Source: Epithemia pelagica
Taxonomy: Eukaryota; Protista; Bacillariophyta
Direction of reading: 5' to 3'
Length of the DNA: 64,000 bases
Assembly: GCA_946965045.2 (NCBI GenBank)
Contig: OX337228.1
Coordinates: forward strand, 5,456,001-5,520,000
The position numbers were made by a program, and so were the translations under genes. The notes below the pieces were generated by a model. That model saw only the letters and a program-made list of their open reading frames with translations. It did not search any database and was not told the DNA's origin. Below are positions 1-64,000 of the stretch, piece after piece. Position 1 is the stretch's first letter, and each line of letters starts with the position of its first letter.

Positions 1-269
1 GAAGAAGGGGCACTGGATTGTGTTGGCGGGGCTGTAGTTAGGACAAATGATTGTTCACCTTCGTCTTCCGTGTATTTCTTGCCCTTTCCTTTCCCTTTCC
101 CTTTCCCTTTCCCATGGTCCTTTTCCTCATCGAGCCGTCTTCGACTCCTTGCACTCTTTCTGTTTTCCGCTCCTCTCGATCGACCAGCAGTCGCATAGAA
201 CGGTCTAGTGACTCTGGCAGCTATGGTTTCCGTGGCCAAGAGGGCGAGGCAAACAAGTAAATACAGCAT
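1..269 (-). CDS. 5' part of a secreted GK-repeat, P/T/S-rich protein (runs off the window edge)
   Basis: Manual translation from ATG at 269, open to position 1: MLYLLVCLALLATETIAARVTRPFYATAGRSRGAENRKSARSRRRLDEEKDHGKGKGKGKGKGKKYTEDEGEQSFVLTTAPPTQSSAPS. Hydrophobic signal peptide, RRL motif, (GK)n run. Not in the ORF track because it has no stop inside the window. Confidence 0.7.
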   Translation of the reverse strand, partial: MLYLLVCLALLATETIAARVTRPFYATAGRSRGAENRKSARSRRRLDEEKDHGKGKGKGKGKGKKYTEDEGEQSFVLTTAPPTQSSAPS

Positions 270-1060
270 CTTAACGATTGTGTGCGTTCTATTGTAAGGA
301 AGTGCTTTGTCCATTGTGGTCTAGAATGACTGCTGTTCACTTTGAAACTGTTTCCTGCCAGAGAGTAGACAAAGGTAGAAAGAAGCTCTCGTCACTCGTC
401 ACGGACTAAAAAGTGGAACCGGACGCATTTTGTGAACGGACGTCAATAATTCAAGCCAGAACAGATGTCGACCCTGCGCTATCAACGGACGACGAACTAT
501 AGAATGGTAAGTACAATGCTGGCGGGATAGAATGCCCGCTCGCAACGGGAAAGGTCAACGGAAAGGATACTAGATAAATTTTTGAACCTGCCAATCTTGT
601 CGGACTGCCATGTGCTCCAACGGATGCAAATTTGTGATAATTCAAGGCGCGACAATCGGTATGAATGTACCAATTGCATCCAACCAAAATCTTCTATGTG
701 AGTCGTTTAAAAGCATGTGCTCTCTGTATTGTATTCAGAAGCCAAGCGTGATCCATTTGAGCGGAAACTGTTGAAGCGCCAACGTATCCTTGTGTCGTGT
801 GGGAAAGGCGTGACTTCGGATTCACAGAATGCGAATGGTCAAAAAGTCCAATATCCCCAAGACCCACGGTCTGTTCGGTTTTTGTTGAACGGATAGATAC
901 CATGGGCCCAATTGCGCTGTCGGGACGGAGTCGGACGTAGACCGATCTAAGGTTACCGACCGACCGAGCTTGATGTCCGGAAGATGATAACAACACCCAA
1001 TATTTGACGAGACATAGCTTTGAGCAGTGATCGGTAAGGTATCCATGGTTGCTGTCTAGG

Positions 1061-1494
1061 CTGCCTCTAGTGCCTTCTATCTGGGTGTGCCCATTACGGG
1101 CGAAAACGTACCATTGGGCACATAGTTCAACTAGATAGAACTCAACCAATATTGGGCCTCCGGCAACACGTAGATGCTCAAACTTTTTCCTTAACACATC
1201 CTCTGTCACCATTGGATACTCCATGACACCCATCTATGACAAATCACATTGGATTCCAAGTGTGCCCACATGCCTAAAATTGAGCACAATGGAGGTCCTC
1301 ATATGACCTAGATATGTCATAGATGGGTGTCATGGAGTATCCAATGGTGACAGAGGATGTGTTAAGGAAAAAGTTTTAGCATCTACATGTTGCCGTAGGT
1401 CTAATATTGGTTGAGTTCTATCTAGTTGAAACTATGTGCCCAATGGTACGTTTTCGCCCGTAATGGGCACACCCAGAAAGAAGGCACTAGGCAG
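1061..1494. repeat. Long inverted repeat (foldback): arms ~1061-1245 and ~1311-1494, 65-bp spacer
   Basis: The reverse complement of 1061-1245 (gatttgtcatagatgggtgtcatggagtatccaatgg...aaggcactagaggcag) aligns with 1311-1494 (gatatgtcatagatgggtgtcatggagtatccaatgg...aaggcactaggcag). By eye there are about 7 substitutions and 2 small indels. Confidence 0.95.
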
Positions 1495-1597
1495 AAGTAG
1501 CTGTGAATAAGAAGCTGGATGATAATCACTCTTCTGGAATCGAAGAAACAAAGAAGCAATTCATTACTACGTAAATTTCTTTGGGTCAAAGGTGCAT

Positions 1598-4588
1598 CTA
1601 GATTTCGCCTGCGGTCGAATCGTTCAGTGCATTGCCAACTTCTGAGTTGGATTCGAAACTACTCGTGTCGGTAAAAAATACACCGAGTCTCCTGAAAACA
1701 GGTTGGTTCTTGAACTCATTCTTTTGCTTTGTCATCGTGGCCCGCAGAACCTCGACTTCTGACTCTTTCGTGGCAACTTGACCATCCATTATTGCAACCT
1801 GCTTTTGCAATGATTGGGCTGTTTCACATGTTTTTTGAAGCTTGTTTTCTGTCTCACGCTGTTGTTTCAAGTGTTCGGCGGCTTGTTGAACAATCTCCGC
1901 GTTCGTTTCTGCCAATTTCGACTTAATTTGTTTAACCTCATCTCGTAGCGTTTTGGCTTCTTCTTCGCTAACCTGGAGTTTGGCTTTGCTGGCCATCCGT
2001 TCCCTCTCCAACTCATTCGTGAAACGGGCGACCTCACTTCTAAGCCGATCGACCTCACCTTTAGACGTAGTCAACTCGTGTTCCATCGTCTCATGCTCTT
2101 TCTCTTGTTGTTCGGCTGTTCGTAGCTTCTCTGTCAAAGAACTAACCTCCGTGGTCAAACTGGCTACTCGCTCTGTCAGTATCTCTATCTCCTGTTCTTT
2201 CCTCGAAATATCTTTTTCCATTTTCGATGTTTCTTCAACATGGATATGGACACTGCGTTCCAACTTGCCAAGTTCGATTCTCAGGTGACTAACTTCTTTC
2301 TGAACGTCTTGGTCGTTGCTAGCCCTTTCGGATTTGAGCCCTTGAACCAAAGTCTTGAGCTCCATCGTTTCGCCTTCTAGTTGCTGTCGCATGACATCGT
2401 GACTTTCTTCCAACGTAGCGACTTGCTTTTCTGCGGCAAGCCGTGCAGCGTGTGACTCTGCAAGTTGTGCACGTAGGGCAACGGCTTCTGCTTTTGCTGC
2501 CACAGAATATCCTGTTGAATCTTGACTCGAATGTACATCTACATCGTCTGATGAACAACGTTGATCAGCGATTAATCGGCTTCCATGGCTCCCTTGATCA
2601 TTTTCGTGGCGACGCGTAACCTGTATAGTCTGCACTAACTCTGAGAGCTTTTCCTCCTTTTTTCTCAACGTTTTTCTTCTTGAATCTAATGTGTAATCTG
2701 GCCCATCGCTCACCGGATCAACTTCTTTGCTTCCGACGCTATTTCGGTCTGAAGCTGAAAGTCGAGCCGTCTCTTTGGCTTTTAGTAATGCTCCACGAAG
2801 AACTGTCATTTCATCTTCTAGGTCTCTGACCTGGGCGGACAACTCTTCCTTCGATCTCATTTCTTTTCGCAGCTTTTCCTCTACTTCCACACGTTCTCGA
2901 AATAGCTTTTCTGTCGAATCCTCCGACACTTGTAGTTTTTGCTGCAGTGTATCGATGGTCCCTTGTTGGGACCTTCTTTGGACTTCAAAGCCCATTTCTT
3001 TTGCCGATGGTGACTGGACACCAGCTGGGATTCCTTGGTTCTCCTTATTCATCCCCGAATGTTTTTCGTTTGTCTGGTTCTTAGACTCCTGCTTTACATT
3101 TTTCAATTCAGGAGCTGAAATATCAACAGCCGGTGTAACAACAGTGTCATCATGAGTATGGGTGGACACTAACTTTGGGGGATCGGATGACGCAGGGAGG
3201 AGACTTTGAGAGTAATTCGTAGTACTGATCGTTGTGGCGATTGTTGAGAATCCCTCATGAATATCTTGGTGGAACATGGACAATCGTACCGCCCGAAGGT
3301 TGCTAAATTCGTTGGCATATTGCTCTAACATGGCAGAGTAGGCCGTATGTGGTACATGCTGAGGCGGAGAATTGGTACGATGTGAACGAGTCACGTCTTT
3401 GGCTTGAGGCGAAACCGCATCTGGTTGATGCCGTTCCTCCCTCATCTCACTTTGCTGAGAAACCAAGAGACTGTTATTGTCTCCGTGTAACTCATCGTCT
3501 GCCCTCTCCATTTCCATGACGTTTCCTGGAACTATCGACTTTCCGGGGGTGCGGCGAACATTCTCCTTTGAGTGAGGAGGCACATCCAAGATATCATCGT
3601 CTTGGCTTTCATGCAGAGATGTTGACGTTCCCCCTGTATGTTTGGTGTCCCTCGTTGCCGTATCATCTTGTGGCGTGCAACGCTCCCGATGGGTGAGAAA
3701 CAAATCATCATCCCCTCGATGGGCATGTTGCGCAACACATTCCTGTTGGTATATATCTGCTGAGATGACAAGACATTCCTTTACCCTGGACCCCACTGTG
3801 ACTCCAGTCCGGAGACAACCACGAATGCCGTCCGTGAGAGCCGTATCATCGTCATAACGTGCCTTCCTCTTCCATTCTTCCGTTCGGCTTTCCCTGCTTT
3901 TATGGGAAGACTGCGATCGATGCGACACCCGACGCTCAGCTTCAATGGATCTTGCTGCCCTGCTGGTTCGGTATGTTGTGATGCTGTGGCGATGGGGTTC
4001 CGGTGAGCCGGAACTCAGACTGTTTGTACTGGGGGTGCTAGGGGAGTTATCGCGACCGTAAGTACCAATTTCATTTCGTGATCGACGTTGTGGTCTCTTC
4101 GTTGGCTGCTCTTGTTGTGGTCTGCGTTTCGGTTCACTTCGCGTACGCTGCTCTTGCAGTGGGAACTTGGTCGGATCGTTGCTGTCTGTGAGAGAACTGG
4201 TGGACTCTATCTGATTCAAGGCTGGAGCGTTCGTTGGTTTTATTTTCGAATGCTTCTCGCTCGAACTGTAACCTTTCTTGTTTCTACTCTTCTCGGTAGA
4301 AGAACTTCGCGGTTTCTTTCTGGTTTCGATAATGCGGGGTTGACTGTATGTCTTTTGTACGTTTGTCCGATTCCGAGGTGATTTCGCTCTGTTGGTTGAC
4401 ATACTGCTAGAAAGAGGCGTCGGTGAGCTGACAATCTCTTCGATGGATCGACCCTGATGAACAGGGGAGTGACGATGCTGTGTTCGCGAAGTAGTTCGAC
4501 CCAAACTAATTGTAGAAGGAGGATGCTGCACCTTTGCTTGCGTCGATCTCTTCTTGCTTTCACTTCGTTTCTTGCTTTCCCCTCCCAT
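1598..4588 (-). CDS. Hypothetical protein: disordered S/R/T-rich N-terminus and long C-terminal coiled coil (996 aa)
   Basis: Uninterrupted 996-aa ORF with a real ATG at 4588. The C-terminal half is E/K/L/Q-rich with a heptad-like pattern. No recognisable catalytic motif. Confidence 0.8.
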   Translation of the reverse strand: MGGESKKRSESKKRSTQAKVQHPPSTISLGRTTSRTQHRHSPVHQGRSIEEIVSSPTPLSSSMSTNRAKSPRNRTNVQKTYSQPRIIETRKKPRSSSTEKSRNKKGYSSSEKHSKIKPTNAPALNQIESTSSLTDSNDPTKFPLQEQRTRSEPKRRPQQEQPTKRPQRRSRNEIGTYGRDNSPSTPSTNSLSSGSPEPHRHSITTYRTSRAARSIEAERRVSHRSQSSHKSRESRTEEWKRKARYDDDTALTDGIRGCLRTGVTVGSRVKECLVISADIYQQECVAQHAHRGDDDLFLTHRERCTPQDDTATRDTKHTGGTSTSLHESQDDDILDVPPHSKENVRRTPGKSIVPGNVMEMERADDELHGDNNSLLVSQQSEMREERHQPDAVSPQAKDVTRSHRTNSPPQHVPHTAYSAMLEQYANEFSNLRAVRLSMFHQDIHEGFSTIATTISTTNYSQSLLPASSDPPKLVSTHTHDDTVVTPAVDISAPELKNVKQESKNQTNEKHSGMNKENQGIPAGVQSPSAKEMGFEVQRRSQQGTIDTLQQKLQVSEDSTEKLFRERVEVEEKLRKEMRSKEELSAQVRDLEDEMTVLRGALLKAKETARLSASDRNSVGSKEVDPVSDGPDYTLDSRRKTLRKKEEKLSELVQTIQVTRRHENDQGSHGSRLIADQRCSSDDVDVHSSQDSTGYSVAAKAEAVALRAQLAESHAARLAAEKQVATLEESHDVMRQQLEGETMELKTLVQGLKSERASNDQDVQKEVSHLRIELGKLERSVHIHVEETSKMEKDISRKEQEIEILTERVASLTTEVSSLTEKLRTAEQQEKEHETMEHELTTSKGEVDRLRSEVARFTNELERERMASKAKLQVSEEEAKTLRDEVKQIKSKLAETNAEIVQQAAEHLKQQRETENKLQKTCETAQSLQKQVAIMDGQVATKESEVEVLRATMTKQKNEFKNQPVFRRLGVFFTDTSSFESNSEVGNALNDSTAGEI

Positions 4589-5509
4589 TTTGAAGGAGAA
4601 GTCAGATTGGTATACTTGGAAAACGACTCTGCTTTCGATTCTTAAACAGGCTCATCCAAAGTAGTCCGTCCTGTTGCTCTCACAATAAAGTTGGACCCAA
4701 TACATCTACCGGCGCGGTCCTGATAACAAAAAACAAGAGCTGCGAAGCTGCTCCAATGTCCGGACCTGCTTTGTGGACTGGCTGAAAGCGAAATAGACGA
4801 ATACAAGAAAAACCGTCAAACACACGAAAGACGCTCACTCCTCACTCCCCTCGCAAGAACCAGATATGTCCAACGGAGAGACAAAGCCGTTGGACTACTC
4901 ATTCGGTACTCAAACTCTTCAACCATGATGGGAAGGCATATGTAGATACGATATATCTGAAAGGGGAGGCAATTATAACCACAAGTATACTTTCGATACT
5001 CTTACAAACTACAACCTGGCGAAGGAGTATTGTACTCGTACAGACAGTCAGTAGCAGTATTCCTATTGTAATCCTACGAGTATTCATATTGGTTCACTTT
5101 TTAATTTTTACGTAACGCCGGCGCGGTCAATCGGATCTGCCTGTGCCATTTACCACTATTGCCCATAAACCTCGCCACGTGCCAGATCTCTACAAGACGA
5201 GTACGCGTACAAGACGAGTTCTCTCACTTTATTGTTTTTGAATTTTGAGGACCTTCACTTTTCTTTTTAGGAAACTTTAATTCGGGATTCGGGGCTCCAA
5301 TCTCCAATAGGCTCTGCCGAGAGACTTGACAAGCGCCTGGAGGAATGGATCGCTGTGCTCAACTGTTGGGATGCGCAATTTACAGAAGCGATTCCACGCA
5401 GTATCTCCTGTCGCGGCAACAAGTCGCTTTCATTGTAATCACTGTTGTCACAAGCGACAGATTTAATTTTCACCACTTTCAAGTGGAACCGAAAAGGTAC
5501 TCATGTCAC

Positions 5510-7715
5510 TCAGTCTCCTTCGATTATTGTCGTGTTACGAGGACGCTGGTTTCCGCTTTCAAAGAAGCCAATATTCTCTGGGATGAAAAGATTTAAAGCT
5601 TGAACACCCTTGTTTGTCATGTGATTACCGGGTACATGGAGCCTCTTGAGGTTGTTCGAATTCATGCAAATTTTGGCAATGTCCAGAGCGCCCCTGTCTG
5701 TAATCATATTGTAGCCCAACTGAACCTCCTGAAGAGGTTCAAATGATATTATTCCCGCAAAACAGTGGTCGGATAACTGATTGTGAGATAGGTTCAAGGA
5801 GTACGTTGTCGGATGCGCGGGGTCAGAGATGGCCGCAAACAAATCTTGTGCGCCGCGGTCACCGATTCGATTCATTTTAAGATCGAGTCTCTGGATTGTG
5901 CGATTCCTTCGTAGCATGTTGGAAAGGAACGACGCGCCTTCATTCGTAATTTTGCAAGAAGTCAGGGACAGCACAGTCAGATTCTGATTGTACACAAGCG
6001 ACTGTGCAATAAAAGCAGCCCCACGATCCCCCATTACTGTATTCTGAAGGCATAGACGGTTGAGGTTGATACTGTTTTGGCTTATCACAGTGTTCGCCAG
6101 GGTCTGGACACCACGACTTGTCACCGCTTGCAGACCGTCCAGACTCTTGAACGTGACCAAAGGGAGAGTCGGTCTGTATTCATCAAGATGCCGGCAAATG
6201 CAAATCATTTCCTCGTCTCCCACCTTAAGATTCAGTTGAGGCATTCGACGCCTTGTCTCGATCAAACGAAGTTTCTCTCCCAACCAAGTTTGTAGGGATT
6301 GTCGAAATCGAAAAGCCCCGGAGAGACGAGCAATGCCGATATCTGTCATGCGTTTGTTTTCTTCCCATTTCAGGTGATCAAGCGTAAAGCGGTCCGTGCA
6401 AACAATTTCGGCGAGTCGAACAGCCCCCTGATTTCCAATTTGATTTCCCGTCAAGTCAAGTTCCTTCAATGTGGAGTTAACGACAAGCGCATGGCAGAAC
6501 GAACTTGCCCCGGCATCACCAATCGCATTACTAGCCAAATTCAGTTTTTCCAGGATAAAGTCACCCTCCAAGAATGCAGCCAATTCCACTGCACCGGAAT
6601 CGTGGATGCGATTAAAACTGAGATCAAGATGGCACAAATATGATATGGAATACTCTGTGCAACCTAGGCCTTGACAGAGAAGGGTTGCACCCTCGTCATC
6701 CACATGACAGGATGACAAAACAAGCTCACGTATCGTATGCGATCGCTCTAAAAGTAAGGCACAATACTTGACTCCATCAAGGGTCAGTTTGTTGTGACTG
6801 AAAATCAGTTTTTCAAGGCGGGTGTTGCCAAACTCCAGCATTGTACCTGTAATGTGCTCAACGGCTGCAGGCAAAAACCACAAAAAGGACGCATTTGTAA
6901 GGAACGCACAGGTGACATTGAAAGGAATAACTGTTGTCATCCGACGTACCACTGTCAGTGAGGTTGTTGTTCGTTAAATTCAATTCCCTAAGAGGACAAG
7001 AGCTGCAAATCCGATACATTAAGAGAGATCGAGTGAGTACCAACTCTAATGAGGATGAACAAGCCAACCCATTCCATCATCTATACCTCAAGTGTGGGTT
7101 GAGAATGCAAGCCAACTCCGTAGCATGTATTCTCATGTTATTTTGAGACAGATCCAACTGCTCGAGAAATTCGTTGGCACATAGCGCTTCTGCCAGCTTT
7201 TTGACACAATTTTTATTGTTCAAACTATTTTTTCCAAGGTTGAGCGAAGTGATGCTTCGGTTGCGCAGTAAAATAAGAGATATTTGTTTGGCGCATGCTT
7301 TCCCCAAATGATTGTTGAACAGATTAAGTGTTCTCAGGGTACATCGTTCTGTGGCAAGCGCCCGGGCGAGTTTTTTTAGACCATCCGCTTCAACCTTATT
7401 GCCACTTAGGTCCAGTTCACGCAAGCTTCCAACAATATCTAGTATTCTCGCCAAGCTATCGCCACAGTGCGATGTCAAGCAATTGTTGGATAGTGATAGT
7501 CTTTGCAAACAGATCCGTTTGCTATCATCGTTGCGTACAATGTCTGCAAATTGTCCAAGGTCATCGTCTTTCCACAACTGTCCTTCCACCGAGAGTTCTC
7601 GAACTAAATGTTTGCGTTCATCAAAGTACCTGAGCACGTCCTCCGACTTTAAGCGAGGTGACCCGTCATCGTTGTTGTCGAACTTGGCAATCACCATGAG
7701 CGGTGATGCGCTCAC
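5510..7715 (-). CDS. RNI-like leucine-rich repeat protein (NLRC3/CARMIL-like LRRs), 3 exons
   Basis: Many LxxLxLxxNxIxxxGA repeats (LRELDLSGNKVEADG, LKELDLTGNQIGNQGA). Introns 7086-7003 (gtatag...tgcag) and 6949-6865 (gtacgt...tgcag) join ORFs 7077..7715, part of 6858..7067 and 5510..6952 in frame (HLS|SCPLRELNLTNNNLTDS|AVEH). Confidence 0.88.
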
Positions 7716-8580
7716 AATGGTTTCGTAGTGTGAAAATTCTATTTCCGTCTTCTATCGAGAGCCTCGGCCCTTGCCTTCTTACAGTACACTTTCGCCTTCG
7801 CAAGGAGATTGGGATGCTCTCTTTCTTGCAAGGGACAAGGTCGTTACCTGTGCACGTTGTATTTCACATCAACATCAACAAAAGCATCAACCTCTGCTAT
7901 CAATTTAGGGGGGCGCCGATCATTACGATGAACTATACAGGACGAGCCGTGTTAGCGTTGCGCTGTCGCGCATTGAGCAATGCACACTGCACAGCGATGA
8001 CAGTACTGAAATGCGCTATGTATTGTACATGGCACGACTTATTGGTCATCATGTCAGTCCTCCACCTCCTGCCTGCACCTTCACCACCTGCACCACGTTC
8101 GTTTGGGGGTACAGTAAACCCCGATTTTGTACTTTAGTACTATTTTTCACTTCTCTCGAAGGATCATAACCTATTAAGGGCTGGTCATTGCACGTTTTAT
8201 TTTTCACTAGGGTTAAAGTTATAAATTGGAAAATCACCACCGCACCATGACGCTCTGTTTTTGATGTCGCCGTTCATCAGATCAAGACTCTGATAGAGGT
8301 CGAAGCCTCTTGAGTGTCGAAACAAGTAAGCATTCAATACGATGTGTGAGTTTCGTGCGAAAAATTGAAGGATTGGTAGAGATGAAGTCATTCATCGGAG
8401 ATGCTATGTGTTTTTTTGCCATTTTGCTTGTGCTGCTCCGTTTACATTGTTATTTGTCTATTTCACTTTCTCACAACCTGGTACTTCTTCATTTGTAATC
8501 AAAGCGATATGGAGTGCTGGTGTAGTGGGGAAATACAGCTTTACATAGCTTACCACTCAAAAACAGCTCTGTTTGGCACG

Positions 8581-9489
8581 ATGGCAAACAACAATCAACG
8601 AACAAACGAGGAAACAGAGGCTGTTTTGGCTAGTGTAGAGCACTGGTAAGCCTTCATTCTATGGTTTATTCTTTGCATTAGTATCTGTGTCGAATTCTAA
8701 TCCCTTTTTTCCAGGACGACTGCCCTGGAGACAACAAGCCAGAATACAACAACAACCACAACAATTGAGACAAACCCAGCCTTCTCCACAGTCCATGTCG
8801 ACCGTTCCTAGTAATTCCTCGATACAAAGGGAAACCGTACCGGTTTTTATTTTTGCCCTGTACTGCGAACTGCGATGGAATCCTTTGGCCGCCGCCGATG
8901 CAAACTCGAACACTACGGGCGGATCAAAATCATCCTCTCACCAACCACTGCTGTCGCCTCCATTGTGCTTTTCCGATGCACAATGCACTGTCATGTGATT
9001 TCGTGGAGGATTTCTATGCCATGATTGGGCCCCAGTACATTTCCAAATCTGTGGAGCGGAGATTCGAAGTCGTTGGCAAACCTATGCAACACACTCCCCT
9101 GACTCGCGCCCTACTAGAACGAGTCAAGGAACGAGCTCGCTTGTTGGTGTCGCCTCACGTGACGACGCGTCCTGTGGTCAACAATGCGGCATCCTTATTG
9201 GATCCGAAACGCCTCGAGTTTTATCAAGCCACGACATTGTTGGCCGTATATTCCCTGCGAGGTATTACCCGTCGATCCAAAACCACGTGCTTTTCTCGTC
9301 GGAGTGCCGGTATCCTTGCGGGTCAAGGCCAACGCAACTCGATTTATGTCGTGGATGATTTTGACTGGTTTGGTGTGGGCTACGCAGTGTGGGTCGAACC
9401 ACTCCTTCTCCACAGTCCATGTTGACCGTGCTGACCGTTCAAGGATGACAACACTCCACCTCTTCTGCCTGGACGACTTTAGATTTTGA
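8581..9489 (+). pseudogene. Possible disrupted gene or gene fragment
   Basis: ATG at 8581 is followed by a gtaag donor near 8646 and a ttttccag acceptor near 8714, but the spliced frame stops after about 30 codons. Protein-like text continues in other frames (8853..9425, 9184..9489). No family recognised. Confidence 0.25.
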
Positions 9490-10295
9490 AATCCACTCAC
9501 TCACAGTCATCCCCATTATCAGGCACAACACACAACCTGTCCATACCCACCACCGATGACCCATCCATTGGTGTACGGCATTGTGGAAGCACACACAACA
9601 ACGTTGGGACAACGCAATCCCTATGGTGCACGATGCAGTGCATATCAATCGCTAGTCTACTAGTATGAAGAGGCTATCGCATTAAAATCTAAGCACATAC
9701 TCATGATCTGGATCATCGATCATCGTCTTCTGTTGTCTTCTACTAGAGAGAGCTACGTAGGAGTAGGAGTATTTCGATTCTCATGAGATAGCACAAATCC
9801 GACAGTGTCGAAAGCCGACAGCGATGATCATGATCAGAGTTGTTGGAGGCTACTACTTGAGCGGAAGATGGCAAAAACAGTGCAATCGCGAACACTTTCG
9901 AGGAGATTATGGACAACTATCATCTGAATACAGCTGTGCAAAGTGTTCGCGATTGGAGAACTACATCCCGCGGTATCACCAATCACCATCGTCGATATAT
10001 GCAAATCAGACGAGTTCAGCACTTCAAAAAATGCGACGAACAGTGGAGGGTCGGCCGGCGAAGCCCTACAACCTAGAGACCAAGACCAAGTGGATACTGT
10101 ACCCATAATATTACAATACAAAATCGGCTCCGAAGCGAACGTGCACCCTGCACCCTGCACCTTCACCCGCAACCCGCACCCGCACCCGATGCCGGTCGCG
10201 GAATGCATTGGGAAAGCCACCGAAGGACGTCGACAATCTATTCCATCCAAGGATTTCATTCATCGATTCTATTGCGTTGAAAACAACGAGAAACC

Positions 10296-11014
10296 ATGGC
10301 AGCAACAAACACAGCTCCCATCAAATGGGCTCAACGTAGTGATTCTCTCTATCTTACGATCGCACTACCAGGTAAGAAGTGAATGGCTCCGAGGCCATGC
10401 TACGCAACGGTCGTGAACTGGAAGTTTTCGATGGTCGAATCATGCTTCTCAGAAAACCTTATTTCTCATCGTTGTTAACAGATGTAAAGGACGAGACAAT
10501 TCAATTGACAGATACGGCTTTGGTTTTCAAAGGAAAATCTCAGGACAAGGACTATGAGGTGAACATTGCATTCTTCAAACCCGTTGACTCGGAAGGTTCT
10601 ACCTACAAGGTTTTGCCGCGAAGCATTCAAATGCATGTCATGAAAAAGGACAAGGAAGATGGTGACTTCTGGCCTCGTCTTTTGGAAGACAAGAATTTGG
10701 AGAAGAATCAAGTTAAGATTGACTGGGATCGATACGTTGATGAGGACGAAGAAGAGGAAGGTTTCGATACGTCGGCACTGGAAGGTGGTATGGGAATGGG
10801 CGGTATGCCAGGCATGGGAGGAATGGGCGGCATGCCAGGCATGGGAGGAATGGGTGGAATGCCAGGCATGGGAGGACCCGGTGGTATGGATATGGAAGCT
10901 CTTATGAAGCAAATGGGTGGTATGGGGGCAATGGGAGATGCCGGTGATATGGGCGGTGATGACGGCGACGATGACGACGATGATGATTTGCCAGAATTGG
11001 AAGAAGCCAATTAA
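10296..11014 (+). CDS. HSP90 co-chaperone p23 (SBA1/PTGES3-like, CS domain), 2 exons
   Basis: Exon 1 (10296-10371) reads MAATNTAPIKWAQRSDSLYLTIALP. Intron 10372-10481 (gtaag...aacag). Exon 2 contains WPRLL and KIDWDRYVDEDEE, then a GGM-rich and acidic tail typical of p23. Confidence 0.93.
10796..10876 (+). repeat. 3 x 27-bp coding tandem repeat (MGGMPGMGG) in the p23 tail
   Basis: atggg(c/t)gg(t/c/a)atgccaggcatgggagga at 10796, 10823 and 10850. Confidence 0.9.
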
Positions 11015-11342
11015 CTTCCTTCTTCGTACTTTGGGGCAATGACTAAGTTGGCCGTCGAAGCTGTGTGTCGGTGCAGCATTTTATCAAGAGGCACCTGTTC
11101 CAACCTCACGAACTAAACCATATGACAGAAAATTTGTTTCATTACATGGCGATGCAGGAAGGATATGGTGTTCTTGTTCTCTCCGATTCGAATGGGATGA
11201 CAATGCTCAAGGCGCACGTGCTGAATTACTTAGAGAGGATTGTCTTATTTTTTGTTCATTTTTCTGCAGAGTCAATTTTGTTATTTGAGTTTCAGCGTAT
11301 AATGCGGTGTAGTTGCTAGCGTGCGAAATAGACGTTTCGTTC

Positions 11343-12260
11343 TTATTTCTTGCCTCCTCCGGATAAGAGTTGCACCATGGCCGACTGAGCTTCTTCCGAC
11401 CCCGACGCCAGTCGTTGTGCCGTCAGTGCTGCGCGGTTGTCAACGATCGAGTGCACTCGGCCACTGGCCTTGTCCTGTACGAGAACGTATACAAATTCGC
11501 CAGACGGCATTTTGTTTGACACTTCTGCAAAGACATATGCATAGCCAAATCGGCCCTCCAAGTTGTATCGGACTCTGGTTCTATTGCTGCCATCTTCTTC
11601 GTTACGATACTTTGTGTGTTCCACAAAGTTACGTCGCCCTTCTCGATGTCCCCCATGATCTCGGCCATACGCTTTGACAGATTCACCATACCGACGTAGA
11701 ATCTCTGGATCCTTGCGAATCAGTTCAAAGGATCGATCAAAAACACGATTAGGGCTCATTTTTCTGCATCCGCCAAAACACAGGGGTCAGTTGCGCAAGT
11801 TTACGTACAAACAGAAAAGGTCAGACTCCTTTAATAATTTGGATGAGAAAATTCACTCTCCGCGATAAACGTACGTTGGAAACAATTCTACGCCAATGTA
11901 GTAAGCACAACAGAGAGCAAATACGCCGATCCCAGCCCACATGGTCAATCGTCCGGCGGCCACCACTTGTTCACCGGGCGTCATAACGATCTCTTTTGTT
12001 GTCTCCTCTTCATCACCTGAAGCGCTCTCACTTTGAGCCTTTGAATTTGCCTTGTTTCCGGGATCACTGCTAAATGAACGGGCAATCAAGGAGGGCATGG
12101 GATATTGGACATGGCGATGCGACAGGGAGCTTCTACACCGCTGTGACAAAGCTTGTGTGTACAGACTTCTTTGCACACGCTCTCCATATAGTCCAGTTGC
12201 TTGCATCAGCTTCCCCCTCATGCTCATTCCAGTGAGGTGGCGACCTGAGTGGTGGATCAT
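11343..12260 (-). CDS. TIM21: Mitochondrial import inner membrane translocase subunit TIM21-like, 2 exons
   Basis: R/S-rich presequence ending RSFSS, one TM segment (LTMWAGIGVFALCCAYYIGVELFP), then SPNRVFDRSF...VKAYG...RVRYNLEG. Intron 11874-11764 (gtacgt...tgcag) joins ORFs 11853..12374 and 11343..11759 in frame. Start taken at MIHH (12260). Confidence 0.85.
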
Positions 12261-12417
12261 CTTGATAGGTGATAACGTTTTGTTTTGGTTGCTGGGTATG
12301 CAGAACGTCTCGATGATCCCTTCGGTATGGATCATGGATCTTCTATATGGCTCGAGCGACAAACACGCGACCAAAATAAGACGTAACTACCCGTAACCTT
12401 TACCTGCGGTCGTCTAC

Positions 12418-15400
12418 CTAGGCGTCGTCATCCTCCTCCAGTACTCTGCGCTTTTTCGCGGGTTGGGAGTCTCCATCACCGATATCCTCGCCGGTTCTTT
12501 TCGAAGGTCCCAGTAACTCTTCATCACTTTCATCGTTCTCACTGCTATCTCCAAACAGGTCCGGTTTGGAAGCGGACGCAGGCTTGTCCTCCTCTTTCGC
12601 TTCTCCATCGCCATCAGCATCGCCTTCGTCATCACTGTCTCCAAATATGTCATTCTCCTTGCGAGTTTCCTTCTGTTCATCGTCACCATTTTTCGAGCCT
12701 TCTGCTTTTCCCTGTGTTTCGTTCCCATTGTCGTTTTCATCGTCTGATTCATCGAACAAATGACTTCCAGGGACTGCCTCCTCCTCATTCCCGACGTTGG
12801 CATTATCATCTTCAATAAAGTCGTCCAGCTGCCCGGTCTTCTTTTTAGCTACTTTCTTTTCAACTTCCCGTGCTTGTTCTTGTTTCCATCCAACTTTGAG
12901 TTCTTCCACAAACTTCATCTTGGCTTCCGCCTTCCTATCGCGTTCTTCCTGTTCCCTGGTTTCTTTTTCCTTTTCTAAAGCTTTTTTGATTTCCTCTTCT
13001 TTCAAGGCGGCTTCCGCTGCAAGTCGACGGATCTCTTTCTCTGTTTCAGCGTCCTCTGCTCGCTTTTTCTCATCTTCAAGATGAGACTCTGCACTGCTAA
13101 TATTGGCTCTACAGTGTTTGAGAAAATCTTGCAACTTGGAAGTCGAGATCTGAACTTTCGCGCCTTCAGTCTTTTCTTTCAGAATGGATTGGACAACCTC
13201 AAAGCTCTCTTTCAACCCATCCAATGCTCCTTCAACTTCTTCGACCGTCCTAGGAATGTTACGTGTGAGCTTTTGCAAGATACAGTTAGCCGCTTGAAGT
13301 CTCGTCATGCAAAGATTGTACTTAAGAACCATATCGCGCTTCGAGTGTTTGCTTATTGCCAGTTCCAAGTAATTCATTGCTTCAAGGTATCGCCCATCGG
13401 CCGGGGCTGCATTCGAATCGTTGGAGAGCTCCGTATGCCTGGCCCAGTCAAAATAGGAAAAGGCAATATACATTAGAACGTCAACTACATCGTCGACTCG
13501 GCTCTTCGAAGTGATCGGTGTCGTTCCATCCTCGGCTCGCTTCATATAGCTCTTGTACATTTGCAGAGCCTCAGGGTGCTTCTTTTGAGCTAGATAGATG
13601 TGGCCAAGATTCACCAAAGTGTCCGCAATCGTGTCTCCACTGACTTCACGCACTCGATTGAACACTTCTTTGGCCTTGAACATTTCTGCCTTTTCAGCCA
13701 AAACAGTACCCAGGCCATTGCCCGCGTAAGCATTCGCTGGATCCTTAGTCAGTATTCTCTTGTAATAGTCTGAAGCATATTGCAGATGCTTCGCATATCG
13801 TTTCTCAGACATGTGAAGCGTCGCAAAATAGATATTCCCCAAACTCAAAGAGGCGTATGCTTCAACATTGGTAACCTTCTTCACCAACAGACTGTCAAAT
13901 ACTTTCTGTGCTGGCTGCCAGTCAGCAAGGGAAAGATGGAGATTTCCAACCAAGTTGAGAACTTCAGGGTTTCCCGGAGCTGTCTGCGCTGCCAGTTTCA
14001 ACCACTTGGATGACTCTGGAAGAGCACCACAATCGACCGCGATGCATGCAAGACACAATAAACTATTGACGTATGCAGGATTGCGTTTCAAAATAGCTTT
14101 GTGAAGTTCAATGGCAGCCAGGGGTCGACCAGCGGCTTCATGGAGTCGAGCAATATTGAATGCAATGGTAAGGGCCTTTGGAACTTTGAGGATCTTATTC
14201 TCTCGCTTGACCCACAAACTAAATTCAACCGCTTGAGTAGGGGTTTTCTCCCCCTCAGTATCATCTTTAGGATCCTGGTCTTTATCCGGAACAGTATACT
14301 GGTCCTTTAGCTCGAGTTGAACACCTTCGTCACTAGCTGAAATATCAACTATTTCCGATTCAAAGTCTTGACCTAAGCGCACATGATCCCCTACCTCGAT
14401 TATCAGGTCTTGAATATTGTCCAATTTGTCTTGTATGATCCATAGTTTCTTTTGGGATGGTGCCTCTTCCTCAACAACGACTGAATCAGGTTCTGCGGCC
14501 GGTTGGACTTGTTTCTGGACTACTTTTATGTTGGTGTCAAGGTAGTCATGGAACATGTGATTGTCCTTTTGTCGGATACGCCCACCTGGAGTTCCCTTGT
14601 TGTCCAAGGTTGCAATCTTGAAGTAACTGCGACCTTCGCCGTTGCTCGTCGAAGTCGTTGCGACCAGGGCTTCTAGCGCGAGAATGTACATCTGAAGCGA
14701 TTCATCGAACTGATTCGTTTTGTGGCAAAGAACTCCGCAGTTTGCATAAATGTCGTATGGAATCTTTTCTGCAAAGTCCGGTGGCGGTACTTGCTGTTTT
14801 CGTCGTGACTTGCCTTTGATCATAGACAAGTGCTTCGCTTTCATGAGTTGAATCGCCTTCTTGTAACGCTCCAAAGCTCTGGAGTAATTGGCTTCATGCT
14901 GTTGCAAAGCCACTGCTTCCAAAACGACCAAATGGGGATTCAAAGGATCAAGTTCGATAGCTTTCTGCAACTGAACGAGACCATCTTGAAGTGTTTTGGG
15001 GTTATGAACGAGCAACAATCCCAAGAGAGCAAGTGCATCTGTCGCTTGAGGTGACATTTTCAACACAAGTCTCAAATGGCTGATCGCTTGCTCGTAATCT
15101 TTCTGGACGATGAATGTTTGAGCTAGACCGAATCGAGCTGGTGTCAAGGATGACTCATCGCCTCCGCTTTCAGAGGAGAGTTTGCAAGCTTGCTTGTAAA
15201 ATCGGTGGGCATTGTCATAGTCTTGTCGTACGTGATAAACCCGTGCCAAGAAGAAGAGAGATTCGGCTCTCATGGATTCTACCATTGTACTGCTGTATGC
15301 TCCCTTTGCTAATGCGATCACGCGGTCATAGTCCTTCTTCCATACTTTGAGAGAGCTTCCTGATTCACTTTTCCAAATGTGTTTGATCTTGTATTTGGTG

Positions 15401-16569
15401 ACCTCGTTGTTGTCGTCTTCGTTGTCCACCTCATCGTCTACTGTCGTTTCGAATTGTGCTCCGATTCGAATTCGCTCCCCTGGTTCCAGCGTCAAGTAAT
15501 GAACAGAGATGATGTCGGATCCTTGTGTCACTGAAACGGTACCATTCGTTTCTTGTGTCCATTTCCAAAAATAGTGATTGGCCAAATGATTTTGCACCAT
15601 GGCATTGGAATGATCCAGCAAGTTTGCCATGGACATGAGCTTGATAGCCTTTTCGGTTTGGCTTGCGAATTCACCCGATGATGTATGGTCTAAACTTGCC
15701 ATGTCAAGGACGGCTGTGCTCACCATGGCTTCTACATTTTCGGGATCCATTTCCAGGGCCCGTTTGAAGGCGGCTTTGGCGCGATCAATCTGTCCCATCT
15801 TGTAACACGCGAGACCAAAGCCCACTCGAGCAGGGGCTCCCGAGTTTTCGGGATACTGTCGAATGGCGGTGGAATACTTTGCCAAAGCGCCTTGGTAATC
15901 GCCTTCGGCAAAGAGGACGGCCGCCATACCCAAAAGGGCGGGCAGGACGGGTCCACATTGTTTTTCGGTAGTCTGAAAGAAGAATCGAGCTTGATCAAAC
16001 TGTCTCTTTTCCAGGTTCAACATTCCCCGTCCAATCCATGTCATGGGGAAGAAGGTATCCATTTTACTTGCTTTTGTGAATTTTTCATCCGCTCGTTGTC
16101 GCAATTCCGTTTTGGGATCGTCCGTTCGTTTGCTGCTTTTGCTGGACAACGAGTTGATGCCTCCACTGCCCGTGGCCAAGTTGGAGGCCGCCAAATGAGC
16201 AATTCCAGTGGCGGCCAGAATGTGGACTTTATCCGATTTTTCTGTAATGGCTGTCAAATCGCAAGCTTCTTCCAATACAGCCAGAGCTTGTCGAGCCTGT
16301 TTTTGTTGCATATAAAATAAGCCCGCATCGGACCACGTCGGAAAGTCCGCCTTTTCATCTCTCAACACTTGTAACAGCTTGGCCACTGGGATGCGACTCA
16401 TTTCATCGGGAAAGATTTCCACAAACAAGGGTTCCTCCTCATTGGTAGCCGAGGAAGACGTGATGGGAATGCGGAGCGACCGATTGTCCTCCTCACCCTT
16501 GTCGTCCTGGTCACCCGTCAAGGGCGTTGGATCGATATCCATGCGATCCACAGCCGTATCCGCAACCAT
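12418..16569 (-). CDS. CTR9: RNA polymerase II-associated PAF1 complex subunit CTR9 homolog
   Basis: 1383 aa of extensive TPR repeats with CTR9-like segments (NAMVQNHLANHYFW, NAYAGNGLGTVLAEK, DTLVNLGHIYLAQKK) and a coiled-coil plus acidic C-terminal tail. Confidence 0.92.
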   Translation of the reverse strand: MVADTAVDRMDIDPTPLTGDQDDKGEEDNRSLRIPITSSSATNEEEPLFVEIFPDEMSRIPVAKLLQVLRDEKADFPTWSDAGLFYMQQKQARQALAVLEEACDLTAITEKSDKVHILAATGIAHLAASNLATGSGGINSLSSKSSKRTDDPKTELRQRADEKFTKASKMDTFFPMTWIGRGMLNLEKRQFDQARFFFQTTEKQCGPVLPALLGMAAVLFAEGDYQGALAKYSTAIRQYPENSGAPARVGFGLACYKMGQIDRAKAAFKRALEMDPENVEAMVSTAVLDMASLDHTSSGEFASQTEKAIKLMSMANLLDHSNAMVQNHLANHYFWKWTQETNGTVSVTQGSDIISVHYLTLEPGERIRIGAQFETTVDDEVDNEDDNNEVTKYKIKHIWKSESGSSLKVWKKDYDRVIALAKGAYSSTMVESMRAESLFFLARVYHVRQDYDNAHRFYKQACKLSSESGGDESSLTPARFGLAQTFIVQKDYEQAISHLRLVLKMSPQATDALALLGLLLVHNPKTLQDGLVQLQKAIELDPLNPHLVVLEAVALQQHEANYSRALERYKKAIQLMKAKHLSMIKGKSRRKQQVPPPDFAEKIPYDIYANCGVLCHKTNQFDESLQMYILALEALVATTSTSNGEGRSYFKIATLDNKGTPGGRIRQKDNHMFHDYLDTNIKVVQKQVQPAAEPDSVVVEEEAPSQKKLWIIQDKLDNIQDLIIEVGDHVRLGQDFESEIVDISASDEGVQLELKDQYTVPDKDQDPKDDTEGEKTPTQAVEFSLWVKRENKILKVPKALTIAFNIARLHEAAGRPLAAIELHKAILKRNPAYVNSLLCLACIAVDCGALPESSKWLKLAAQTAPGNPEVLNLVGNLHLSLADWQPAQKVFDSLLVKKVTNVEAYASLSLGNIYFATLHMSEKRYAKHLQYASDYYKRILTKDPANAYAGNGLGTVLAEKAEMFKAKEVFNRVREVSGDTIADTLVNLGHIYLAQKKHPEALQMYKSYMKRAEDGTTPITSKSRVDDVVDVLMYIAFSYFDWARHTELSNDSNAAPADGRYLEAMNYLELAISKHSKRDMVLKYNLCMTRLQAANCILQKLTRNIPRTVEEVEGALDGLKESFEVVQSILKEKTEGAKVQISTSKLQDFLKHCRANISSAESHLEDEKKRAEDAETEKEIRRLAAEAALKEEEIKKALEKEKETREQEERDRKAEAKMKFVEELKVGWKQEQAREVEKKVAKKKTGQLDDFIEDDNANVGNEEEAVPGSHLFDESDDENDNGNETQGKAEGSKNGDDEQKETRKENDIFGDSDDEGDADGDGEAKEEDKPASASKPDLFGDSSENDESDEELLGPSKRTGEDIGDGDSQPAKKRRVLEEDDDA

Positions 16570-16828
16570 GTTTCATCCAACCCCCCACAAGCAAAGATCA
16601 AGCGGTAGAACAGTCGCAAAGTATAGTCAGTGGAGTCCGTGTGCAATGTCTTGATGATTTTACGACGAGCGGCTCCATCGAAAAAACTGGAGAGAGATGT
16701 GGAGGAAAACCAAACTTTTATGGTTTCACCCCCGAATCTTTTGGACCACATCCTGCCCCTCCCTGATTTCATTCTGGATGAATCGGTCGCGTGTGGGTCT
16801 GTCGGCTTCCGGACGAACTTATGCCCCC

Positions 16829-16873
16829 CGGGGAGTGGACTCGAACCAACGACTGAAAAGGAGGCTCTCCCCG
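16829..16873 (-). promoter_or_regulatory. Consensus Pol III B-box (GGTTCGAGTCC) inside a 7-bp stem; tRNA-like remnant or TFIIIC site
   Basis: Plus-strand ggactcgaacc at 16837-16847 is the reverse complement of GGTTCGAGTCC. It is flanked by complementary cggggag (16829-16835) and ctccccg (16867-16873). Too short for a full tRNA. Confidence 0.4.
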
Positions 16874-17267
16874 CGTTTTAGTCATTTAAGAAATATATAC
16901 AACTATGTATATGTTGATAGGATGAAACTTATTCATTTTAAATGTCCATCAGTCTTGCGGCTTATAAGAAACAACCGGTTCCTGCCAACTGTTCGACACA
17001 GCCGTTATCTTTCTTAGCCCCTCTCAAATTGACGGAAAAAAGTTTTCGGGGATGCAAAGCCACGCAGCGAGGAGTTGTCCGACGAAAACTCAAAACACGA
17101 GACAAAAATACTATCATCCATCTTTGTTGCGATTGGGATCTCTCCTGTCGTGGGTCAAGAGGTTTCCAGCGAATCGACTCCACCACCGAAACACGGAGCG
17201 AGGCAATCGATTCGTGGGACAGTTGTATCATCTTACATCGCCTGCTGGATCACGTTAGGTGTGGATC

Positions 17268-19994
17268 ATGTCTTCGAGCCCTTCCACGAGTGGTGGTGGT
17301 GGTACTTCCACAACAGTGTCCGTATCGCCATCTCGTGACACTCACAACCAAACGAAGGAAGAGGGCGTCGTCGTTGTGTCGTTGAGAGCGAGAACACCAT
17401 CACCCCGGAAACCAAGATCGGAGGCAACGGCCACCAAGCCAGTAGTGTCGCCCCAGAAAAAGCGGTTGGAAGCAAGTGTCGTCACCACCAAACGAGCTTC
17501 GTCTCCCACAAAAACCTCAGCCACCAAACGAACAGCACCTTCCAAAATGAAAAAGCCCGAAGCGACCATGGAATCCATGGAAGTCACACGGGAGCAACAT
17601 TTGAGACAGACTCTGGACGAGACAGCTTCCAAACACTCGAGTAGTCACATGCATGTGCATCCTTCCTCGGCCAAAAGTCCTGGCAGTCGCAAAGGGGTCA
17701 AGGCACGATTTGTCGATCTCCTCAAACCCAAACGAAACCGAGGAATGTCGGCTCCAGTCCAACAGCAACAACAACAACAACAACATGCCTCTCAATTTCC
17801 ACACGCACGCGCACGATCCTATTCGTCTTCCTCTGCTCCCGCCATGACATCGCTGGCCCGACAACCACACTCCCGGAGTCGTAGTTCACGAGCTACCACG
17901 CCAAATCCCAATCGGTCCTTGTCAAAGACATCTCCGAGACGTTCCCATATGAGTCGTAGTTTGTCGCAACAAGAAAGTGATAACATTTCCACCGTGAGCG
18001 ACAACATTACCGTGGAAGGTCTTCGATCAGTCGCGACCAACCAGACCATTAGCAGTGTGGAGACCGTCAAGGCATCCAACAAAACCGATTTGCCCGCCGT
18101 GGAAGAAGACTCGCCCAGTCGAACTGAGATTGGCAAGTCGCCATGGAACGCTTTCAAACGGGCTCTCAAACCATTCAAAACACCATCTTCCCCAGGTATG
18201 GGAGAGGAACCCAGTCCAGGCTTGCTGGGCAGACGGGCCAATCGACGCCGAATACAGTCGTATGACAATCGACCTTCCTCCAAATCTCATGCTTCGTCGA
18301 GTGCGGATTCCGTGATTGGCTTTACCATTTTTGATCAGTCGGTACGAGGTCGCTTTGATGGTTTGGACGTCATGTCGCTGGGGTCCGCCTTGCGGATCAA
18401 TGAATCGAGCAACAGTTTGGAAACCAATCCGAACCAAGACACTACGACTGCCGAATTTCCATGGGCCGATACACGATATACGGTCACGGGGCAATCGACT
18501 CGGTATACTCCTGCGCAACTGGTCCAAGATATGCTTTGGAATTCGGGAGGGAGAGCCAAACCAGAAATAATATTAGAAGGCTATTTACCAGGCCCCGAAG
18601 ATCGGTGGATTGTGCAAATTGAACGCACACCACACAAGAATTACGCCTTTGTCTATGCCCTGGAAGAAACCCCCGATCTGCAAGCAGCTTCGACAGATGA
18701 AAACACAGCTTCGACGGCTCCTGAAGACCATGAAGATAGTCCACTTGTCTCCTCCCACAAACTATGGACATCCTTGTGGGGCTCTGATCCCATTCCCAGT
18801 GGACAGCCCAGTCGAGACCTTTTGTCACAAGTGGGACTGAATGCGACAGAAGAGTCTGGGTCAACCAAGAAGAGTCTGGGAAATGACAATAATTGTAATT
18901 CGGAGGACCCCCTGTTGAGTTTGGCGGCAAACTCATCAATCCCCATTGATATTGATGAAGATACATTTATTGTAAGCACAAGAGATCACTTGACAGCCAT
19001 TCAGGACATTGCCAGTGTACCCATTTCCGAAGGACGGTTTGATACTGCGGTTCGGATTTTTGAAAAGTTGGTCATGGGACTGCCCTCCGAGGCTCCCAAT
19101 GAGCGCAAGTACCTACGAGGTGCTGCGCTTCATAACATGGGTGTTCTTCACATGTGGGAGGGCAATTGGAGTCAAGCCAATGCCGTGTTCCATGAAGCAC
19201 TTAAGGAACGAAGAAAACACATGACCAATCACATGGATCTCGCAGTGACTCGTTGTCGCAAGGCTCAGTGCTTGTTTGCCCTCGAAAAGTTTGATGAGGC
19301 TGTTGCGATCCTCGAGACCTGCCTCGTTCAATCGGACGAGGACGGGGTCGTTCGAGCAAAGGTCTTGAACAACTTGGCTGTGGTCCATTACCATAAGGGA
19401 GAAGTCTCCAAGGCATTGCGCTACCTTGCCGCTGCTTTGGAAATACAACGCGAATGGCTCGATGGAGATGTTCGAAGGGAATCCATTGTGTACGATGCTT
19501 CTGTCTCTCTGTCCAATATGGGAAAGTTGTATCTGTGGCGCGACGACTTTGAGCTCTGTTCGGCCGTTTACGAGGAAGCCTTGTTGCTCCAAACAAGCAT
19601 TTTTCAAAAGGGGCATCCAGCCGTGATGCAGGCATATATCAACTTGGCGTGGTCCAAGGCTTTGAATGGACATTCACGCACGGGCCTCCGATTGCTGGAA
19701 AGTTGTCTTCGTGTACAGACATTGCACTACGGTGCAGAGGCCTCCACGACCGTGGATACATGTGGTTGGATGGCTCATTTGTACGCCCGCGCCCAAAAAT
19801 ATAAGGAAGCTCTTCCGCTCTACCAGCAAATTCGTCAATGGCAGAAACAACACTTGAAAAGCAATTCATCAATCTTCTTTATTCCTGGATCGACTTCTAT
19901 GCATCCAGCTGTGAGACTTGTCAAGGATTGTATCAAGCAAATTGAGCAAGAACAACAACAAGCCTCCAAGTCGACCATGTCCATGTGGCTTTAG
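17268..19994 (+). CDS. TPR-repeat protein (kinesin-light-chain-like C-terminal TPRs, long disordered S/P/R-rich N-terminus)
   Basis: ~900-aa ORF. C-terminal TPR-like helices (AALHNMGVLHMWEGNWSQA, KVLNNLAVVHYHKGEVSKA, VSLSNMGKLYLWRDDFE). Start uncertain: ATG at 17268, but an upstream exon is possible. Confidence 0.8.
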   Translation: MSSSPSTSGGGGTSTTVSVSPSRDTHNQTKEEGVVVVSLRARTPSPRKPRSEATATKPVVSPQKKRLEASVVTTKRASSPTKTSATKRTAPSKMKKPEATMESMEVTREQHLRQTLDETASKHSSSHMHVHPSSAKSPGSRKGVKARFVDLLKPKRNRGMSAPVQQQQQQQQHASQFPHARARSYSSSSAPAMTSLARQPHSRSRSSRATTPNPNRSLSKTSPRRSHMSRSLSQQESDNISTVSDNITVEGLRSVATNQTISSVETVKASNKTDLPAVEEDSPSRTEIGKSPWNAFKRALKPFKTPSSPGMGEEPSPGLLGRRANRRRIQSYDNRPSSKSHASSSADSVIGFTIFDQSVRGRFDGLDVMSLGSALRINESSNSLETNPNQDTTTAEFPWADTRYTVTGQSTRYTPAQLVQDMLWNSGGRAKPEIILEGYLPGPEDRWIVQIERTPHKNYAFVYALEETPDLQAASTDENTASTAPEDHEDSPLVSSHKLWTSLWGSDPIPSGQPSRDLLSQVGLNATEESGSTKKSLGNDNNCNSEDPLLSLAANSSIPIDIDEDTFIVSTRDHLTAIQDIASVPISEGRFDTAVRIFEKLVMGLPSEAPNERKYLRGAALHNMGVLHMWEGNWSQANAVFHEALKERRKHMTNHMDLAVTRCRKAQCLFALEKFDEAVAILETCLVQSDEDGVVRAKVLNNLAVVHYHKGEVSKALRYLAAALEIQREWLDGDVRRESIVYDASVSLSNMGKLYLWRDDFELCSAVYEEALLLQTSIFQKGHPAVMQAYINLAWSKALNGHSRTGLRLLESCLRVQTLHYGAEASTTVDTCGWMAHLYARAQKYKEALPLYQQIRQWQKQHLKSNSSIFFIPGSTSMHPAVRLVKDCIKQIEQEQQQASKSTMSMWL

Positions 19995-20443
19995 CTAGTT
20001 GTCCTAGCCATTCAGGGTCGCCCAATTTGATTGCACCCCTAAATAGTCAATACTAGCTTGTTGTCACCCCTAGTAGTCAAATCTAACAAGATGTTTTGAT
20101 TCTGCGACATTTGAACCATCCATGACCAAGCCTTATACCTTAGTTGGCCACCCTTCTAAAGTTTGTATCTCTTTCATCGGTTGTCATTTGTCATGGCCGA
20201 CATGAAGATATCTTTGGTTTTTCGCGTTGTTGTGCTTATTACAGCTTCATTGATATTGATGTCCGATAGGGTTTCCGCTTTTGTGGTGCTACCAACGTGA
20301 GTCCCTCGCCCCCAATTATTTGAGGTCTCAGATCATTTTTGCTCCGAATCTGCGTCATCCGACTCACATGGGTTGAATCGTTCTGATTGATCTTCATTAG
20401 AAACCAGTCCAAACGAATTGCCTGTAAAAATATACAAAGAGCC

Positions 20444-21531
20444 ATGACATCGGATCCAGTTGGCTTCATTGGTTTGGGGATCATGGGAGAGGGTGAGATA
20501 TCCTACTGTTTGTGGATGGAGAATCCCAACCCATCTCATTTATGTTTTGCTACAACGTTTGTCAGGTATGGCGAGCAGGTTGCTCTCCGAAGGTGTTGCT
20601 GGAAGCACAGGAGCTCCCTTGGTAATTTGGAATCGAACTGGAAGCAAGTGTGCAGCTTTGTGCGATAAATTTCCCGACAAACAAATCCTTGTCAAAGACA
20701 CCGCACGTGAAGTAGTCGAGTCGTGCCGTATCACTTACAGCATGCTTTCCACACCGGAAGTCTCCAAAATAGTCTTCAATGGCGACGATGGAGTTCTTGC
20801 AGGTATTTCGAGCGGTAAATCCATTGTTGATTGTGCAACTCTCGCTGAAGCCGACATGCAAAGTATGAATTCTGCTATAGCCGAAAAAGGAGGGTAAGTA
20901 AACTTGCACTCGTGTGCCTGTGCTCTCTTATCTTGTCTGACATCTCGAACCAACAAGGCATTTCTTGGAGGCCCCTGTTTCTGGGTCGAAGGGTCCTGCG
21001 GCGACAGGTGCACTGATATTTTTATGTGCAGGATCAGAGGACCTCTTCGTCGAAATCAAAGATAATGCTCTTGCGGCAATGGGAAAGGCTAGTCATTTCT
21101 TCAGCAATGAGGTCGGAGCTGGAACCAGAGCGAAACTTGTTGTCAACAGTCTCATGGGAACTATGATGGCTGCATTTGGAGAAGGGCTTGCACTCTCGGA
21201 GTCAGTCGGCCTCGATCCAAACAAAATGATCGAAGTGATTGGACAAGGAGCTATTCAATCACCCATGTACAATCTGAAGGGGCCAAAAATGGTTAAGAAA
21301 GACCACGATCCAAACTTTCCTCTCAAGCATGCCCACAAAGACATGGCATTGGCGTGTGATATGGCAAATTCGGCAGGAGTAGAGTATTCAGTCATGGAGA
21401 CTGCTGAGAAATTGTTCCGAGGTGCCAGGGACGACAATGACCTAAATCTCGGAGACCTCGATTTTAGTGCGGTATTTGAAAGCGTCCACAAGAAGTCGAC
21501 GTCTGAGTATTCTCGAAAACGCATGAGCTAG
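20444..21531 (+). CDS. Glyoxylate/succinic semialdehyde reductase (GLYR; beta-hydroxyacid dehydrogenase family), 3 exons
   Basis: VGFIGLGIMG Rossmann motif, VIWNRT, FLEAPVSGSKGPA, catalytic AKLVVNSLMG, FPLKHAHKD. Introns 20493-20565 and 20894-20957 restore the frame. Confidence 0.9.
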
Positions 21532-21689
21532 TGTGTGTGGATCGTTATTGCCACATTCTGTCCATTCCGATTCTGTGAATGCTAGTCAACTTTGTCCACC
21601 ACTTCGATTGGCAGGTTCTCCTAAGTAGATACATCGACTTTTTGTGTCGATTAGCTTGATATCTTTGGTCTATGGTGATAATACAATTT

Positions 21690-22479
21690 TTATGAGATTG
21701 ACATGTGGTCAGGGTCCAGCGACTTTTTCCGGAGAGTAGGAAGGTGCACACTTTCATTCACAGTCTCGTTGGTTTCATAAACGAGCTCTTTGAGTTTTCT
21801 CCGATTCGGTGCACTCCTCGAAATAACATTACGGATACTATGACCCTTGTTCGTTTTCGCTAGGACCACCTCGGGATAAGCATCTAAAAGAGTCTTAACA
21901 ACCTCCTCCGATGCTCCGAGATTGACAGCAACATGTACTGGTGTCCATCCCCTATGGTCATTACTTCTCACAGCCGTAGGACCATACATCATTAGAACAC
22001 TGACAACTGCTGGATCGGCACCGTTTGAAAGTGCGTAGTGAATGGGAAGACGATCCAGTTTGTCTGAAAGATGAGAGTCGGGGAACTGATCGTCAGCAAA
22101 GATGTGCAAAAAAGATATCAAGGTGGATATGAAACTTACCAGGTTCGAGGCATGCACGCTTACATCTTGCCGTCAAGAGTTCAATAATTTTCGGATTTGC
22201 GTTCTTACGGCATGCACAGTGTAGTGGTGTTCGATTGTATGATGATTCCTGTTTCATAAGGGCGTCTGGATAGGCATCAACTATGGCCGTCACACATGAG
22301 AGTGGGGCATGTCCGACCAATGCTTCATGCAACGGAAGCACGTATGCTGAGGTAGAGCCATCGAAGAATCCATTCCGTTTTGACCAAACCTGGGCTTGAT
22401 GTGGGTGATCTAAGGCAAGTTGGGTTGCCTTTGGCCATTGTTCATTTACGATCGATCGACTAAGACCTGACGGTGACAT
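21690..22479 (-). CDS. Ankyrin-repeat protein, 2 exons
   Basis: Repeats LPLHEAL, RTPLHCAC, RLPIHYAL, GWTPVHVAV. Intron 22139-22064 (gtaagt...ttcag) joins ORFs 22093..22479 and 21690..22157 in frame. Confidence 0.88.
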
Positions 22480-22909
22480 GATGTGGGTGTTCTTCGTGAA
22501 ATTGGGCTTGATGGTTTTTTTGTGGGCTATGTCATCTTTCTGCTTCCCGCTTCTCTTTATTGCCGAAATGCGAACCCCGGGGGCGTTGGCATCAGTTTCC
22601 GCGCGGGGCGTGCGATCGATATTTTAGGTCTTGATCCCATAATGCACAAACAAGGCTACACAATATCCTCCCAAACACAAAAGCTCCTTAGACTACTCTC
22701 GTAGCACTCCTATCCTCTCTAGAGAGGAGTATCGGTAGTCAAAAAGATGGACCCTATTTAAACCTATTGAGAGCAGATGTTCACGGCACCGAAAGTCAAT
22801 CCAAATTTTCACTGGCAGCGAATTCTCGAACCAAAATGCTGTTCCCCTCCCCACAATAAACCCCATTACCAGAAGCGATCGAGCTGACGGTGACTTCAAT
22901 TCATTCAAA

Positions 22910-24205
22910 CTAGCACCTACTGTCGCTGTCCGTACTGCTCCACCCAGACGACTCACTGTCATCATACTCAACATCATTCGGGGCTTGACCCTCCTCAGAT
23001 GACGAGTTGTCATCATAGACACGGAAGTTGGCGGATTTCTTTGAGCTGGCTTTTCGTGATTTCTCATTTGGTTTCTTTTTACTCTCCTTTTGAGTCTTCT
23101 TTTTGGCCTTTTGTTCTTGCAAGACAATTGCCATTGATGTTGACGCTCGTCTTGCAGACAATGGTTTATCTTTCAAAGCCAAAGTTGCAACAGATGCAGA
23201 TGCACGTCGATTGATAGAAATGCTGTTGCTTTTTGTCAAAACTCTGTCGTTCTTCTTTTTCGATTTCTTGCTCTTGTCTGTTTTCTCGCTGCTTCCGATG
23301 ATGGCAGAACTCTTGCTCTTGTTCACACCACGAGTTGGATCTTTTTTCTTCGACTTCTTGTCCTTTTTCTTGGTCGAGACCTCTCCCTCGTCGTCGCCAT
23401 TATCGTCAATTTGTTTCAAAGGAGAGAACGGAATCTTTTCGTCGATCTTTTCTTCGTATTTCTCAACATCTTGCAAAATATCGTAGAGCTTAAGAAGTAG
23501 CCCAGGGTCTACCGATGCTGCCTCAGCTTTCCGTATAATCTTCTTGGCGTTTTTGCGATACATCTTTTTCAGGCGTTGTTCCACGTGTGACCCATTTGTG
23601 TATTGTTCATACTTTTGATCTGCCTCTGTAGCCTTTTCCTTCCACTCTTCTTCCATGGCAGTAAGTCGCTTGTTCTCTCTTTTTGCCTTTTCATGGTGTT
23701 TTTCGAGCTGATCATAGTAGTCCCCGTTTCCCAAGCTGTACTGTTCCAGTCTCATTTGATTTATCCGTAAATTTCTGCTATTCTTTTTCAGTTTTTCATT
23801 CTTTTTCATCAATGCCGCATTTTCTTCTTTGAGGGATTCTATTTCTTTGTTCGTCAACCCCATCCCATCTTGCTTTTTTGACAGCTTCTTGGTCTCGTCT
23901 TTCATTTTCTTAGTTTCTTTCTCAATTTCTTTCAATTCAGAAGTCTTTTCTTCCTCTATATCAGCAAGCTTTTGGTTCAGTTTCTTCACTTTCCGTCGAT
24001 ATTTGGCCATGGCCAGCTGAGTGTCTGCACTGAGAGCGACATCTTCTGCCTTTTGTTTCTTACTGGAACTACTTTTGCTTGAACCGCTTTTACTCGATTT
24101 ACTTGTTCCATTTTTGGAGGATTTCTTCTTGCTTGAACTCTCACTACTATTCTTGGGACTCACCCCAAACTTCTCCTTCTCACTCCAATTTCGGTCACGC
24201 GCCAT
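22910..24205 (-). CDS. Hypothetical Lys/Ser-rich coiled-coil protein (431 aa)
   Basis: Continuous ORF with a central coiled coil and K/S-rich termini. No signal peptide or known domain recognised. Confidence 0.75.
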   Translation of the reverse strand: MARDRNWSEKEKFGVSPKNSSESSSKKKSSKNGTSKSSKSGSSKSSSSKKQKAEDVALSADTQLAMAKYRRKVKKLNQKLADIEEEKTSELKEIEKETKKMKDETKKLSKKQDGMGLTNKEIESLKEENAALMKKNEKLKKNSRNLRINQMRLEQYSLGNGDYYDQLEKHHEKAKRENKRLTAMEEEWKEKATEADQKYEQYTNGSHVEQRLKKMYRKNAKKIIRKAEAASVDPGLLLKLYDILQDVEKYEEKIDEKIPFSPLKQIDDNGDDEGEVSTKKKDKKSKKKDPTRGVNKSKSSAIIGSSEKTDKSKKSKKKNDRVLTKSNSISINRRASASVATLALKDKPLSARRASTSMAIVLQEQKAKKKTQKESKKKPNEKSRKASSKKSANFRVYDDNSSSEEGQAPNDVEYDDSESSGWSSTDSDSRC

Positions 24206-24810
24206 GGTTTCGTTTTCATTGAGAGGCTAACCCAACCTCCGACGCATGTACTCGTCCACAGTTCAGAAGAAGTCGAAGTTTAGCTTCCAGTCACCATCAC
24301 CATGTGGGTATTGTAGGGATTGCTTGTTGGGTGAAGGGGCGGTTAAGAAATCGAGATGCGCCCAGACCATCCGACACTCCCAAACGAACTCCTACAAATA
24401 CCGCATGACTGAATTTGATGGGGCCTACTTCTTGTGGACTGTCTGTGGACTGTGGACCCGCCCAAAAATTCAAAGAAATATTTCGTTGGGACTGCAAAGA
24501 CATCGATTTTGGGGGAAGTACACTGCTATCAAATGTATATGGAAGAATTCTGTACTCGTACGAGTACTCGTACTCCCGGAAACGGTACGTGCGTGCGAAT
24601 CTACAATGAATGTAGAGTCCCGCCCACCGCCCACTCACCTATCAGTTCCATGAAGCTATGTACTCCTGGAGCTCCTCTCTAGCCTTTGCCGTTTTGAGCC
24701 TTGAGCATCAGCCTCTTGTCCATGATCTTTGTCTACATACCAGTCCGTCAATTTTTCCTATGCAATCCCAAGACCATGTTCTTCGTCTAAGTCAGTTTAA
24801 CGCGGCTTCT

Positions 24811-26889
24811 CTAGGCAAAGGTGCCATTGTCGTTCGCATCATGATGGTCATGATCATCTTCTTCTTCTTCATCCTCGGGAACATCCACTTCATCATGATA
24901 CATGGTCAAAGTTTCAGCATTGTCTCGGTATGATGTCACCGGTCGTTCGCCCATGACAATACCATCTTCGTCATCATGGCCCGGTACCAACTGGCGTCGT
25001 CGTTTGAGCGACGATCGACTCGAGGAGGAGCAACAACACGAGACAAAGGTGACCGTAAAGAGCATTCCCAGGACAAAACTAGCAATGGCCACGGCACCCA
25101 CTGCCCATTGTCCACCACTGGTTTTCAAAATTTCTTGAGCCTCCTTGACATGATCATTAAAGGTGGCCGGTGTGGGATGTTGCAAGGTACAGTCGCGTTC
25201 CATCATGGGAGTGGTCAAATCAATCAAAATGTCCAAATCGCAAAACTGTTCCGGTGCGGCGGGGCACCCATCAATGCGTGGTGTCCAGACTTGGCCATTG
25301 TACAAGAGTCGAAAGGCATGACTGGTGGGGTAGACGGATGTATCCGTGTTGCCTCCAAAGTTTACTTCGTGTAGTTCCAATATCATCATGGACGCATACG
25401 AAGGCCACCAATCACTGATTTTCCAGGCACCCAAACTTGCCAAGAGAGGCAACAGAGTGGTATCGTGTCCACTAAAGAGAGCAAACTTGGCCGGTGTCGG
25501 ATCGCCCTCAGTGACACCCCGCGTGGCTGCCTTGAAATGATACATAATTTCATCCCATAGTGGTCCCATGGCAACTTTGGAAAATTCACCGTCATTGGCG
25601 GTGGCCAGCATGTTGTAGGGCATGGCATCGTGCTGGGCCAATCGACGAAATATGTGATCGCCATAATCTTTGGTCTCGTCACCACTGCCATCACCACTGC
25701 CTGGACTACTGGACGGCACCGTCGTCTCGGAGGAAAAGTAAAAATTGTCTTGTCCCAAATCTTCGCCTTGATAATCATTGACCGCGTCCGGCAAGTCTCG
25801 ATCGGTGCACATGGTAGTCATGAGACAATCCACGGTTGCAGTTCCTCCTTCCAAGACTTGTTTCTTAAAGTCTTGTACTAATTGTACTTGCGGCGATTGC
25901 AGAAAGGCTTGATATTCTTGTGATTTGTGATACCGATCTTGAATTTCCTTGAGTCGAGGACAAATGTCGAGATTGGCACCCAAAACGTCTCGTTCGCGAT
26001 CCGCCACGTGCAAGGGGAGAATGGGATGTCGATGAGACGACTTGAGATTCTTGTGTAGTCCATCCAATTCATCTTGAAACATTCCTCGCAATACAATTTG
26101 ACCAGACATGAGAGTTCGTTGATCGTCGTCGGATCGATAATAAATACTCGAGGCCAAGGCATTGTCACCATTTCGAAACAATGTGGAGGAATCCAAGAGA
26201 CGAAGACGACGATCGTGACTGTAATCTTTGTCACCATGATATACATAGGCATTGCGCAAAAAGTTTCCATTTTGCAATTCTTGATCATATCCCTGCAACA
26301 ACAATTGTCCATGTTGACAGGTTCCACCCCACGAATTGGTCAAATTACGTTCCGGATCCTGGAGGGCCGTATATTCCTTGTTCATCCAAAACATGCCACC
26401 ATGTTCTTGTTCATTGCGTGGTGGTGTTCCAATCCAGGTCGTCAAGTCACAATTCCAAATGGGTTTGTAGCCTGGCCAACACGTGGAATTGTACGAGGGG
26501 ATATTCCAGGGCGTTCGAGCACCATGACGAACCAAAGCCGTCACATGCAACAATCGAGAATCACCGGCCTTGGAGGTTTCCGGTAAGGGTGGAATGGATC
26601 GCAAGGCCATTTGGTCTGGTGTGGCACAATAATCCGGATACACTGGATACTTGGTGTACCATTCCGTAGTAGTAGTAGAAGAAGAAGAAGCATCGCTGGC
26701 ATCTCGTCGTCGTCCTGGATGGTGTCGTTCGGCTGCCTCGGCTGGTGATTGATCCGTTTGTAACAATGAGGAGGAGGAGGAAGACGATTCACTCCCCATA
26801 CCACTGACTGAAGCCATGGCGCCAGGCAAACACCAACATGATGATATCAACCACCATATCATGCAGAGAATTGTGGACTGGCTCTTCAT
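24811..26889 (-). CDS. Histidine acid phosphatase (branch 2), predicted type I membrane protein
   Basis: Catalytic RHGARTP and SGHDTT motifs. Hydrophobic N-terminal signal after MKSQ (start taken at 26889), C-terminal TM segment (WAVGAVAIASFVLGMLFTVTFV) and acidic tail. Confidence 0.9.
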   Translation of the reverse strand: MKSQSTILCMIWWLISSCWCLPGAMASVSGMGSESSSSSSSLLQTDQSPAEAAERHHPGRRRDASDASSSSTTTTEWYTKYPVYPDYCATPDQMALRSIPPLPETSKAGDSRLLHVTALVRHGARTPWNIPSYNSTCWPGYKPIWNCDLTTWIGTPPRNEQEHGGMFWMNKEYTALQDPERNLTNSWGGTCQHGQLLLQGYDQELQNGNFLRNAYVYHGDKDYSHDRRLRLLDSSTLFRNGDNALASSIYYRSDDDQRTLMSGQIVLRGMFQDELDGLHKNLKSSHRHPILPLHVADRERDVLGANLDICPRLKEIQDRYHKSQEYQAFLQSPQVQLVQDFKKQVLEGGTATVDCLMTTMCTDRDLPDAVNDYQGEDLGQDNFYFSSETTVPSSSPGSGDGSGDETKDYGDHIFRRLAQHDAMPYNMLATANDGEFSKVAMGPLWDEIMYHFKAATRGVTEGDPTPAKFALFSGHDTTLLPLLASLGAWKISDWWPSYASMMILELHEVNFGGNTDTSVYPTSHAFRLLYNGQVWTPRIDGCPAAPEQFCDLDILIDLTTPMMERDCTLQHPTPATFNDHVKEAQEILKTSGGQWAVGAVAIASFVLGMLFTVTFVSCCCSSSSRSSLKRRRQLVPGHDDEDGIVMGERPVTSYRDNAETLTMYHDEVDVPEDEEEEDDHDHHDANDNGTFA

Positions 26890-27169
26890 CCTTGTACAGA
26901 AGACGAGAATCCATGGAATGAACAAAACGTCGAACCACAATGCCAAAGATCGCTGGAACAAATGAATGACCGCCCCAAACACGGAGCGGGATTGAAATGA
27001 GCCTAAGGCGACTGGAATAAGTCAAAAGCGACTGAATCTCTACGGAAAAATTTGGACCGCACGATGCCATCAGATGCCAACACGTATTTCCTTCCATTGC
27101 ATCCATCACCAACCCGTCTTCATCTTCTGTATACAAGAGAAGCTTATAACATTCTTGAAGTGTGAGATC

Positions 27170-28207
27170 ATGAGATCTGCATTCATATCACGGTGTCGTT
27201 ACATACCAAAGTATTGGATCCGTTCTCCAGGAGGAGGAGGAACGTCCACTCAACATGGATGGTTCAGGTCCGGAACAAGTGCGGTTCTCGACGTACAACC
27301 ATGCAACCAACAAACACATGCATGCCATGCTGTCCCTTGCCGGAGTTTTTCTTCGAAGCCACAGAATTCAAAAAAGTCTACCAACGAAAAAGAAGATGAA
27401 GCCGCATCATCTTCTGTTTCGTATTCGGAAACCAACGACCCGGCTGATCCAGCCTATTTTCGACATGCGGGAATCCTCTTTCATGACAAGGCCATTTCTT
27501 CGCACTTGTTTCCCGACAATTCCGTCATTAAGCGGCCCTTGAATGACGGAGATCCCATTGATCCCAACCGTCGGTTGCCGGTGGAATTCGAATATGGATC
27601 CTTTTGGATGATCAAAGAAATGCGAGTTACCGATGACAAACCCGTACGAACCAACCCAGACCTCATTCCACAAACCTTGGCACAGCCCCTACCTCCATTG
27701 ACTGTCACATCCTTGGCCAGCGATGGGAATGAGGAGATTGTCCTTCCCGATCATTTGATTCAACAAAATAGATCCAACGACCCGGCGGCACAATGTACCG
27801 TCCTAGCGCTCAGTTGTCGACAATACGGCTTTTCCTTTATACCCTCCTGGATCGATCCCATTCGTGAACGATATGGCAACAACATTCGCGTCCAAACGAT
27901 TGTTCTCAACGTTTCCGAAGGCGGTTTCCTCCTTCGAACCTTGTCACCCCTCTTGAAATGGATGGTTCGTATGAATACCAGCGAGGCGGAACGACCCTAC
28001 ACCTACATGCACTATGGAAATGAAGCAGCCTTTAAGGACTTTCAAATACACTTGGGATGTCACAATGTCATGACGTGCTTTGTCTACCTCCTGGATGGAT
28101 TGGGCAATGTCCGATGGGCTGCATCGGGGGCGGCCGAACCTGAGGAACTGCAAGACTTGTTGGACAAGCACATTCCACAACTGTTACCCAAAACAAAACT
28201 AAAATAA
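27170..28207 (+). CDS. ATP10: Mitochondrial ATPase assembly factor ATP10-like
   Basis: Mitochondrial-type presequence (MRSAFISRCRY...RSFSS) and C-terminal FVYLLDGLGNVRWAASGAAEPEE matching the ATP10 pattern. Confidence 0.8.
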   Translation: MRSAFISRCRYIPKYWIRSPGGGGTSTQHGWFRSGTSAVLDVQPCNQQTHACHAVPCRSFSSKPQNSKKSTNEKEDEAASSSVSYSETNDPADPAYFRHAGILFHDKAISSHLFPDNSVIKRPLNDGDPIDPNRRLPVEFEYGSFWMIKEMRVTDDKPVRTNPDLIPQTLAQPLPPLTVTSLASDGNEEIVLPDHLIQQNRSNDPAAQCTVLALSCRQYGFSFIPSWIDPIRERYGNNIRVQTIVLNVSEGGFLLRTLSPLLKWMVRMNTSEAERPYTYMHYGNEAAFKDFQIHLGCHNVMTCFVYLLDGLGNVRWAASGAAEPEELQDLLDKHIPQLLPKTKLK

Positions 28208-28391
28208 CTTTTGCAGTAGGATGCTTGTCTTGGCCATGTACTACTAAATGTCAGAACACTATAGTTTAGATGAATGCAAAACTACTATCACTCTAAAATG
28301 AAATTGAATGTTTCACTTATATCCACAACACCATTGCTGAATCAGTAGCAACCGTTTACAGTTTCTTTCATGGAGACACAAGATTCTTTGT

Positions 28392-30085
28392 TCAATGATC
28401 AAACTCTTTCATGAGCTCCAAGGCACGATCCAGTTCGTCGGGTGTAATGTCACTGACGCAAATGCTTTCACCAATGTCCGTAATAAGGGGAATCCTCTGT
28501 TCGCCATGACGATGTTCGACGGCATCCTTGCAACTTTGCCAGGCCAGTTCCGACTGCAAATCCGGCGAGTTGGTGGGAAGTTTCAAGACCTTCATGCAGG
28601 CAAAGATGCGTTTCAACGTATCCATGGTGATGTAGGCACGTTGGTAACTCAAGACACAGCAAAAGAAACCATCCACGTTGACGGCTTCGCCGTGCATAAT
28701 GTCGGCTCCCGGAACCATCTCGAGAAGTTTGGAAAATGTGTGACCATAATCCACGCATCGTTCCAGCTTCTTTTCCCAAAGATTGGGGCCAAGTTCTTCC
28801 AGCATGATTTGAATCGACAAGTCAATAATTCGAGAACCAACTTCCTTCAACGATTCCGAATCTGGCGAAAACTTGGATTTGACAAGACTTTCACCGTGCG
28901 TCTCCAGCAATTCAAAAAGATCCACCGAACGGACCAATGCCAACTTGACAATTTCTCCCAAACCATTGCAAATATTTCGTTCGCACTGAGTTGAGATAAA
29001 GGCAGTGTCCAGCACGCACGACGACGGAGCGTAAAAAGACCCAACCCTGTTCTTGTATGTCTCTCCCGTCAAGCCACAGCAATAGTCAACTCCATTCTTG
29101 ACTCCAACACTAGCGTCCACAATTGCCAAAAGGGTAGTCGGGACACGTACAAAGGGAACACCTCTTCGGTAGAGGCAGGCTCCCATTCCGGCAATGTCCA
29201 AGACAACGCCCCCGCCAATGGCCAGAAAGGGTTCGCGTCGACGGAGCTTGTAGGCGCACAATGCGTCCAAGAGCGTGTCCACTGCGGCGGGACGCTTGTC
29301 AGCCTCGCCTCCGTCCAAAACACAGGTTGTCAATTCAATGCCATTCGCCTCAAAGTATTGAAGAATCTTGTCTCCATAAAGTTCTTGGATTGCCGAATCC
29401 AGCACGGCAAACCGACGATTGTACCCTTCCGGATGGACACCCGTCGACTCCAAGAGTTGAGGGTTCATTGGGTCAAACAAGGTACCATGTGGAATGATGT
29501 TGACATCATACGATATGGGGAGATCAAACACATTTCTCCAACCACGCGTCCTCGACACAACCGTTGTTTTGGTGGTGACCAATGCGCCCGGCGTCTTGTC
29601 GACCTGAGTTTTTTCTTGTGTCAAGGTTTTAGTGAAACTGAAAACATTTTGCGGCGCCCGTTCAAGAGGCTTGAGGATTGTCGTCATTCCATCGCCATTG
29701 TTTTCTTCTATAATAGGTTCGGCGGTTTCGGTTTTGTCGTCGTCGGAACTTGATGACGTAGTTGCAAATGTTGCCGTCGACTCAAAACTCTTGAGCTCAG
29801 CTGCAGATTTCTCAAACGCAACCAATGCTCCTCTCACATCCTTGGGTAGCATCTTCCACGAGCTGAGTACCTTCGAAGAGAGTACGCCTGTTGCCGAATT
29901 CCCATCTGAGATGGAGACTTCTTTGCTACATGACAAATAGCCGCAAGCGTGAGGATTGTAATTTCCCAAGTTCAACAAATGGGAGTTAAGTGCATTTACC
30001 TCAACGAAGAAATAGCAAGTTCGGTCGATCCGAGATCTTTCTCTGTTGTCATTTCCTCAATGGTGGGCGACATGGTTGACTCCAT
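28392..30085 (-). CDS. EEVS: Sedoheptulose-7-phosphate cyclase, 2-epi-5-epi-valiolone synthase (EEVS) type, 2 exons, ~539 aa
   Basis: DHQS-fold motifs GGGVVLDIAG and PTTLLAIVDASVGVKNG, plus EEVS-type MLEELGPNLWE..LERCVDYGH and HGEAV. Exon 1 (30085-30000) reads MESTMSPTIEE. Intron 29999-29926 (gtaaat...tgtag). Confidence 0.88.
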
Positions 30086-31066
30086 CTTGTTCTACTTCCG
30101 ATTATGTGTTATGCTTCTTACGTTTGCCTCTGTTGCCTCCAATGAACTCTTTTCCAAAAAAGTGAGGGCGCGTGGGCTTGAATGATGTATGAGAACTTGA
30201 AACAGGGGGGGAGCCAAATCCTTAGCCCTTTCAGTGTGTTTGTATATTGGTCACATTATTTGTGATTAGAGCATCTCACTGCTGGAGTGTACTAGAGAAT
30301 GCTTTTGGTGCTTTTGGTATCTTGACACGTCAGCAGGTGGTACGCATGCCCAAACGTCATTGAAATCGAAATGATGTCATGGAAAAGCATTCGACGTTTG
30401 ACCCATCATTTTGGCTTCTTCCTCATCATCATCCTCCTCGTGGTCCTTGGCATGTCGCCGGTCCTCGATCTCTGGACCATATCTTCTTTGCTTGTTCAAC
30501 AAGCAACGGTGCATTTCATAGAAGATGACAAGGCGCGAGGAATTGGATTTTCAGATGCGATTGCAATGTGTGCATGATCGACAGCGTCCTCTATAGGTGG
30601 ACATTTTGAAAACGACGGAACTTGAGGCATGGGGATCCTTTCCGTGGGGGATGCGGTGCATTCGTGTCCAGAGCACGGCGACTTCTCACTCCACGTCGAC
30701 TTCAAGGAAATTCAAATCTGCACATCAACGACACGTGGCACGTTTGTCCTCTCTTTGGTGGACTAACAAAATGGTAGCAAGGATGGTAGCCTGATCGCTT
30801 CTTCTTGTCTTAGGAAAAGAGAACAGGCACGAGGGAAGACCGTCGTATCCTATGAGCATGCGGAGAGGAGAAAGAAGTGTACAAATAGCACATTTGCTAC
30901 GGTTGTTTTGTTTGGCATGAAACATCAATTTGACTGAAAGGCTAAGAGCAAGGTCATCGGGGAAGAAATTCATAGCCTACGACCTCGCGAAGAGGAGCGT
31001 GAAGTGTGCAAGTAATCATCAACACACGTCCATTGAAAATACAGAACGTTAAAGTTTGTCTAAACA

Positions 31067-34000
31067 TTAAATTTCTTGGCTCCCTCGTTCAAAGACCATT
31101 GCTTTCCGAAGTAGCTGACTAACATCAATGTGCGCCCGATCTCGAGTGCTGACATCAATATGATACGCAGCCACTAGGCTGGCGAATTGGACTGCCGATT
31201 CCAGATTCAACGATTTGTTGGTCATGTGTGCGCTCAACTGTTCCTCCGAAAAGGCAGCGGGCTGATGACTCCCGGAAAATGAAACGTTCGAGTCGAGTGC
31301 CTCCATGTGATCCATGACCATCATGGACATTTCATTGCCTTCTTCTTCACCATTCTCCTCCAGAGCCTTGCGTTCGTACATGGATTTGACTTCATCTGTC
31401 TCGCTCTCCCACATTTCGTGACACATGGAGAAAATAGCTTTTTTGTCGTCATTGCACTGCTGCTTCAATGTCACATAGTTTTCGCGCATATACAGAGTGT
31501 AGGGTGACATCTTCTTCTTTCCCCGCCGCTCATTGGCCGGCTCAGGCTTGTTCCTCCGATGAGTGTCCTCAGAAGAAGGAACAACTCCTGCAGGGGAACT
31601 CTCCATGGCCATTCCTGTATGTCGCAGCAAGGTCGCGACTAACAGGCCCGATGTGAAGGCATCGCCTGCACCGTTTCCATTAATGATCGTGCCCGGTGGA
31701 AGTTCGACACTACTGACGCGAGCCGTCCTGTCGATCCATGCCTCTGGCAGCATTTCAGACCGTAGGAACCGAGCTTTGTTGTTGCAGGAAACAAAACTTC
31801 CTTTCTTCCCCCTTGTGACCGCAACCACAGCTACACCACATTTCAGAAATAGGTTGGCAGCTTGCGCAAGCGCCATCTCGTCGTTTGGGCTATCGTCCAA
31901 TTGACAACCTGTCAGCAAAACTAGCTCCTCTTGATTCAGGTGAAGAATGTCCACTTGATCGAGGGCCGCTCCCAGTACAGGATCATTTCGTATTTCCGAG
32001 GCGGATCGTAGCCTTCCCTGAAACAAGTCTTCTGGTACACCATTCAAATCGAGAGCAATGATTCCGCCATCAATCATGACACTCCGGGCCTCTAAGAATA
32101 CTTGAAGCAGTTTCTCGCCTTGGATCATGGGAAGCAAGTGAGGATAACCAAACAAGAACGCTCCACATATTGGGGACATCTGTTCCAAATCTGCATGATA
32201 ATTGTCGAGGTCATCAGCAGACAAATGCGAAAAGTCTAGAGACGGCCCGGATGATGCTGCCGTCATGGCGGTAAGCATTTCAACAACCTCAACTGGCGTG
32301 AAATCGGTATTTCCAGCTGCATCAAAGAAGCACCCTCTTCGTCCATCGTCGTAAATGGGAAGGACTGCCAAAGCAGTTCTTGAATCTTTGTTCTTTCCTC
32401 TAGCGGACTTGATCAATTTTGTGTTGACGTTACGACACGATGTGCCGCATTCTTCCAGCAGAGCAATCAGTTTGTCTCCTGTTCCGTCGTTACCAACCTT
32501 GCATATGGGCACAACAGAGTGGACCACAGGAGGAGTCACTAGCATGTATTCGTCATCTAGCGGTGCGCCATGACAAAGACGTGCCAGCGTTTTGCATGCC
32601 ATCGAAACGCTTCCTCCACCACAGCTTCGTTCACCTTTGAAGGACTCAATGCTCTCACCACCTCCTCCAGTAGCATGGAACAGCTGCATATCCACACATG
32701 CAAGACCAGCACAAACAATCGCCGCATTATGGGGAATGGCCCATTGCGTAGTTTTCTCGTCAGGTCGGATTCGAACACGTTTCTTCGAGGAAGATTTCTC
32801 GTGCTTACTCAAGCGAGCCTGATGTGCCAAAACGACCTGTTGATCCAGCTCTTGCATTTGTCTGAAAAACCCTGGATCGACACCTTTGGCAGCACCCTCT
32901 GGCACTTTAAACAAATAGGACAGTGCCTTAGCAACTTTATCGTATGGCCAACTGCGACCTGAGAAGTAGTCACACCATACGGCTCCATCGATCATTAAAG
33001 GAACACAAAGAACAGAATCCGAAGCTCTCGTGTACGTTACCATCGTGTGAGGTTGTCCCAAAAAGCCCAAGCTAGTGTACTCCACAAAATCCCGTTTGTC
33101 ATCGTTAATGAACTCCGTGAACATGATGGATACTTTGTGATCCAATTGATCTTCTTGCCAGGGGGCAAAAATATTGTGCTTGACACGAAGCTTTGCGTCG
33201 GCGGCAGTCTTGGCAGATGCCAAATTGCGCATATCGTTATTTCCTAAATGATTGCTCGAGGCCACAACACGAGGCAAGAGCCCCATTGTTCGGATGTATT
33301 CAAGTGCAGCGGTTTTGAATTTTGTTTGGCCTGCCTTGAAATCGGTTCCAAGGCAGTATACTCCAAGTTGTTGTGTCGCCAAATCTGCCAAGCCTGGACA
33401 TGATACCGTGTTTTGACTTCCACCGTTGATAAAGGAACACCCCTCCAGCAGTGCTGCAGTTGCATATAAAATAGAAGGTGGGATTGGGCCGCCGCGTTGG
33501 TCTTCGTCGAGTTCGATTGCCTCGAGCAGTTCATTTGCTGTCTTGAGCTCAAGGATAAGACCGCAGTTTGGTTCAACACTGGCGGACCAGATCACCTGAC
33601 CAAGGTGTAACACGAAGTTAGACCAAGAGAAAGGCAACTGACAAACACCTCAGTAGAATGTTTTACACTCTGAAAACACTTACAGTCGTGTGTCCCACGA
33701 CACCGTTCCGCCATTTAAAATATCGAATGTCGGCCCGCAAACACTTAAGCTTTTCGGAATCAGTCGAAGCTTCTGATTTTCCCAAAAAGTGTGTTGCTGT
33801 TTCATGCTGGGATGCCCCAATGAATCGAGGATCATACACGCCACGAAAGACTTTCACCTTGTTCATTTCATCTCGAACTTGTCGAACCAAATCATAATCA
33901 AGAATTTGTTGCTGGAACAAGGCGTCACCGGGCTTTGTCGGACGAATATCCTGTCAATCAATCAAAGAAAGAAAATGAGCAACCCGACACGACCGTGGCA

Positions 34001-34576
34001 AAAGACAACATTTCGCAACATCGAGTGTCGTTGGCAAAGCGATGAATGACGTACCCATCCACCAATCGCAGCCATGGAAGCATCTGCGAGGCCTTTGACT
34101 TTGTCACGATACCCGACTCCTCCATGGTCGCCTTTTTGATCAAGTTGCGTAATACAACCGAAATAATTCGCCGTCATGGATTCTCCCTTGGGCCCATACC
34201 ACGATAAACCGAGACGATTGGCCAAGACACCGGCGAGCAAGGTCGTTCCATTGGCTCCACCCAAGCCAATCACCAAAACACCAAAGCTTCCTAATGTCTT
34301 GGGTTTGTGCTTGACATCCTTCACCAGAACAGGTTGTGGAGCTTGCGGTGTAGGGACCATAAATGGCCCATTGGGTTGGTGTCGATACGATGACGCCATA
34401 CTGTAGACACTCGTGACATCGGATGACGCATCTGTCATGGACTGTGAGAATCCTGAAGAGGATCCAGTGGATCCAGCCGACGGTGATCGAAAGCCAGGAT
34501 TTTCCACATTGCCCCTGTCACTTCCCACACCAGTGTCTCGAGGATTTGGTTTCAACCGTGCTGAAGGCTTCGACAT
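31067..34576 (-). CDS. Fusion protein: divergent myo-inositol-phosphate synthase (INO1/MIPS) + PfkB carbohydrate kinase + HMG-box-like insert; 3 exons, ~1105 aa
   Basis: MIPS motifs [51 protein letters not shown]. PfkB motifs [40 protein letters not shown]-like [11 protein letters not shown]...[21 protein letters not shown]. Introns 34054-33951 and 33683-33596 join three ORFs in frame (GGW|DIRP and GHTT|VIWS). Confidence 0.9.
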
Positions 34577-36015
34577 TTCGGATGCGAGGTGGAGAGAGAT
34601 GCTACGAAGAAAGAATGATGGCTCGTCGATTGTGTGTAAAAATGTGGGGTCGAAAAACTACCCGTTCAAAGTGGACAAGTGGACCTCCACCCTCCACACA
34701 AGGGGTAGAGCTAGATGCGAGAATTCCCAGCCTTGGACTTTCGCGGTGGAGGCAAAGACAAGATCAAGAAGTGTTCTTGACCCTCTCTTTCGAGTCAAGG
34801 TCAAGGGGTGTAGTCTACTCTCGAAGTCATTATTCCCATTCCTACGTCAAGAACATTGTTCATGCTTCGTTCGATAGCTCTCTATGTGCTCGACGAGACA
34901 CAGACGAAACAATAACCAGAGCACTGCACTTCTGGCTTTGTCCCTTTCATTACTCCTAGGTATTAGGAGCCGATTACCCATGTGTATTATCTCATCACTC
35001 GTAGTGTTAGAGGCAGATGATTTCGAGATTCGAGAAGCTAATACTTGATATGAAATAGGCATCGAGTGTCAACGCGCAGGGCGATATCCCGTATTCGATC
35101 CTCTGGGAGAGACGGATCTGCTCACATGATCAACTCCAGAACATCAACCTTCAAGTCCATGAAGCGAGCAATTTTGATGTATTTCGTTCTGAATCCTGAG
35201 CTGACTCCTGTTAAGAGTAGTCCTTGCTTTTTGAACATGAAAGCCTCACGTTCTAGTCGGTTCTGCGGCAACCTGATGAATGGGCATTGGGCGTCGGGTT
35301 CACGTATGATGGGAGGGTTAGGAATGCGGACTACGCACTACGCGCATGCACTGGGTAACCTTACTGCAGCTGGGTACTGGGTCCCCCAATTTGCAATTTG
35401 GGTCTGGCGTTGACCTGGGCAATACAATTATTATGGATGGTGCGCATGATGGTGCTTATGCTTATCTCATCTCATCATTTTTTCAAACGAACACCGACCA
35501 AATTTTGTGAACGATTTTCACAACATTTTGCTTTCCTTGTGATGACACGAGGCCGCACGAGTCTGCCTCTCACCAATAAATCTTACTACGGATAGTTACC
35601 TTTGAACGCAAGCCGACTCTCTACTCCCAAGTGGTTACAATACTATAATATGATCAAATCCAATAACACATTCATATTTTATCCGCGTGGAAGTAGGCCG
35701 ACATCTGACTGCCAAATGAGAACTCCGAACGAAGCGTGCTCAATTATGTGAGCTCTGGACTCCATTATGGCATCGAATTATTAAGCCACAGAAGCTCTTG
35801 GCGGGTGAAAAGTGTCCAGTCAACAGAAGACTTCATTTGTGCTCGCCATCCCGAGGTTATGGCCGTAATACTTCCAATACACTTGCGCTGCTGTGGTATT
35901 GCGTGGAGGACTTTGGAGCATTTTGAAGACGAAGAGATAAGGGGTTCGTCAAAGGTCGTCGCTTTCTTTGATTTGCATCCGGCTGACTTGTGGTCAGAAG
36001 CTTGCGGGAGGGGCA

Positions 36016-36987
36016 ATGGGGGATGACGATGGGAGTGTCGAAGGCGATGAGTCGGGAGGGCCCACAACGACCAAAAAGTCGGAACGCAAACGTCAGAGAG
36101 AGAAGGATCGAAGGAAGGAAATGAAAGAAGGATTTGTGGAATTGGCTCAACTACTAGCACAAATTGAGCCCGATGATGCCGATAGCCAGAGTCGGAAACG
36201 GAAGAGGAGAGGGAGTGAAGATGGATCAACAGATCTAGATTCTTCCGGAATGACGCGGATCGACCTCATCAGTCGAGCAATCGACACAATCCGTAAATTA
36301 CACGCAGAGAATATGGATCTCAAACGTTCGCACGGTGGAGGCGATGGCAAGGTACGTTTAGACTGGTACATATCATCCCTATTTATCCTTGTGTTCTCTC
36401 ATATTCTTTCCTCCTTTGCATTCTAGGAAGTTCTGGTGATGGTTCCAACCCTTCAGCCATCTGCCGGAGGTGTTCAATCTACAGTGGTTGGCAGTAATAC
36501 ATCATCGCCTCCTGCGCAACCGCCTACAGCAGCGCAATATCAAGCATACTATGCGCAGCAATCAGCGGGGCAGCAGGTCGATCCTCGCGATTCTAGACGA
36601 GCCGCTCCTCAGACGGGCCAGCCCCCATTTTATCAGCAAGTTCCGGGAGCTGCAGGAACGCAGGAGCACCCATCTCAGCAAGCTGTAGGACCACCACCAG
36701 CTTATGGGTATCCTCCATGGGGTGCTGCACCTCACCAGCAGTACCTGCATGGTCCACCTCAACAGCAGTTCTATGGCGAACATCGTCCGGGTAATCCACC
36801 TATGCAGTACCCCTATGGACCACCACTGGCTCCTCCTCAAGCTGCCTCCATGTATTCGCTACCACCACAAGCCGCTGCGGCATACGCTCCTCAAGCAGCA
36901 GCACAAACGCAGCCTCCGGCAGCACAGAATCCCCAAAATGGATCTGGCACTGGTACACCACATCGTCCTGGTCCAACCAGAAGTTGA
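36016..36987 (+). CDS. bHLH-like transcription factor with Q/P/Y-rich C-terminus, 2 exons
   Basis: Basic-helix ERKRQREKDRRKEMKEGFVELAQLL, long loop, second helix TRIDLISRAIDTIRKL. Intron 36352-36426 (gtacgt...tctag) joins to ORF 36436..36987. An upstream exon is possible. Confidence 0.8.
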
Positions 36988-37372
36988 GCAGCCAGGCTTG
37001 TATTTTATATTGTCTTTGTCGCCTAGTGAGTGCTTTCAGGAAGAATTGTTGAGGAGATTCTAGAATTTTACAGGCACATTCGTACGTCGATGTTGCACCA
37101 CAATCTCGTTGAGACTTCAGACCCTCTAAACATCTTCTCCCTGGTCACAAAATGTAATCACCCGAGGACTTCGTCTACTCGAGGTGAACTAGATTGAGTG
37201 GGCCATGTGTGTGTCAAACACTAGAGTTTGGCCGGTCTTTGTTTGGATGTTATGTGGACACGGTGAAAAAAGCTTAGCTCGTCTAGTTGGTAAAATCAGA
37301 TGAATTTTGAGTCCAAACATTTTATACCTGTATTCTATAGGAGTACATTTAACCTTTTCATGCTACGAAAAG

Positions 37373-39563
37373 TTACGTCTCAGTGTTGGGTAGTCGTAGA
37401 ACTCGCTCCAGACGCAAGCAAATGTCCTGCAGTGACTCACTGTCCGATGCTTTCTGTTGTTGGTTTTGACGATCTTGTAGAGACCGCGAGCATCGATCAT
37501 GGTTCATGACAATCCATTGACGATACTTGGATATTTGATCTGCGCGGAGTACTCCCACCAACGTGCGTTCTTCGCGATGAGACGCTTGGCGGCAAACAAA
37601 ATCCATGGCATCGCGCAAGCTCGAAGCAGCTTTGGTGGCAGCCACACTTTTGCTCCAGGACGTTTGTGCATTCGTCGTCTGCGCGAGCTTTTTGTGTAAT
37701 GCCAAAAACTTGTCTTCTTGGTCTACGCTGAACTTATGTTCATGACAAAAGAGTGGCCACATTCGAGCTGCATCATCTGCAGGGCATGTTCGAGCTGCCG
37801 ACGATTCGTCCGATTTTGCCAGTTTGTGGTTTGGGTCGGCGGTGTTCATTAGCTCTTCCCCTACTTGTTTGGAACTGATTTTACCCGACGAGGATCGAAC
37901 AATCGCCTTGTCAGGATCACGTTTGTTGTATTCCTCCTTGCCCGCAGTAAAGTAGGTATCCTCGTTCAACGTGAGCCACAACCATAGTTTTTGATATCTA
38001 GGCAACAGATTGGACTGAAGTGCATTGAACTGGAACTCAATCACTGCCTGGAAGATGGGACTGCTCGGACCCGTGTCACGAACAGCTGTCATGATTGACG
38101 CGGCATCGAGTGTTTCTTGGTCCAGGAACTGGGAGATCCGCATACTTCGTTGTCTCCGCAGTCCAGGAACAAGTTTGTCAATTTGATTTTGCCGTTCCTT
38201 GGCAATCTTCTGATGGGTTCTCCACACACGGGCTTCGGCGGCCGCCAACCGTTCCTTTTTTCGACGTCGTGAAATACGAGCACTTTCTCGATTTCGTTCC
38301 AAACGCTTGGCCCGTTTTTCTTCCGACTCTTCCGGTGCAGGGTTTTTACCCTGTTGGAGAGCAGCAGCAGCCGCTACTGCCGCATGACCATAAAAGGCCA
38401 TGTGCGGAAAGGCTGTAAACGGAAGACCAAGCTGTGCTACTTGTTGGATTTGCTGCCCTTCTTGAGCAGATGGCTGTGTCGTCGACGACGCTGTTGGCTG
38501 TTGCTGTGGTTGTTGCGGCAAGATGGGTTGATGTGGAGGTTGCTGTGTGGATGATGAGGAGGATCCTTGTGCTTTGGCCATGGCGTTGATTCCTCGAATC
38601 CATGCCAGGTGTTGTTCATGCGAATTCGGAGTGGAACCCATGCCATTCTCTATCGCACCCGAAGGAGCCAAGGTTGCTGCTGTAGGAGTGTTGGTAAAGG
38701 GATGATAGGACGAACCAAGAAGGGCCGGGGAAGGAATGCCATGTGTCGACGGAGGAGGTAGCATGAGATTTTCGGGCGTCCCAATCATGGCGGCCGGTGA
38801 CACGGGTGAGACTCCTGCTTGACGAGTTTGCTGTTGTTGCTGTAACTGTGATTGGTGCGCCGCAACCATCATGGAGGCAAACATTTGCTGTTGTTGTTGT
38901 TGCCTCATTTGTTGCAACACCATGGGTCCACCCGAAACCAAGGTATTGGCCATTGTGGATAAGGACGATGAGGAAGAACTGGCACTGCTAGGTATTGCCG
39001 AATGTGGTGGGTGGGATGATGACGATGATCCAAACAAGAGAGGATTCAAATGATGATGATGAGATGACAGTTTGCTGAGATCATTCGCCATGAATCGATC
39101 GTCAGTAGTAGTGGTGGAGTAGGATCGCGAACTAAACTGTGGCACTCGAGGTGTGGGAGGAGCCATTGGTTCATCGTCCGCATTATTCACGTTTTCGTCA
39201 TCCTCTTCATCACTATTTGTTAAACCAAGTCCAACATTTTGTTGTTCCCGAGGAGCCGCTTGGCTATCCGAGGGAGCCTCCAAAAGTTGTGGCACGACAA
39301 AGCCAGAACTCATGGGGATATCGGACGAGGATGAGACCGGATCCTCCGATTCCGTTGTGTTGGAGTAATCCGTTTGGCAGAAATCAGGTACAGGAGCCTG
39401 TGATTGCGTTTCACTCCCTCCGAGAAAATAAGACAGCATGTGATCTGAACCAAAGAACACACACAAGTTCATGCCGTACATGTTTCTTGAGTTTTTTTAC
39501 ATCTCTGGCTCCGAAAGCATACTGCTGCTCTCATAGACTCACCTGTTTCGCTATCCCAAACAT
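37373..39563 (-). CDS. bZIP-type transcription factor with poly-Q/S N-terminus
   Basis: Basic region EEKRAKRLERNRESARISRRRKKERL. Likely short first exon MFGIAKQ (39563-39543) and intron 39542-39398 (gtgagt...cacag), in frame with APVPDF. Confidence 0.85.
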
Positions 39564-40060
39564 GTTGCCTTTCATTTCGCTCATCACCCAGAACGACATC
39601 GGATGCGAAACCAACCTTTTTTCCACGGCCTAGCCCTCCTCTGGAAGATGTCGAATCGGAGCGATTTCGAGACTTTTCCATGGTTCTTCCTTGACAAATG
39701 ATGTGGATCCACCACTCGACGAATACAGCAGAGAGTCAACAGAGATGGATATAATATTATTAGAAAGAGATAATGCTTTCTACAAATGCAGATGTCACCT
39801 CTCTTGAATAAGAAAAGGCGAACCCAATGAATGTCCAGCGAGTCTGTAGACAGGCGCAAGTTGGTCGGTTGGCTGGTTCGTGATTCGTGATTCGATGACA
39901 AAATTCTGATTGGAAGGGGACATTTTTCTTTCTGCTGCTTCCAATTGCGGGTTGCGCTTTTTTGCGCTCTGTGTCTGTGGTCAGTGTGGCGTCCCCTTTT
40001 GGTCGTGATCTTATTCCCTCCGCCCGTCTTTATTAGCGCAATGTCCCGGTAGTCGGCACC

Positions 40061-41614
40061 ATGTTCGACCCATCGCTCTCGTGGCTCCGACTTTCCTTTG
40101 TCGATTCGGTGCGGTTTCCCTTTAATTACACGTTTATAGATAAGGTCGACGACATTCAAGACCATGAGGATGGAGAAGAAGGACGGAGTAAAATTCTCAG
40201 CGAAGTTTCGGCCTGTCGATTTGTCAACGACAGTGAGCAAGGCAAGAACCATAACGACAAAGACAACAACAACTCATTGCATTATCGACTGTTGTTGGTC
40301 GGTGATTCGGGGGAAGTCTTTACCGCACAAGTGACCTTGTGGAGAATCAATACAGAAGCTGGAAAAGAAACTTTACGCTTCAACATTACTCTTGAAAGGC
40401 AACGACCACTCCTTCTTCCTGGATACAACGTCAATCAAGGTGCCACCGACATGGCATCAACAACGCCGGTTTCATCTCGTTCGGTGGATGCTGAAGGATG
40501 CGAAGTTTTTGACACATGGCCTCACGCCATGTTGGTGAGTTCGGAACATCCCTTGGCCCTCACATGGTTTGATCCACACACAGGGTGGGCAGCCACTACA
40601 AACAACGTGTCTCAGTCTCCGCTGCCTCAGTATAGGATTCCCACACACATTGCCCAGAAAACAAGACCCAACAAGGGTTTCGAGGCGGTCACGGCATGGT
40701 CCAGTCCACGAATGCCGACCGTTGTAGAAAAGGAAGAGGAGGAGGGGGTGGACAACCGTTCCTATTTGGCGCCTTCCTATGTGCTGACGACAACCGAGGG
40801 ACACTTGCGAGATGATCCACCAGGCTTTCATCGATGGCTCTTGTGGAAGACAGACAAAGGAGGGGATCCCATTCTCGAAATGGGACATTGGGCGTCTCGC
40901 TGGAAAGGGAAACTTGTAGGAGATAATCATGAGTTCCTCTCGATCACGGACTTGACCTACTGGCCAGAACAAGAGCTTCTCTTGGTCCTCGAACGAGGAT
41001 ATGATGGAGAAACTAACATGATCAGCCTTTCTTCCGTCGACATGACCTTTCCAATGAGTCGCCCTTCCCAGTCACTCTTGAATTGGACACTGGATACCAT
41101 GTTTTTGGCATCGTCGGCACAAGAATCGATTCAACTCCCCGTGGACAATTACGAATCGCTCTGTCTATTACCCTCGAGTGCGACTCAGAACAACCCCAAG
41201 GAACGACTCGTTCTCTTGGTCAATGATGAAAATCACAATCCCCAACAAATTGGCACCCAATTTGTGTTGTTGCGACTCCATGTAGAGGAGGTTGATGATG
41301 GTAGTCTGAGCAAACAGCATTGCTTGGCAACACGATCCACCCTCTCCTCCTCGTCTTTGGTTCTCGTTCCGGTCTTGTTGGTACTGGGAGGATTGGTTCT
41401 TGTCGCTGTGTTCCAATACTGCCGCAGAATGCGTGATTATGGAAGTAGTTCGCGTGGACAATATAAAGTCACCACCAATGCATCAACCCCGAAACTACCA
41501 CTGGACCAGTATGATGGAAGCGAGGACAACATTCACAACGATCCAGAAGAAGAAGAAGAAGAAGAAGAAGAAGAAGAAGAAGAGGACAGTGATCAAGAGC
41601 ACGGTCTTTCATAA
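40061..41614 (+). CDS. Phytase-like esterase family protein (beta-propeller type) with C-terminal TM and poly-Glu
   Basis: NKGFEAVT, ITDL, LLLVLERGY, DNYESL and LLVNDENHNPQQIGTQF resemble the 'esterase-like activity of phytase' family. TM segment LVLVPVLLVLGGLVLVAVF. True N-terminus unclear. Confidence 0.7.
   Translation: MFDPSLSWLRLSFVDSVRFPFNYTFIDKVDDIQDHEDGEEGRSKILSEVSACRFVNDSEQGKNHNDKDNNNSLHYRLLLVGDSGEVFTAQVTLWRINTEAGKETLRFNITLERQRPLLLPGYNVNQGATDMASTTPVSSRSVDAEGCEVFDTWPHAMLVSSEHPLALTWFDPHTGWAATTNNVSQSPLPQYRIPTHIAQKTRPNKGFEAVTAWSSPRMPTVVEKEEEEGVDNRSYLAPSYVLTTTEGHLRDDPPGFHRWLLWKTDKGGDPILEMGHWASRWKGKLVGDNHEFLSITDLTYWPEQELLLVLERGYDGETNMISLSSVDMTFPMSRPSQSLLNWTLDTMFLASSAQESIQLPVDNYESLCLLPSSATQNNPKERLVLLVNDENHNPQQIGTQFVLLRLHVEEVDDGSLSKQHCLATRSTLSSSSLVLVPVLLVLGGLVLVAVFQYCRRMRDYGSSSRGQYKVTTNASTPKLPLDQYDGSEDNIHNDPEEEEEEEEEEEEEDSDQEHGLS
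41546..41581 (+). repeat. (GAA)12 microsatellite encoding poly-Glu
   Basis: Perfect gaa run directly visible; the following gag gives 13 Glu. Confidence 0.95.
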
Positions 41615-41778
41615 TCTCCTATCCGCGTTTGTGGAAACGTATACTTCCATCTGCCCGATCGGTGAACCTCATAGTGTAGAAAAAACATAGAATCAACGCA
41701 TACGTGCAATTTCTTTCTATTATACATCCTAGTTGTACAGTTTGAACACAAAAAATAAGAGGAGCGATCTGCAATAAA

Positions 41779-44700
41779 TCACACACCTTCAGATGCACCT
41801 TCTGCAACTTGCAGTTCCAGCTCCATCAACAATTTGTTTGTAACCTTGATCTGAAGCGCACACGCAATCAGAATATCCGGACTCAATAGGGTTGCATCTG
41901 GGAAGGTATTCAGATAACTCATCATGCCATCCAGCTCGTGATTCAGAAGGATTGGCTGACTCAAAAACAGGATTGCTGTGGCAACGCGGAAGAATATCTT
42001 GAAGCTCCGTTCTACTAGCCAAATGTCCCACATATGGGAAACAGTGGCAGTCGGCATGGACGGAAGGTACAAGAACAGTGTTTGGAACCACCCCAACGCG
42101 AAGAGTCCAACATTCAGTTCGTGGTGTTCGAAATGGTCAGCAAGTACCGGCAATTTGATTTGAATCAACTTTTCAAAAACTAAGCAACACGTTTTCAAAC
42201 ACCTGAGCTCTGGCCAGTAAAAGTGACCAAGATTGTACGCAGTGAAAAAAATATCCATCATTCGAAAACAAGATTCCTCAACCACCAGACTTCCGTCGAT
42301 CTTCGCAAGAATTTCTGCGACCTCATCATCCGATGTTGTAGGCTTTATTTCGACGTCCGGTGCCAACTGAATTACGCCTGGGAGTCTCTTGTAGGCAACT
42401 CCCCATCGAACAGTCTCCTGCATCAGTCGCAGCAAATGTGCAACAACGTAGTCCATCCCCTGGCAATAGCCAACTTCAGGATGCGCTGCCGCTAAGGCAT
42501 GAAGAACGAAGCTCAGTTTTTCTTGTAGAATTGCCTTCGTCGCTTCAGTTAGAGCGTTTCCACTTAGAGCCATCTCGTCATTTACTTTCGCTCCAATGAC
42601 CACTTCTGGGCCTTTCTTCTCCGCGTCCAACTCAAAAGACATGTTTGCAAACGATCCAACTGGGGTGACACCTCCCCAGTCACTGACAGTATCTGTGGGT
42701 GCTAAACTGACGCTGTCACTATCATCATGTTCATCCTGTGAAGGATCTCTTGACGGGGGTGGAGGATTACCGGTGCCTTTGACACCTCGCTTTAGCGTCC
42801 GGCTCTTACCCCAAGTGACCAGAGCGCGAACAATTGAATCAGTTCTCAGGCGAGCTCCCGTTTTGTGAGGCGGAAGATTTCCAAACGATCGAGAAACATC
42901 ACGTTCAATCACCTGGTGCCATTTTCCCGTTCTCCCTTTACGTTCTAGACGTTCCAACTCGGTGCTTTCACCTTCTGCTGCGCATGCCCTGAGGTCACGA
43001 GAAGCCTCACTAAACTGTTCCATTGCTACCCATATCCAGAAAGCCGGTCTCATCCTCATACTAATCCCTCCGAGTCTTACAGCTTGCTGTATCAAATCAT
43101 GCATGTGTTCTTCAACGAAACTACGACATTGTCGATTGACAGCCTTGACCTTGCAAACTGCAGCTGGGTCTCCAAGAAAGCTCAGTATTGTACCAAGGAC
43201 CCGTGGGGAAACACCGATACATTTTTCAAATGGGCTGGGATGTCCTGGAGGGAAAATAAGAGTTTTCTCTACTCGCGTTTTTGCGCGAGGTGTTTTCTCT
43301 TCCTGATGGAAATGTAAATCTTTGCCTTGAACCGAATCTCTTGGCGGCGACTGCGCAGATACTGCCAGAGGAAGCTCTGCTTCTTCTTTCAAGGGAAGAG
43401 AGGGAAAAGGACTTCCGTAGAATCTTTCAGCAGCGACGGAAATGGCTTTATCGATCTTCTCGGCCATCTTTTCATCATGAAGAATCTTGGATGTTGACGC
43501 TGGAAGATGATCCTCGCCCAAAGGATGGTTCTCTCTCAAGTCCACATGCGCCATCATAGCGGAAGGGCTGGCGGTTTCGTCAGTGGAGACATGACGAGGA
43601 GTAAGAGGCTGATCTTCGGACTCAATAAGCACATCACTTGATTTTTTCTTCATGGTGTCATACTCCTCCCGGCAAGAAGAAGAAGGGGTACCAACTGGGG
43701 GATCCGGAATCATTGGAAGTGCATTCGTCGGCAACTCCATCTGGTAAGTCCCACCCGAAAGAATATCGTTGACTCTGTCACTTTCATCGTCCACTCCATG
43801 AAGCAAAGAACCGTACTTAGCGGACAATTTAGACAAAGCTGCCTGAGATGAAAAAGATTCGCCAATTGCGTTGGCCTCAATTTCGGTGGAGCCTATGGAA
43901 TGATTCTCCTGGGATGTTTCCGAATTGCAAGTTGCGAGAACAGCTTTGTCGCAAATGGAATTCTTGTATGGATCATTGGTCGAGGGCTCAGTTTGTTCCC
44001 CGGGCACGATGTCAACCTCCACTGGACCATATGAATGACTCTCGACGTCGCTTCTCGCGATTGCTTTAGTGGTCGTATCAGAAGTTATTTGGGGACCGCT
44101 TTCCTCTTCGTGTACAGATATTGTGGGAACTTGCTGTTCGTCGGTTTCATCTTTGCTTTCTAGTAATTCTCCATGCAACTCACCGCCATCGCCCTTGCTC
44201 CTACTTCCACCATAAGTTTCGACATTCGGTTCTTTCTCCAAATGGTTAATCCCTAGATCAATATCACCACTTCCACCTGAGTGGCGAACCCTTAAATTGG
44301 TCGAACCTGGCTCATTGTGAAACCCATTCACACCACTGTCATAACTACCAGATGCATTACCCGTGTCGATGTCTCCAATAGCGTCTGCAGCATGCAAACC
44401 ACTAGATGAAAGAGCAAAAGTGGTTTGTGTTGTATTTGTCTCATGTGGCTGCATGGGCAAATTGTTCTCCTCTTCGACATCGTCCACTTCCGCCATCATT
44501 GGTTCAAGCGATTCTTCTGCGTCGGGGTTTGATTGTAAAGACTGAGTTTGTGAGGAACTCTTAACAAGATCGAGACTTGCTTCGTCCACAACTTCTGGCG
44601 TAGATTGTTCAAGATTTTCTTCTACGTTAGGATCCGATGGCAAAGACTGAGTTTGTGAGGAACGTTTGACAATAACGATGCTTGAATCTGAGATTGCATC

Positions 44701-47700
44701 GTCCACAATTTCTGCTGTTGAAGGTTCAAGATATTCTTCTATGTTGGAGTTGGATTCCAAGGGTTGTGTTTGTGAGGAGCTCTTAACAATATCGAGGCAT
44801 GACTCTGAGATCGCATCGCCCTCTATTTCCACCGTCGATGGATCAAGAGATTCTTCCACGTTGGACCTTGATTCCAAAGGCTGAGTTTGTGTCGAACTCT
44901 TTATAATATCGAGACATGAATTTGATTTCCAAGTAGGCGTCGTCTCAATGTGATGATGAGGGTCTTTATCATCTGAGAGTTGGTGGCAGAGATGAGCCCT
45001 ATGTGCGTCAGATAAGGCGGGTGTTTCTCCCATTGAGCTTTCGACGGCAGTGGCAGAATCAAGGAGTGCATCACCATGTAGCATCGCAACCGAAACCGAG
45101 GGTGAATGAGATTCTGTGTCCACGTTCTTCAACATTACTTCACTGTCAGAATTGATTGCGCTTGCTCTGTCATTGTCGTTTTTATCAATGACGGATAGGA
45201 TTTCTTGTGACCTCAATCCGGTGTCGGAAGTGGATTCGTGCAAACGGTTATCCTCAGGTATATGACCTGGCACGACGTTGCATGTAGCGTCGAAAATCGC
45301 GGAAGCCGTGCTCGGAACTTCTGTCGTATCGACACGAGCATCGTGAAAAGGTTCATGTAATAGTGCTGTAGAGCTCGAGGCAGTGTGGTTAGAACTCAAA
45401 CTTTCCAACTTTTCTGTGCCCGATCCATCTTTACCGACGACATGATGTGCGTTTGACGTGTCACCGAAACCATCGTCGTCTCTGTTATTGATAACCTTTC
45501 TTTCTCCAGAGGTGCCATCACTTGAATTTGTCGTTATTGTGTCAAGGAGCTTGTCGACATCTTCGTTTTCAGCTTCTTCACTTAAGATGGTCGGGATAGA
45601 GGAAAGAACGCGTTCAATGTCCGATTCTGACGTAACCATCCCAAGATTCACAGTATTCATTGGTGAGCAAGGCGGAGAACTCTTATTTTCTGGCCTTAAG
45701 TCTTCGGCACCAATCTCCACGACTGACTCTGACTGGACGCCCGTTTTGTTGACAACAGATTCCACCGAACAAATCATAGTATCTCTCGTTATCCTTGACA
45801 TAGCACCATCAGGTGAGAGAGGAATGAGTTTGTCCACTGCAGTGTGATCCAATGCATCTTTCTCTGGTTGTGGTTCGCCACAACTGTCAGCACTACTGCG
45901 GGCATCGACGAGTGCTGGTGCATCCGCTGTGCAGTATTCTTTTCCCTTCAAAGTTGGGGAATCTTCGTTTCCATTTCGGTCTGTCTCTATCACCGGAAAA
46001 CATGGTGGTTCCGTGGGCATATATTCCTTCTCTTCGGATTTCGCATCGGCTATATCAACCTCGTCACCAACAGCAGACGGCTTAACTTCACTAGAAAGAG
46101 GGGATTCGTCCCCGCACTGCGAAGAATCATATTTCGGTTCAATCTCATCGGGTCGTTCAGACAAATCAACCATTCCACTGGTTTCTTGCGATTCAGCTTG
46201 TGCGTCCATGTCATCACTAGTAGCTTCCAGTGGGTTAAGCCCAGAATCTGTTTCCATCTCGACACGGTTGTTTGCCAATGGCTCGTGACTACTTTTCCTA
46301 GAAGCACTTTGCTGCTCATCGTTGATATGGACTGCCGTGGAGGATTCAACGGCGAGTTCCTCTCCCTTGAACTCAGAATCACTTGTCGAAGTGATATCGA
46401 CTTCAAGGCTTACAGTAACATTTCCCTTTTGTTTTGTAGGACCACATGGAAACTTGTGACTGTCATTTTTGTTTGTCTTTTCCATAGTCTCGGACAAGCT
46501 AGAATCATGTGGAATCCAAGCTGATGAAAAATGATTTTCTTGAGCATGAGCCAGCGCCGTGGCGGAGCCATCATTATTCTCAACTCCATCCATCTCTTCT
46601 CCAGTCAATTCACCTTGCTGTGCTAGAATATTGTCAAAGTACATCGTGTTGTGGAAAGGAGGATTGGATGTAATTGCGTGATAACCCCCGTTAGACTCTG
46701 ACACAGGTGGGTTAACATTTGAATCGATGTCTGCTTCAAGTTCTCCGGAGTCTCTCTGCGAGAGAACGACATCGTCCTCTCTTCTCGGAACGATGCCACT
46801 TTCCGTACTACCAAGGGACATAACATTCAAACCCATGTTTTCAGCTGAAAACAAGTGCCCAGGTAAGGCCTCTGCTGGGCCGCCCATGTCTTTTTCATCC
46901 TCGGATTCGTCACTCGAGCTCCAGTAAGATAAATTCTCCGACGCCCCAGTCACTCTTATATGACGTGTTGACACAATGTCATCGGTAATAGTGTAGCTCT
47001 CTTGAGTATTTGATGATTCAACAGCAGGATCATGTGCCAGGACCAATTCTTCGGATGGTGTATCGGCCGCCGTACGGTTTGATGATACACTCTGTTGAAG
47101 ACTGTCCTGATATTGCCCCGTTATCTCTCTTGATAAGCCAGTATCTGATGGGTCAGGCTCACTGCCGTTTGAAACAGTGCAAGCTTCAGCGTCACCCTGA
47201 CAAATCAGAGTTCCTTTGTCGGGTTCCGCCATTGAGCCCTCTGCGTTGGAAGTCAACTCCTCATAATCGGAAGCATGGTCAGCGTTGACGGGTGAGTTAT
47301 TGTCATTCACATTAAGAGTTTCCAAAAATGTCGAATCGTTTGCCGAGAGAACATTGATATTGTCGCTTTTAGTTGTGATTTCTGGTGCTGATGAGACATC
47401 CGTAGTACTATCCCGGATATGGTATTGCTCTGCATGTACGTCTGCGACGGCACCAGCAGCGACGGATGGGATATCCGTGATGAGTTTATCTGAAGTTATA
47501 GAAGTTGGATCATCAACTATGTTTCTCATCGTGCTGTGAGATAACGCGACAGTTGGCACTTGGTGTTCCACCGTCGATGATTCATCGATTTTCCCGAGCA
47601 ATCGCTCTCCTTTTCCCATTTTGGTATCCCCTCTCTTGTAGTTTGGACCACGAGATGAATGTGAGCGCTGAGAAGACCTTGATTTTTTCTTTTTCTTTTT

Positions 47701-50700
47701 CATTCCAGCAGGCGGAGGTGGTGGCGGAGGCGGAATATCCGCAGAAACACCTTGGAGTTGCTGTTCCGGAGTCGCCGTATCTGGTGTTTTAGGGGGAATT
47801 GTACTATCTCTAATTTTCCCAACCCGCTCCGTCTGTTTATGGGAATTTTGATGTTTCTCCTTCTTCCGTCGACTTCGAGAACGTGATCGGCGTCGTCGAG
47901 CTTGTTGCGGAGGCGGTGGAGGAGGAGGCGGAGGCACTGACAACTGATGGTGATAAGATTTCTCCACTGGGATCCCGATTTGAGTAGAGGGTACTCCCGA
48001 CATAGATCTGCCGACAGCAATCGCGTCAGGATGCCCTTGGTCTTGATCACACGGACTCTCTACTTTTGTGTCAGGTGGCGCCATTTCATCTCGATGAAGC
48101 GGAGATCGACTCGAATCGGACCCAGAAGGTGCACTTTCAATTGATAAGAGGGGTTGCGATTGGGGTTGCATCATACTATGACGAGGACTTTGTGCATCAG
48201 CATGAGGAAGTGAACTGGGGTGTCCAATGGTTGATACAGTATTAGCGATGGAGGACGCGTCATCAAAGATGCATTTAGCCCTTTCGTAATCGTACGGTTC
48301 ATCATCAGAATCCGATACACTGATCCCCACCGCAGCATTCGCCGTCCGACGATTTTGTTGGTTTAAGTAGATGTCATCTTCCTCCGAATCATTTTTCACG
48401 TCTTTTGGGGTAGCTGGTGCTAAGTGATCCACGGTGATCATTTTTTGCAAGGTACCACTCATTTCGGTTTCGAGTGTGCTATGAGATTCAACGATGTCAA
48501 GAGTCGAGATCTCTTCATCTGAGGTGCAATGTAGTTCTGTCTTCAAGGTTGTGTCGTTGACAACAGGACGTTCCTTCGAGGAGCAATTTGACTTGAAACT
48601 ACTCATTTCATCCTCATGTGAAAAATCGACTGAAAGTTGTTCTTCCAAAGGAGCCGAATCCTTCTGTTCGGCTTCTTGCAATGGATACGGCATGTTGATC
48701 GCAAGCTCAGTTTCCACCTGATGAGCTTCTTCTAGGTCATCACTTAGAGATTCAGGAGAGGTGGGCGAAGCGACTTTGTTTGAAGAATCACACAAGGGAA
48801 TCGTATGCTGTTCAACTTTGTCTTTCTTCGATGCCAGTTGAAGAAATTCCATCTCACTGTCGCAATCTTCGTCGTCATCCTTGGCAACAAGATTTTCTTC
48901 CATGGTTGTTTGTTTAGCGGTGGAAATTGATAAAGGGTCATTATCGGTGCGTTCTACAAACTCATCTGTCCTGTTGTCAGACAAGGGGCCGGACATAAAA
49001 GTCGAGAAAACAACTGTATCGACTGCGGCCGTCCTTTCTGTCAACACATCATCAACAAGCCAAGTGTCGCTACTCAAGCTGTTCGGTGGTCGTTTCGCTT
49101 CTTCGCTTTCTTGATACAGGGACGTGTTGCCTGAAGCTGAATCTGCTCCTTTCGGGTAAACGAAGCCGGCGCTATCATAGGACCAGCTACTTCGACTGAA
49201 GTCGACCCAATTTCCGTCTTCTTTAGTTTCGTCGGCAGAGGATCTGGGCATGTTGCTTTCTTGAGAAACATTGGACCATCCAAATGTTTCTACATGGGGC
49301 GGTCTAAAAAAGCCATCAGCATCTACACCAAAACCATCAGTTTGCTGGACCTTGTCTGGTTTCAACAATGAACCGGAGTTGGGCGGGGAAGAGCCACGAG
49401 ACATAGTGTCACTCTCGTCCACTCCGACATCCAGAGGGCTGTCGGGATTTTGACGCTTGCTAGACTCTTCGGTCGAATCTGAGGAAGTGCTATCGACTGG
49501 TTCATCCAGTTGTGGATCGTCAATTTCACTTCCATTGTCATTTTCTTGAATAGAAGTGGACTGGAGCTGCTCATCATCCTGGACCTCCATGGACGTACTA
49601 TTCTCTTCAACACTATGATTTGGTATAGGAAGATGCTGCCCGTGTTGCGTAACGTTACCGTCCGATTTCGCATCAGATGATATATTGACAGCACCGAAAT
49701 TATCAGATGACTCATCTCGAGGTTTAGTGGGGCTGGGCTCCAACCCTTTGGCTCGAAAATCCATGGCCGCCTTCCAATCATGGATTGATCCTAACTTTCT
49801 TTGTCGTACAGGAGACGAATTTCTCTTGCTTTCGCTGGCTCCATCAGATGTGGGGTTTTCTTCGGGTTTGACTGCGCGATTCAGACACTCAGCTGCTTCT
49901 GGGGTAGCCACTTTGGCAGACGGAGATTCATGACTATGAGAGACTTGGTCAACTTTTGATGGCTTAGCATTTCCGGGTCGTACTCCGGTTCTTCGTGAAG
50001 AATCTTGGGGGACCCCATCAAAGGAAAGAAACTCAGATTGGATTGCACCAAGCAATGTTGACGCCCCCGACACGGTAGAACTTGGTGAATGTGGTGTGGG
50101 TTGTAGATTCTTTTGAAGATTTTCGTTTCGTGCGGGAGAAGGCGAACGTTGCCTACGAGAAGGCGAACGATCCAATACCTCACTTTTAATCGTAACAGCG
50201 GAAGAACGACTCCGTGATTGTCCACTGGTCTCATTGTTCGACAATGATCCGCTGGCACTTCTTGTTCTCCTCGGTGCGATGAGCCGCGAAACCTCCCGTG
50301 CGCCTTCATTTCCACCAGCCCCCTCGTCGGTAGAGGCTCTCCCAAGCAACCGCATGCTTCGTGCAGCGTAATCCGTCGAGTCGTTCTTTTTTCTCAGGTT
50401 ATGAGAAGAGGTTCTGGGGACCTCAGTGGGCCATGAAGAAGACTCGGAAGAAGGGCCATTGGAAACTGAAAGTCTACTTTTGTTTGCCTGATAGCTGTTC
50501 ATCTTTTTGAAGCGGGTTCGCAATGGTACCACTTCACGATTCATAGAGGGACTAGCAGCTTCGTCTCCATTCTTCTTTGTTTCAAGCACGCTTGTACTTT
50601 CTGCATTCTTTTCTTCGATATTTTTCTCTGGTTTTGTTTGGGATGTTCCAGCAGCATTTTGCTCATGAATCCCATGCCGCTTGTGTATTTTTTGCATGAG

Positions 50701-52392
50701 CACAGCTCTCATCCTCGGAGCCGAAGCAGACCTTGACAATACCTTGGTTCTGGGTGGTGTTTCAACTGATCCACTGTTGTTGGATTTATTTGACACGTCG
50801 GAAGGTGCCGGGGATAAAGCACGAGAACTCTGGGGTGAGAAGTACCGCTTGGAGACTAGCAACTCAGAGGTGAACGAGCCTTTTTGAGCGGTTTGTCTTC
50901 CGGGTCTGTTTCCAGGTGATTTTGTCAAGTGACCAGGCTCACCGTTATCGTGTTTGCCAGTCTTTTTTGCTTGCTCTGGTGCTTTCTTTTGGCCATGCAG
51001 AGGTTTCACACGACCTCCTAGAGGCTTGTAAGGCCTTAATACTCTTTCAGGAGGAGAACGAGGCAGCTGCGCAGACTGCCGTGTACCGACAGGTGTTCTT
51101 GGTCTGTTGTCTTGTTCTTTTGAAGTGCCATGGCTGTCGTCACTGTGAAGTCTTTTGGTAGCGCCTAAAAAAGGTTTTGTATACAAAGACGAGGGTTCAG
51201 GAGATTTGGCATCAGAGGTACGCTTTTCGACTGGTGTTGTCCGCCGCCCAATGTCAGGCGTCTTAGCTCTCTTGGTGTCATTTTTTACGCCCGCCTTCAG
51301 AGTTTGGGATTGAGTTTTGATTGCTTCAGGAGACAGCATTGCAATTCGCCTGTAATCAGAGGTCACCATCCTCTTTGCCTTGTCGGGTGTGGAAACTTTG
51401 GTGTTGACTTCCGCACTGCTTTTCGAATTGTTGTCAACATTCGACTTGACTGTTGCGTTCTTCTTTAAAAGCGACCTTCGGCGGAGCGAAGAATAGGACC
51501 CGGAAGCATTGGACGTAACAACAGCCTTTTCATCTTCTTCCGATTTCTTCTCATCGACAGTACCTGCATCGTCATCACCCGGAGTGCGCTTTTGTGGAAC
51601 CGACATTGCACTGCGGTTCCATGCTTTCATCTGCAAACTGGTCTTGCCATCTTTGAATGATGCGGCTTCTTTGCCACTGTCTTTGAGCGGGGCGATTTTC
51701 CCCGAATCGGGCGGAGCTGTTATTGAGGAGGAAGGATCCGGAGTTGATCTAGAGAGGCTAAGTCGACGGCGTTGGACTAGTTTCTGCATGCCAGGCGAGG
51801 CAATACACGTTTCTCGCCGTTGCGATAAGGTTGTCTGATTTGAATCTTTCTCTTCTTCTTTTTTGACCACTTCGCGTCCAACATCAGCAGCGACGTTACT
51901 TCGAGTTTTATAACGTTGAAAAGTAGGCTTGTTTGCATCCGAGGCCTGGACTTTGTCATCATTAGTCTTGTAATCAACTACGCCTGTTTTTGTATCGCTT
52001 GCCGGTGAAGCAGGTTGGAACCGTCGATTTGGAAACTGATTTCTTTTGCCATGGGTATCAAGCAACTTTTGAACAGTGGCTCTTGTGCTGGTTCCGCCAG
52101 CGGTGTTCGACAAGCTTTTCTGCGCAGCTTCGTCCGGTCCTCCTGAGCTTGCGTCTCCAATCTGTTGAGGCGATGCCCCTACATTTCCCCTTCTTCTTTC
52201 GGCAATAGAAAATCTGGACGGAGAGGGACCTGAACTTGACAGCCCCTGTGTCTTTTCATTTGGGGCTTGTGCTGTTGTCGACGACGATGATTGGTCCGTT
52301 CCACTATTTCTCTGAACAGAAAGCCGCTGTTGAACGTTGTGCAGATCACCAGATATTCGTCTCCTCCTCGATGAAAGAGATTCCTGAACCAT
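41779..52392 (-). CDS. Giant (3537 aa) single-ORF protein with C-terminal Rab-GAP TBC domain
   Basis: Uninterrupted 10.6-kb ORF. TBC catalytic motifs VIERDVSRSF (IxxDxxR) and YCQGMDYV (YxQ), plus WFQTLF and HMWDIWL. About 3000 aa of disordered S/E/D-rich sequence upstream with poly-Pro/basic motifs. Confidence 0.9.
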   Translation of the reverse strand: MVQESLSSRRRRISGDLHNVQQRLSVQRNSGTDQSSSSTTAQAPNEKTQGLSSSGPSPSRFSIAERRRGNVGASPQQIGDASSGGPDEAAQKSLSNTAGGTSTRATVQKLLDTHGKRNQFPNRRFQPASPASDTKTGVVDYKTNDDKVQASDANKPTFQRYKTRSNVAADVGREVVKKEEEKDSNQTTLSQRRETCIASPGMQKLVQRRRLSLSRSTPDPSSSITAPPDSGKIAPLKDSGKEAASFKDGKTSLQMKAWNRSAMSVPQKRTPGDDDAGTVDEKKSEEDEKAVVTSNASGSYSSLRRRSLLKKNATVKSNVDNNSKSSAEVNTKVSTPDKAKRMVTSDYRRIAMLSPEAIKTQSQTLKAGVKNDTKRAKTPDIGRRTTPVEKRTSDAKSPEPSSLYTKPFLGATKRLHSDDSHGTSKEQDNRPRTPVGTRQSAQLPRSPPERVLRPYKPLGGRVKPLHGQKKAPEQAKKTGKHDNGEPGHLTKSPGNRPGRQTAQKGSFTSELLVSKRYFSPQSSRALSPAPSDVSNKSNNSGSVETPPRTKVLSRSASAPRMRAVLMQKIHKRHGIHEQNAAGTSQTKPEKNIEEKNAESTSVLETKKNGDEAASPSMNREVVPLRTRFKKMNSYQANKSRLSVSNGPSSESSSWPTEVPRTSSHNLRKKNDSTDYAARSMRLLGRASTDEGAGGNEGAREVSRLIAPRRTRSASGSLSNNETSGQSRSRSSAVTIKSEVLDRSPSRRQRSPSPARNENLQKNLQPTPHSPSSTVSGASTLLGAIQSEFLSFDGVPQDSSRRTGVRPGNAKPSKVDQVSHSHESPSAKVATPEAAECLNRAVKPEENPTSDGASESKRNSSPVRQRKLGSIHDWKAAMDFRAKGLEPSPTKPRDESSDNFGAVNISSDAKSDGNVTQHGQHLPIPNHSVEENSTSMEVQDDEQLQSTSIQENDNGSEIDDPQLDEPVDSTSSDSTEESSKRQNPDSPLDVGVDESDTMSRGSSPPNSGSLLKPDKVQQTDGFGVDADGFFRPPHVETFGWSNVSQESNMPRSSADETKEDGNWVDFSRSSWSYDSAGFVYPKGADSASGNTSLYQESEEAKRPPNSLSSDTWLVDDVLTERTAAVDTVVFSTFMSGPLSDNRTDEFVERTDNDPLSISTAKQTTMEENLVAKDDDEDCDSEMEFLQLASKKDKVEQHTIPLCDSSNKVASPTSPESLSDDLEEAHQVETELAINMPYPLQEAEQKDSAPLEEQLSVDFSHEDEMSSFKSNCSSKERPVVNDTTLKTELHCTSDEEISTLDIVESHSTLETEMSGTLQKMITVDHLAPATPKDVKNDSEEDDIYLNQQNRRTANAAVGISVSDSDDEPYDYERAKCIFDDASSIANTVSTIGHPSSLPHADAQSPRHSMMQPQSQPLLSIESAPSGSDSSRSPLHRDEMAPPDTKVESPCDQDQGHPDAIAVGRSMSGVPSTQIGIPVEKSYHHQLSVPPPPPPPPPQQARRRRSRSRSRRKKEKHQNSHKQTERVGKIRDSTIPPKTPDTATPEQQLQGVSADIPPPPPPPPAGMKKKKKKSRSSQRSHSSRGPNYKRGDTKMGKGERLLGKIDESSTVEHQVPTVALSHSTMRNIVDDPTSITSDKLITDIPSVAAGAVADVHAEQYHIRDSTTDVSSAPEITTKSDNINVLSANDSTFLETLNVNDNNSPVNADHASDYEELTSNAEGSMAEPDKGTLICQGDAEACTVSNGSEPDPSDTGLSREITGQYQDSLQQSVSSNRTAADTPSEELVLAHDPAVESSNTQESYTITDDIVSTRHIRVTGASENLSYWSSSDESEDEKDMGGPAEALPGHLFSAENMGLNVMSLGSTESGIVPRREDDVVLSQRDSGELEADIDSNVNPPVSESNGGYHAITSNPPFHNTMYFDNILAQQGELTGEEMDGVENNDGSATALAHAQENHFSSAWIPHDSSLSETMEKTNKNDSHKFPCGPTKQKGNVTVSLEVDITSTSDSEFKGEELAVESSTAVHINDEQQSASRKSSHEPLANNRVEMETDSGLNPLEATSDDMDAQAESQETSGMVDLSERPDEIEPKYDSSQCGDESPLSSEVKPSAVGDEVDIADAKSEEKEYMPTEPPCFPVIETDRNGNEDSPTLKGKEYCTADAPALVDARSSADSCGEPQPEKDALDHTAVDKLIPLSPDGAMSRITRDTMICSVESVVNKTGVQSESVVEIGAEDLRPENKSSPPCSPMNTVNLGMVTSESDIERVLSSIPTILSEEAENEDVDKLLDTITTNSSDGTSGERKVINNRDDDGFGDTSNAHHVVGKDGSGTEKLESLSSNHTASSSTALLHEPFHDARVDTTEVPSTASAIFDATCNVVPGHIPEDNRLHESTSDTGLRSQEILSVIDKNDNDRASAINSDSEVMLKNVDTESHSPSVSVAMLHGDALLDSATAVESSMGETPALSDAHRAHLCHQLSDDKDPHHHIETTPTWKSNSCLDIIKSSTQTQPLESRSNVEESLDPSTVEIEGDAISESCLDIVKSSSQTQPLESNSNIEEYLEPSTAEIVDDAISDSSIVIVKRSSQTQSLPSDPNVEENLEQSTPEVVDEASLDLVKSSSQTQSLQSNPDAEESLEPMMAEVDDVEEENNLPMQPHETNTTQTTFALSSSGLHAADAIGDIDTGNASGSYDSGVNGFHNEPGSTNLRVRHSGGSGDIDLGINHLEKEPNVETYGGSRSKGDGGELHGELLESKDETDEQQVPTISVHEEESGPQITSDTTTKAIARSDVESHSYGPVEVDIVPGEQTEPSTNDPYKNSICDKAVLATCNSETSQENHSIGSTEIEANAIGESFSSQAALSKLSAKYGSLLHGVDDESDRVNDILSGGTYQMELPTNALPMIPDPPVGTPSSSCREEYDTMKKKSSDVLIESEDQPLTPRHVSTDETASPSAMMAHVDLRENHPLGEDHLPASTSKILHDEKMAEKIDKAISVAAERFYGSPFPSLPLKEEAELPLAVSAQSPPRDSVQGKDLHFHQEEKTPRAKTRVEKTLIFPPGHPSPFEKCIGVSPRVLGTILSFLGDPAAVCKVKAVNRQCRSFVEEHMHDLIQQAVRLGGISMRMRPAFWIWVAMEQFSEASRDLRACAAEGESTELERLERKGRTGKWHQVIERDVSRSFGNLPPHKTGARLRTDSIVRALVTWGKSRTLKRGVKGTGNPPPPSRDPSQDEHDDSDSVSLAPTDTVSDWGGVTPVGSFANMSFELDAEKKGPEVVIGAKVNDEMALSGNALTEATKAILQEKLSFVLHALAAAHPEVGYCQGMDYVVAHLLRLMQETVRWGVAYKRLPGVIQLAPDVEIKPTTSDDEVAEILAKIDGSLVVEESCFRMMDIFFTAYNLGHFYWPELRCLKTCCLVFEKLIQIKLPVLADHFEHHELNVGLFALGWFQTLFLYLPSMPTATVSHMWDIWLVERSFKIFFRVATAILFLSQPILLNHELDGMMSYLNTFPDATLLSPDILIACALQIKVTNKLLMELELQVAEGASEGV
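44470..44919 (-). repeat. About 4 degenerate 39-aa (117-bp) coding tandem repeats within the TBC protein
   Basis: SCLDIIKSSTQTQPLESRSNVEESLDPSTVEIEGDAISE / SCLDIVKSSSQTQPLESNSNIEEYLEPSTAEIVDDAISD / SSIVIVKRSSQTQSLPSDPNVEENLEQSTPEVVDE / ASLDLVKSSSQTQSLQSNPDAEESLEP. Confidence 0.9.
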
Positions 52393-53013
52393 CTTTCCCT
52401 TTCATATGGCTAAGAGTCCAGCTTTCGTCGTTTTCAATAGTTCTTCACAAAGCGAGATCTTGCCACTCTAGGATTAGGACCCTCGGGCCTTGGGACATCT
52501 TCCTTCTTGATTGATGAATGATTGTCTGCCGCTCGCAAAAAAATTTCGTGAGCGCATCGGCAAAAACAATCGGCACGCTGGAACGAAATGAATGGGCTAT
52601 AATGATCTTGAGGTATCCGCTTAAGTATGCAACAACTGACAGAGATGCTATTTATGAAACCAATGCAGGCATAAGTTAAGGGCACATAAATCGACAAAAT
52701 TATAACGATAACTTACCGGCCAGTTCCCAAAAACACTGCCAAAATCACAGACGAACAGATTAAAAAACGAGCTGTTGGGAGCGCGCACGCCAGAGGCCCA
52801 AGCGTTGGACGCGTTAACCACGATCCGTGATCCGATCAAGGAGGTGCGAATAGACTATGAGTGGAGAGCTCCTGCTCCTCCTAGCTAGCAACCGGAGGAC
52901 TCCTAAGTTATTCCTACTCTTACTCCTAGGTAGGAGTAGTAGGAGTAATGGAGAACTCCGGTCTTCGCTATAATACCTTTTGTATAAAGATGCACTGGCT
53001 TATTCATAATACT

Positions 53014-55395
53014 TTATTCATAATACTTTGCTCTTGATGCATTAAGTTCGGCCTTCTTTTTCTCCCAGTCGTCGAAGGCAGAGTAGTCAAATTCTTCGCC
53101 TTCTTTATACTGGCTATAAAATGCCTCTCCAGGATTTTCTCGGGTAGCAACACATGACTTCATTGTCTTGATAGCTTCTTGAACCAAATCTCGATAGTTC
53201 TGTTTTGGGGCCTTTTCTGGTGTGATTTTCTCTTTTCGAAAGTTTCCATCGAATACTCCATAGAATCTGTTGTTCCTCCGAATCCCACGCATCATCTCAT
53301 CCAACACAACACGAGGAACGCCATTTTTATCCAAGTATTCAATATCCTCTTCGGTTGTATACTTTTGCCAATTGACCATTTCATCCTCCAGCTCTTCTAC
53401 GGGGCGCACGGATCTGGTCTCAGGGGCTGTGTCATAGTTAGGAATTACGCGATCTTGACAGAGGAAGAGTTGTGATAATTCATCTCCAATCATCATTTTC
53501 CCATCCTGGCAACTATTGAGACAAGCCTCTGCTTCCTCTGGCTCTTCAAACCCAATATAGGCCATTCCAAGAATAGGCTCCCCTGTGAGTTCACACTTCA
53601 CAAATTCAATCGAGCTCAGGGCTCGTCGGCGCTTTGGAGAATACTTTTGAAAAAATTCAGTGAGGTATTTTTGATACATGACATCTGGATCCAAACCACG
53701 AACTTGAAGTGCACTAGCGTGAGAAATGTAGAACTGTTTTGAAGGCATGTGGATACCGTCCACCATCAACTTGTTTGCGTTCACTCGAATTTGTTCCTTC
53801 GTATCCTTACGCTCAAAACCCCAGTGCTTCAACGCTCGACGAGCACGAAGAAACTTAACTTGATACGTCCCGATTGCCTTCATTCGATCCTGAAACAGGG
53901 ACGACTCGAGAATCGACTTGACTTTTTCAGCCGAAGAAAAACGGACTAATGCACTGTTTCGCGAAAGAATGTGCACATCTTCCGCCTTCAGCGTTCCGTA
54001 GACTTGTTCGAGTTCCGAGTCCTTTGGAATGATGGATTTGGCCAATGATGAAGATGTGATGCCAAGGGGCAAATTCGTTAAATGGATCATACAGTCTGGC
54101 GAGGATCCTTGATCGACAAATTCTTGAAGAGGTGCCTTCATTTCGACAAAAAAGTCAGGGTCGTATTTCTGGAGATGCGGAACCAGCGTTAGAACCTTTT
54201 CCTTGGGTCCATCTTTCAGAATATTCGCCAGATGCCGGGGCGCGTGGTAACCGACAAATGCTGACGTTCTGTTTGCTACAAACACTTGCGTGGAATCAAC
54301 CCCGACCAAGCTAGCAACTGTCTGCTCAAGTACGCTCCGGTCAACGGGGTTTCCAACGTCACCAAGCTTCCCGTCGATGGTTAACGGCGGCAAGCCTGTG
54401 ACGTACAAGAAACGCTTGTGAGAGTCCAGAAATTCCTTCGGTGGCTGCATGAGCTCCTTGCGATGTTCCTTAAACATTGGAATTGGTTCCCGTTTCGAGT
54501 TTGGGTGTTCGAATTTCCACGTAACTGAAGCATAATCAGTTGGGTGCTCATGCATGGCCGAAACAAAATCTTCGACGCCACCTCTTCCTAACGTGGGGGC
54601 CAAGGGCAAGACCATCTCTCGGAACTCTTTGTCCTGCAGAGACTCCGTTTTGAACCATGAGTCATCTTTTTTTATGACTTCAAAAATATCGTTTTCTGCG
54701 TCAAAGAATCTCTTTTCGGGATCCATTGCCTCCTCTTTTTGGTTTGACTGAGCCATTTTCTCCATGAGTTTTTTCTCTGTATATTTTGCTTGACCCATGA
54801 AATCTCCAGTCTGTTCATGATTCGTTTCTTCTGCATTATCGTTAGTGCTATCCACACCATTTCCACCACTTTCATCGCCTGCGGGTTCCCCGTACGCAGC
54901 CGGTGAGAAGATTGGCGTTTCATCTTCTCGGCTGACTAACCAGTCTGGCGGCTGCTCCATGAGATCCGCCTCCGTGTATTTGACTGTAAACTTTCCGTCT
55001 TTATCGAAAAGTTCAGAAAAGTCGTCTTCTGGTTTGAACCAAACATCGTAATCTTCTTCGTTCCACCAGTACTTTTTGTCGTCCCACAATTCATCCAGAG
55101 CGAAGTACTCGTCGTCTTGAGACAAAAATTTGGGACGTCCATCAGGACCCTCCGGAGTAGTGTCAAGAAATATTTGTTTACTAGTGTCTTGTTGTTCTGG
55201 TTGATCTCGCCTTCGAGGCCCGCGATATCGTTGACGAGGTTCTGATGAGAATTCGCGATGGCTTTCATCCCAACAACGTAGTGGTCGGCGTGATTGTGAT
55301 GTAACAGCTACGGAAAACGTCAACCGCATGCTTTTCGGTCTCGTAATCAATCCACTAGACCGACATCGGAGAGGTTGAAAGCGACGAGCCCACAT
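53014..55395 (-). CDS. Putative mitochondrion-targeted protein with degenerate RRM-like domains
   Basis: Arg-rich presequence MWARRFQPLRCRSSG...REFSS (ATG at 55395). RNP-like segments FLYVTGLPP, IHLTNLP, ALVRFSS, LQVRGL, GMAYIGFEEPEEAEACL. Confidence 0.65.
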   Translation of the reverse strand: MWARRFQPLRCRSSGLITRPKSMRLTFSVAVTSQSRRPLRCWDESHREFSSEPRQRYRGPRRRDQPEQQDTSKQIFLDTTPEGPDGRPKFLSQDDEYFALDELWDDKKYWWNEEDYDVWFKPEDDFSELFDKDGKFTVKYTEADLMEQPPDWLVSREDETPIFSPAAYGEPAGDESGGNGVDSTNDNAEETNHEQTGDFMGQAKYTEKKLMEKMAQSNQKEEAMDPEKRFFDAENDIFEVIKKDDSWFKTESLQDKEFREMVLPLAPTLGRGGVEDFVSAMHEHPTDYASVTWKFEHPNSKREPIPMFKEHRKELMQPPKEFLDSHKRFLYVTGLPPLTIDGKLGDVGNPVDRSVLEQTVASLVGVDSTQVFVANRTSAFVGYHAPRHLANILKDGPKEKVLTLVPHLQKYDPDFFVEMKAPLQEFVDQGSSPDCMIHLTNLPLGITSSSLAKSIIPKDSELEQVYGTLKAEDVHILSRNSALVRFSSAEKVKSILESSLFQDRMKAIGTYQVKFLRARRALKHWGFERKDTKEQIRVNANKLMVDGIHMPSKQFYISHASALQVRGLDPDVMYQKYLTEFFQKYSPKRRRALSSIEFVKCELTGEPILGMAYIGFEEPEEAEACLNSCQDGKMMIGDELSQLFLCQDRVIPNYDTAPETRSVRPVEELEDEMVNWQKYTTEEDIEYLDKNGVPRVVLDEMMRGIRRNNRFYGVFDGNFRKEKITPEKAPKQNYRDLVQEAIKTMKSCVATRENPGEAFYSQYKEGEEFDYSAFDDWEKKKAELNASRAKYYE

Positions 55396-55481
55396 GGTAC
55401 GATGGTGCTGAACGGCTGCAGGGTGCAGCACCACAGGGATCTTTATTTTTATTTTATGGTTCTATGTAGTGGTTTGTGGTG

Positions 55482-58400
55482 CTAAGCGGCCGAACCGCAT
55501 AGTAAGTGGGGCGTTTCTTCTCGGGGGAAGAATGTGGCTATTGGGAATGGAGTGTACAGGGGTGGTTGTGGGGCGAATCCTTGTTGTGTTAACCTTGCCC
55601 GCTGGGTTTTCTGGTATCTGCTTTCATATTCTTGGTTGCGTAGCGCCGAAATTTGTTTGTTTAGATGTTTGGCCAAGGACGTTACTAGGGCGTGTCCAAG
55701 TGACGCCTTTGCGTAATGTCCTATCGAGTGGATGTGTGCTTCGTCGTATCGAAATCTTGGTGATCGTTTGGTGGCTTTGTTGGCGATGTTGTTTGGAGCG
55801 TATTCGATTTCCTGGTAGAGGTCAAAGGCGGCGGTGTGTTGTTTGCTTCTTGAGGGTGACCGTCCGAAGTGTGCATCTGGCCATTGTGGTGGGATGGCCG
55901 AGGAGAATTCGTGTGGTAAGTCGTCCTGGTGGAAGAGAAGGCGCTGGGCGAAGGATCCAAGGGATCCGAGATGATCAACGGTAAACGGGATCAAATATAC
56001 TCCGTTTGCAAGAAGGTGTTTTGCTGTGTTGTCGTCATGGCAGAATTTCGAACGGGCTGCTTCCTGGTGCGGTCTGGAGGCTGCATGGCCAAGGGCACTG
56101 TTATCGACCGGGACGGGAAGTGGTGTTCGAGCATGAGGGGGCGGGATGGTGACATCGATGGCCACATAGTTGAAGGGTTCGTTCTTCTGTGGTTGTTTCA
56201 ACAACAATCCAACGTCGGCTGGTCTCACATTTCTTGTGTGTTGTGGGGCCAAACCGGGAGGTTCAATGTGGACGTCCTTGCAGTCCTCTACGTAGCCGGC
56301 CCCGGGTGCCAGGCGGGAGAGGAGGTCGTAGACGGTGTCCCTTACTGCATTGGAGAGGGCCGTCTTCGGAGCCATGCTGCATGAAAAAAGATGATCGCCC
56401 TGTGGGTCTAGGGTGGGACAGGAGGGGCATCGGCATTTCCCTCGGAGGTGGTCTGGGAGGACTGGAAGGCGGAGCTTGCGTCGCAGGGCGGTGAGAAACA
56501 GGTTGTTGGGGATTCGGAAGTGTTCGGCCGTGCGTGGGAGGTGAAGGGCTAGGCTTGTGAGTGGTGACAGGGCTGAAGGGAGACTGGGGAGCAGTTCTGG
56601 TGGTGTGGCAGAGAGGAGGGATGGGACGAGGTGTTCCACCAGAGTGTGGTGGGCCAGTTGGTGGTGTGTGTTCTTGTCGTACAGGTCGGTGTTCGTTAGT
56701 GGGGCCGGAGCAAGCTCGTGGGTGTAGAGTGCAAGGGAGCGACGGAAAGCCTGGAACCACGGGAGTTCACTGTGTTGCCAATCGGTGAAAGCAGCCTTGT
56801 GTGTGGGGGGTACTGGCCAGTCCTTGGAGGAGGCCAGTTTGATGGATCTCACTGTTTGTGTCAATAGACGTGGTCGAGCGCTGGCTGCCGGGCTGTGGTA
56901 ACCCAGTCCTCCAAGGCGGTTTGGAAGGGCGGCCATGATTGTGGTCATGGTTGTGATTTGGTGTGCCGGTGTGGACGTGATCTTGGCTAGGAATGCAGCA
57001 ATCAAACCGTCCGCCTGGGTAGTGGTGGGACTGTCCCAAAGGGTGGTGGTTGCCTCGTTGGAAGGGTGTGCGAGGACCATGTCTGTGGGCAGCAAATGCA
57101 GGATCGACGGTACGAGCGAGTACCGGAAAAGGTGACTTTGCGTTTGTAGGTCCGTGAGCTCGGTGAGCAGGTCTACGTTTTGTTGCATTTGGGTGAGTCT
57201 CTTTTGGATGTATTGGCGCGCAAAAGCTTGGGAGCCGACCGGTTGGCCAAGGAACCTGGTTCCCGTGGTGATTTCCGCGGCCGTTCGGTTTCCAGGGTTG
57301 AGGTGTCGGAGGGCATCGTAGAGGTGTTGTTGCGCCTGTGTTGGTAGGTATCCGTCGGTTGTGGCGGTGATGGCGGTTGTTGTGGTTAGGATTTGTGTTT
57401 TTGCTTTGTTCAGTTGGACTCCGAGCGGTGCGCCGAGTTCTTCGAAACGGGCCAGAAACCACGGTAAGTCTTCGTGTGGCAGGCAAATGGATGTGTCGTC
57501 CATTATGGAAGCTGTGTGTGCTTGTCCGCCTTTGCCATCGTCATGTGCGTCCCCTGCTTTCTTCCGGCGGAGAGCGCGTTGGAGTTGTTCTTTATTGATC
57601 TGTATGGTCACGGTGAGGAGGACCAGGCAGGAGAATAATGGGCTCAGTGGGCATCCTTGTGGGAAGCCTTCGTCTTGGAGGAGTTTGTCGGCCTCTCCCT
57701 TGTCGTTGAAGAACCAAGAGGGTGTTTGTGTTTGCGTCAAGAGGTCGTACAGGGGAAGAAGGGGTGTCGTTTCTACGCGAGAGGCCAGTATTCGCCGTGC
57801 CTCTGTTCGTGACGTGTTGTTGAACATGTTGTGGAGGTCCAGGCACACCAAAGCTCTTGTTGGTGTTTGGGGTAGCTCAATGTATTTTGCCACTTCGTTG
57901 GTTGTTGTTTGCGCCACGAAGTCAATCCCTCCTGGGATTTGGATCCCATACTGGCCGCCGCTGAGCAAGAGCGGCGTGATTTGGTCGGTGATGTGTGTGA
58001 GGGCGATTTTGGCGGCGACGCGCCGCAAACCGGTGCCGATGCCGATGGGTCTTAGGCGATGGAGTTTGTTTGGGTCCTTGTGGAGGGCAAGGAAGTAGTT
58101 GCTCCCCAGGAGTTGGTGGACGAAAGTCGGAACTTGGGCGGTGAGGATGAGCTGGAACAGGGCTTGGAGGTTGTGTCGGTATGGCCGTGTTGCCGTGGCA
58201 GCTCTGGTGGTGCGGTGTAGCGCCATTTCGACAATGGCGTCCGTGCAGGTGGCGAAGGGGCCCGATGCCGTGCCTCGTTTCATTTGTCGCATGGCAAGGT
58301 CAAACAGGTCTGGGTCGATGTGGATGTAGTTTTCTTCTGGTGGTGGTCGGTCTGGCTGGTTGCCGCGGTTCCTTGTTGTTGTTGGCGGTGGTTCCCGTCT

Positions 58401-59363
58401 CGCCGGGAACAGATCTTGTTTTATGGCGGCAATGCGTTCGGGCGTGAGTGTGGCGGTGGGCATGTGGGAGGTGAGCCGGGAGTAGGCGGTGGAGTAGTTG
58501 CCGAGGTCCGCGGCTCGTTGCGCGGCTGCCAGGCGGCTGGGATGAATGGGTCCGCCTTGGAGGTGTTGTCTGGTGTGTTGTTGTCGTTGTTTTTTCTTGT
58601 TGTTGCCGGTTGTTGTTCGCTTGCTGGTGGAGGTTGCTGGCGGTGGTTGTGACCATACCAAATGGTGCAGTTCTTCGATGCGTCCGGCCTTTAGCAGGGC
58701 GTTTCTTGCTCGGAAGGCTTCGGCGTGGGTGGTGTGTCCTGTTGTTTCAGGTGGCGCCAAGAGCATGGGTTCAAGAAGGAGGAGGAGTTTCCAGAAGGGA
58801 CTTGCTTCCACGAGGGCTGCCGGTGGTTTCGTTTCTCGGATGATGGAGTCTTGGAGTTTCGGTGTGGCCTTGAGGATCCATTGCACGGTGTTGTTGTAGG
58901 TGACGTAAAAGGCTTTCTTGGTTGGATGTTTGAGGTTGTGCCATACGCTGCGTCGAAACGGGGGCGGTGTTGGGTCAAGTTGGTGAAGGAAGGCGAGGCC
59001 CGTCTTCCACTGCGTTGCTATGTGAGGATCATCGTGTCGGTACGTGTGGAGGACAAGGTCCAAGTTGTTCTCTTTTCTAGTATGTTTATTTTCGTGGTGG
59101 TTGTGTAAGTGGCCCTCGGTGGTGAAAATGGCGGTTGGTTTGTTGCAGGTGTGGCAGACATGGAGGCCGTGTTGTTGACAGAAGGAGTGGGATAGATATG
59201 TGGACGGTCGTGTTTCTCCGTGTGCTTCGATGAGGTGTTGTTTTAGTTGGAGGGTTTGTGTGTGTTTGTTTTGGTTGCGTGACTGGTGTGTTGGTGGGTC
59301 GGGCCGCCATGGACAATGGGGGACGGGGCATGCCCGGAGGGTGGGTCGCCGTAATGTACTCAT
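55482..59363 (-). CDS. Retrotransposon ORF2: C2H2-type zinc fingers, reverse transcriptase, CCHC + RLE endonuclease
   Basis: CPVPHCPW...HLIEAH and CHTCNK...HLHNHH fingers. RT motifs LRPIGIG, DLHNMFN, GFPQGCPLSPLLF, SIMDD, LNKAKT, FLGQPVG. C-terminal CRCPSC...GDHLFSC and RPAD...AIDVT. The in-frame ORF extends to ATG 59480; ATG 59363 is preferred because it overlaps the ORF1 stop. Confidence 0.92.
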   Translation of the reverse strand: MSTLRRPTLRACPVPHCPWRPDPPTHQSRNQNKHTQTLQLKQHLIEAHGETRPSTYLSHSFCQQHGLHVCHTCNKPTAIFTTEGHLHNHHENKHTRKENNLDLVLHTYRHDDPHIATQWKTGLAFLHQLDPTPPPFRRSVWHNLKHPTKKAFYVTYNNTVQWILKATPKLQDSIIRETKPPAALVEASPFWKLLLLLEPMLLAPPETTGHTTHAEAFRARNALLKAGRIEELHHLVWSQPPPATSTSKRTTTGNNKKKQRQQHTRQHLQGGPIHPSRLAAAQRAADLGNYSTAYSRLTSHMPTATLTPERIAAIKQDLFPARREPPPTTTRNRGNQPDRPPPEENYIHIDPDLFDLAMRQMKRGTASGPFATCTDAIVEMALHRTTRAATATRPYRHNLQALFQLILTAQVPTFVHQLLGSNYFLALHKDPNKLHRLRPIGIGTGLRRVAAKIALTHITDQITPLLLSGGQYGIQIPGGIDFVAQTTTNEVAKYIELPQTPTRALVCLDLHNMFNNTSRTEARRILASRVETTPLLPLYDLLTQTQTPSWFFNDKGEADKLLQDEGFPQGCPLSPLFSCLVLLTVTIQINKEQLQRALRRKKAGDAHDDGKGGQAHTASIMDDTSICLPHEDLPWFLARFEELGAPLGVQLNKAKTQILTTTTAITATTDGYLPTQAQQHLYDALRHLNPGNRTAAEITTGTRFLGQPVGSQAFARQYIQKRLTQMQQNVDLLTELTDLQTQSHLFRYSLVPSILHLLPTDMVLAHPSNEATTTLWDSPTTTQADGLIAAFLAKITSTPAHQITTMTTIMAALPNRLGGLGYHSPAASARPRLLTQTVRSIKLASSKDWPVPPTHKAAFTDWQHSELPWFQAFRRSLALYTHELAPAPLTNTDLYDKNTHHQLAHHTLVEHLVPSLLSATPPELLPSLPSALSPLTSLALHLPRTAEHFRIPNNLFLTALRRKLRLPVLPDHLRGKCRCPSCPTLDPQGDHLFSCSMAPKTALSNAVRDTVYDLLSRLAPGAGYVEDCKDVHIEPPGLAPQHTRNVRPADVGLLLKQPQKNEPFNYVAIDVTIPPPHARTPLPVPVDNSALGHAASRPHQEAARSKFCHDDNTAKHLLANGVYLIPFTVDHLGSLGSFAQRLLFHQDDLPHEFSSAIPPQWPDAHFGRSPSRSKQHTAAFDLYQEIEYAPNNIANKATKRSPRFRYDEAHIHSIGHYAKASLGHALVTSLAKHLNKQISALRNQEYESRYQKTQRARLTQQGFAPQPPLYTPFPIATFFPREETPHLLCGSAA

Positions 59364-62300
59364 AGGGCCCCTTGGCCCTTGGAAGCATGCGGGACCACAT
59401 GGCCGGTGCGGGGGCCGGCGACGGGGGAAGGGGACGACGTGGGGCGTGGCCTCTGCACTAGTCGTTCTGCGTATTCCCATACGTCTTGCGCGTCTGTGTC
59501 CGTGCTGAAGGACGTAATCCCGTCCAGATATTGTTCCAGGACGGGCAGTTGTTGCTCATTGTTCGAGGCGACAAAGTCAATGATTTGTCGGAGTTCCTCG
59601 GTCGTGTGTTGCGAGTTCCATTGCTGGAATAGCGGGCGTGAACTGTCGGACGGGTCGGAGACGTTGTCCCATTCGTCTGGAACGTCCATGTCCTCCATGT
59701 CGACGTCTGTGGGGCGATCGTTGTATCTGTCTCTGTCCTCCTCGTACTCTGCCTCGGGGTTGTCGTCGTATTGCAGGGGCGCGTATTGGTTGGAGGACGT
59801 GTTGCTTGTGTCTGATGGTGGCGCTCTCGGTGCTGGGGACGACGTAGCTTCTGCCACTTTCTTCCAGTCCGTGCCGTCGTCGTATGGGTCGTCTTCGGTG
59901 TCGTCGGCATTGCTGGCGTCGTTTTGGTTGCTGTGGTGGTTGTCTTGGTTCGGCCGTTTCCTCGGTGGTGGTGCGCCTGGTGATGTGGATCGGGCTCTCG
60001 TTTCCCGTGTGTTGTTGTTCTCGTCGTCGTCGACTGTTGTGGGGTGTGCTTTCTTGACGATTCTCCGTGTGAGATCGAGGAGGCGGGACGTGTGGTTGGC
60101 TTGGATTGGTTGGTGGTCGTTGGAGGTGTTGTTGCGTGGCGGTGGGGCCGCTGCTGTGACCGAGGCCATGGTTTGTCGTAGTAAGTTTCGTGGGAACCCG
60201 GGGTACTGGCGAATGGTTGTCGTGTTGAGATGGAGGGTATCCGGAGTACGGAGGAGGTAAAGTACAAAAGCAATCGGCTGTTGTTCATGGTGGCAAAACT
60301 CGGGAAAGGCCGCTTGGTAGTTTTCCATTTGTGTCAGCTGTTCCCACTCTTCGTCGTCAGCGAGGTCGTTGAGGGGGAAGAGGCGAATGCGGACGCTTGC
60401 GGAGAAGTATTGGTCCAGTTCACGGAGTGCTTCCAGTGTCGTGGTACGTTGTTGTTGTGTTTTAGGCACTGGGATCAACTGGATGATGTTGTCGCGCCAG
60501 CGGAGGTCGTTGTTGGCCGTTGCTTTGTGGAGCTCATTGTATGCACGGAGAATGGTCTCGAACATGCGTTTGGAGGACGCCGAGATGTAGGTGACAGGGA
60601 CAGTGCCGCGTTGTTTGGATTTGAAGTCGCCGCTGAAATTGCCGTCGCGGCATCCGATGTGTTTGTGAAAGTCGTCCGACATTTGGAGGTGTGTTGGGAG
60701 GAAGCCTAGGAGTTGGTCGTGGATGGCGTCCGTGAGGTCGATGTATCCTCTTTTGTGTTTGATCGCGCTGGCCGGGATGCCAACGATGATACCGTGTGTC
60801 TCACATGTTCTGTTGTTGCAGGCAGGGGCGTAAATGTCGATGTCCTTGTATCTTGGGTTTACCGTGGGGTTGGACTGCTGCGATCCGTGACGGAGAATCT
60901 GTTGCAGGCCGTGGTTGTCGTTGCGGAAATCATCCCGGTGATGTTTATGCCACATTTGCGTGACGAACCGGATGCCTTGCTCCTGAAATACCTCGGTGTC
61001 GAAGGCGTCATTGATGGGGGCGGGGCGGAGCGTAAGGTGGAAGGAAGACGTGTATCCGCGCCCTCCTCGTTCGTTATTGTTGTTGTTTCGGTTGTTGCTG
61101 TTTCGCGGTGGTTGTTTTGTTTCCAGGAACTCGACCCTGTGCACTTCCAGCATCATTGGTTCTTCCCGGCATCGGTGGTGTTGCAGCACTCGGTGGATGT
61201 GTTGCTTTAAGGTGGTTTCCGTGACCCGTGGGAGTCGCGACTCTTCTTGGTGGTTCGCTTTGTGGCGCACCACCAGTGTAAGGTGGATGGTTGCCGGTGG
61301 GTCCGTTGTTTTGGGGCGTTTCGGTGTTGCCCTGTATGGGTTGATGGTGGTCTCCGTGGTTGCCTCCATGGTGTCGTTGGTGCCGTCCTGGTTTTCCGCC
61401 CTGTCTTGGGTGTTGTCCTGTTCGTCATTTTTGGGCGTGGCATTGTCCTGGTTGTCGCTGTCCCTGTTGTCGTTATCGTTGGGCTCCGTGGGTTGGTTGC
61501 CGTCTCGGCCTTCCATGTACGGGACTTGGTTGTCCTCCCTATTGGGAGGGGTGGAGGTGTTGTGGGAGTAACGAAGCATTGCCTCCTGTGTGTTTTCGGT
61601 CGCATGGTTGAAGATCCTGGTCGTTGCGGTGGTGGCGGCCAATGTGCTGGAGCGTCGGCCGGACAGGGACGGTGGGGATGAAAGACGTGGCTCCGAGGTC
61701 TGGATGGTGTCGTCCTGGGTGGTGGTTTGGTTGGTGTCGTCGAGGGTGGTGTCTGGGCTGTTTTTGTTGTTTTTGGTGGTTTCCGTGGGCGTGTTTTCTT
61801 TTTTGTCTTTTTTGTCGGTGTTTTTGTTGTTGTTGTGGTGGTCAGGGGTGATGGGGTTGGACGTGTCCGAGGATTGGGAGCAGGGAGGGTTAAACGACGG
61901 CTTGGGTTGGTTGGCTTCCGGGTCGCCGCGGTTACCGAGCATGGTGGCTGCCTTTGCACGGGTGAGAAGGGCGTGGTTGCGTGGAGCAGTGGTGCGTTTG
62001 GTGGACGGCGGTGGCTTCGTTGCGTTGGTGGCGGCGAACTTGGAGTGGGCTTGCATGGTCGCTGTTTTGCAGGGGGCTTGGTTGTTGCTGGCGAAGTTTT
62101 CGTTCTGGCGGGTACTCAGTGGCGAGGCGAACTTTTCCGACACTGTGAGTGGAGATCGTTGGGCTGCTTCATTTTGTTTGGCGACGGGGTGGTTGTGGCG
62201 ATGATGACGTGGCTTGGACTCTTCTGTTGCTGAGTGGTGGTGACGGCGCCAATCGACGACGTGTCGGTTTCCGTTTCTGTCGGTCTGTGTCCCGGTTGTC

Positions 62301-62740
62301 TGGGTGGACGGTGGGGTGGCATGGTGGTGTTCGTGGCGAGTAGTTGTGGTTGGCTGTCCTTCGAAGGAGTTGGCGGTGTCGGTGTCGATGACGACGTGTT
62401 TGTGGGGTTGTTGGTGTCGATTCTGCTGGGTGGCGCTTGGTCGGCCATCCGTGTGCTTCCCTTTTGGCGTGGAGGCGGTGTGGGGTGGCTGGTTGGTGGC
62501 CATGGCGTGGCGGTGTTGTCCTTGTTGCGGAGGTGTGCCTTTTCTGTTTTTGGTTTTGTTTCGTCGATTTGGGAGTATGTCCATGGTGAAGGTGAGGTTC
62601 GCCTGGCTGCGAGCGGGGCGACGGTGTACCAGCGGGGGTGCTGTCACCGAGGCGGGCGAGGTGAATCGTGTCATGGCCGTTGGCAGTTGTTTGCAGGAAA
62701 GTGCCGGTGCGTGCCAAGGCGGGTCCGCGTCCGCCGCCAT
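59360..62740 (-). CDS. Retrotransposon ORF1 (1126 aa; low-complexity termini, central globular region of unknown family)
   Basis: Intact ORF directly upstream of ORF2, same strand and same C/A-rich composition. Its TGA overlaps the ORF2 ATG. Confidence 0.85.
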   Translation of the reverse strand: MAADADPPWHAPALSCKQLPTAMTRFTSPASVTAPPLVHRRPARSQANLTFTMDILPNRRNKTKNRKGTPPQQGQHRHAMATNQPPHTASTPKGKHTDGRPSATQQNRHQQPHKHVVIDTDTANSFEGQPTTTTRHEHHHATPPSTQTTGTQTDRNGNRHVVDWRRHHHSATEESKPRHHRHNHPVAKQNEAAQRSPLTVSEKFASPLSTRQNENFASNNQAPCKTATMQAHSKFAATNATKPPPSTKRTTAPRNHALLTRAKAATMLGNRGDPEANQPKPSFNPPCSQSSDTSNPITPDHHNNNKNTDKKDKKENTPTETTKNNKNSPDTTLDDTNQTTTQDDTIQTSEPRLSSPPSLSGRRSSTLAATTATTRIFNHATENTQEAMLRYSHNTSTPPNREDNQVPYMEGRDGNQPTEPNDNDNRDSDNQDNATPKNDEQDNTQDRAENQDGTNDTMEATTETTINPYRATPKRPKTTDPPATIHLTLVVRHKANHQEESRLPRVTETTLKQHIHRVLQHHRCREEPMMLEVHRVEFLETKQPPRNSNNRNNNNNERGGRGYTSSFHLTLRPAPINDAFDTEVFQEQGIRFVTQMWHKHHRDDFRNDNHGLQQILRHGSQQSNPTVNPRYKDIDIYAPACNNRTCETHGIIVGIPASAIKHKRGYIDLTDAIHDQLLGFLPTHLQMSDDFHKHIGCRDGNFSGDFKSKQRGTVPVTYISASSKRMFETILRAYNELHKATANNDLRWRDNIIQLIPVPKTQQQRTTTLEALRELDQYFSASVRIRLFPLNDLADDEEWEQLTQMENYQAAFPEFCHHEQQPIAFVLYLLRTPDTLHLNTTTIRQYPGFPRNLLRQTMASVTAAAPPPRNNTSNDHQPIQANHTSRLLDLTRRIVKKAHPTTVDDDENNNTRETRARSTSPGAPPPRKRPNQDNHHSNQNDASNADDTEDDPYDDGTDWKKVAEATSSPAPRAPPSDTSNTSSNQYAPLQYDDNPEAEYEEDRDRYNDRPTDVDMEDMDVPDEWDNVSDPSDSSRPLFQQWNSQHTTEELRQIIDFVASNNEQQLPVLEQYLDGITSFSTDTDAQDVWEYAERLVQRPRPTSSPSPVAGPRTGHVVPHASKGQGAL

Positions 62741-63330
62741 CGTTGCTGGCGCCGTTATGTCACGGGAGTGTTAGGTGTACGACAGAGGAGGCCGGCCGTC
62801 CTTTATAGTTTTCTGTCTCTTGTTTCTCCTGTTACAGCTCGGAAACTCAACGGGACAGTGGAATAGAGACGGTTGGTCCAAGAAGACGTGAGGTGATGGG
62901 CGATGCCAACAAAAGGTATCTTCAGCGACCGACGGTGGCGCGAAAATCTGGGAAACGCTTCTGGGTCGCTCCAAATGTCACCTTCGAAATAGCTATGACA
63001 ATAATCATCTCTTCTAAGGATAAAAAATGAATAGGAGTAATGGAGGTCCCCATCTCGTATGTCATCTGTCATCTGTCGTTCCCTGTTGGCCCTACGAGAA
63101 AGACACGTCAATTTGCGTTCTTTATCGAATCACAAACTCTGCGAACGGATGGAAAATACGTCATAAGGCAGGCAGCAAGAGGTGTCCGCCTTCCGCCTAG
63201 ATGTACTTTTCTACAATGCTAGTGCCAAGATAGACGGTGCTTCGGTGTAGAATGGTAAAGGGTATCGAAATGAATGAAAGAAAGACGTACGAGTTCCAAT
63301 ATTTATCAACTTGACACCTAGATCCTAACT

Positions 63331-64000
63331 CTAGCCGCTTTGCGATTTCAGCCACTTATCGTACTTGCCCTGCTGTGTTTTGAACAACTTTTGAGCCTTC
63401 TTCTTTTGGTTTTTGTTGAGTTCTTCATCATTCGAATCGTGGGTTGGAACGCCTTCGTCGTCAAACTTGGTGTACATCGGAGTAGTTTCGTCTTCTAAGG
63501 TCAATTGTTTCATGTATTCGGACGGCGACAACTTGTTGAGAGCTTCTTTCTTTGCGGCCTCCGCATCCTTGGCCGCCTTTTCTTCCGCCTTTCGCTCCAT
63601 TTCGGCCTTACGCTGTTCCATTTCCCTTCGCAAATCATCTGGGTTTGCCAACTTCCAAACTGACCCATCGCTCTTATCTTCTAGACGAACTCCTAGTTGA
63701 GGCAGGGCTTCGTCACGGAAACTATCGCAAAGCTCCAAAACGCCTGATAAATCCTTGTTACGCGCCTTCTCTCGGACTGCACTGCGAAAAGACATTAGGG
63801 CATCCAGAACAGGAGCCAAATGATCTTCTCTCGAGGTGCCTCCAGACGCAGAATCGTCGTTCGATGAGAAACCAATAGAACCTAGGCCGTTCAATCCAAA
63901 CAAATCAAGGATTCGGGTAATGTAGGAGGCAACATTCCGAACCACAAGACCAATGGTCTCTCCGCTAGGCGACTCCATGTACACGTTTGTGGCCTTGACA
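63331..64000 (-). CDS. CARS1: Cysteinyl-tRNA synthetase, C-terminal part (gene enters from the right edge)
   Basis: FRSAVREKAR...LCDSFRDEALPQLGVRLED and YTKFDDEGVPTHD...NQKKKAQK are typical of the eukaryotic CysRS C-terminus. The frame stays open to 64000 (VKATNVYM). Confidence 0.88.
   Translation of the reverse strand, partial: VKATNVYMESPSGETIGLVVRNVASYITRILDLFGLNGLGSIGFSSNDDSASGGTSREDHLAPVLDALMSFRSAVREKARNKDLSGVLELCDSFRDEALPQLGVRLEDKSDGSVWKLANPDDLRREMEQRKAEMERKAEEKAAKDAEAAKKEALNKLSPSEYMKQLTLEDETTPMYTKFDDEGVPTHDSNDEELNKNQKKKAQKLFKTQQGKYDKWLKSQSG

What the first reader, a model, noticed from the sequence alone, without database searches (positions are those of the whole stretch)
28392..34576. 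Two unrelated cyclitol synthases side by side (EEVS + MIPS-kinase fusion): candidate eukaryotic cyclitol locus
Seen: an EEVS-type cyclase gene starts ~980 bp downstream of the stop of a MIPS-PfkB fusion, same strand, with no convincing gene between. Established: both enzyme families are NAD+-dependent sugar-phosphate cyclases (glucose-6-P to inositol-3-P; sedoheptulose-7-P to 2-epi-5-epi-valiolone) with unrelated folds. Bacterial C7-cyclitol pathways (validamycin, acarbose) pair EEVS with a cyclitol kinase. Inference: the locus may be a compact cyclitol/osmolyte or C7-cyclitol pathway in which the fused kinase phosphorylates a cyclitol made by one of the two cyclases. I know of no described EEVS + MIPS-kinase arrangement, but could not search for one.
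Basis: partly seen in the sequence, partly recalled or inferred. Interest (0 to 1): 0.82.

Follow-up and report, generated by a model that had tools for sequence, protein, structure and literature searches.

The report
Diatom EEVS beside MIPS-kinase fusion gene
Two real, expressed diatom genes for unrelated sugar-phosphate cyclases (an EEVS-type cyclase and an inositol-phosphate synthase fused to a sugar kinase) do lie about 1 kb apart here, but this tight pairing holds only in Epithemia-like diatoms, so a shared cyclitol pathway is possible but unproven.

Summary
On the minus strand lie a 1105-aa, three-exon MIPS + PfkB kinase fusion (31067-34576) and, 981 bp downstream, a 539-aa, two-exon EEVS-type cyclase (28392-30085). 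Spliced contigs of one public run show both are expressed, as separate transcripts.

The cyclase scores higher against ValA (EEVS) than against DDGS or DHQS. It carries the Asp and His that separate EEVS from DDGS.

Both genes are conserved across diatoms and already sit in public databases, as "inositol-3-phosphate synthase" and "3-dehydroquinate synthase".

Tandem adjacency occurs only in three Epithemia-like genomes. Elsewhere the two genes are:
- 13 kb apart in one diatom;
- about 60 kb apart in another;
- on different contigs in Mayamaea and Seminavis;
- not within 10 kb in Nitzschia, Fistulifera and Cyclotella.

Unrelated neighbours (acid phosphatase, ATP10, bZIP, RabGAP) are kept at least as well. 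One 2.6-kb marine contig from a more distant alga holds the pair head-to-head, so linkage is not random.

The kinase subfamily is found fused only to MIPS, which ties it to inositol rather than to the EEVS product.

Verdict: a real neighbourhood with a weakly supported pathway reading. The scan had noted both genes and the HMG-box before, on this same stretch only.

The parts
28392..30085 (-). EEVS-type sedoheptulose-7-phosphate cyclase gene, 539 aa. Exon 1 is 30085-30000, the intron 29999-29926, exon 2 29925-28392.
   Evidence: Pfam PF01761 + PF24621. Best solved relative is ValA 4p53 at 281 bits, against DDGS 5tpr at 218 and DHQS at 121 or less. The spliced contig of run X4 skips 29926-29999. 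The frame was checked. 65-87% identical to the orthologues listed in pennate and centric diatoms.
30086..31066 (-). Spacer. It holds the fusion's 3' UTR (31066-30429) and a stretch of about 350 bp without transcript (30428-30082), the presumed EEVS promoter.
   Evidence: Contig pieces of run X4 (table 8). No family hit for ORF 30725-30973.
30327..30359 (-). Two TGACGT motifs 27 bp apart in the presumed EEVS promoter. The block is conserved in Epithemia clementina.
   Evidence: 27 sites in 64 kb, so two within 33 bp is locally dense. This was seen post hoc and is only a lead.
31067..34576 (-). MIPS-PfkB(HMG) fusion gene, 1105 aa. Exon 1 is 34576-34055, intron 34054-33951, exon 2 33950-33684, intron 33683-33596, exon 3 33595-31067.
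   Evidence: One spliced X4 contig covers 30429 to beyond 34391 with both introns removed. Same length as the E. clementina orthologue P0002 (1105 aa, 87% identity over the 856-aa exon-3 ORF used as query).
32837..34276 (-). MIPS (inositol-3-phosphate synthase-like) domain, about aa 101-516, interrupted by the two introns.
   Evidence: PF07994 and PF01658. 176-213 bits to eukaryotic MIPS structures 9m53, 9f2k, 1vko and 1jkf. Most catalytic positions are kept, with Ser-to-Ala in the KSGQTK loop and a 3-residue gap at the yeast K369 region.
31135..32722 (-). PfkB/ribokinase-fold kinase domain.
   Evidence: PF00294. AlphaFold model with pLDDT 82 and pTM 0.75. Foldseek top hits are ribokinases and YdjH, with TM by target about 0.7. 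The NxxE and GAGD motifs are invariant in 24 relatives.
31352..31519 (-). HMG-box-like three-helix insert between the GAGD motif and the last helices of the kinase domain.
   Evidence: PF00505, E 4e-6. Also found in the Epithemia, Mayamaea and Nitzschia orthologues. Three helices flanked by low-confidence linkers in the model. Conserved in 10 diatom fusions.
24811..26982 (-). Context: histidine acid phosphatase (His_Phos_2) with signal peptide, RHGxRxP and HD motifs, a C-terminal membrane anchor and an acidic tail.
   Evidence: It is the most conserved neighbour of the fusion in raphid pennates.
27074..28207 (+). Context: ATP10 (mitochondrial ATP synthase assembly factor) between EEVS and the phosphatase.
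   Evidence: PF05176. Also lies within 10 kb of the fusion in Mayamaea, L006, L024 and L036.
37373..39481 (-). Context: bZIP-like gene upstream of the fusion, syntenic in other pennates.
   Evidence: Weak Pfam hit. tblastn matches next to the fusion in L002, L003, L004, L025, L029, L036 and L083.

Best explanation
These are two independent, separately transcribed, conserved diatom genes. They are immediate neighbours only in the Epithemia lineage (Surirellales), as one state of a slowly rearranging neighbourhood that also carries unrelated genes.

Gene A is a single polypeptide. Its divergent eukaryotic-type MIPS domain most likely cyclises glucose-6-phosphate to inositol-3-phosphate with NAD+. 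Its ribokinase-fold domain most likely phosphorylates myo-inositol or an inositol monophosphate, by analogy with the PfkB-type myo-inositol kinases of plants and archaea (that analogy is from memory). This would feed inositol phosphate or phosphoinositide supply.

Gene B is an EEVS-type cyclase. It most likely converts sedoheptulose-7-phosphate to 2-epi-5-epi-valiolone or a close C7 cyclitol in the cytosol, for a gadusol/mycosporine-like or still unknown diatom cyclitol.

Shown here: the gene models, expression, domain identities, conservation and the synteny pattern. Inferred: substrates, products and the lack of a shared pathway.
For: - Domains and closest structures.
- EEVS versus DDGS sites, read from the alignment: the query has Asp in VDYGH (ValA LVDFGH, DDGS VIAYGH) and His in VEHRHG (ValA VKHRDG, DDGS LTRDG). 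Both are invariant in 12 diatoms.
- Separate spliced transcript contigs with a gap between them.
- Both genes are conserved across the diatoms listed.
- Tandem adjacency occurs only in the window, E. clementina and ERZ25042306.
- The genes are 13 kb apart in SRR12687343 and share a 122-kb scaffold at more than 10 kb in DRIS22.
- They are on different contigs in Mayamaea and Seminavis.
- No EEVS within 10 kb of the fusion in Nitzschia inconspicua or Fistulifera, and no fusion within 10 kb of the EEVS in Cyclotella.
- Functionally unrelated neighbours (secretory acid phosphatase, ATP10, bZIP, RabGAP) are kept at least as often.
- The kinase subfamily is fused only to MIPS.
- Diatoms carry several DHQS-family genes, so this one need not serve the shikimate pathway (PMC3901274).
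Against: - Linkage is more than random. There are three raphid lineages at 1 kb, 13 kb and about 60 kb.
- L054, a 2.6-kb marine contig from a more distant alga, has an EEVS-like gene and a fusion-clade MIPS head-to-head across an AT-rich spacer of about 1 kb. Keeping or regaining this pair in distant lineages hints at co-regulation.
- The MIPS domain is only about 35-40% identical to canonical eukaryotic MIPS and has an altered K369 region, so its substrate could differ.
- The diatom cyclase has Lys where ValA and DDGS have Pro (GHTFSK against GHSFSP and GHTWSP), so its product could differ from EEV.
- No expression series was available.
Confidence: 0.6

Rival explanations
1. One reading: a compact two-cyclase cyclitol module. 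The genes are co-regulated, and the fused PfkB kinase phosphorylates a cyclitol made by EEVS (as AcbM and ValC do in bacteria) or by MIPS, yielding an osmolyte or C7-cyclitol phosphate.
For: Tandem adjacency in three Epithemia-like genomes. Residual linkage in two other diatoms. An independent head-to-head pair in L054, from a non-diatom-like alga. Both enzymes are NAD+-dependent sugar-phosphate cyclases. Diatoms are reported to accumulate a cyclitol osmolyte of unknown biosynthesis, cyclohexanetetrol (PMC5334607).
Against: The genes are on different contigs or more than 10 kb apart in Mayamaea, Seminavis, Nitzschia, Fistulifera and Cyclotella. No EEVS is seen in the short flanks available beside the Phaeothamnion fusion. 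Transcript contigs are separate, with 11-fold different contig depth in the one RNA-like run (depth is a poor measure). Unrelated genes share the same microsynteny. The kinase subfamily is tied to MIPS by fusion, never to a DHQS-like domain. The kinase is ribokinase-fold, not glucokinase/ROK-like.
Confidence: 0.25
2. The cyclase is simply the diatom 3-dehydroquinate synthase of the shikimate pathway, as the databases name it.
For: Automatic names in JGI, NCBI and UniRef. Sub-threshold NCBIfam aroB match of 199 bits against a cut-off of 305.
Against: It scores 281 bits to ValA but 121 or less to any DHQS structure. It has Asp at the DHQS Asn268 position (numbering from memory; the ValA-type Asp) and the other EEVS-type site. 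It has no plastid-type signal peptide at the conserved N-terminus. Diatoms have at least three DHQS-annotated genes.
Confidence: 0.04
3. The MIPS domain has taken on a new function and is not an inositol-3-phosphate synthase. The fusion would then make and phosphorylate a different carbocycle.
For: Only 176-213 bits to canonical MIPS over the whole domain. Ser-to-Ala in the phosphate loop, a 3-residue gap at yeast K369, and Lys403-to-Met (yeast residue numbers partly from memory and checked by counting in the alignment). I could not establish whether diatoms also hold a canonical, unfused MIPS.
Against: Equivalents of D320, N350, N354, D356, K373, K412, D438 and K489 are present, and the four classic MIPS motifs are recognisable. 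The Aureococcus member of this clade is annotated as its inositol-3-phosphate synthase.
Confidence: 0.12

Closest known systems
[quoted passage not shown]
   Same: Best solved relative (281 bits, aligned over residues 128-527). Same metal-ligand Glu/His/His motifs. Same Asp and His at the two sites that separate EEVS from DDGS (PMC4426668).
   Different: About 130 extra N-terminal residues, partly conserved among diatoms. Lys instead of Pro in the GH(S/T)FSP motif. No MT-Ox gene and no validamycin-type partner genes were found among the window ORFs scanned. Activity is untested.
Eukaryotic myo-inositol-3-phosphate synthase (yeast Ino1 1jkf, plant 9m53, C. elegans 1vko)
   Same: Same two Pfam domains, the same motif set (GWDI, SASVEP for TANTER, NGGSQNT, NHLGNND), and most catalytic Lys/Asp/Asn residues kept.
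   Different: Much more divergent than is usual among canonical MIPS. Fused at the C-terminus to a kinase. Altered K369 region and Ser323-to-Ala.
PfkB/ribokinase-family sugar kinases, including the PfkB-type myo-inositol kinases of plants and Thermococcus (the latter from memory)
   Same: Full ribokinase fold. NxxE and GAGD catalytic motifs.
   Different: A narrow algal subfamily: only 230 representatives at E<=0.001 among 1.84 billion. It is either fused to MIPS or standalone (Porphyridium, Discosporangium). It carries an HMG-box insert in diatoms. No specific similarity to any kinase of known substrate.
Bacterial C7-cyclitol clusters (validamycin, acarbose) pairing EEVS with a cyclitol kinase
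   Same: An EEVS-type gene lies next to a gene that encodes a sugar-type kinase.
   Different: The kinase belongs to a different fold family. The cluster is not conserved across relatives. The genes are monocistronic eukaryotic genes. None of the other pathway genes is present.
Algal EEVS + MT-Ox gene pairs (Aureococcus, Coccomyxa, Chromochloris)
   Same: Eukaryotic algal EEVS sitting in a small gene neighbourhood (PMC4426668; PMC7826186).
   Different: The neighbour here is a MIPS-kinase fusion, not a methyltransferase-oxidoreductase or an ATP-grasp enzyme.

Membership tests
EEVS (sedoheptulose-7-phosphate cyclase, sugar phosphate cyclase superfamily) | DHQS-like two-domain architecture | tested here: met
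   PF01761 (E 2.5e-30) and PF24621 (E 5e-20).
EEVS (sedoheptulose-7-phosphate cyclase, sugar phosphate cyclase superfamily) | Closer to a characterised EEVS than to DDGS, DHQS or DOIS | tested here: met
   ValA 281 bits, DDGS 218, DHQS 121 or less, DOIS 82. The Atlas's nearest clusters are named sedoheptulose 7-phosphate cyclase.
EEVS (sedoheptulose-7-phosphate cyclase, sugar phosphate cyclase superfamily) | The two fingerprint residues that separate EEVS from DDGS (ValA Asp281 and His360; numbering from memory of Kean 2014, which is not held) | tested here: met
   Query has Asp and His, ValA has Asp and His, DDGS has Ala and Thr at the aligned columns. Invariant in 12 diatom orthologues.
EEVS (sedoheptulose-7-phosphate cyclase, sugar phosphate cyclase superfamily) | All 14 active-site fingerprint residues as in ValA | tested here: inconclusive
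   The list of 14 could not be read because the papers are not held. One nearby site differs: Lys against Pro in GHTFSK/GHSFSP.
EEVS (sedoheptulose-7-phosphate cyclase, sugar phosphate cyclase superfamily) | Converts SH7P to 2-epi-5-epi-valiolone | not testable with these tools
   Needs an enzyme assay.
myo-Inositol-3-phosphate synthase | NAD_binding_5 + Inos-1-P_synth domains of eukaryotic type | tested here: met
   Best PDB hits are eukaryotic MIPS.
myo-Inositol-3-phosphate synthase | Full set of catalytic residues (yeast D320, S323, N350, N354, D356, K369, K373, K412, D438, K489) | tested here: inconclusive
   Eight are kept. S323 is Ala, and the K369 position falls in a 3-residue gap (on the 87%-identical orthologue P0002).
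PfkB/ribokinase-family kinase | Ribokinase fold with NxxE and GAGD motifs | tested here: met
   Model pLDDT 82. Foldseek E about 1e-16 to ribokinases. N274, E277 and G362-D365 are invariant.
PfkB/ribokinase-family kinase | Defined substrate (inositol, cyclitol or sugar) | not testable with these tools
   Neither sequence nor fold hits discriminate.
Conserved biosynthetic gene cluster (EEVS + kinase, validamycin/acarbose-like) | Clustering conserved in related genomes | tested here: not met
   Tight adjacency occurs only in the Epithemia clade and in L054. It is absent in at least six other lineages.
Conserved biosynthetic gene cluster (EEVS + kinase, validamycin/acarbose-like) | Kinase homologous to the cyclitol kinases ValC/AcbM | tested here: not met
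   The kinase is PfkB/ribokinase-fold. That ValC and AcbM are glucokinase/ROK-like is from memory.
Gadusol pathway pair (EEVS + MT-Ox) | Adjacent methyltransferase-oxidoreductase gene | tested here: not met
   No such domain in any ORF of 220 aa or more that was scanned in the window; the retrotransposon-like block at 55.4-62.8 kb was not scanned.

The most novel reading that the evidence does not exclude
EEVS and the MIPS-kinase fusion form an ancient, co-regulated two-cyclase cyclitol module of ochrophyte algae. It would have begun as a head-to-head pair sharing a promoter, as in L054. The ribokinase-fold domain would phosphorylate a C7 or C6 carbocycle, leading to a still unknown diatom cyclitol phosphate or osmolyte.
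Probability: 0.15. Interest if true: 0.8.

Novelty: new variant of a known kind. Interest (0 to 1): 0.45.

Why it matters
Diatoms are major primary producers, yet no C7-cyclitol pathway has been worked out in them in the literature I could search. An EEVS-type cyclase kept at 65-87% identity across the pennate and centric diatoms listed implies a conserved, unknown product. Candidates are a sunscreen, an antioxidant, an osmolyte or a signal.

The MIPS-ribokinase-fold fusion, with an HMG-box insert in diatoms, is an uncharacterised architecture for the first step of inositol metabolism. It could bear on how algae start lipid-independent inositol phosphate synthesis.

The neighbourhood offers a cheap hypothesis, shared regulation, that existing diatom genetics can test. 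As it stands, though, it is a lead and not a pathway.

Tried and rejected
- Bacterial genome scan with the diatom EEVS alignment. It returned only DHQS-like genes at 26-31% identity in PVC and SAR202 bacteria. None had a MIPS or a kinase of this subfamily nearby. This says nothing about true EEVS clusters.
- Kean 2014 and Osborn 2017, which hold the fingerprint lists and the eukaryotic distribution, are not held. The full 14-residue test could not be done.
- RNA runs: none is on record. One run of unknown kind (X4) turned out to hold spliced contigs. It confirms the gene models and expression but gives no co-expression.
- Fold search of the kinase and PDB or NCBIfam sequence searches gave only generic ribokinase-family matches, with no clue to substrate.
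- The histidine phosphatase neighbour as an inositol-polyphosphate phosphatase: rejected as specific support. It is a signal-peptide, membrane-anchored enzyme of the prostatic/lysosomal acid phosphatase type.
- Whether diatoms also hold a canonical, unfused MIPS could not be settled (one search was uninformative). I ran no further search on it, because fusion fragments would have filled the list.
- L054's organism could not be named. Its MIPS motif resembles that of Aureococcus, but its G+C content is 50%.
Full report
**What is there.** The window is diatom nuclear DNA. The closest public proteins come from Epithemia clementina (Surirellales), at 87% identity for both genes.

On the minus strand Pfam finds MIPS domains in three consecutive ORFs. 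The last ORF continues into a PfkB kinase with an HMG-box match. A DHQS-family ORF follows downstream.

One public run of unrecorded kind (X4) holds two spliced contigs on this stretch. The other three runs (X1-X3) hold unspliced contigs that read straight through the introns and spacer, so they are DNA.
- The first X4 contig covers 28440-29925 and 30000-30081, skipping 74 nt.
- The second covers 30429-33593, 33682-33949 and 34054 to beyond 34391, skipping 88 and 104 nt.

With the cuts placed at GT..AG, these give an open 539-aa cyclase (ATG at 30085) and an open 1105-aa fusion (ATG at 34576). The fusion has the same length as the E. clementina orthologue. About 640 bp of it is the fusion's 3' UTR, and about 350 bp (30082-30428) carries no transcript. 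The two genes are therefore expressed as separate transcripts.

**The cyclase.**
- Against solved structures it scores 281 bits to ValA (EEVS), 218 to Anabaena DDGS, 121 or less to DHQS and 82 to DOIS.
- At the two sites said to separate EEVS from DDGS (PMC4426668; residue identities from my memory of Kean 2014), the printed alignments show Asp in VDYGH (ValA LVDFGH, DDGS VIAYGH). They also show His in VEHRHG (ValA VKHRDG, DDGS LTRDG).
- Both residues are invariant in 12 pennate and centric diatoms. The whole catalytic core is 67-86% identical across them.
- One nearby position differs from both ValA and DDGS: Lys for Pro. The product is therefore probably, not certainly, 2-epi-5-epi-valiolone.
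- The conserved N-terminus (MT.K....SSS) is hydrophilic, with no signal peptide, so the enzyme is probably cytosolic.
- Diatom genomes hold at least three DHQS-annotated genes (PMC3901274), so this one need not serve the shikimate pathway.
- No MT-Ox-like or other cyclitol pathway gene was found among the window ORFs scanned.

**The fusion.** The MIPS domain is of eukaryotic type but divergent, at 176-213 bits to plant, fungal and animal MIPS. It keeps the equivalents of yeast D320, N350, N354, D356, K373, K412, D438 and K489. It has Ala for S323 and a 3-residue gap where K369 lies.

The C-terminal 560 residues fold as a complete ribokinase-type kinase (pLDDT 82; Foldseek E about 1e-16 to ribokinases and YdjH). 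The NxxE and GAGD motifs are invariant. A three-helix HMG-box-like insert sits between GAGD and the last helices. It is flanked by disordered linkers and conserved in all diatom fusions aligned.

The kinase subfamily is small: 230 representatives at E<=0.001 out of 1.84 billion. Its longer members are all MIPS fusions. These include diatoms, Phaeothamnion, unnamed metagenome proteins, and an Aureococcus protein annotated as inositol-3-phosphate synthase. Its short members are standalone kinases, for example in Porphyridium and Discosporangium. No member is fused to a DHQS-like domain. The fusion therefore ties the kinase to the MIPS reaction. The most economical reading is phosphorylation of inositol or of inositol monophosphate, and this is an inference.

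| Genome or contig | Position of EEVS relative to the fusion |
|---|---|
| Window, E. clementina (L001), ENA assembly ERZ25042306 (L007) | Fusion then EEVS in tandem, spacer 0.6-1.0 kb, followed by ATP10 and the acid phosphatase |
| Logan contig SRR12687343 | 13 kb upstream of the fusion, same strand, with roughly ten called genes between (Pirin, carrier, helicase, LRR and unnamed ORFs) |
| DRIS22 metagenome diatom | Same 122-kb scaffold in one assembly, more than 10 kb apart; about 60 kb by my reconstruction from the two assemblies |
| Mayamaea pseudoterrestris, Seminavis robusta | Different contigs |
| Nitzschia inconspicua, Fistulifera solaris | No EEVS within 10 kb of the fusion |
| Cyclotella cryptica | No fusion within 10 kb of the EEVS |
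| Phaeothamnion, and about eight metagenome contigs with several kb of flank | No EEVS beside the fusion |

By contrast, the histidine acid phosphatase lies next to the fusion, mostly head-to-head, in at least eight lineages. ATP10, a bZIP gene and a RabGAP giant also recur nearby.

The phosphatase has a signal peptide, a membrane anchor and an acidic tail, and resembles prostatic/lysosomal acid phosphatase. ATP10 is a mitochondrial assembly factor. Microsynteny at this locus therefore does not by itself imply shared function.

**The exception.** L054 is a 2.6-kb marine metagenome contig. It carries an EEVS-like N-terminal fragment with the motif GYRNVFNLPISYDV, which matches the diatom motif. 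The fragment is only about 36% identical overall to the diatom proteins. Head-to-head with it lies a fusion-clade MIPS that has more introns and an Aureococcus-like ADWGGC motif. An AT-rich spacer of about 1 kb separates the two.

This is an independent tight pairing, in a different orientation, probably outside the diatoms. It keeps a co-regulation hypothesis alive. The contig ends before the fingerprint residues of the cyclase and before any kinase domain, and its organism is unknown.

**Weighing.** Linkage of the two genes is more than random, but tight adjacency is clade-restricted. Unrelated genes share the block. The transcripts are separate. The kinase is bound by fusion to MIPS, not to EEVS.

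I put about 0.6 on independent functions with passive or weakly selected neighbourhood. I put about 0.25 on a functional or co-regulated cyclitol module. The specific idea that the kinase acts on the EEVS product gets less, about 0.1.

**Comparison with what is known.** Eukaryotic EEVS is described in vertebrates, and predicted EEVS genes beside MT-Ox have been reported in Aureococcus and green algae. The held literature describes no diatom EEVS, no MIPS-PfkB fusion and no pairing of the two. Two key papers are not held. Both proteins are in public databases under automatic names.

Diatoms are reported to hold low levels of MAAs, inducible by blue light and UV-A (PMC2866486). They are also reported to hold the cyclitol osmolyte cyclohexanetetrol (PMC5334607). 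Either could relate to these genes, and neither link has been tested.

**Earlier notes of this scan.** Notes on the same stretch (s1-235397, s1-235676, s1-235675) named the fusion, the EEVS start at 30085 and the HMG-box. All three were checked here and hold.

Noticed in passing
window 31352-31519 (-): An HMG-box-like three-helix module is inserted inside the ribokinase-fold domain, between the GAGD motif and the C-terminal helices. It is conserved in all diatom fusions aligned, and the shorter non-diatom fusions (788-857 aa) gave no HMG-box hit. Its role (DNA binding, lid or docking) is unknown.
   Followed up: partly
window 30327-30359 (-): Two TGACGT motifs lie 27 bp apart in the stretch of about 350 bp without transcript upstream of EEVS. 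The block is conserved in E. clementina, and the ERZ25042306 spacer has a TGACGTCA. From memory, TGACGT is the site bound by stramenopile bZIP/aureochrome factors, which would fit blue-light induction. This was seen post hoc.
   Followed up: partly
window 24811-26982 (-) and loci L002, L004, L024, L028, L033, L036, L052, L083: A membrane-anchored histidine acid phosphatase is the most conserved neighbour of the MIPS-kinase fusion in raphid pennate diatoms, usually head-to-head with a short spacer.
   Followed up: partly
L054:1-2608: A marine metagenome contig with an EEVS-like gene and a fusion-clade MIPS gene arranged divergently around an AT-rich spacer. It is probably from a non-diatom ochrophyte.
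   Followed up: partly
window 28392-29925 (-), motif GHTFSK: Diatom EEVS-type proteins have an invariant Lys where ValA and DDGS have Pro, three residues after the metal-binding His. This is a possible change in the active site.
   Followed up: no
L056:200-2524: In a non-diatom contig, a UbiE-type methyltransferase and an unknown 391-aa gene lie just upstream of a MIPS-PfkB fusion.
   Followed up: no
window 30382 and 28518-33770: Runs X2-X4 differ from the window by about 15 single-base changes. X2 and X3 also carry a 19-bp insertion in the EEVS promoter region; X4 has no contig there. These are allelic or strain variants.
   Followed up: no
window 40061-41614 (+) and 41779-52392 (-): A Phytase-like (PF13449) ORF and a 3537-aa RabGAP-TBC giant lie beyond the bZIP gene. 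The RabGAP is syntenic with Mayamaea and the DRIS22 diatom.
   Followed up: no
window 55400-63000: A G+C-rich block (56-58% against 47% elsewhere) with strong GC skew and long overlapping ORFs. It was not examined here.
   Followed up: no

Follow-up and report, generated by a model that had tools for sequence, protein, structure and literature searches.

Canonical myo-inositol-3-phosphate synthases (MIPS/INO1), such as those of yeast (1JKF/1P1J) and C. elegans (1VKO), combine two Pfam domains with a GxGGxxG motif and with catalytic Lys, Asp and Asn residues that include lysines in K-x3-K spacing. E. coli YdjH (3H49/3IN1) and the ribokinases have a ribokinase-like fold with the motifs GG, NxxE and GAGD and a DGER/DGRRG lid. 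HMGB-type boxes, e.g. those of TOX (2CO9) and NHP1 (2LHJ), have three helices with conserved P-Y, W and Y positions, and HMG boxes may also mediate protein contacts. Diatoms are major primary producers, but little of their inositol and inositol-phosphate metabolism has been charted. In Phaeodactylum, two genes are annotated as MIPS, Phatr3_J45120 and Phatr3_J6934 (supplement of PMC10276504). A literature search for these two identifiers returned no further paper.

In a 64,000-nt stretch of Epithemia pelagica DNA (the window), a minus-strand gene (34576-31067) joins a MIPS, a PfkB kinase and an HMG box. It is composed of three exons and encodes a 1105-aa product, the spliced reading frame having a lone stop at its end (Table 1). 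A preliminary description of this sequence had placed MIPS and a complete PfkB domain in one uninterrupted exon. This is borne out: A single open frame in exon 3 encodes the MIPS C-terminal half, the complete PfkB kinase and the HMG box. Contig record 13 of the public run X4 (4073 nt) maps from 34693 to 30429. Its gaps of 88 and 104 nt match the predicted introns exactly (CT..AC on the plus strand), and this single contig holds the 5' UTR, the full coding sequence and ~640 nt of 3' UTR. Since the introns are missing from X4, whose kind is not on record, it is taken as RNA. Runs X1 to X3 contain the introns and are genomic. The 5' UTR is devoid of an ATG ahead of 34576. Coverage in X4 is zero in the bin 30184-30367, which marks the downstream gene as a transcript of its own. 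Instead of separate mRNAs for the two enzymes, a possibility raised in the same description, a single spliced contig runs through the entire coding region. The MIPS-PfkB-HMG fusion is confirmed as a genuine gene that is transcribed as a single spliced mRNA.

Table 1. Features of the MIPS-PfkB-HMG gene (positions in the window)
Feature	Position	Strand	Remarks
5' UTR	34577..34693	-	to transcript contig limit (X4 record 13 starts 34693)
Exon 1 (aa 1-174)	34055..34576	-	N-terminal extension, then MIPS Rossmann start (GLGGANG); NAD_binding_5 positions 2-48
Intron 1, 104 nt, GT..AG	33951..34054	-	transcript contig joint skipping 104
Exon 2 (aa 175-263)	33684..33950	-	mid MIPS NAD-binding domain (GGWDIRP...)
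Intron 2, 88 nt, GT..AG	33596..33683	-	transcript contig joint skipping 88
Exon 3 (aa 264-1105 + stop)	31067..33595	-	MIPS catalytic half, linker, PfkB kinase with HMG-box insert
MIPS module (aa ~96-530)	32795..34291, introns included	-	Pfam, alignments to solved MIPS
Linker basic cluster KKRVRIR	32762..32782	-	conserved between MIPS and PfkB domains
PfkB kinase core (aa ~551-925)	31610..32734	-	subfamily motifs GGGS, DGRRGC, GYPHLLP, LDLNG
NxxE (N817-E820, in LHLNQEEL)	31925..31936	-	N273 and E276 invariant, alignment A1
GAGD, predicted anion hole and catalytic base (G905-D908)	31661..31672	-	alignment
HMG-box insert (aa ~956-1012)	31349..31519	-	Pfam, structure model, conservation
C-terminal PfkB helices (aa 1053-1105)	31070..31228	-	complete kinase fold beyond insert; end ...EI conserved
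3' UTR	30429..31066	-	to transcript contig limit

In the spliced 1105-aa protein, Pfam detects the MIPS and PfkB domains above the curated cut-offs, as the preliminary description had anticipated, and in addition HMG_box. The two MIPS domains are PF07994 and PF01658 (enzyme class EC 5.5.1.4). NAD_binding_5 reaches 77.3, 47.4 and 43 bits on the three exons, all above cut-off, and Inos-1-P_synth 72.7 bits (cut-off 27). The module follows a Ser/Pro-rich disordered extension (aa 1-95; pLDDT <50 for aa 1-98 in the model of an orthologue). At its Rossmann glycine motif, GLGGANG (aa 104-110), the module matches the N-terminus of the NAD_binding_5 model. Among 33 intact fusion proteins, conservation of G106, G109 and N111 is 90% or higher, and G112 as well as the catalytic residues are invariant. 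In alignments to 1VKO, 9M53, 9F2K and 1JKF all catalytic Lys, Asp and Asn residues are kept with the K-x3-K spacing. The segments AKLRVK, DDKRD, SDSVL and LFKVP, previously read as retained catalytic residues, align accordingly with K369/K373, K412, D438 and K489 of the yeast enzyme, and the catalytic set corresponds to yeast D320, N350, N354, D356, K369, K373, K412, D438 and K489. Where yeast MIPS has Ser323, an Ala is found. Within the protein, conservation is strongest in the MIPS catalytic half, with 78-96% identity between intact diatom orthologues compared to 57-88% for the kinase. Judged by these alignments, the module is a eukaryote-type myo-inositol-3-phosphate synthase with an intact predicted active site. 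Its best solved relatives are eukaryotic MIPS, but it is far more divergent from them (116 bits over 250 aa to the best one) than the canonical enzymes are from each other. Unlike these, the fusion adds the 95-aa disordered N-terminus and, C-terminally, ~575 aa with kinase and HMG box, and its copies in some diatom lineages have a decayed active site.

The kinase module scores 53.1 bits with Pfam PfkB (PF00294; cut-off 25.8). GG, NxxE and GAGD (as NGAGD) are present and invariant across its subfamily. The GAGD base, already noted as kept, aligns with the catalytic motif of YdjH and ribokinase, and the Arg of the G-R-R-G lid motif (R139 in alignment A1) is invariant. The structure model (pLDDT 80.6) displays a ribokinase-like fold. 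With this model, Foldseek yields E values of 1e-17 to 1e-16 and TM scores, normalised by target length, of about 0.65-0.72, with ~0.72 for ribokinase and YdjH; the matches are generic ribokinases. E. coli YdjH leads the PDB matches of the kinase profile and ribokinases come next; FLN1 and FLN2 are among these matches as well. The nearest solved relatives (YdjH, ribokinases, sulfofructose kinase and an IolC-like kinase) all share 13-20% identity with the module. In spite of the common fold and motifs, identity to YdjH and ribokinases is only 16-20%, and the subfamily is set off from them by its own invariant motifs GYPHLLP, LDxNG and GxRGC. In addition, the kinase in the window has a variable insert of 20-45 aa, the HMG box past the GAGD helix and the fusion to MIPS. 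An assignment of its substrate by family models was tried and rejected: NCBIfam models match weakly and without discrimination (ribokinase 35 bits, IolC 31, fructokinase 27.7), models of the 1-PFK family reach 17-21 bits, and the ESM Atlas returns generic PfkB clusters, Foldseek generic ribokinases.

A search of 1.84 billion representatives with the kinase gave 230 matches at E<=1e-3. Profile-search scores are at least 165 bits inside the subfamily and at most 81 bits outside, and by this measure the kinase belongs to a sharply bounded, separate PfkB subfamily. Its members are fused in diatoms and other ochrophytes and stand alone in red algae, a raphidophyte, an amoebozoan and diatoms. Land-plant-named proteins do not occur among the subfamily matches, nor is the archaeal myo-inositol kinase (MIK) structure among the best 60 PDB matches of the profile. 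Plant MIK (maize lpa3) is indeed a PfkB-family enzyme, as had been pointed out (PMC4765147). With plant and archaeal MIK, the kinase has the PfkB superfamily and a plausible link to inositol metabolism in common, but a specific relationship was not detected, judged by match names and PDB ranks.

The HMG box is inserted between the helix following GAGD and the last kinase helices. Pfam HMG_box (PF00505; cut-off 25.4) scores 27.6 bits in context and 33.1 bits with the segment excised; a centric orthologue reaches 31.5 bits, another 23.7 bits, slightly under cut-off. A basic arm, RRGKKK, precedes the box, and poorly conserved disordered linkers lie on either side. AF2 predicts helices at residues 417-432, 437-450 and 453-484 of the kinase segment, with a mean pLDDT of 80-96 over residues 411-470 and <50 from residue 472. 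The full-length model of an orthologue gives the same three-helix picture; it has a low-confidence catalytic loop region, a pTM of 0.49 and no settled domain arrangement. The box is 94% identical to that of Epithemia clementina, compared to 41% and 71% for the flanking linkers. It is kept in pennate and centric diatoms and in nearly all diatom copies found; P0103, a diatom-like metagenomic ORF, has no HMG insert. Three helices and the P-Y, W and Y positions are shared with HMGB-type boxes, but pairwise similarity to solved HMG boxes is weak (E about 0.3), and the box resides inside an enzyme fold instead of a chromatin protein or transcription factor. At the position occupied by Asn in sequence-specific SOX/TCF boxes, a Ser is found. 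We infer that the HMG segment binds DNA and that the protein is nuclear; the KKRVRIR cluster in the linker is a possible nuclear localisation signal. The preliminary description had omitted both this conserved insert and the existing uncharacterised database entries.

The fused architecture, for which a database search had been suggested, is present in UniProt, NCBI, JGI and MMETSP records of many diatoms, where it is named only "inositol-3-phosphate synthase". MMETSP 'type:complete' transcripts of other diatoms carry the same fused ORF, which is also continuous in a metagenomic contig. Full-text literature searches on the fusion architecture returned no study. Where a canonical MIPS was looked for in diatoms, members of the fusion family took up the match lists. 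The gene is shared by diatoms, already databased and uncharacterised in the literature found. Phaeothamnion confervicola (P0199) and the metagenomic proteins P0195, P0207 and P0316-P0320, which group with it, have MIPS and PfkB in the same order with intact motifs. They lack the HMG insert (0% coverage there), and their kinase is 33-37% identical to that in the window. This HMG-less fusion in another ochrophyte indicates that the link between MIPS and kinase predates diatoms. Stand-alone kinases of Porphyridium (P0216), Chondrus (P0293), Galdieria (P0260), Fibrocapsa (P0177), Amphora (P0329) and Thalassiosira exigua (P0344) keep the subfamily motifs without MIPS fusion or HMG box; four that were aligned are 26-31% identical to the kinase in the window. 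Diatoms have a stand-alone copy of the kinase besides the fusion. In ~20 diatom cluster representatives the MIPS catalytic motifs are lost while kinase and HMG box are kept. Synthesis of Ins(3)P by this chain may therefore be dispensable for the conserved core function. The decayed-MIPS group requires at least three changes on a kinase-only tree and one on a smaller full-length quick tree. Because the latter forces only one change, we go no further than to regard it as likely, on these trees, that the decayed state arose at least twice. Five shorter proteins (P0113 and P0116-P0119; ~792 aa, without GAGD and HMG box) were considered as further variants and rejected; they all share their last four residues (...KML), stop at one alignment point and are taken as truncated gene models.

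A cyclitol gene cluster with the neighbouring genes was also considered and rejected, as the downstream EEVS-like cyclase adjoins the fusion only in Epithemia. A His_Phos_2 phosphatase lies nearby in Mayamaea and Fistulifera, as do the unrelated ATP10, bZIP and RabGAP genes. With unrelated neighbours recurring, this looks like ordinary microsynteny and is not evidence for a cyclitol cluster. The surroundings of the stand-alone kinase loci in the red algae Porphyridium, Rhodosorus and Chondrus are uninformative. Cyclohexanetetrol is a diatom osmolyte; a literature search for it as a product of divergent MIPS found no linking paper, and the idea was dropped.

The reading that we favour, and consider probable, is that of a protein with three modules: a MIPS, an ATP-dependent small-molecule kinase of a distinct subfamily and an inserted HMG box. 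The MIPS module would convert glucose 6-phosphate (G6P) to Ins(3)P via bound NAD+. The fused kinase would phosphorylate a metabolite of the same inositol/cyclitol pathway, with free inositol, inositol monophosphate or a related sugar as candidate substrates, and the HMG box together with two conserved basic clusters might target the enzyme to nucleus or DNA. The enzyme activity of both halves and the pathway link are what we infer from domain composition and motifs. That two adjoining genes were read as one through an annotation or assembly artefact is already refuted and retains practically no probability: MIPS, PfkB and HMG box lie in one exon, a spliced contig covers all of them, and the fused ORF recurs in many diatom genomes, in MMETSP transcriptomes and in one metagenomic contig. 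The preliminary description, partly supported as a whole, had proposed de novo synthesis plus salvage, the PfkB half being a myo-inositol kinase so that both halves yield Ins(3)P. The membership of plant MIK in PfkB (PMC4765147), the intact kinase motifs and the fusion to MIPS, which argues for a substrate from inositol metabolism, fit this proposal. Homology speaks against it: The kinase belongs to a separate subfamily without land-plant-named proteins and with a large score gap to other PfkB kinases, and YdjH and ribokinases, not archaeal MIK, lead its best 60 PDB profile matches. We therefore regard it as rather doubtful. The other proposal of that description, a kinase that supplies the hexose phosphate for the cyclase, has found no specific support and appears very unlikely. 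Fructokinases and other hexose kinases do belong to PfkB, and weak fructokinase matches exist (27.7 bits in NCBIfam; PDB fructokinases), but no match is closer than generic. G6P-forming kinases are normally of the hexokinase/ROK type or ADP-dependent and not PfkB enzymes. Furthermore, an abundant metabolite such as G6P would hardly seem to need a dedicated supply.

In most cases, enzymes that are fused carry out neighbouring steps, and the kinase might instead convert the MIPS product itself, from Ins(3)P to InsP2. The invariant lid Arg (R139) would fit an anionic substrate, and HMG box and basic clusters hint at a nuclear protein. If so, this would be an entry step into lipid-independent synthesis of higher inositol phosphates, possibly made near chromatin. 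On the other hand, the kinase has no special similarity to phosphosugar PfkB kinases (see the 1-PFK scores above), and PfkB enzymes are not known to phosphorylate inositol monophosphate; such channelling is unlikely. An unlikely reading, too, is that of a mainly regulatory or moonlighting protein, associated with DNA or chromatin, whose enzyme folds serve as metabolite sensors or scaffolds. Parallels are the nuclear MIPS1 of Arabidopsis and the PfkB-like FLN1 and FLN2, which are subunits of the plastid RNA polymerase and match the kinase profile. The strong conservation of the inserted HMG box and its retention, with MIPS domain and kinase, in lineages that lost the MIPS catalytic motifs point in the same direction. 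However, all catalytic motifs of both enzymes are intact in the protein encoded in the window and in most orthologues, and no part is better conserved than the MIPS catalytic half, which points to catalysis under selection. A more far-reaching version of the three-module reading, an inositol-phosphate factory tethered to chromatin in which the diatom-specific HMG box puts MIPS and a new type of inositol or inositol-monophosphate kinase on DNA, is in our view decidedly improbable. If true, local soluble inositol phosphates would regulate chromatin or transcription, and the red-lineage PfkB subfamily would provide the missing entry kinase for making higher inositol phosphates independently of lipids.

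A diatom gene annotated as MIPS encodes a three-module protein whose kinase comes from an uncharacterised PfkB subfamily of red algae and ochrophytes. The label "inositol-3-phosphate synthase" is incomplete for the fusions and probably wrong for the decayed copies. The HMG box suggests a tie between a metabolic enzyme and DNA. The lineages with decayed MIPS are a natural experiment for telling the functions of the modules apart. The identity of the kinase substrate would give the whole subfamily a function and could fill a gap in lipid-independent inositol-phosphate synthesis.

The fusion gene consists of three exons separated by introns of 104 and 88 nt, both bounded by GT..AG, and the spliced product comprises 1105 aa. 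Pfam assigns two MIPS (myo-inositol-3-phosphate synthase) domains across all three exons as well as a PfkB domain and an HMG box, all above the curated cut-offs. The HMG box splits the PfkB domain close to the kinase C-terminus. Four public sequencing runs contain the locus: The introns are present in three genomic runs and missing from the fourth, X4. A 4073 nt contig of X4 spans 34693-30429. Its alignment has just two joints, which leave out 88 and 104 nt and coincide exactly with the predicted introns (CT..AC on the plus strand). This is what cDNA gives, although the run type is not on record. The predicted start codon is the first ATG in this contig. X4 coverage falls to zero in the bin 30184-30367, and a separate contig begins at about 30081; therefore, the downstream gene is its own transcription unit. 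In addition, the same fused ORF occurs in MMETSP 'type:complete' transcripts of other diatoms. Thus, the fusion is a real and expressed single gene product. The preliminary description had placed MIPS and PfkB in one chain, which is borne out by the single open frame of exon 3, the spliced X4 contig and the MMETSP transcripts; instead of separate mRNAs, X4 displays a fused transcript. Between the genomic runs of one study there are three length differences, with 19 nt inserted behind 30382 (3'UTR), 16 nt inserted behind 34895 and 6 nt deleted at 35356. Single bases are changed at eight sites, among them 32093 (T>C) and 33770 (C>T); the differences apparently reflect alleles or strains.

Features of the fusion gene and its neighbourhood (window coordinates)
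Feature	Position	Strand	Remarks
His_Phos_2, histidine acid phosphatase, 723 aa	24811-26982	minus	apparent hydrophobic stretch near C-terminus
ATP10	27074-28207	plus	
EEVS-like sugar-phosphate cyclase	28392-29978	minus	directly downstream of fusion; transcript start ~30081
Fusion gene, exon 3	33595-31067	minus	one open frame, 842 codons
Fusion gene, exon 2	33950-33684	minus	
Fusion gene, exon 1	34576-34055	minus	start ATG at 34576
HLH gene, bZIP gene			beyond fusion gene
Phytase-like (PF13449) protein, 517 aa	40061-41614	plus	5.5 kb upstream of fusion gene

The closest protein is that of Epithemia clementina, which has the same length (1105 aa), 88% identity over exon 3 and matching neighbour genes; the window thus belongs to a near relation of this diatom. 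The three-module architecture is also present in Seminavis, Mayamaea, Nitzschia, Pseudo-nitzschia, Fistulifera, Amphora, Amphiprora, Chaetoceros and many further sequences. In databases, it is named either only 'inositol-3-phosphate synthase' or, at JGI, 'myo-inositol-1-phosphate synthase/sugar/nucleoside kinase'. This means, the architecture is already held in public databases. Full-text literature searches yielded no paper describing or testing it.

The best solved relatives of the MIPS module are eukaryotic MIPS, among them the C. elegans enzyme (1VKO, E 1.6e-32 over 250 aa) and the yeast enzyme. Using the yeast residue numbers of the structural literature, K369 and K373 are kept in AKLRVK with equal spacing, K412 in DDKRD, D438 in SDSVL and K489 in LFKVP. 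N350, N354 and D356 are kept in one stretch of 10 residues and D320 in another, whereas S323 is replaced by Ala. The retention of the catalytic residues, proposed earlier from the sequence, is thus confirmed by alignments to solved MIPS structures, and these residues are invariant across 33 intact fusion proteins. Furthermore, the MIPS catalytic half is the best-conserved region in intact diatom orthologues, with 78-96% identity to the window compared to 57-88% for the kinase. Such a pattern is the signature expected of an enzyme under selection, and MIPS activity of the fusion is likely. A full-length model of an Epithemia orthologue has low confidence at the MIPS active-site loops. Since the corresponding region of yeast MIPS, a tetramer, orders solely upon ligand binding, their low confidence was not counted as evidence.

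The kinase carries the GG dipeptide, NxxE and GAGD motifs; the GAGD base is therefore retained, as had been stated. A confident model of the kinase and HMG segment (pLDDT 80.6, pTM 0.73) resembles ribokinases, YdjH and sulfofructose kinase at a TM of ~0.7. Its sequence, in contrast, is unusual: When the kinase segment was searched among 1.84 billion representatives, only 230 proteins were obtained at E<=1e-3. In a profile search, the subfamily scores at least 165 bits and every other PfkB protein at most 81 bits. Its members are the diatom fusions, HMG-less MIPS-PfkB fusions from Phaeothamnion confervicola and metagenomic sequences grouping with it, stand-alone proteins of 360-470 aa from red algae (Porphyridium, Rhodosorus, Chondrus, Galdieria, Timspurckia), a raphidophyte and an amoebozoan, and stand-alone diatom copies from Amphora and Thalassiosira exigua. 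No land-plant-named proteins were seen among the subfamily matches.

These data bear on the proposal that de novo synthesis and salvage are combined in one chain, with both halves giving Ins(3)P. Plant myo-inositol kinase (MIK) does belong to the PfkB family (PMC4765147), as the proposal assumed, and a salvage role is possible. However, the step from PfkB to inositol kinase goes no further than superfamily membership, and the score gap sets the fusion kinase apart. A PDB profile search was led by E. coli YdjH (6e-26), with ribokinases next; the best 60 matches did not include the archaeal inositol kinase. NCBIfam, ESM Atlas and Foldseek yielded generic matches only as hints on the substrate. 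In these searches, the fusion kinase shows no specific relationship to MIK, and homology lends the double route to Ins(3)P no support.

The excised HMG segment scores 33.1 bits in Pfam (cut-off 25.4). It is inserted between the post-GAGD helix and the final kinase helices and modelled as three helices with high confidence at segment residues 411-470, flanked by disordered linkers. Compared to Epithemia clementina, the box is 94% identical, the linkers 41% and 71%. The motif KKxTPYxLYMRENYxxLK...DDKKAIFxxCHEMWE...VKxxYERK is kept across pennate and centric diatoms. As the HMG box is wholly missing in non-diatom fusions, the insertion probably occurred in or near the diatom stem. P0103, a diatom-like metagenomic MIPS-PfkB fusion (876 aa, 62% identity) encoded by a single continuous ORF at 3001-5631 of contig L010, lacks the insert. 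It may sit at the base of the diatom clade, and it might have lost the box secondarily or stem from a lineage that split off before the box was gained. Two basic clusters, KKRVRIR in the inter-domain linker and RRGKKK ahead of the HMG box, are conserved and may serve as nuclear-targeting or DNA-contact elements. By comparison with ribokinase structures, the insertion point would lie just ahead of the loop that holds the ATP adenine. Because of this position, one may speculate that DNA binding could affect the kinase.

The downstream cyclase has ValA (2-epi-5-epi-valiolone synthase, 4P53, 1.4e-82) as its best solved relative, followed by the desmethyl-4-deoxygadusol synthase-like 5TPR. It carries an N-terminal extension of ~150-180 aa and has a separate transcript in X4. 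Among the seven diatom genomes compared, it adjoins the fusion only in Epithemia; the downstream gene order in Epithemia clementina is the same as in the window. In Mayamaea, Seminavis and Fistulifera, ATP10, bZIP, RabGAP or His_Phos_2 are found near the fusion and the cyclase is absent there, while Nitzschia and Fragilaria have no neighbours of the fusion in common with the window. Epithemia clementina, Mayamaea and Fistulifera have a His_Phos_2 gene at most a few kb away from the fusion, but unrelated genes are conserved there, too. A conserved cyclitol cluster was therefore rejected; the arrangement is ordinary microsynteny among raphid pennates. The Phytase-like protein, another inositol-phosphate-related name nearby, has an acidic tail and, close to its C-terminus, what appears to be a hydrophobic stretch. 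The window is eukaryotic with a G+C of ~47%; 56000-62000 has a G+C of 0.56-0.58 and a GC skew of ~+0.31, the remainder a G+C of 0.44-0.50.

In about 20 cluster representatives, the MIPS motifs NHLGNND, KLRVK, DKRDF and FKxP have been lost in part or completely. These decayed copies, P0056, P0061 (an MMETSP transcript), P0083, P0114, P0121 (Fragilaria crotonensis) and about 15 others, still have the MIPS fold, every kinase motif and the HMG box. Their identity to the window is 47-62% in the MIPS catalytic half, 63-67% in the kinase and 61-80% in the HMG box; kinase and HMG conservation equals that in intact orthologues. A kinase-only tree yields at least three origins of the decayed state, and a smaller full-length quick tree forces one origin only. 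Because both trees join P0056 to the intact clade of Seminavis, at least two independent losses are likely. Decayed copies are annotated as inositol-3-phosphate synthase, e.g. KAI2501708.1 from Fragilaria crotonensis, and this label is probably wrong for them. Phaeodactylum tricornutum has two MIPS-annotated genes, Phatr3_J45120 and Phatr3_J6934 (PMC10276504, supplement 3); these might correspond to the fusion and to a canonical enzyme.

Each of the modules, MIPS, PfkB and HMG box, belongs to a family already known. No earlier description was found of their arrangement in one protein, of the separate kinase subfamily or of the decayed MIPS site. The fusion would be best read as a bifunctional enzyme of inositol metabolism with a diatom-specific DNA-binding-like module. 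Retention of kinase and HMG box in the decayed copies means that these two modules have a function that persists where their own chain has lost MIPS catalysis, and the decay suggests that the species concerned have another source of inositol.
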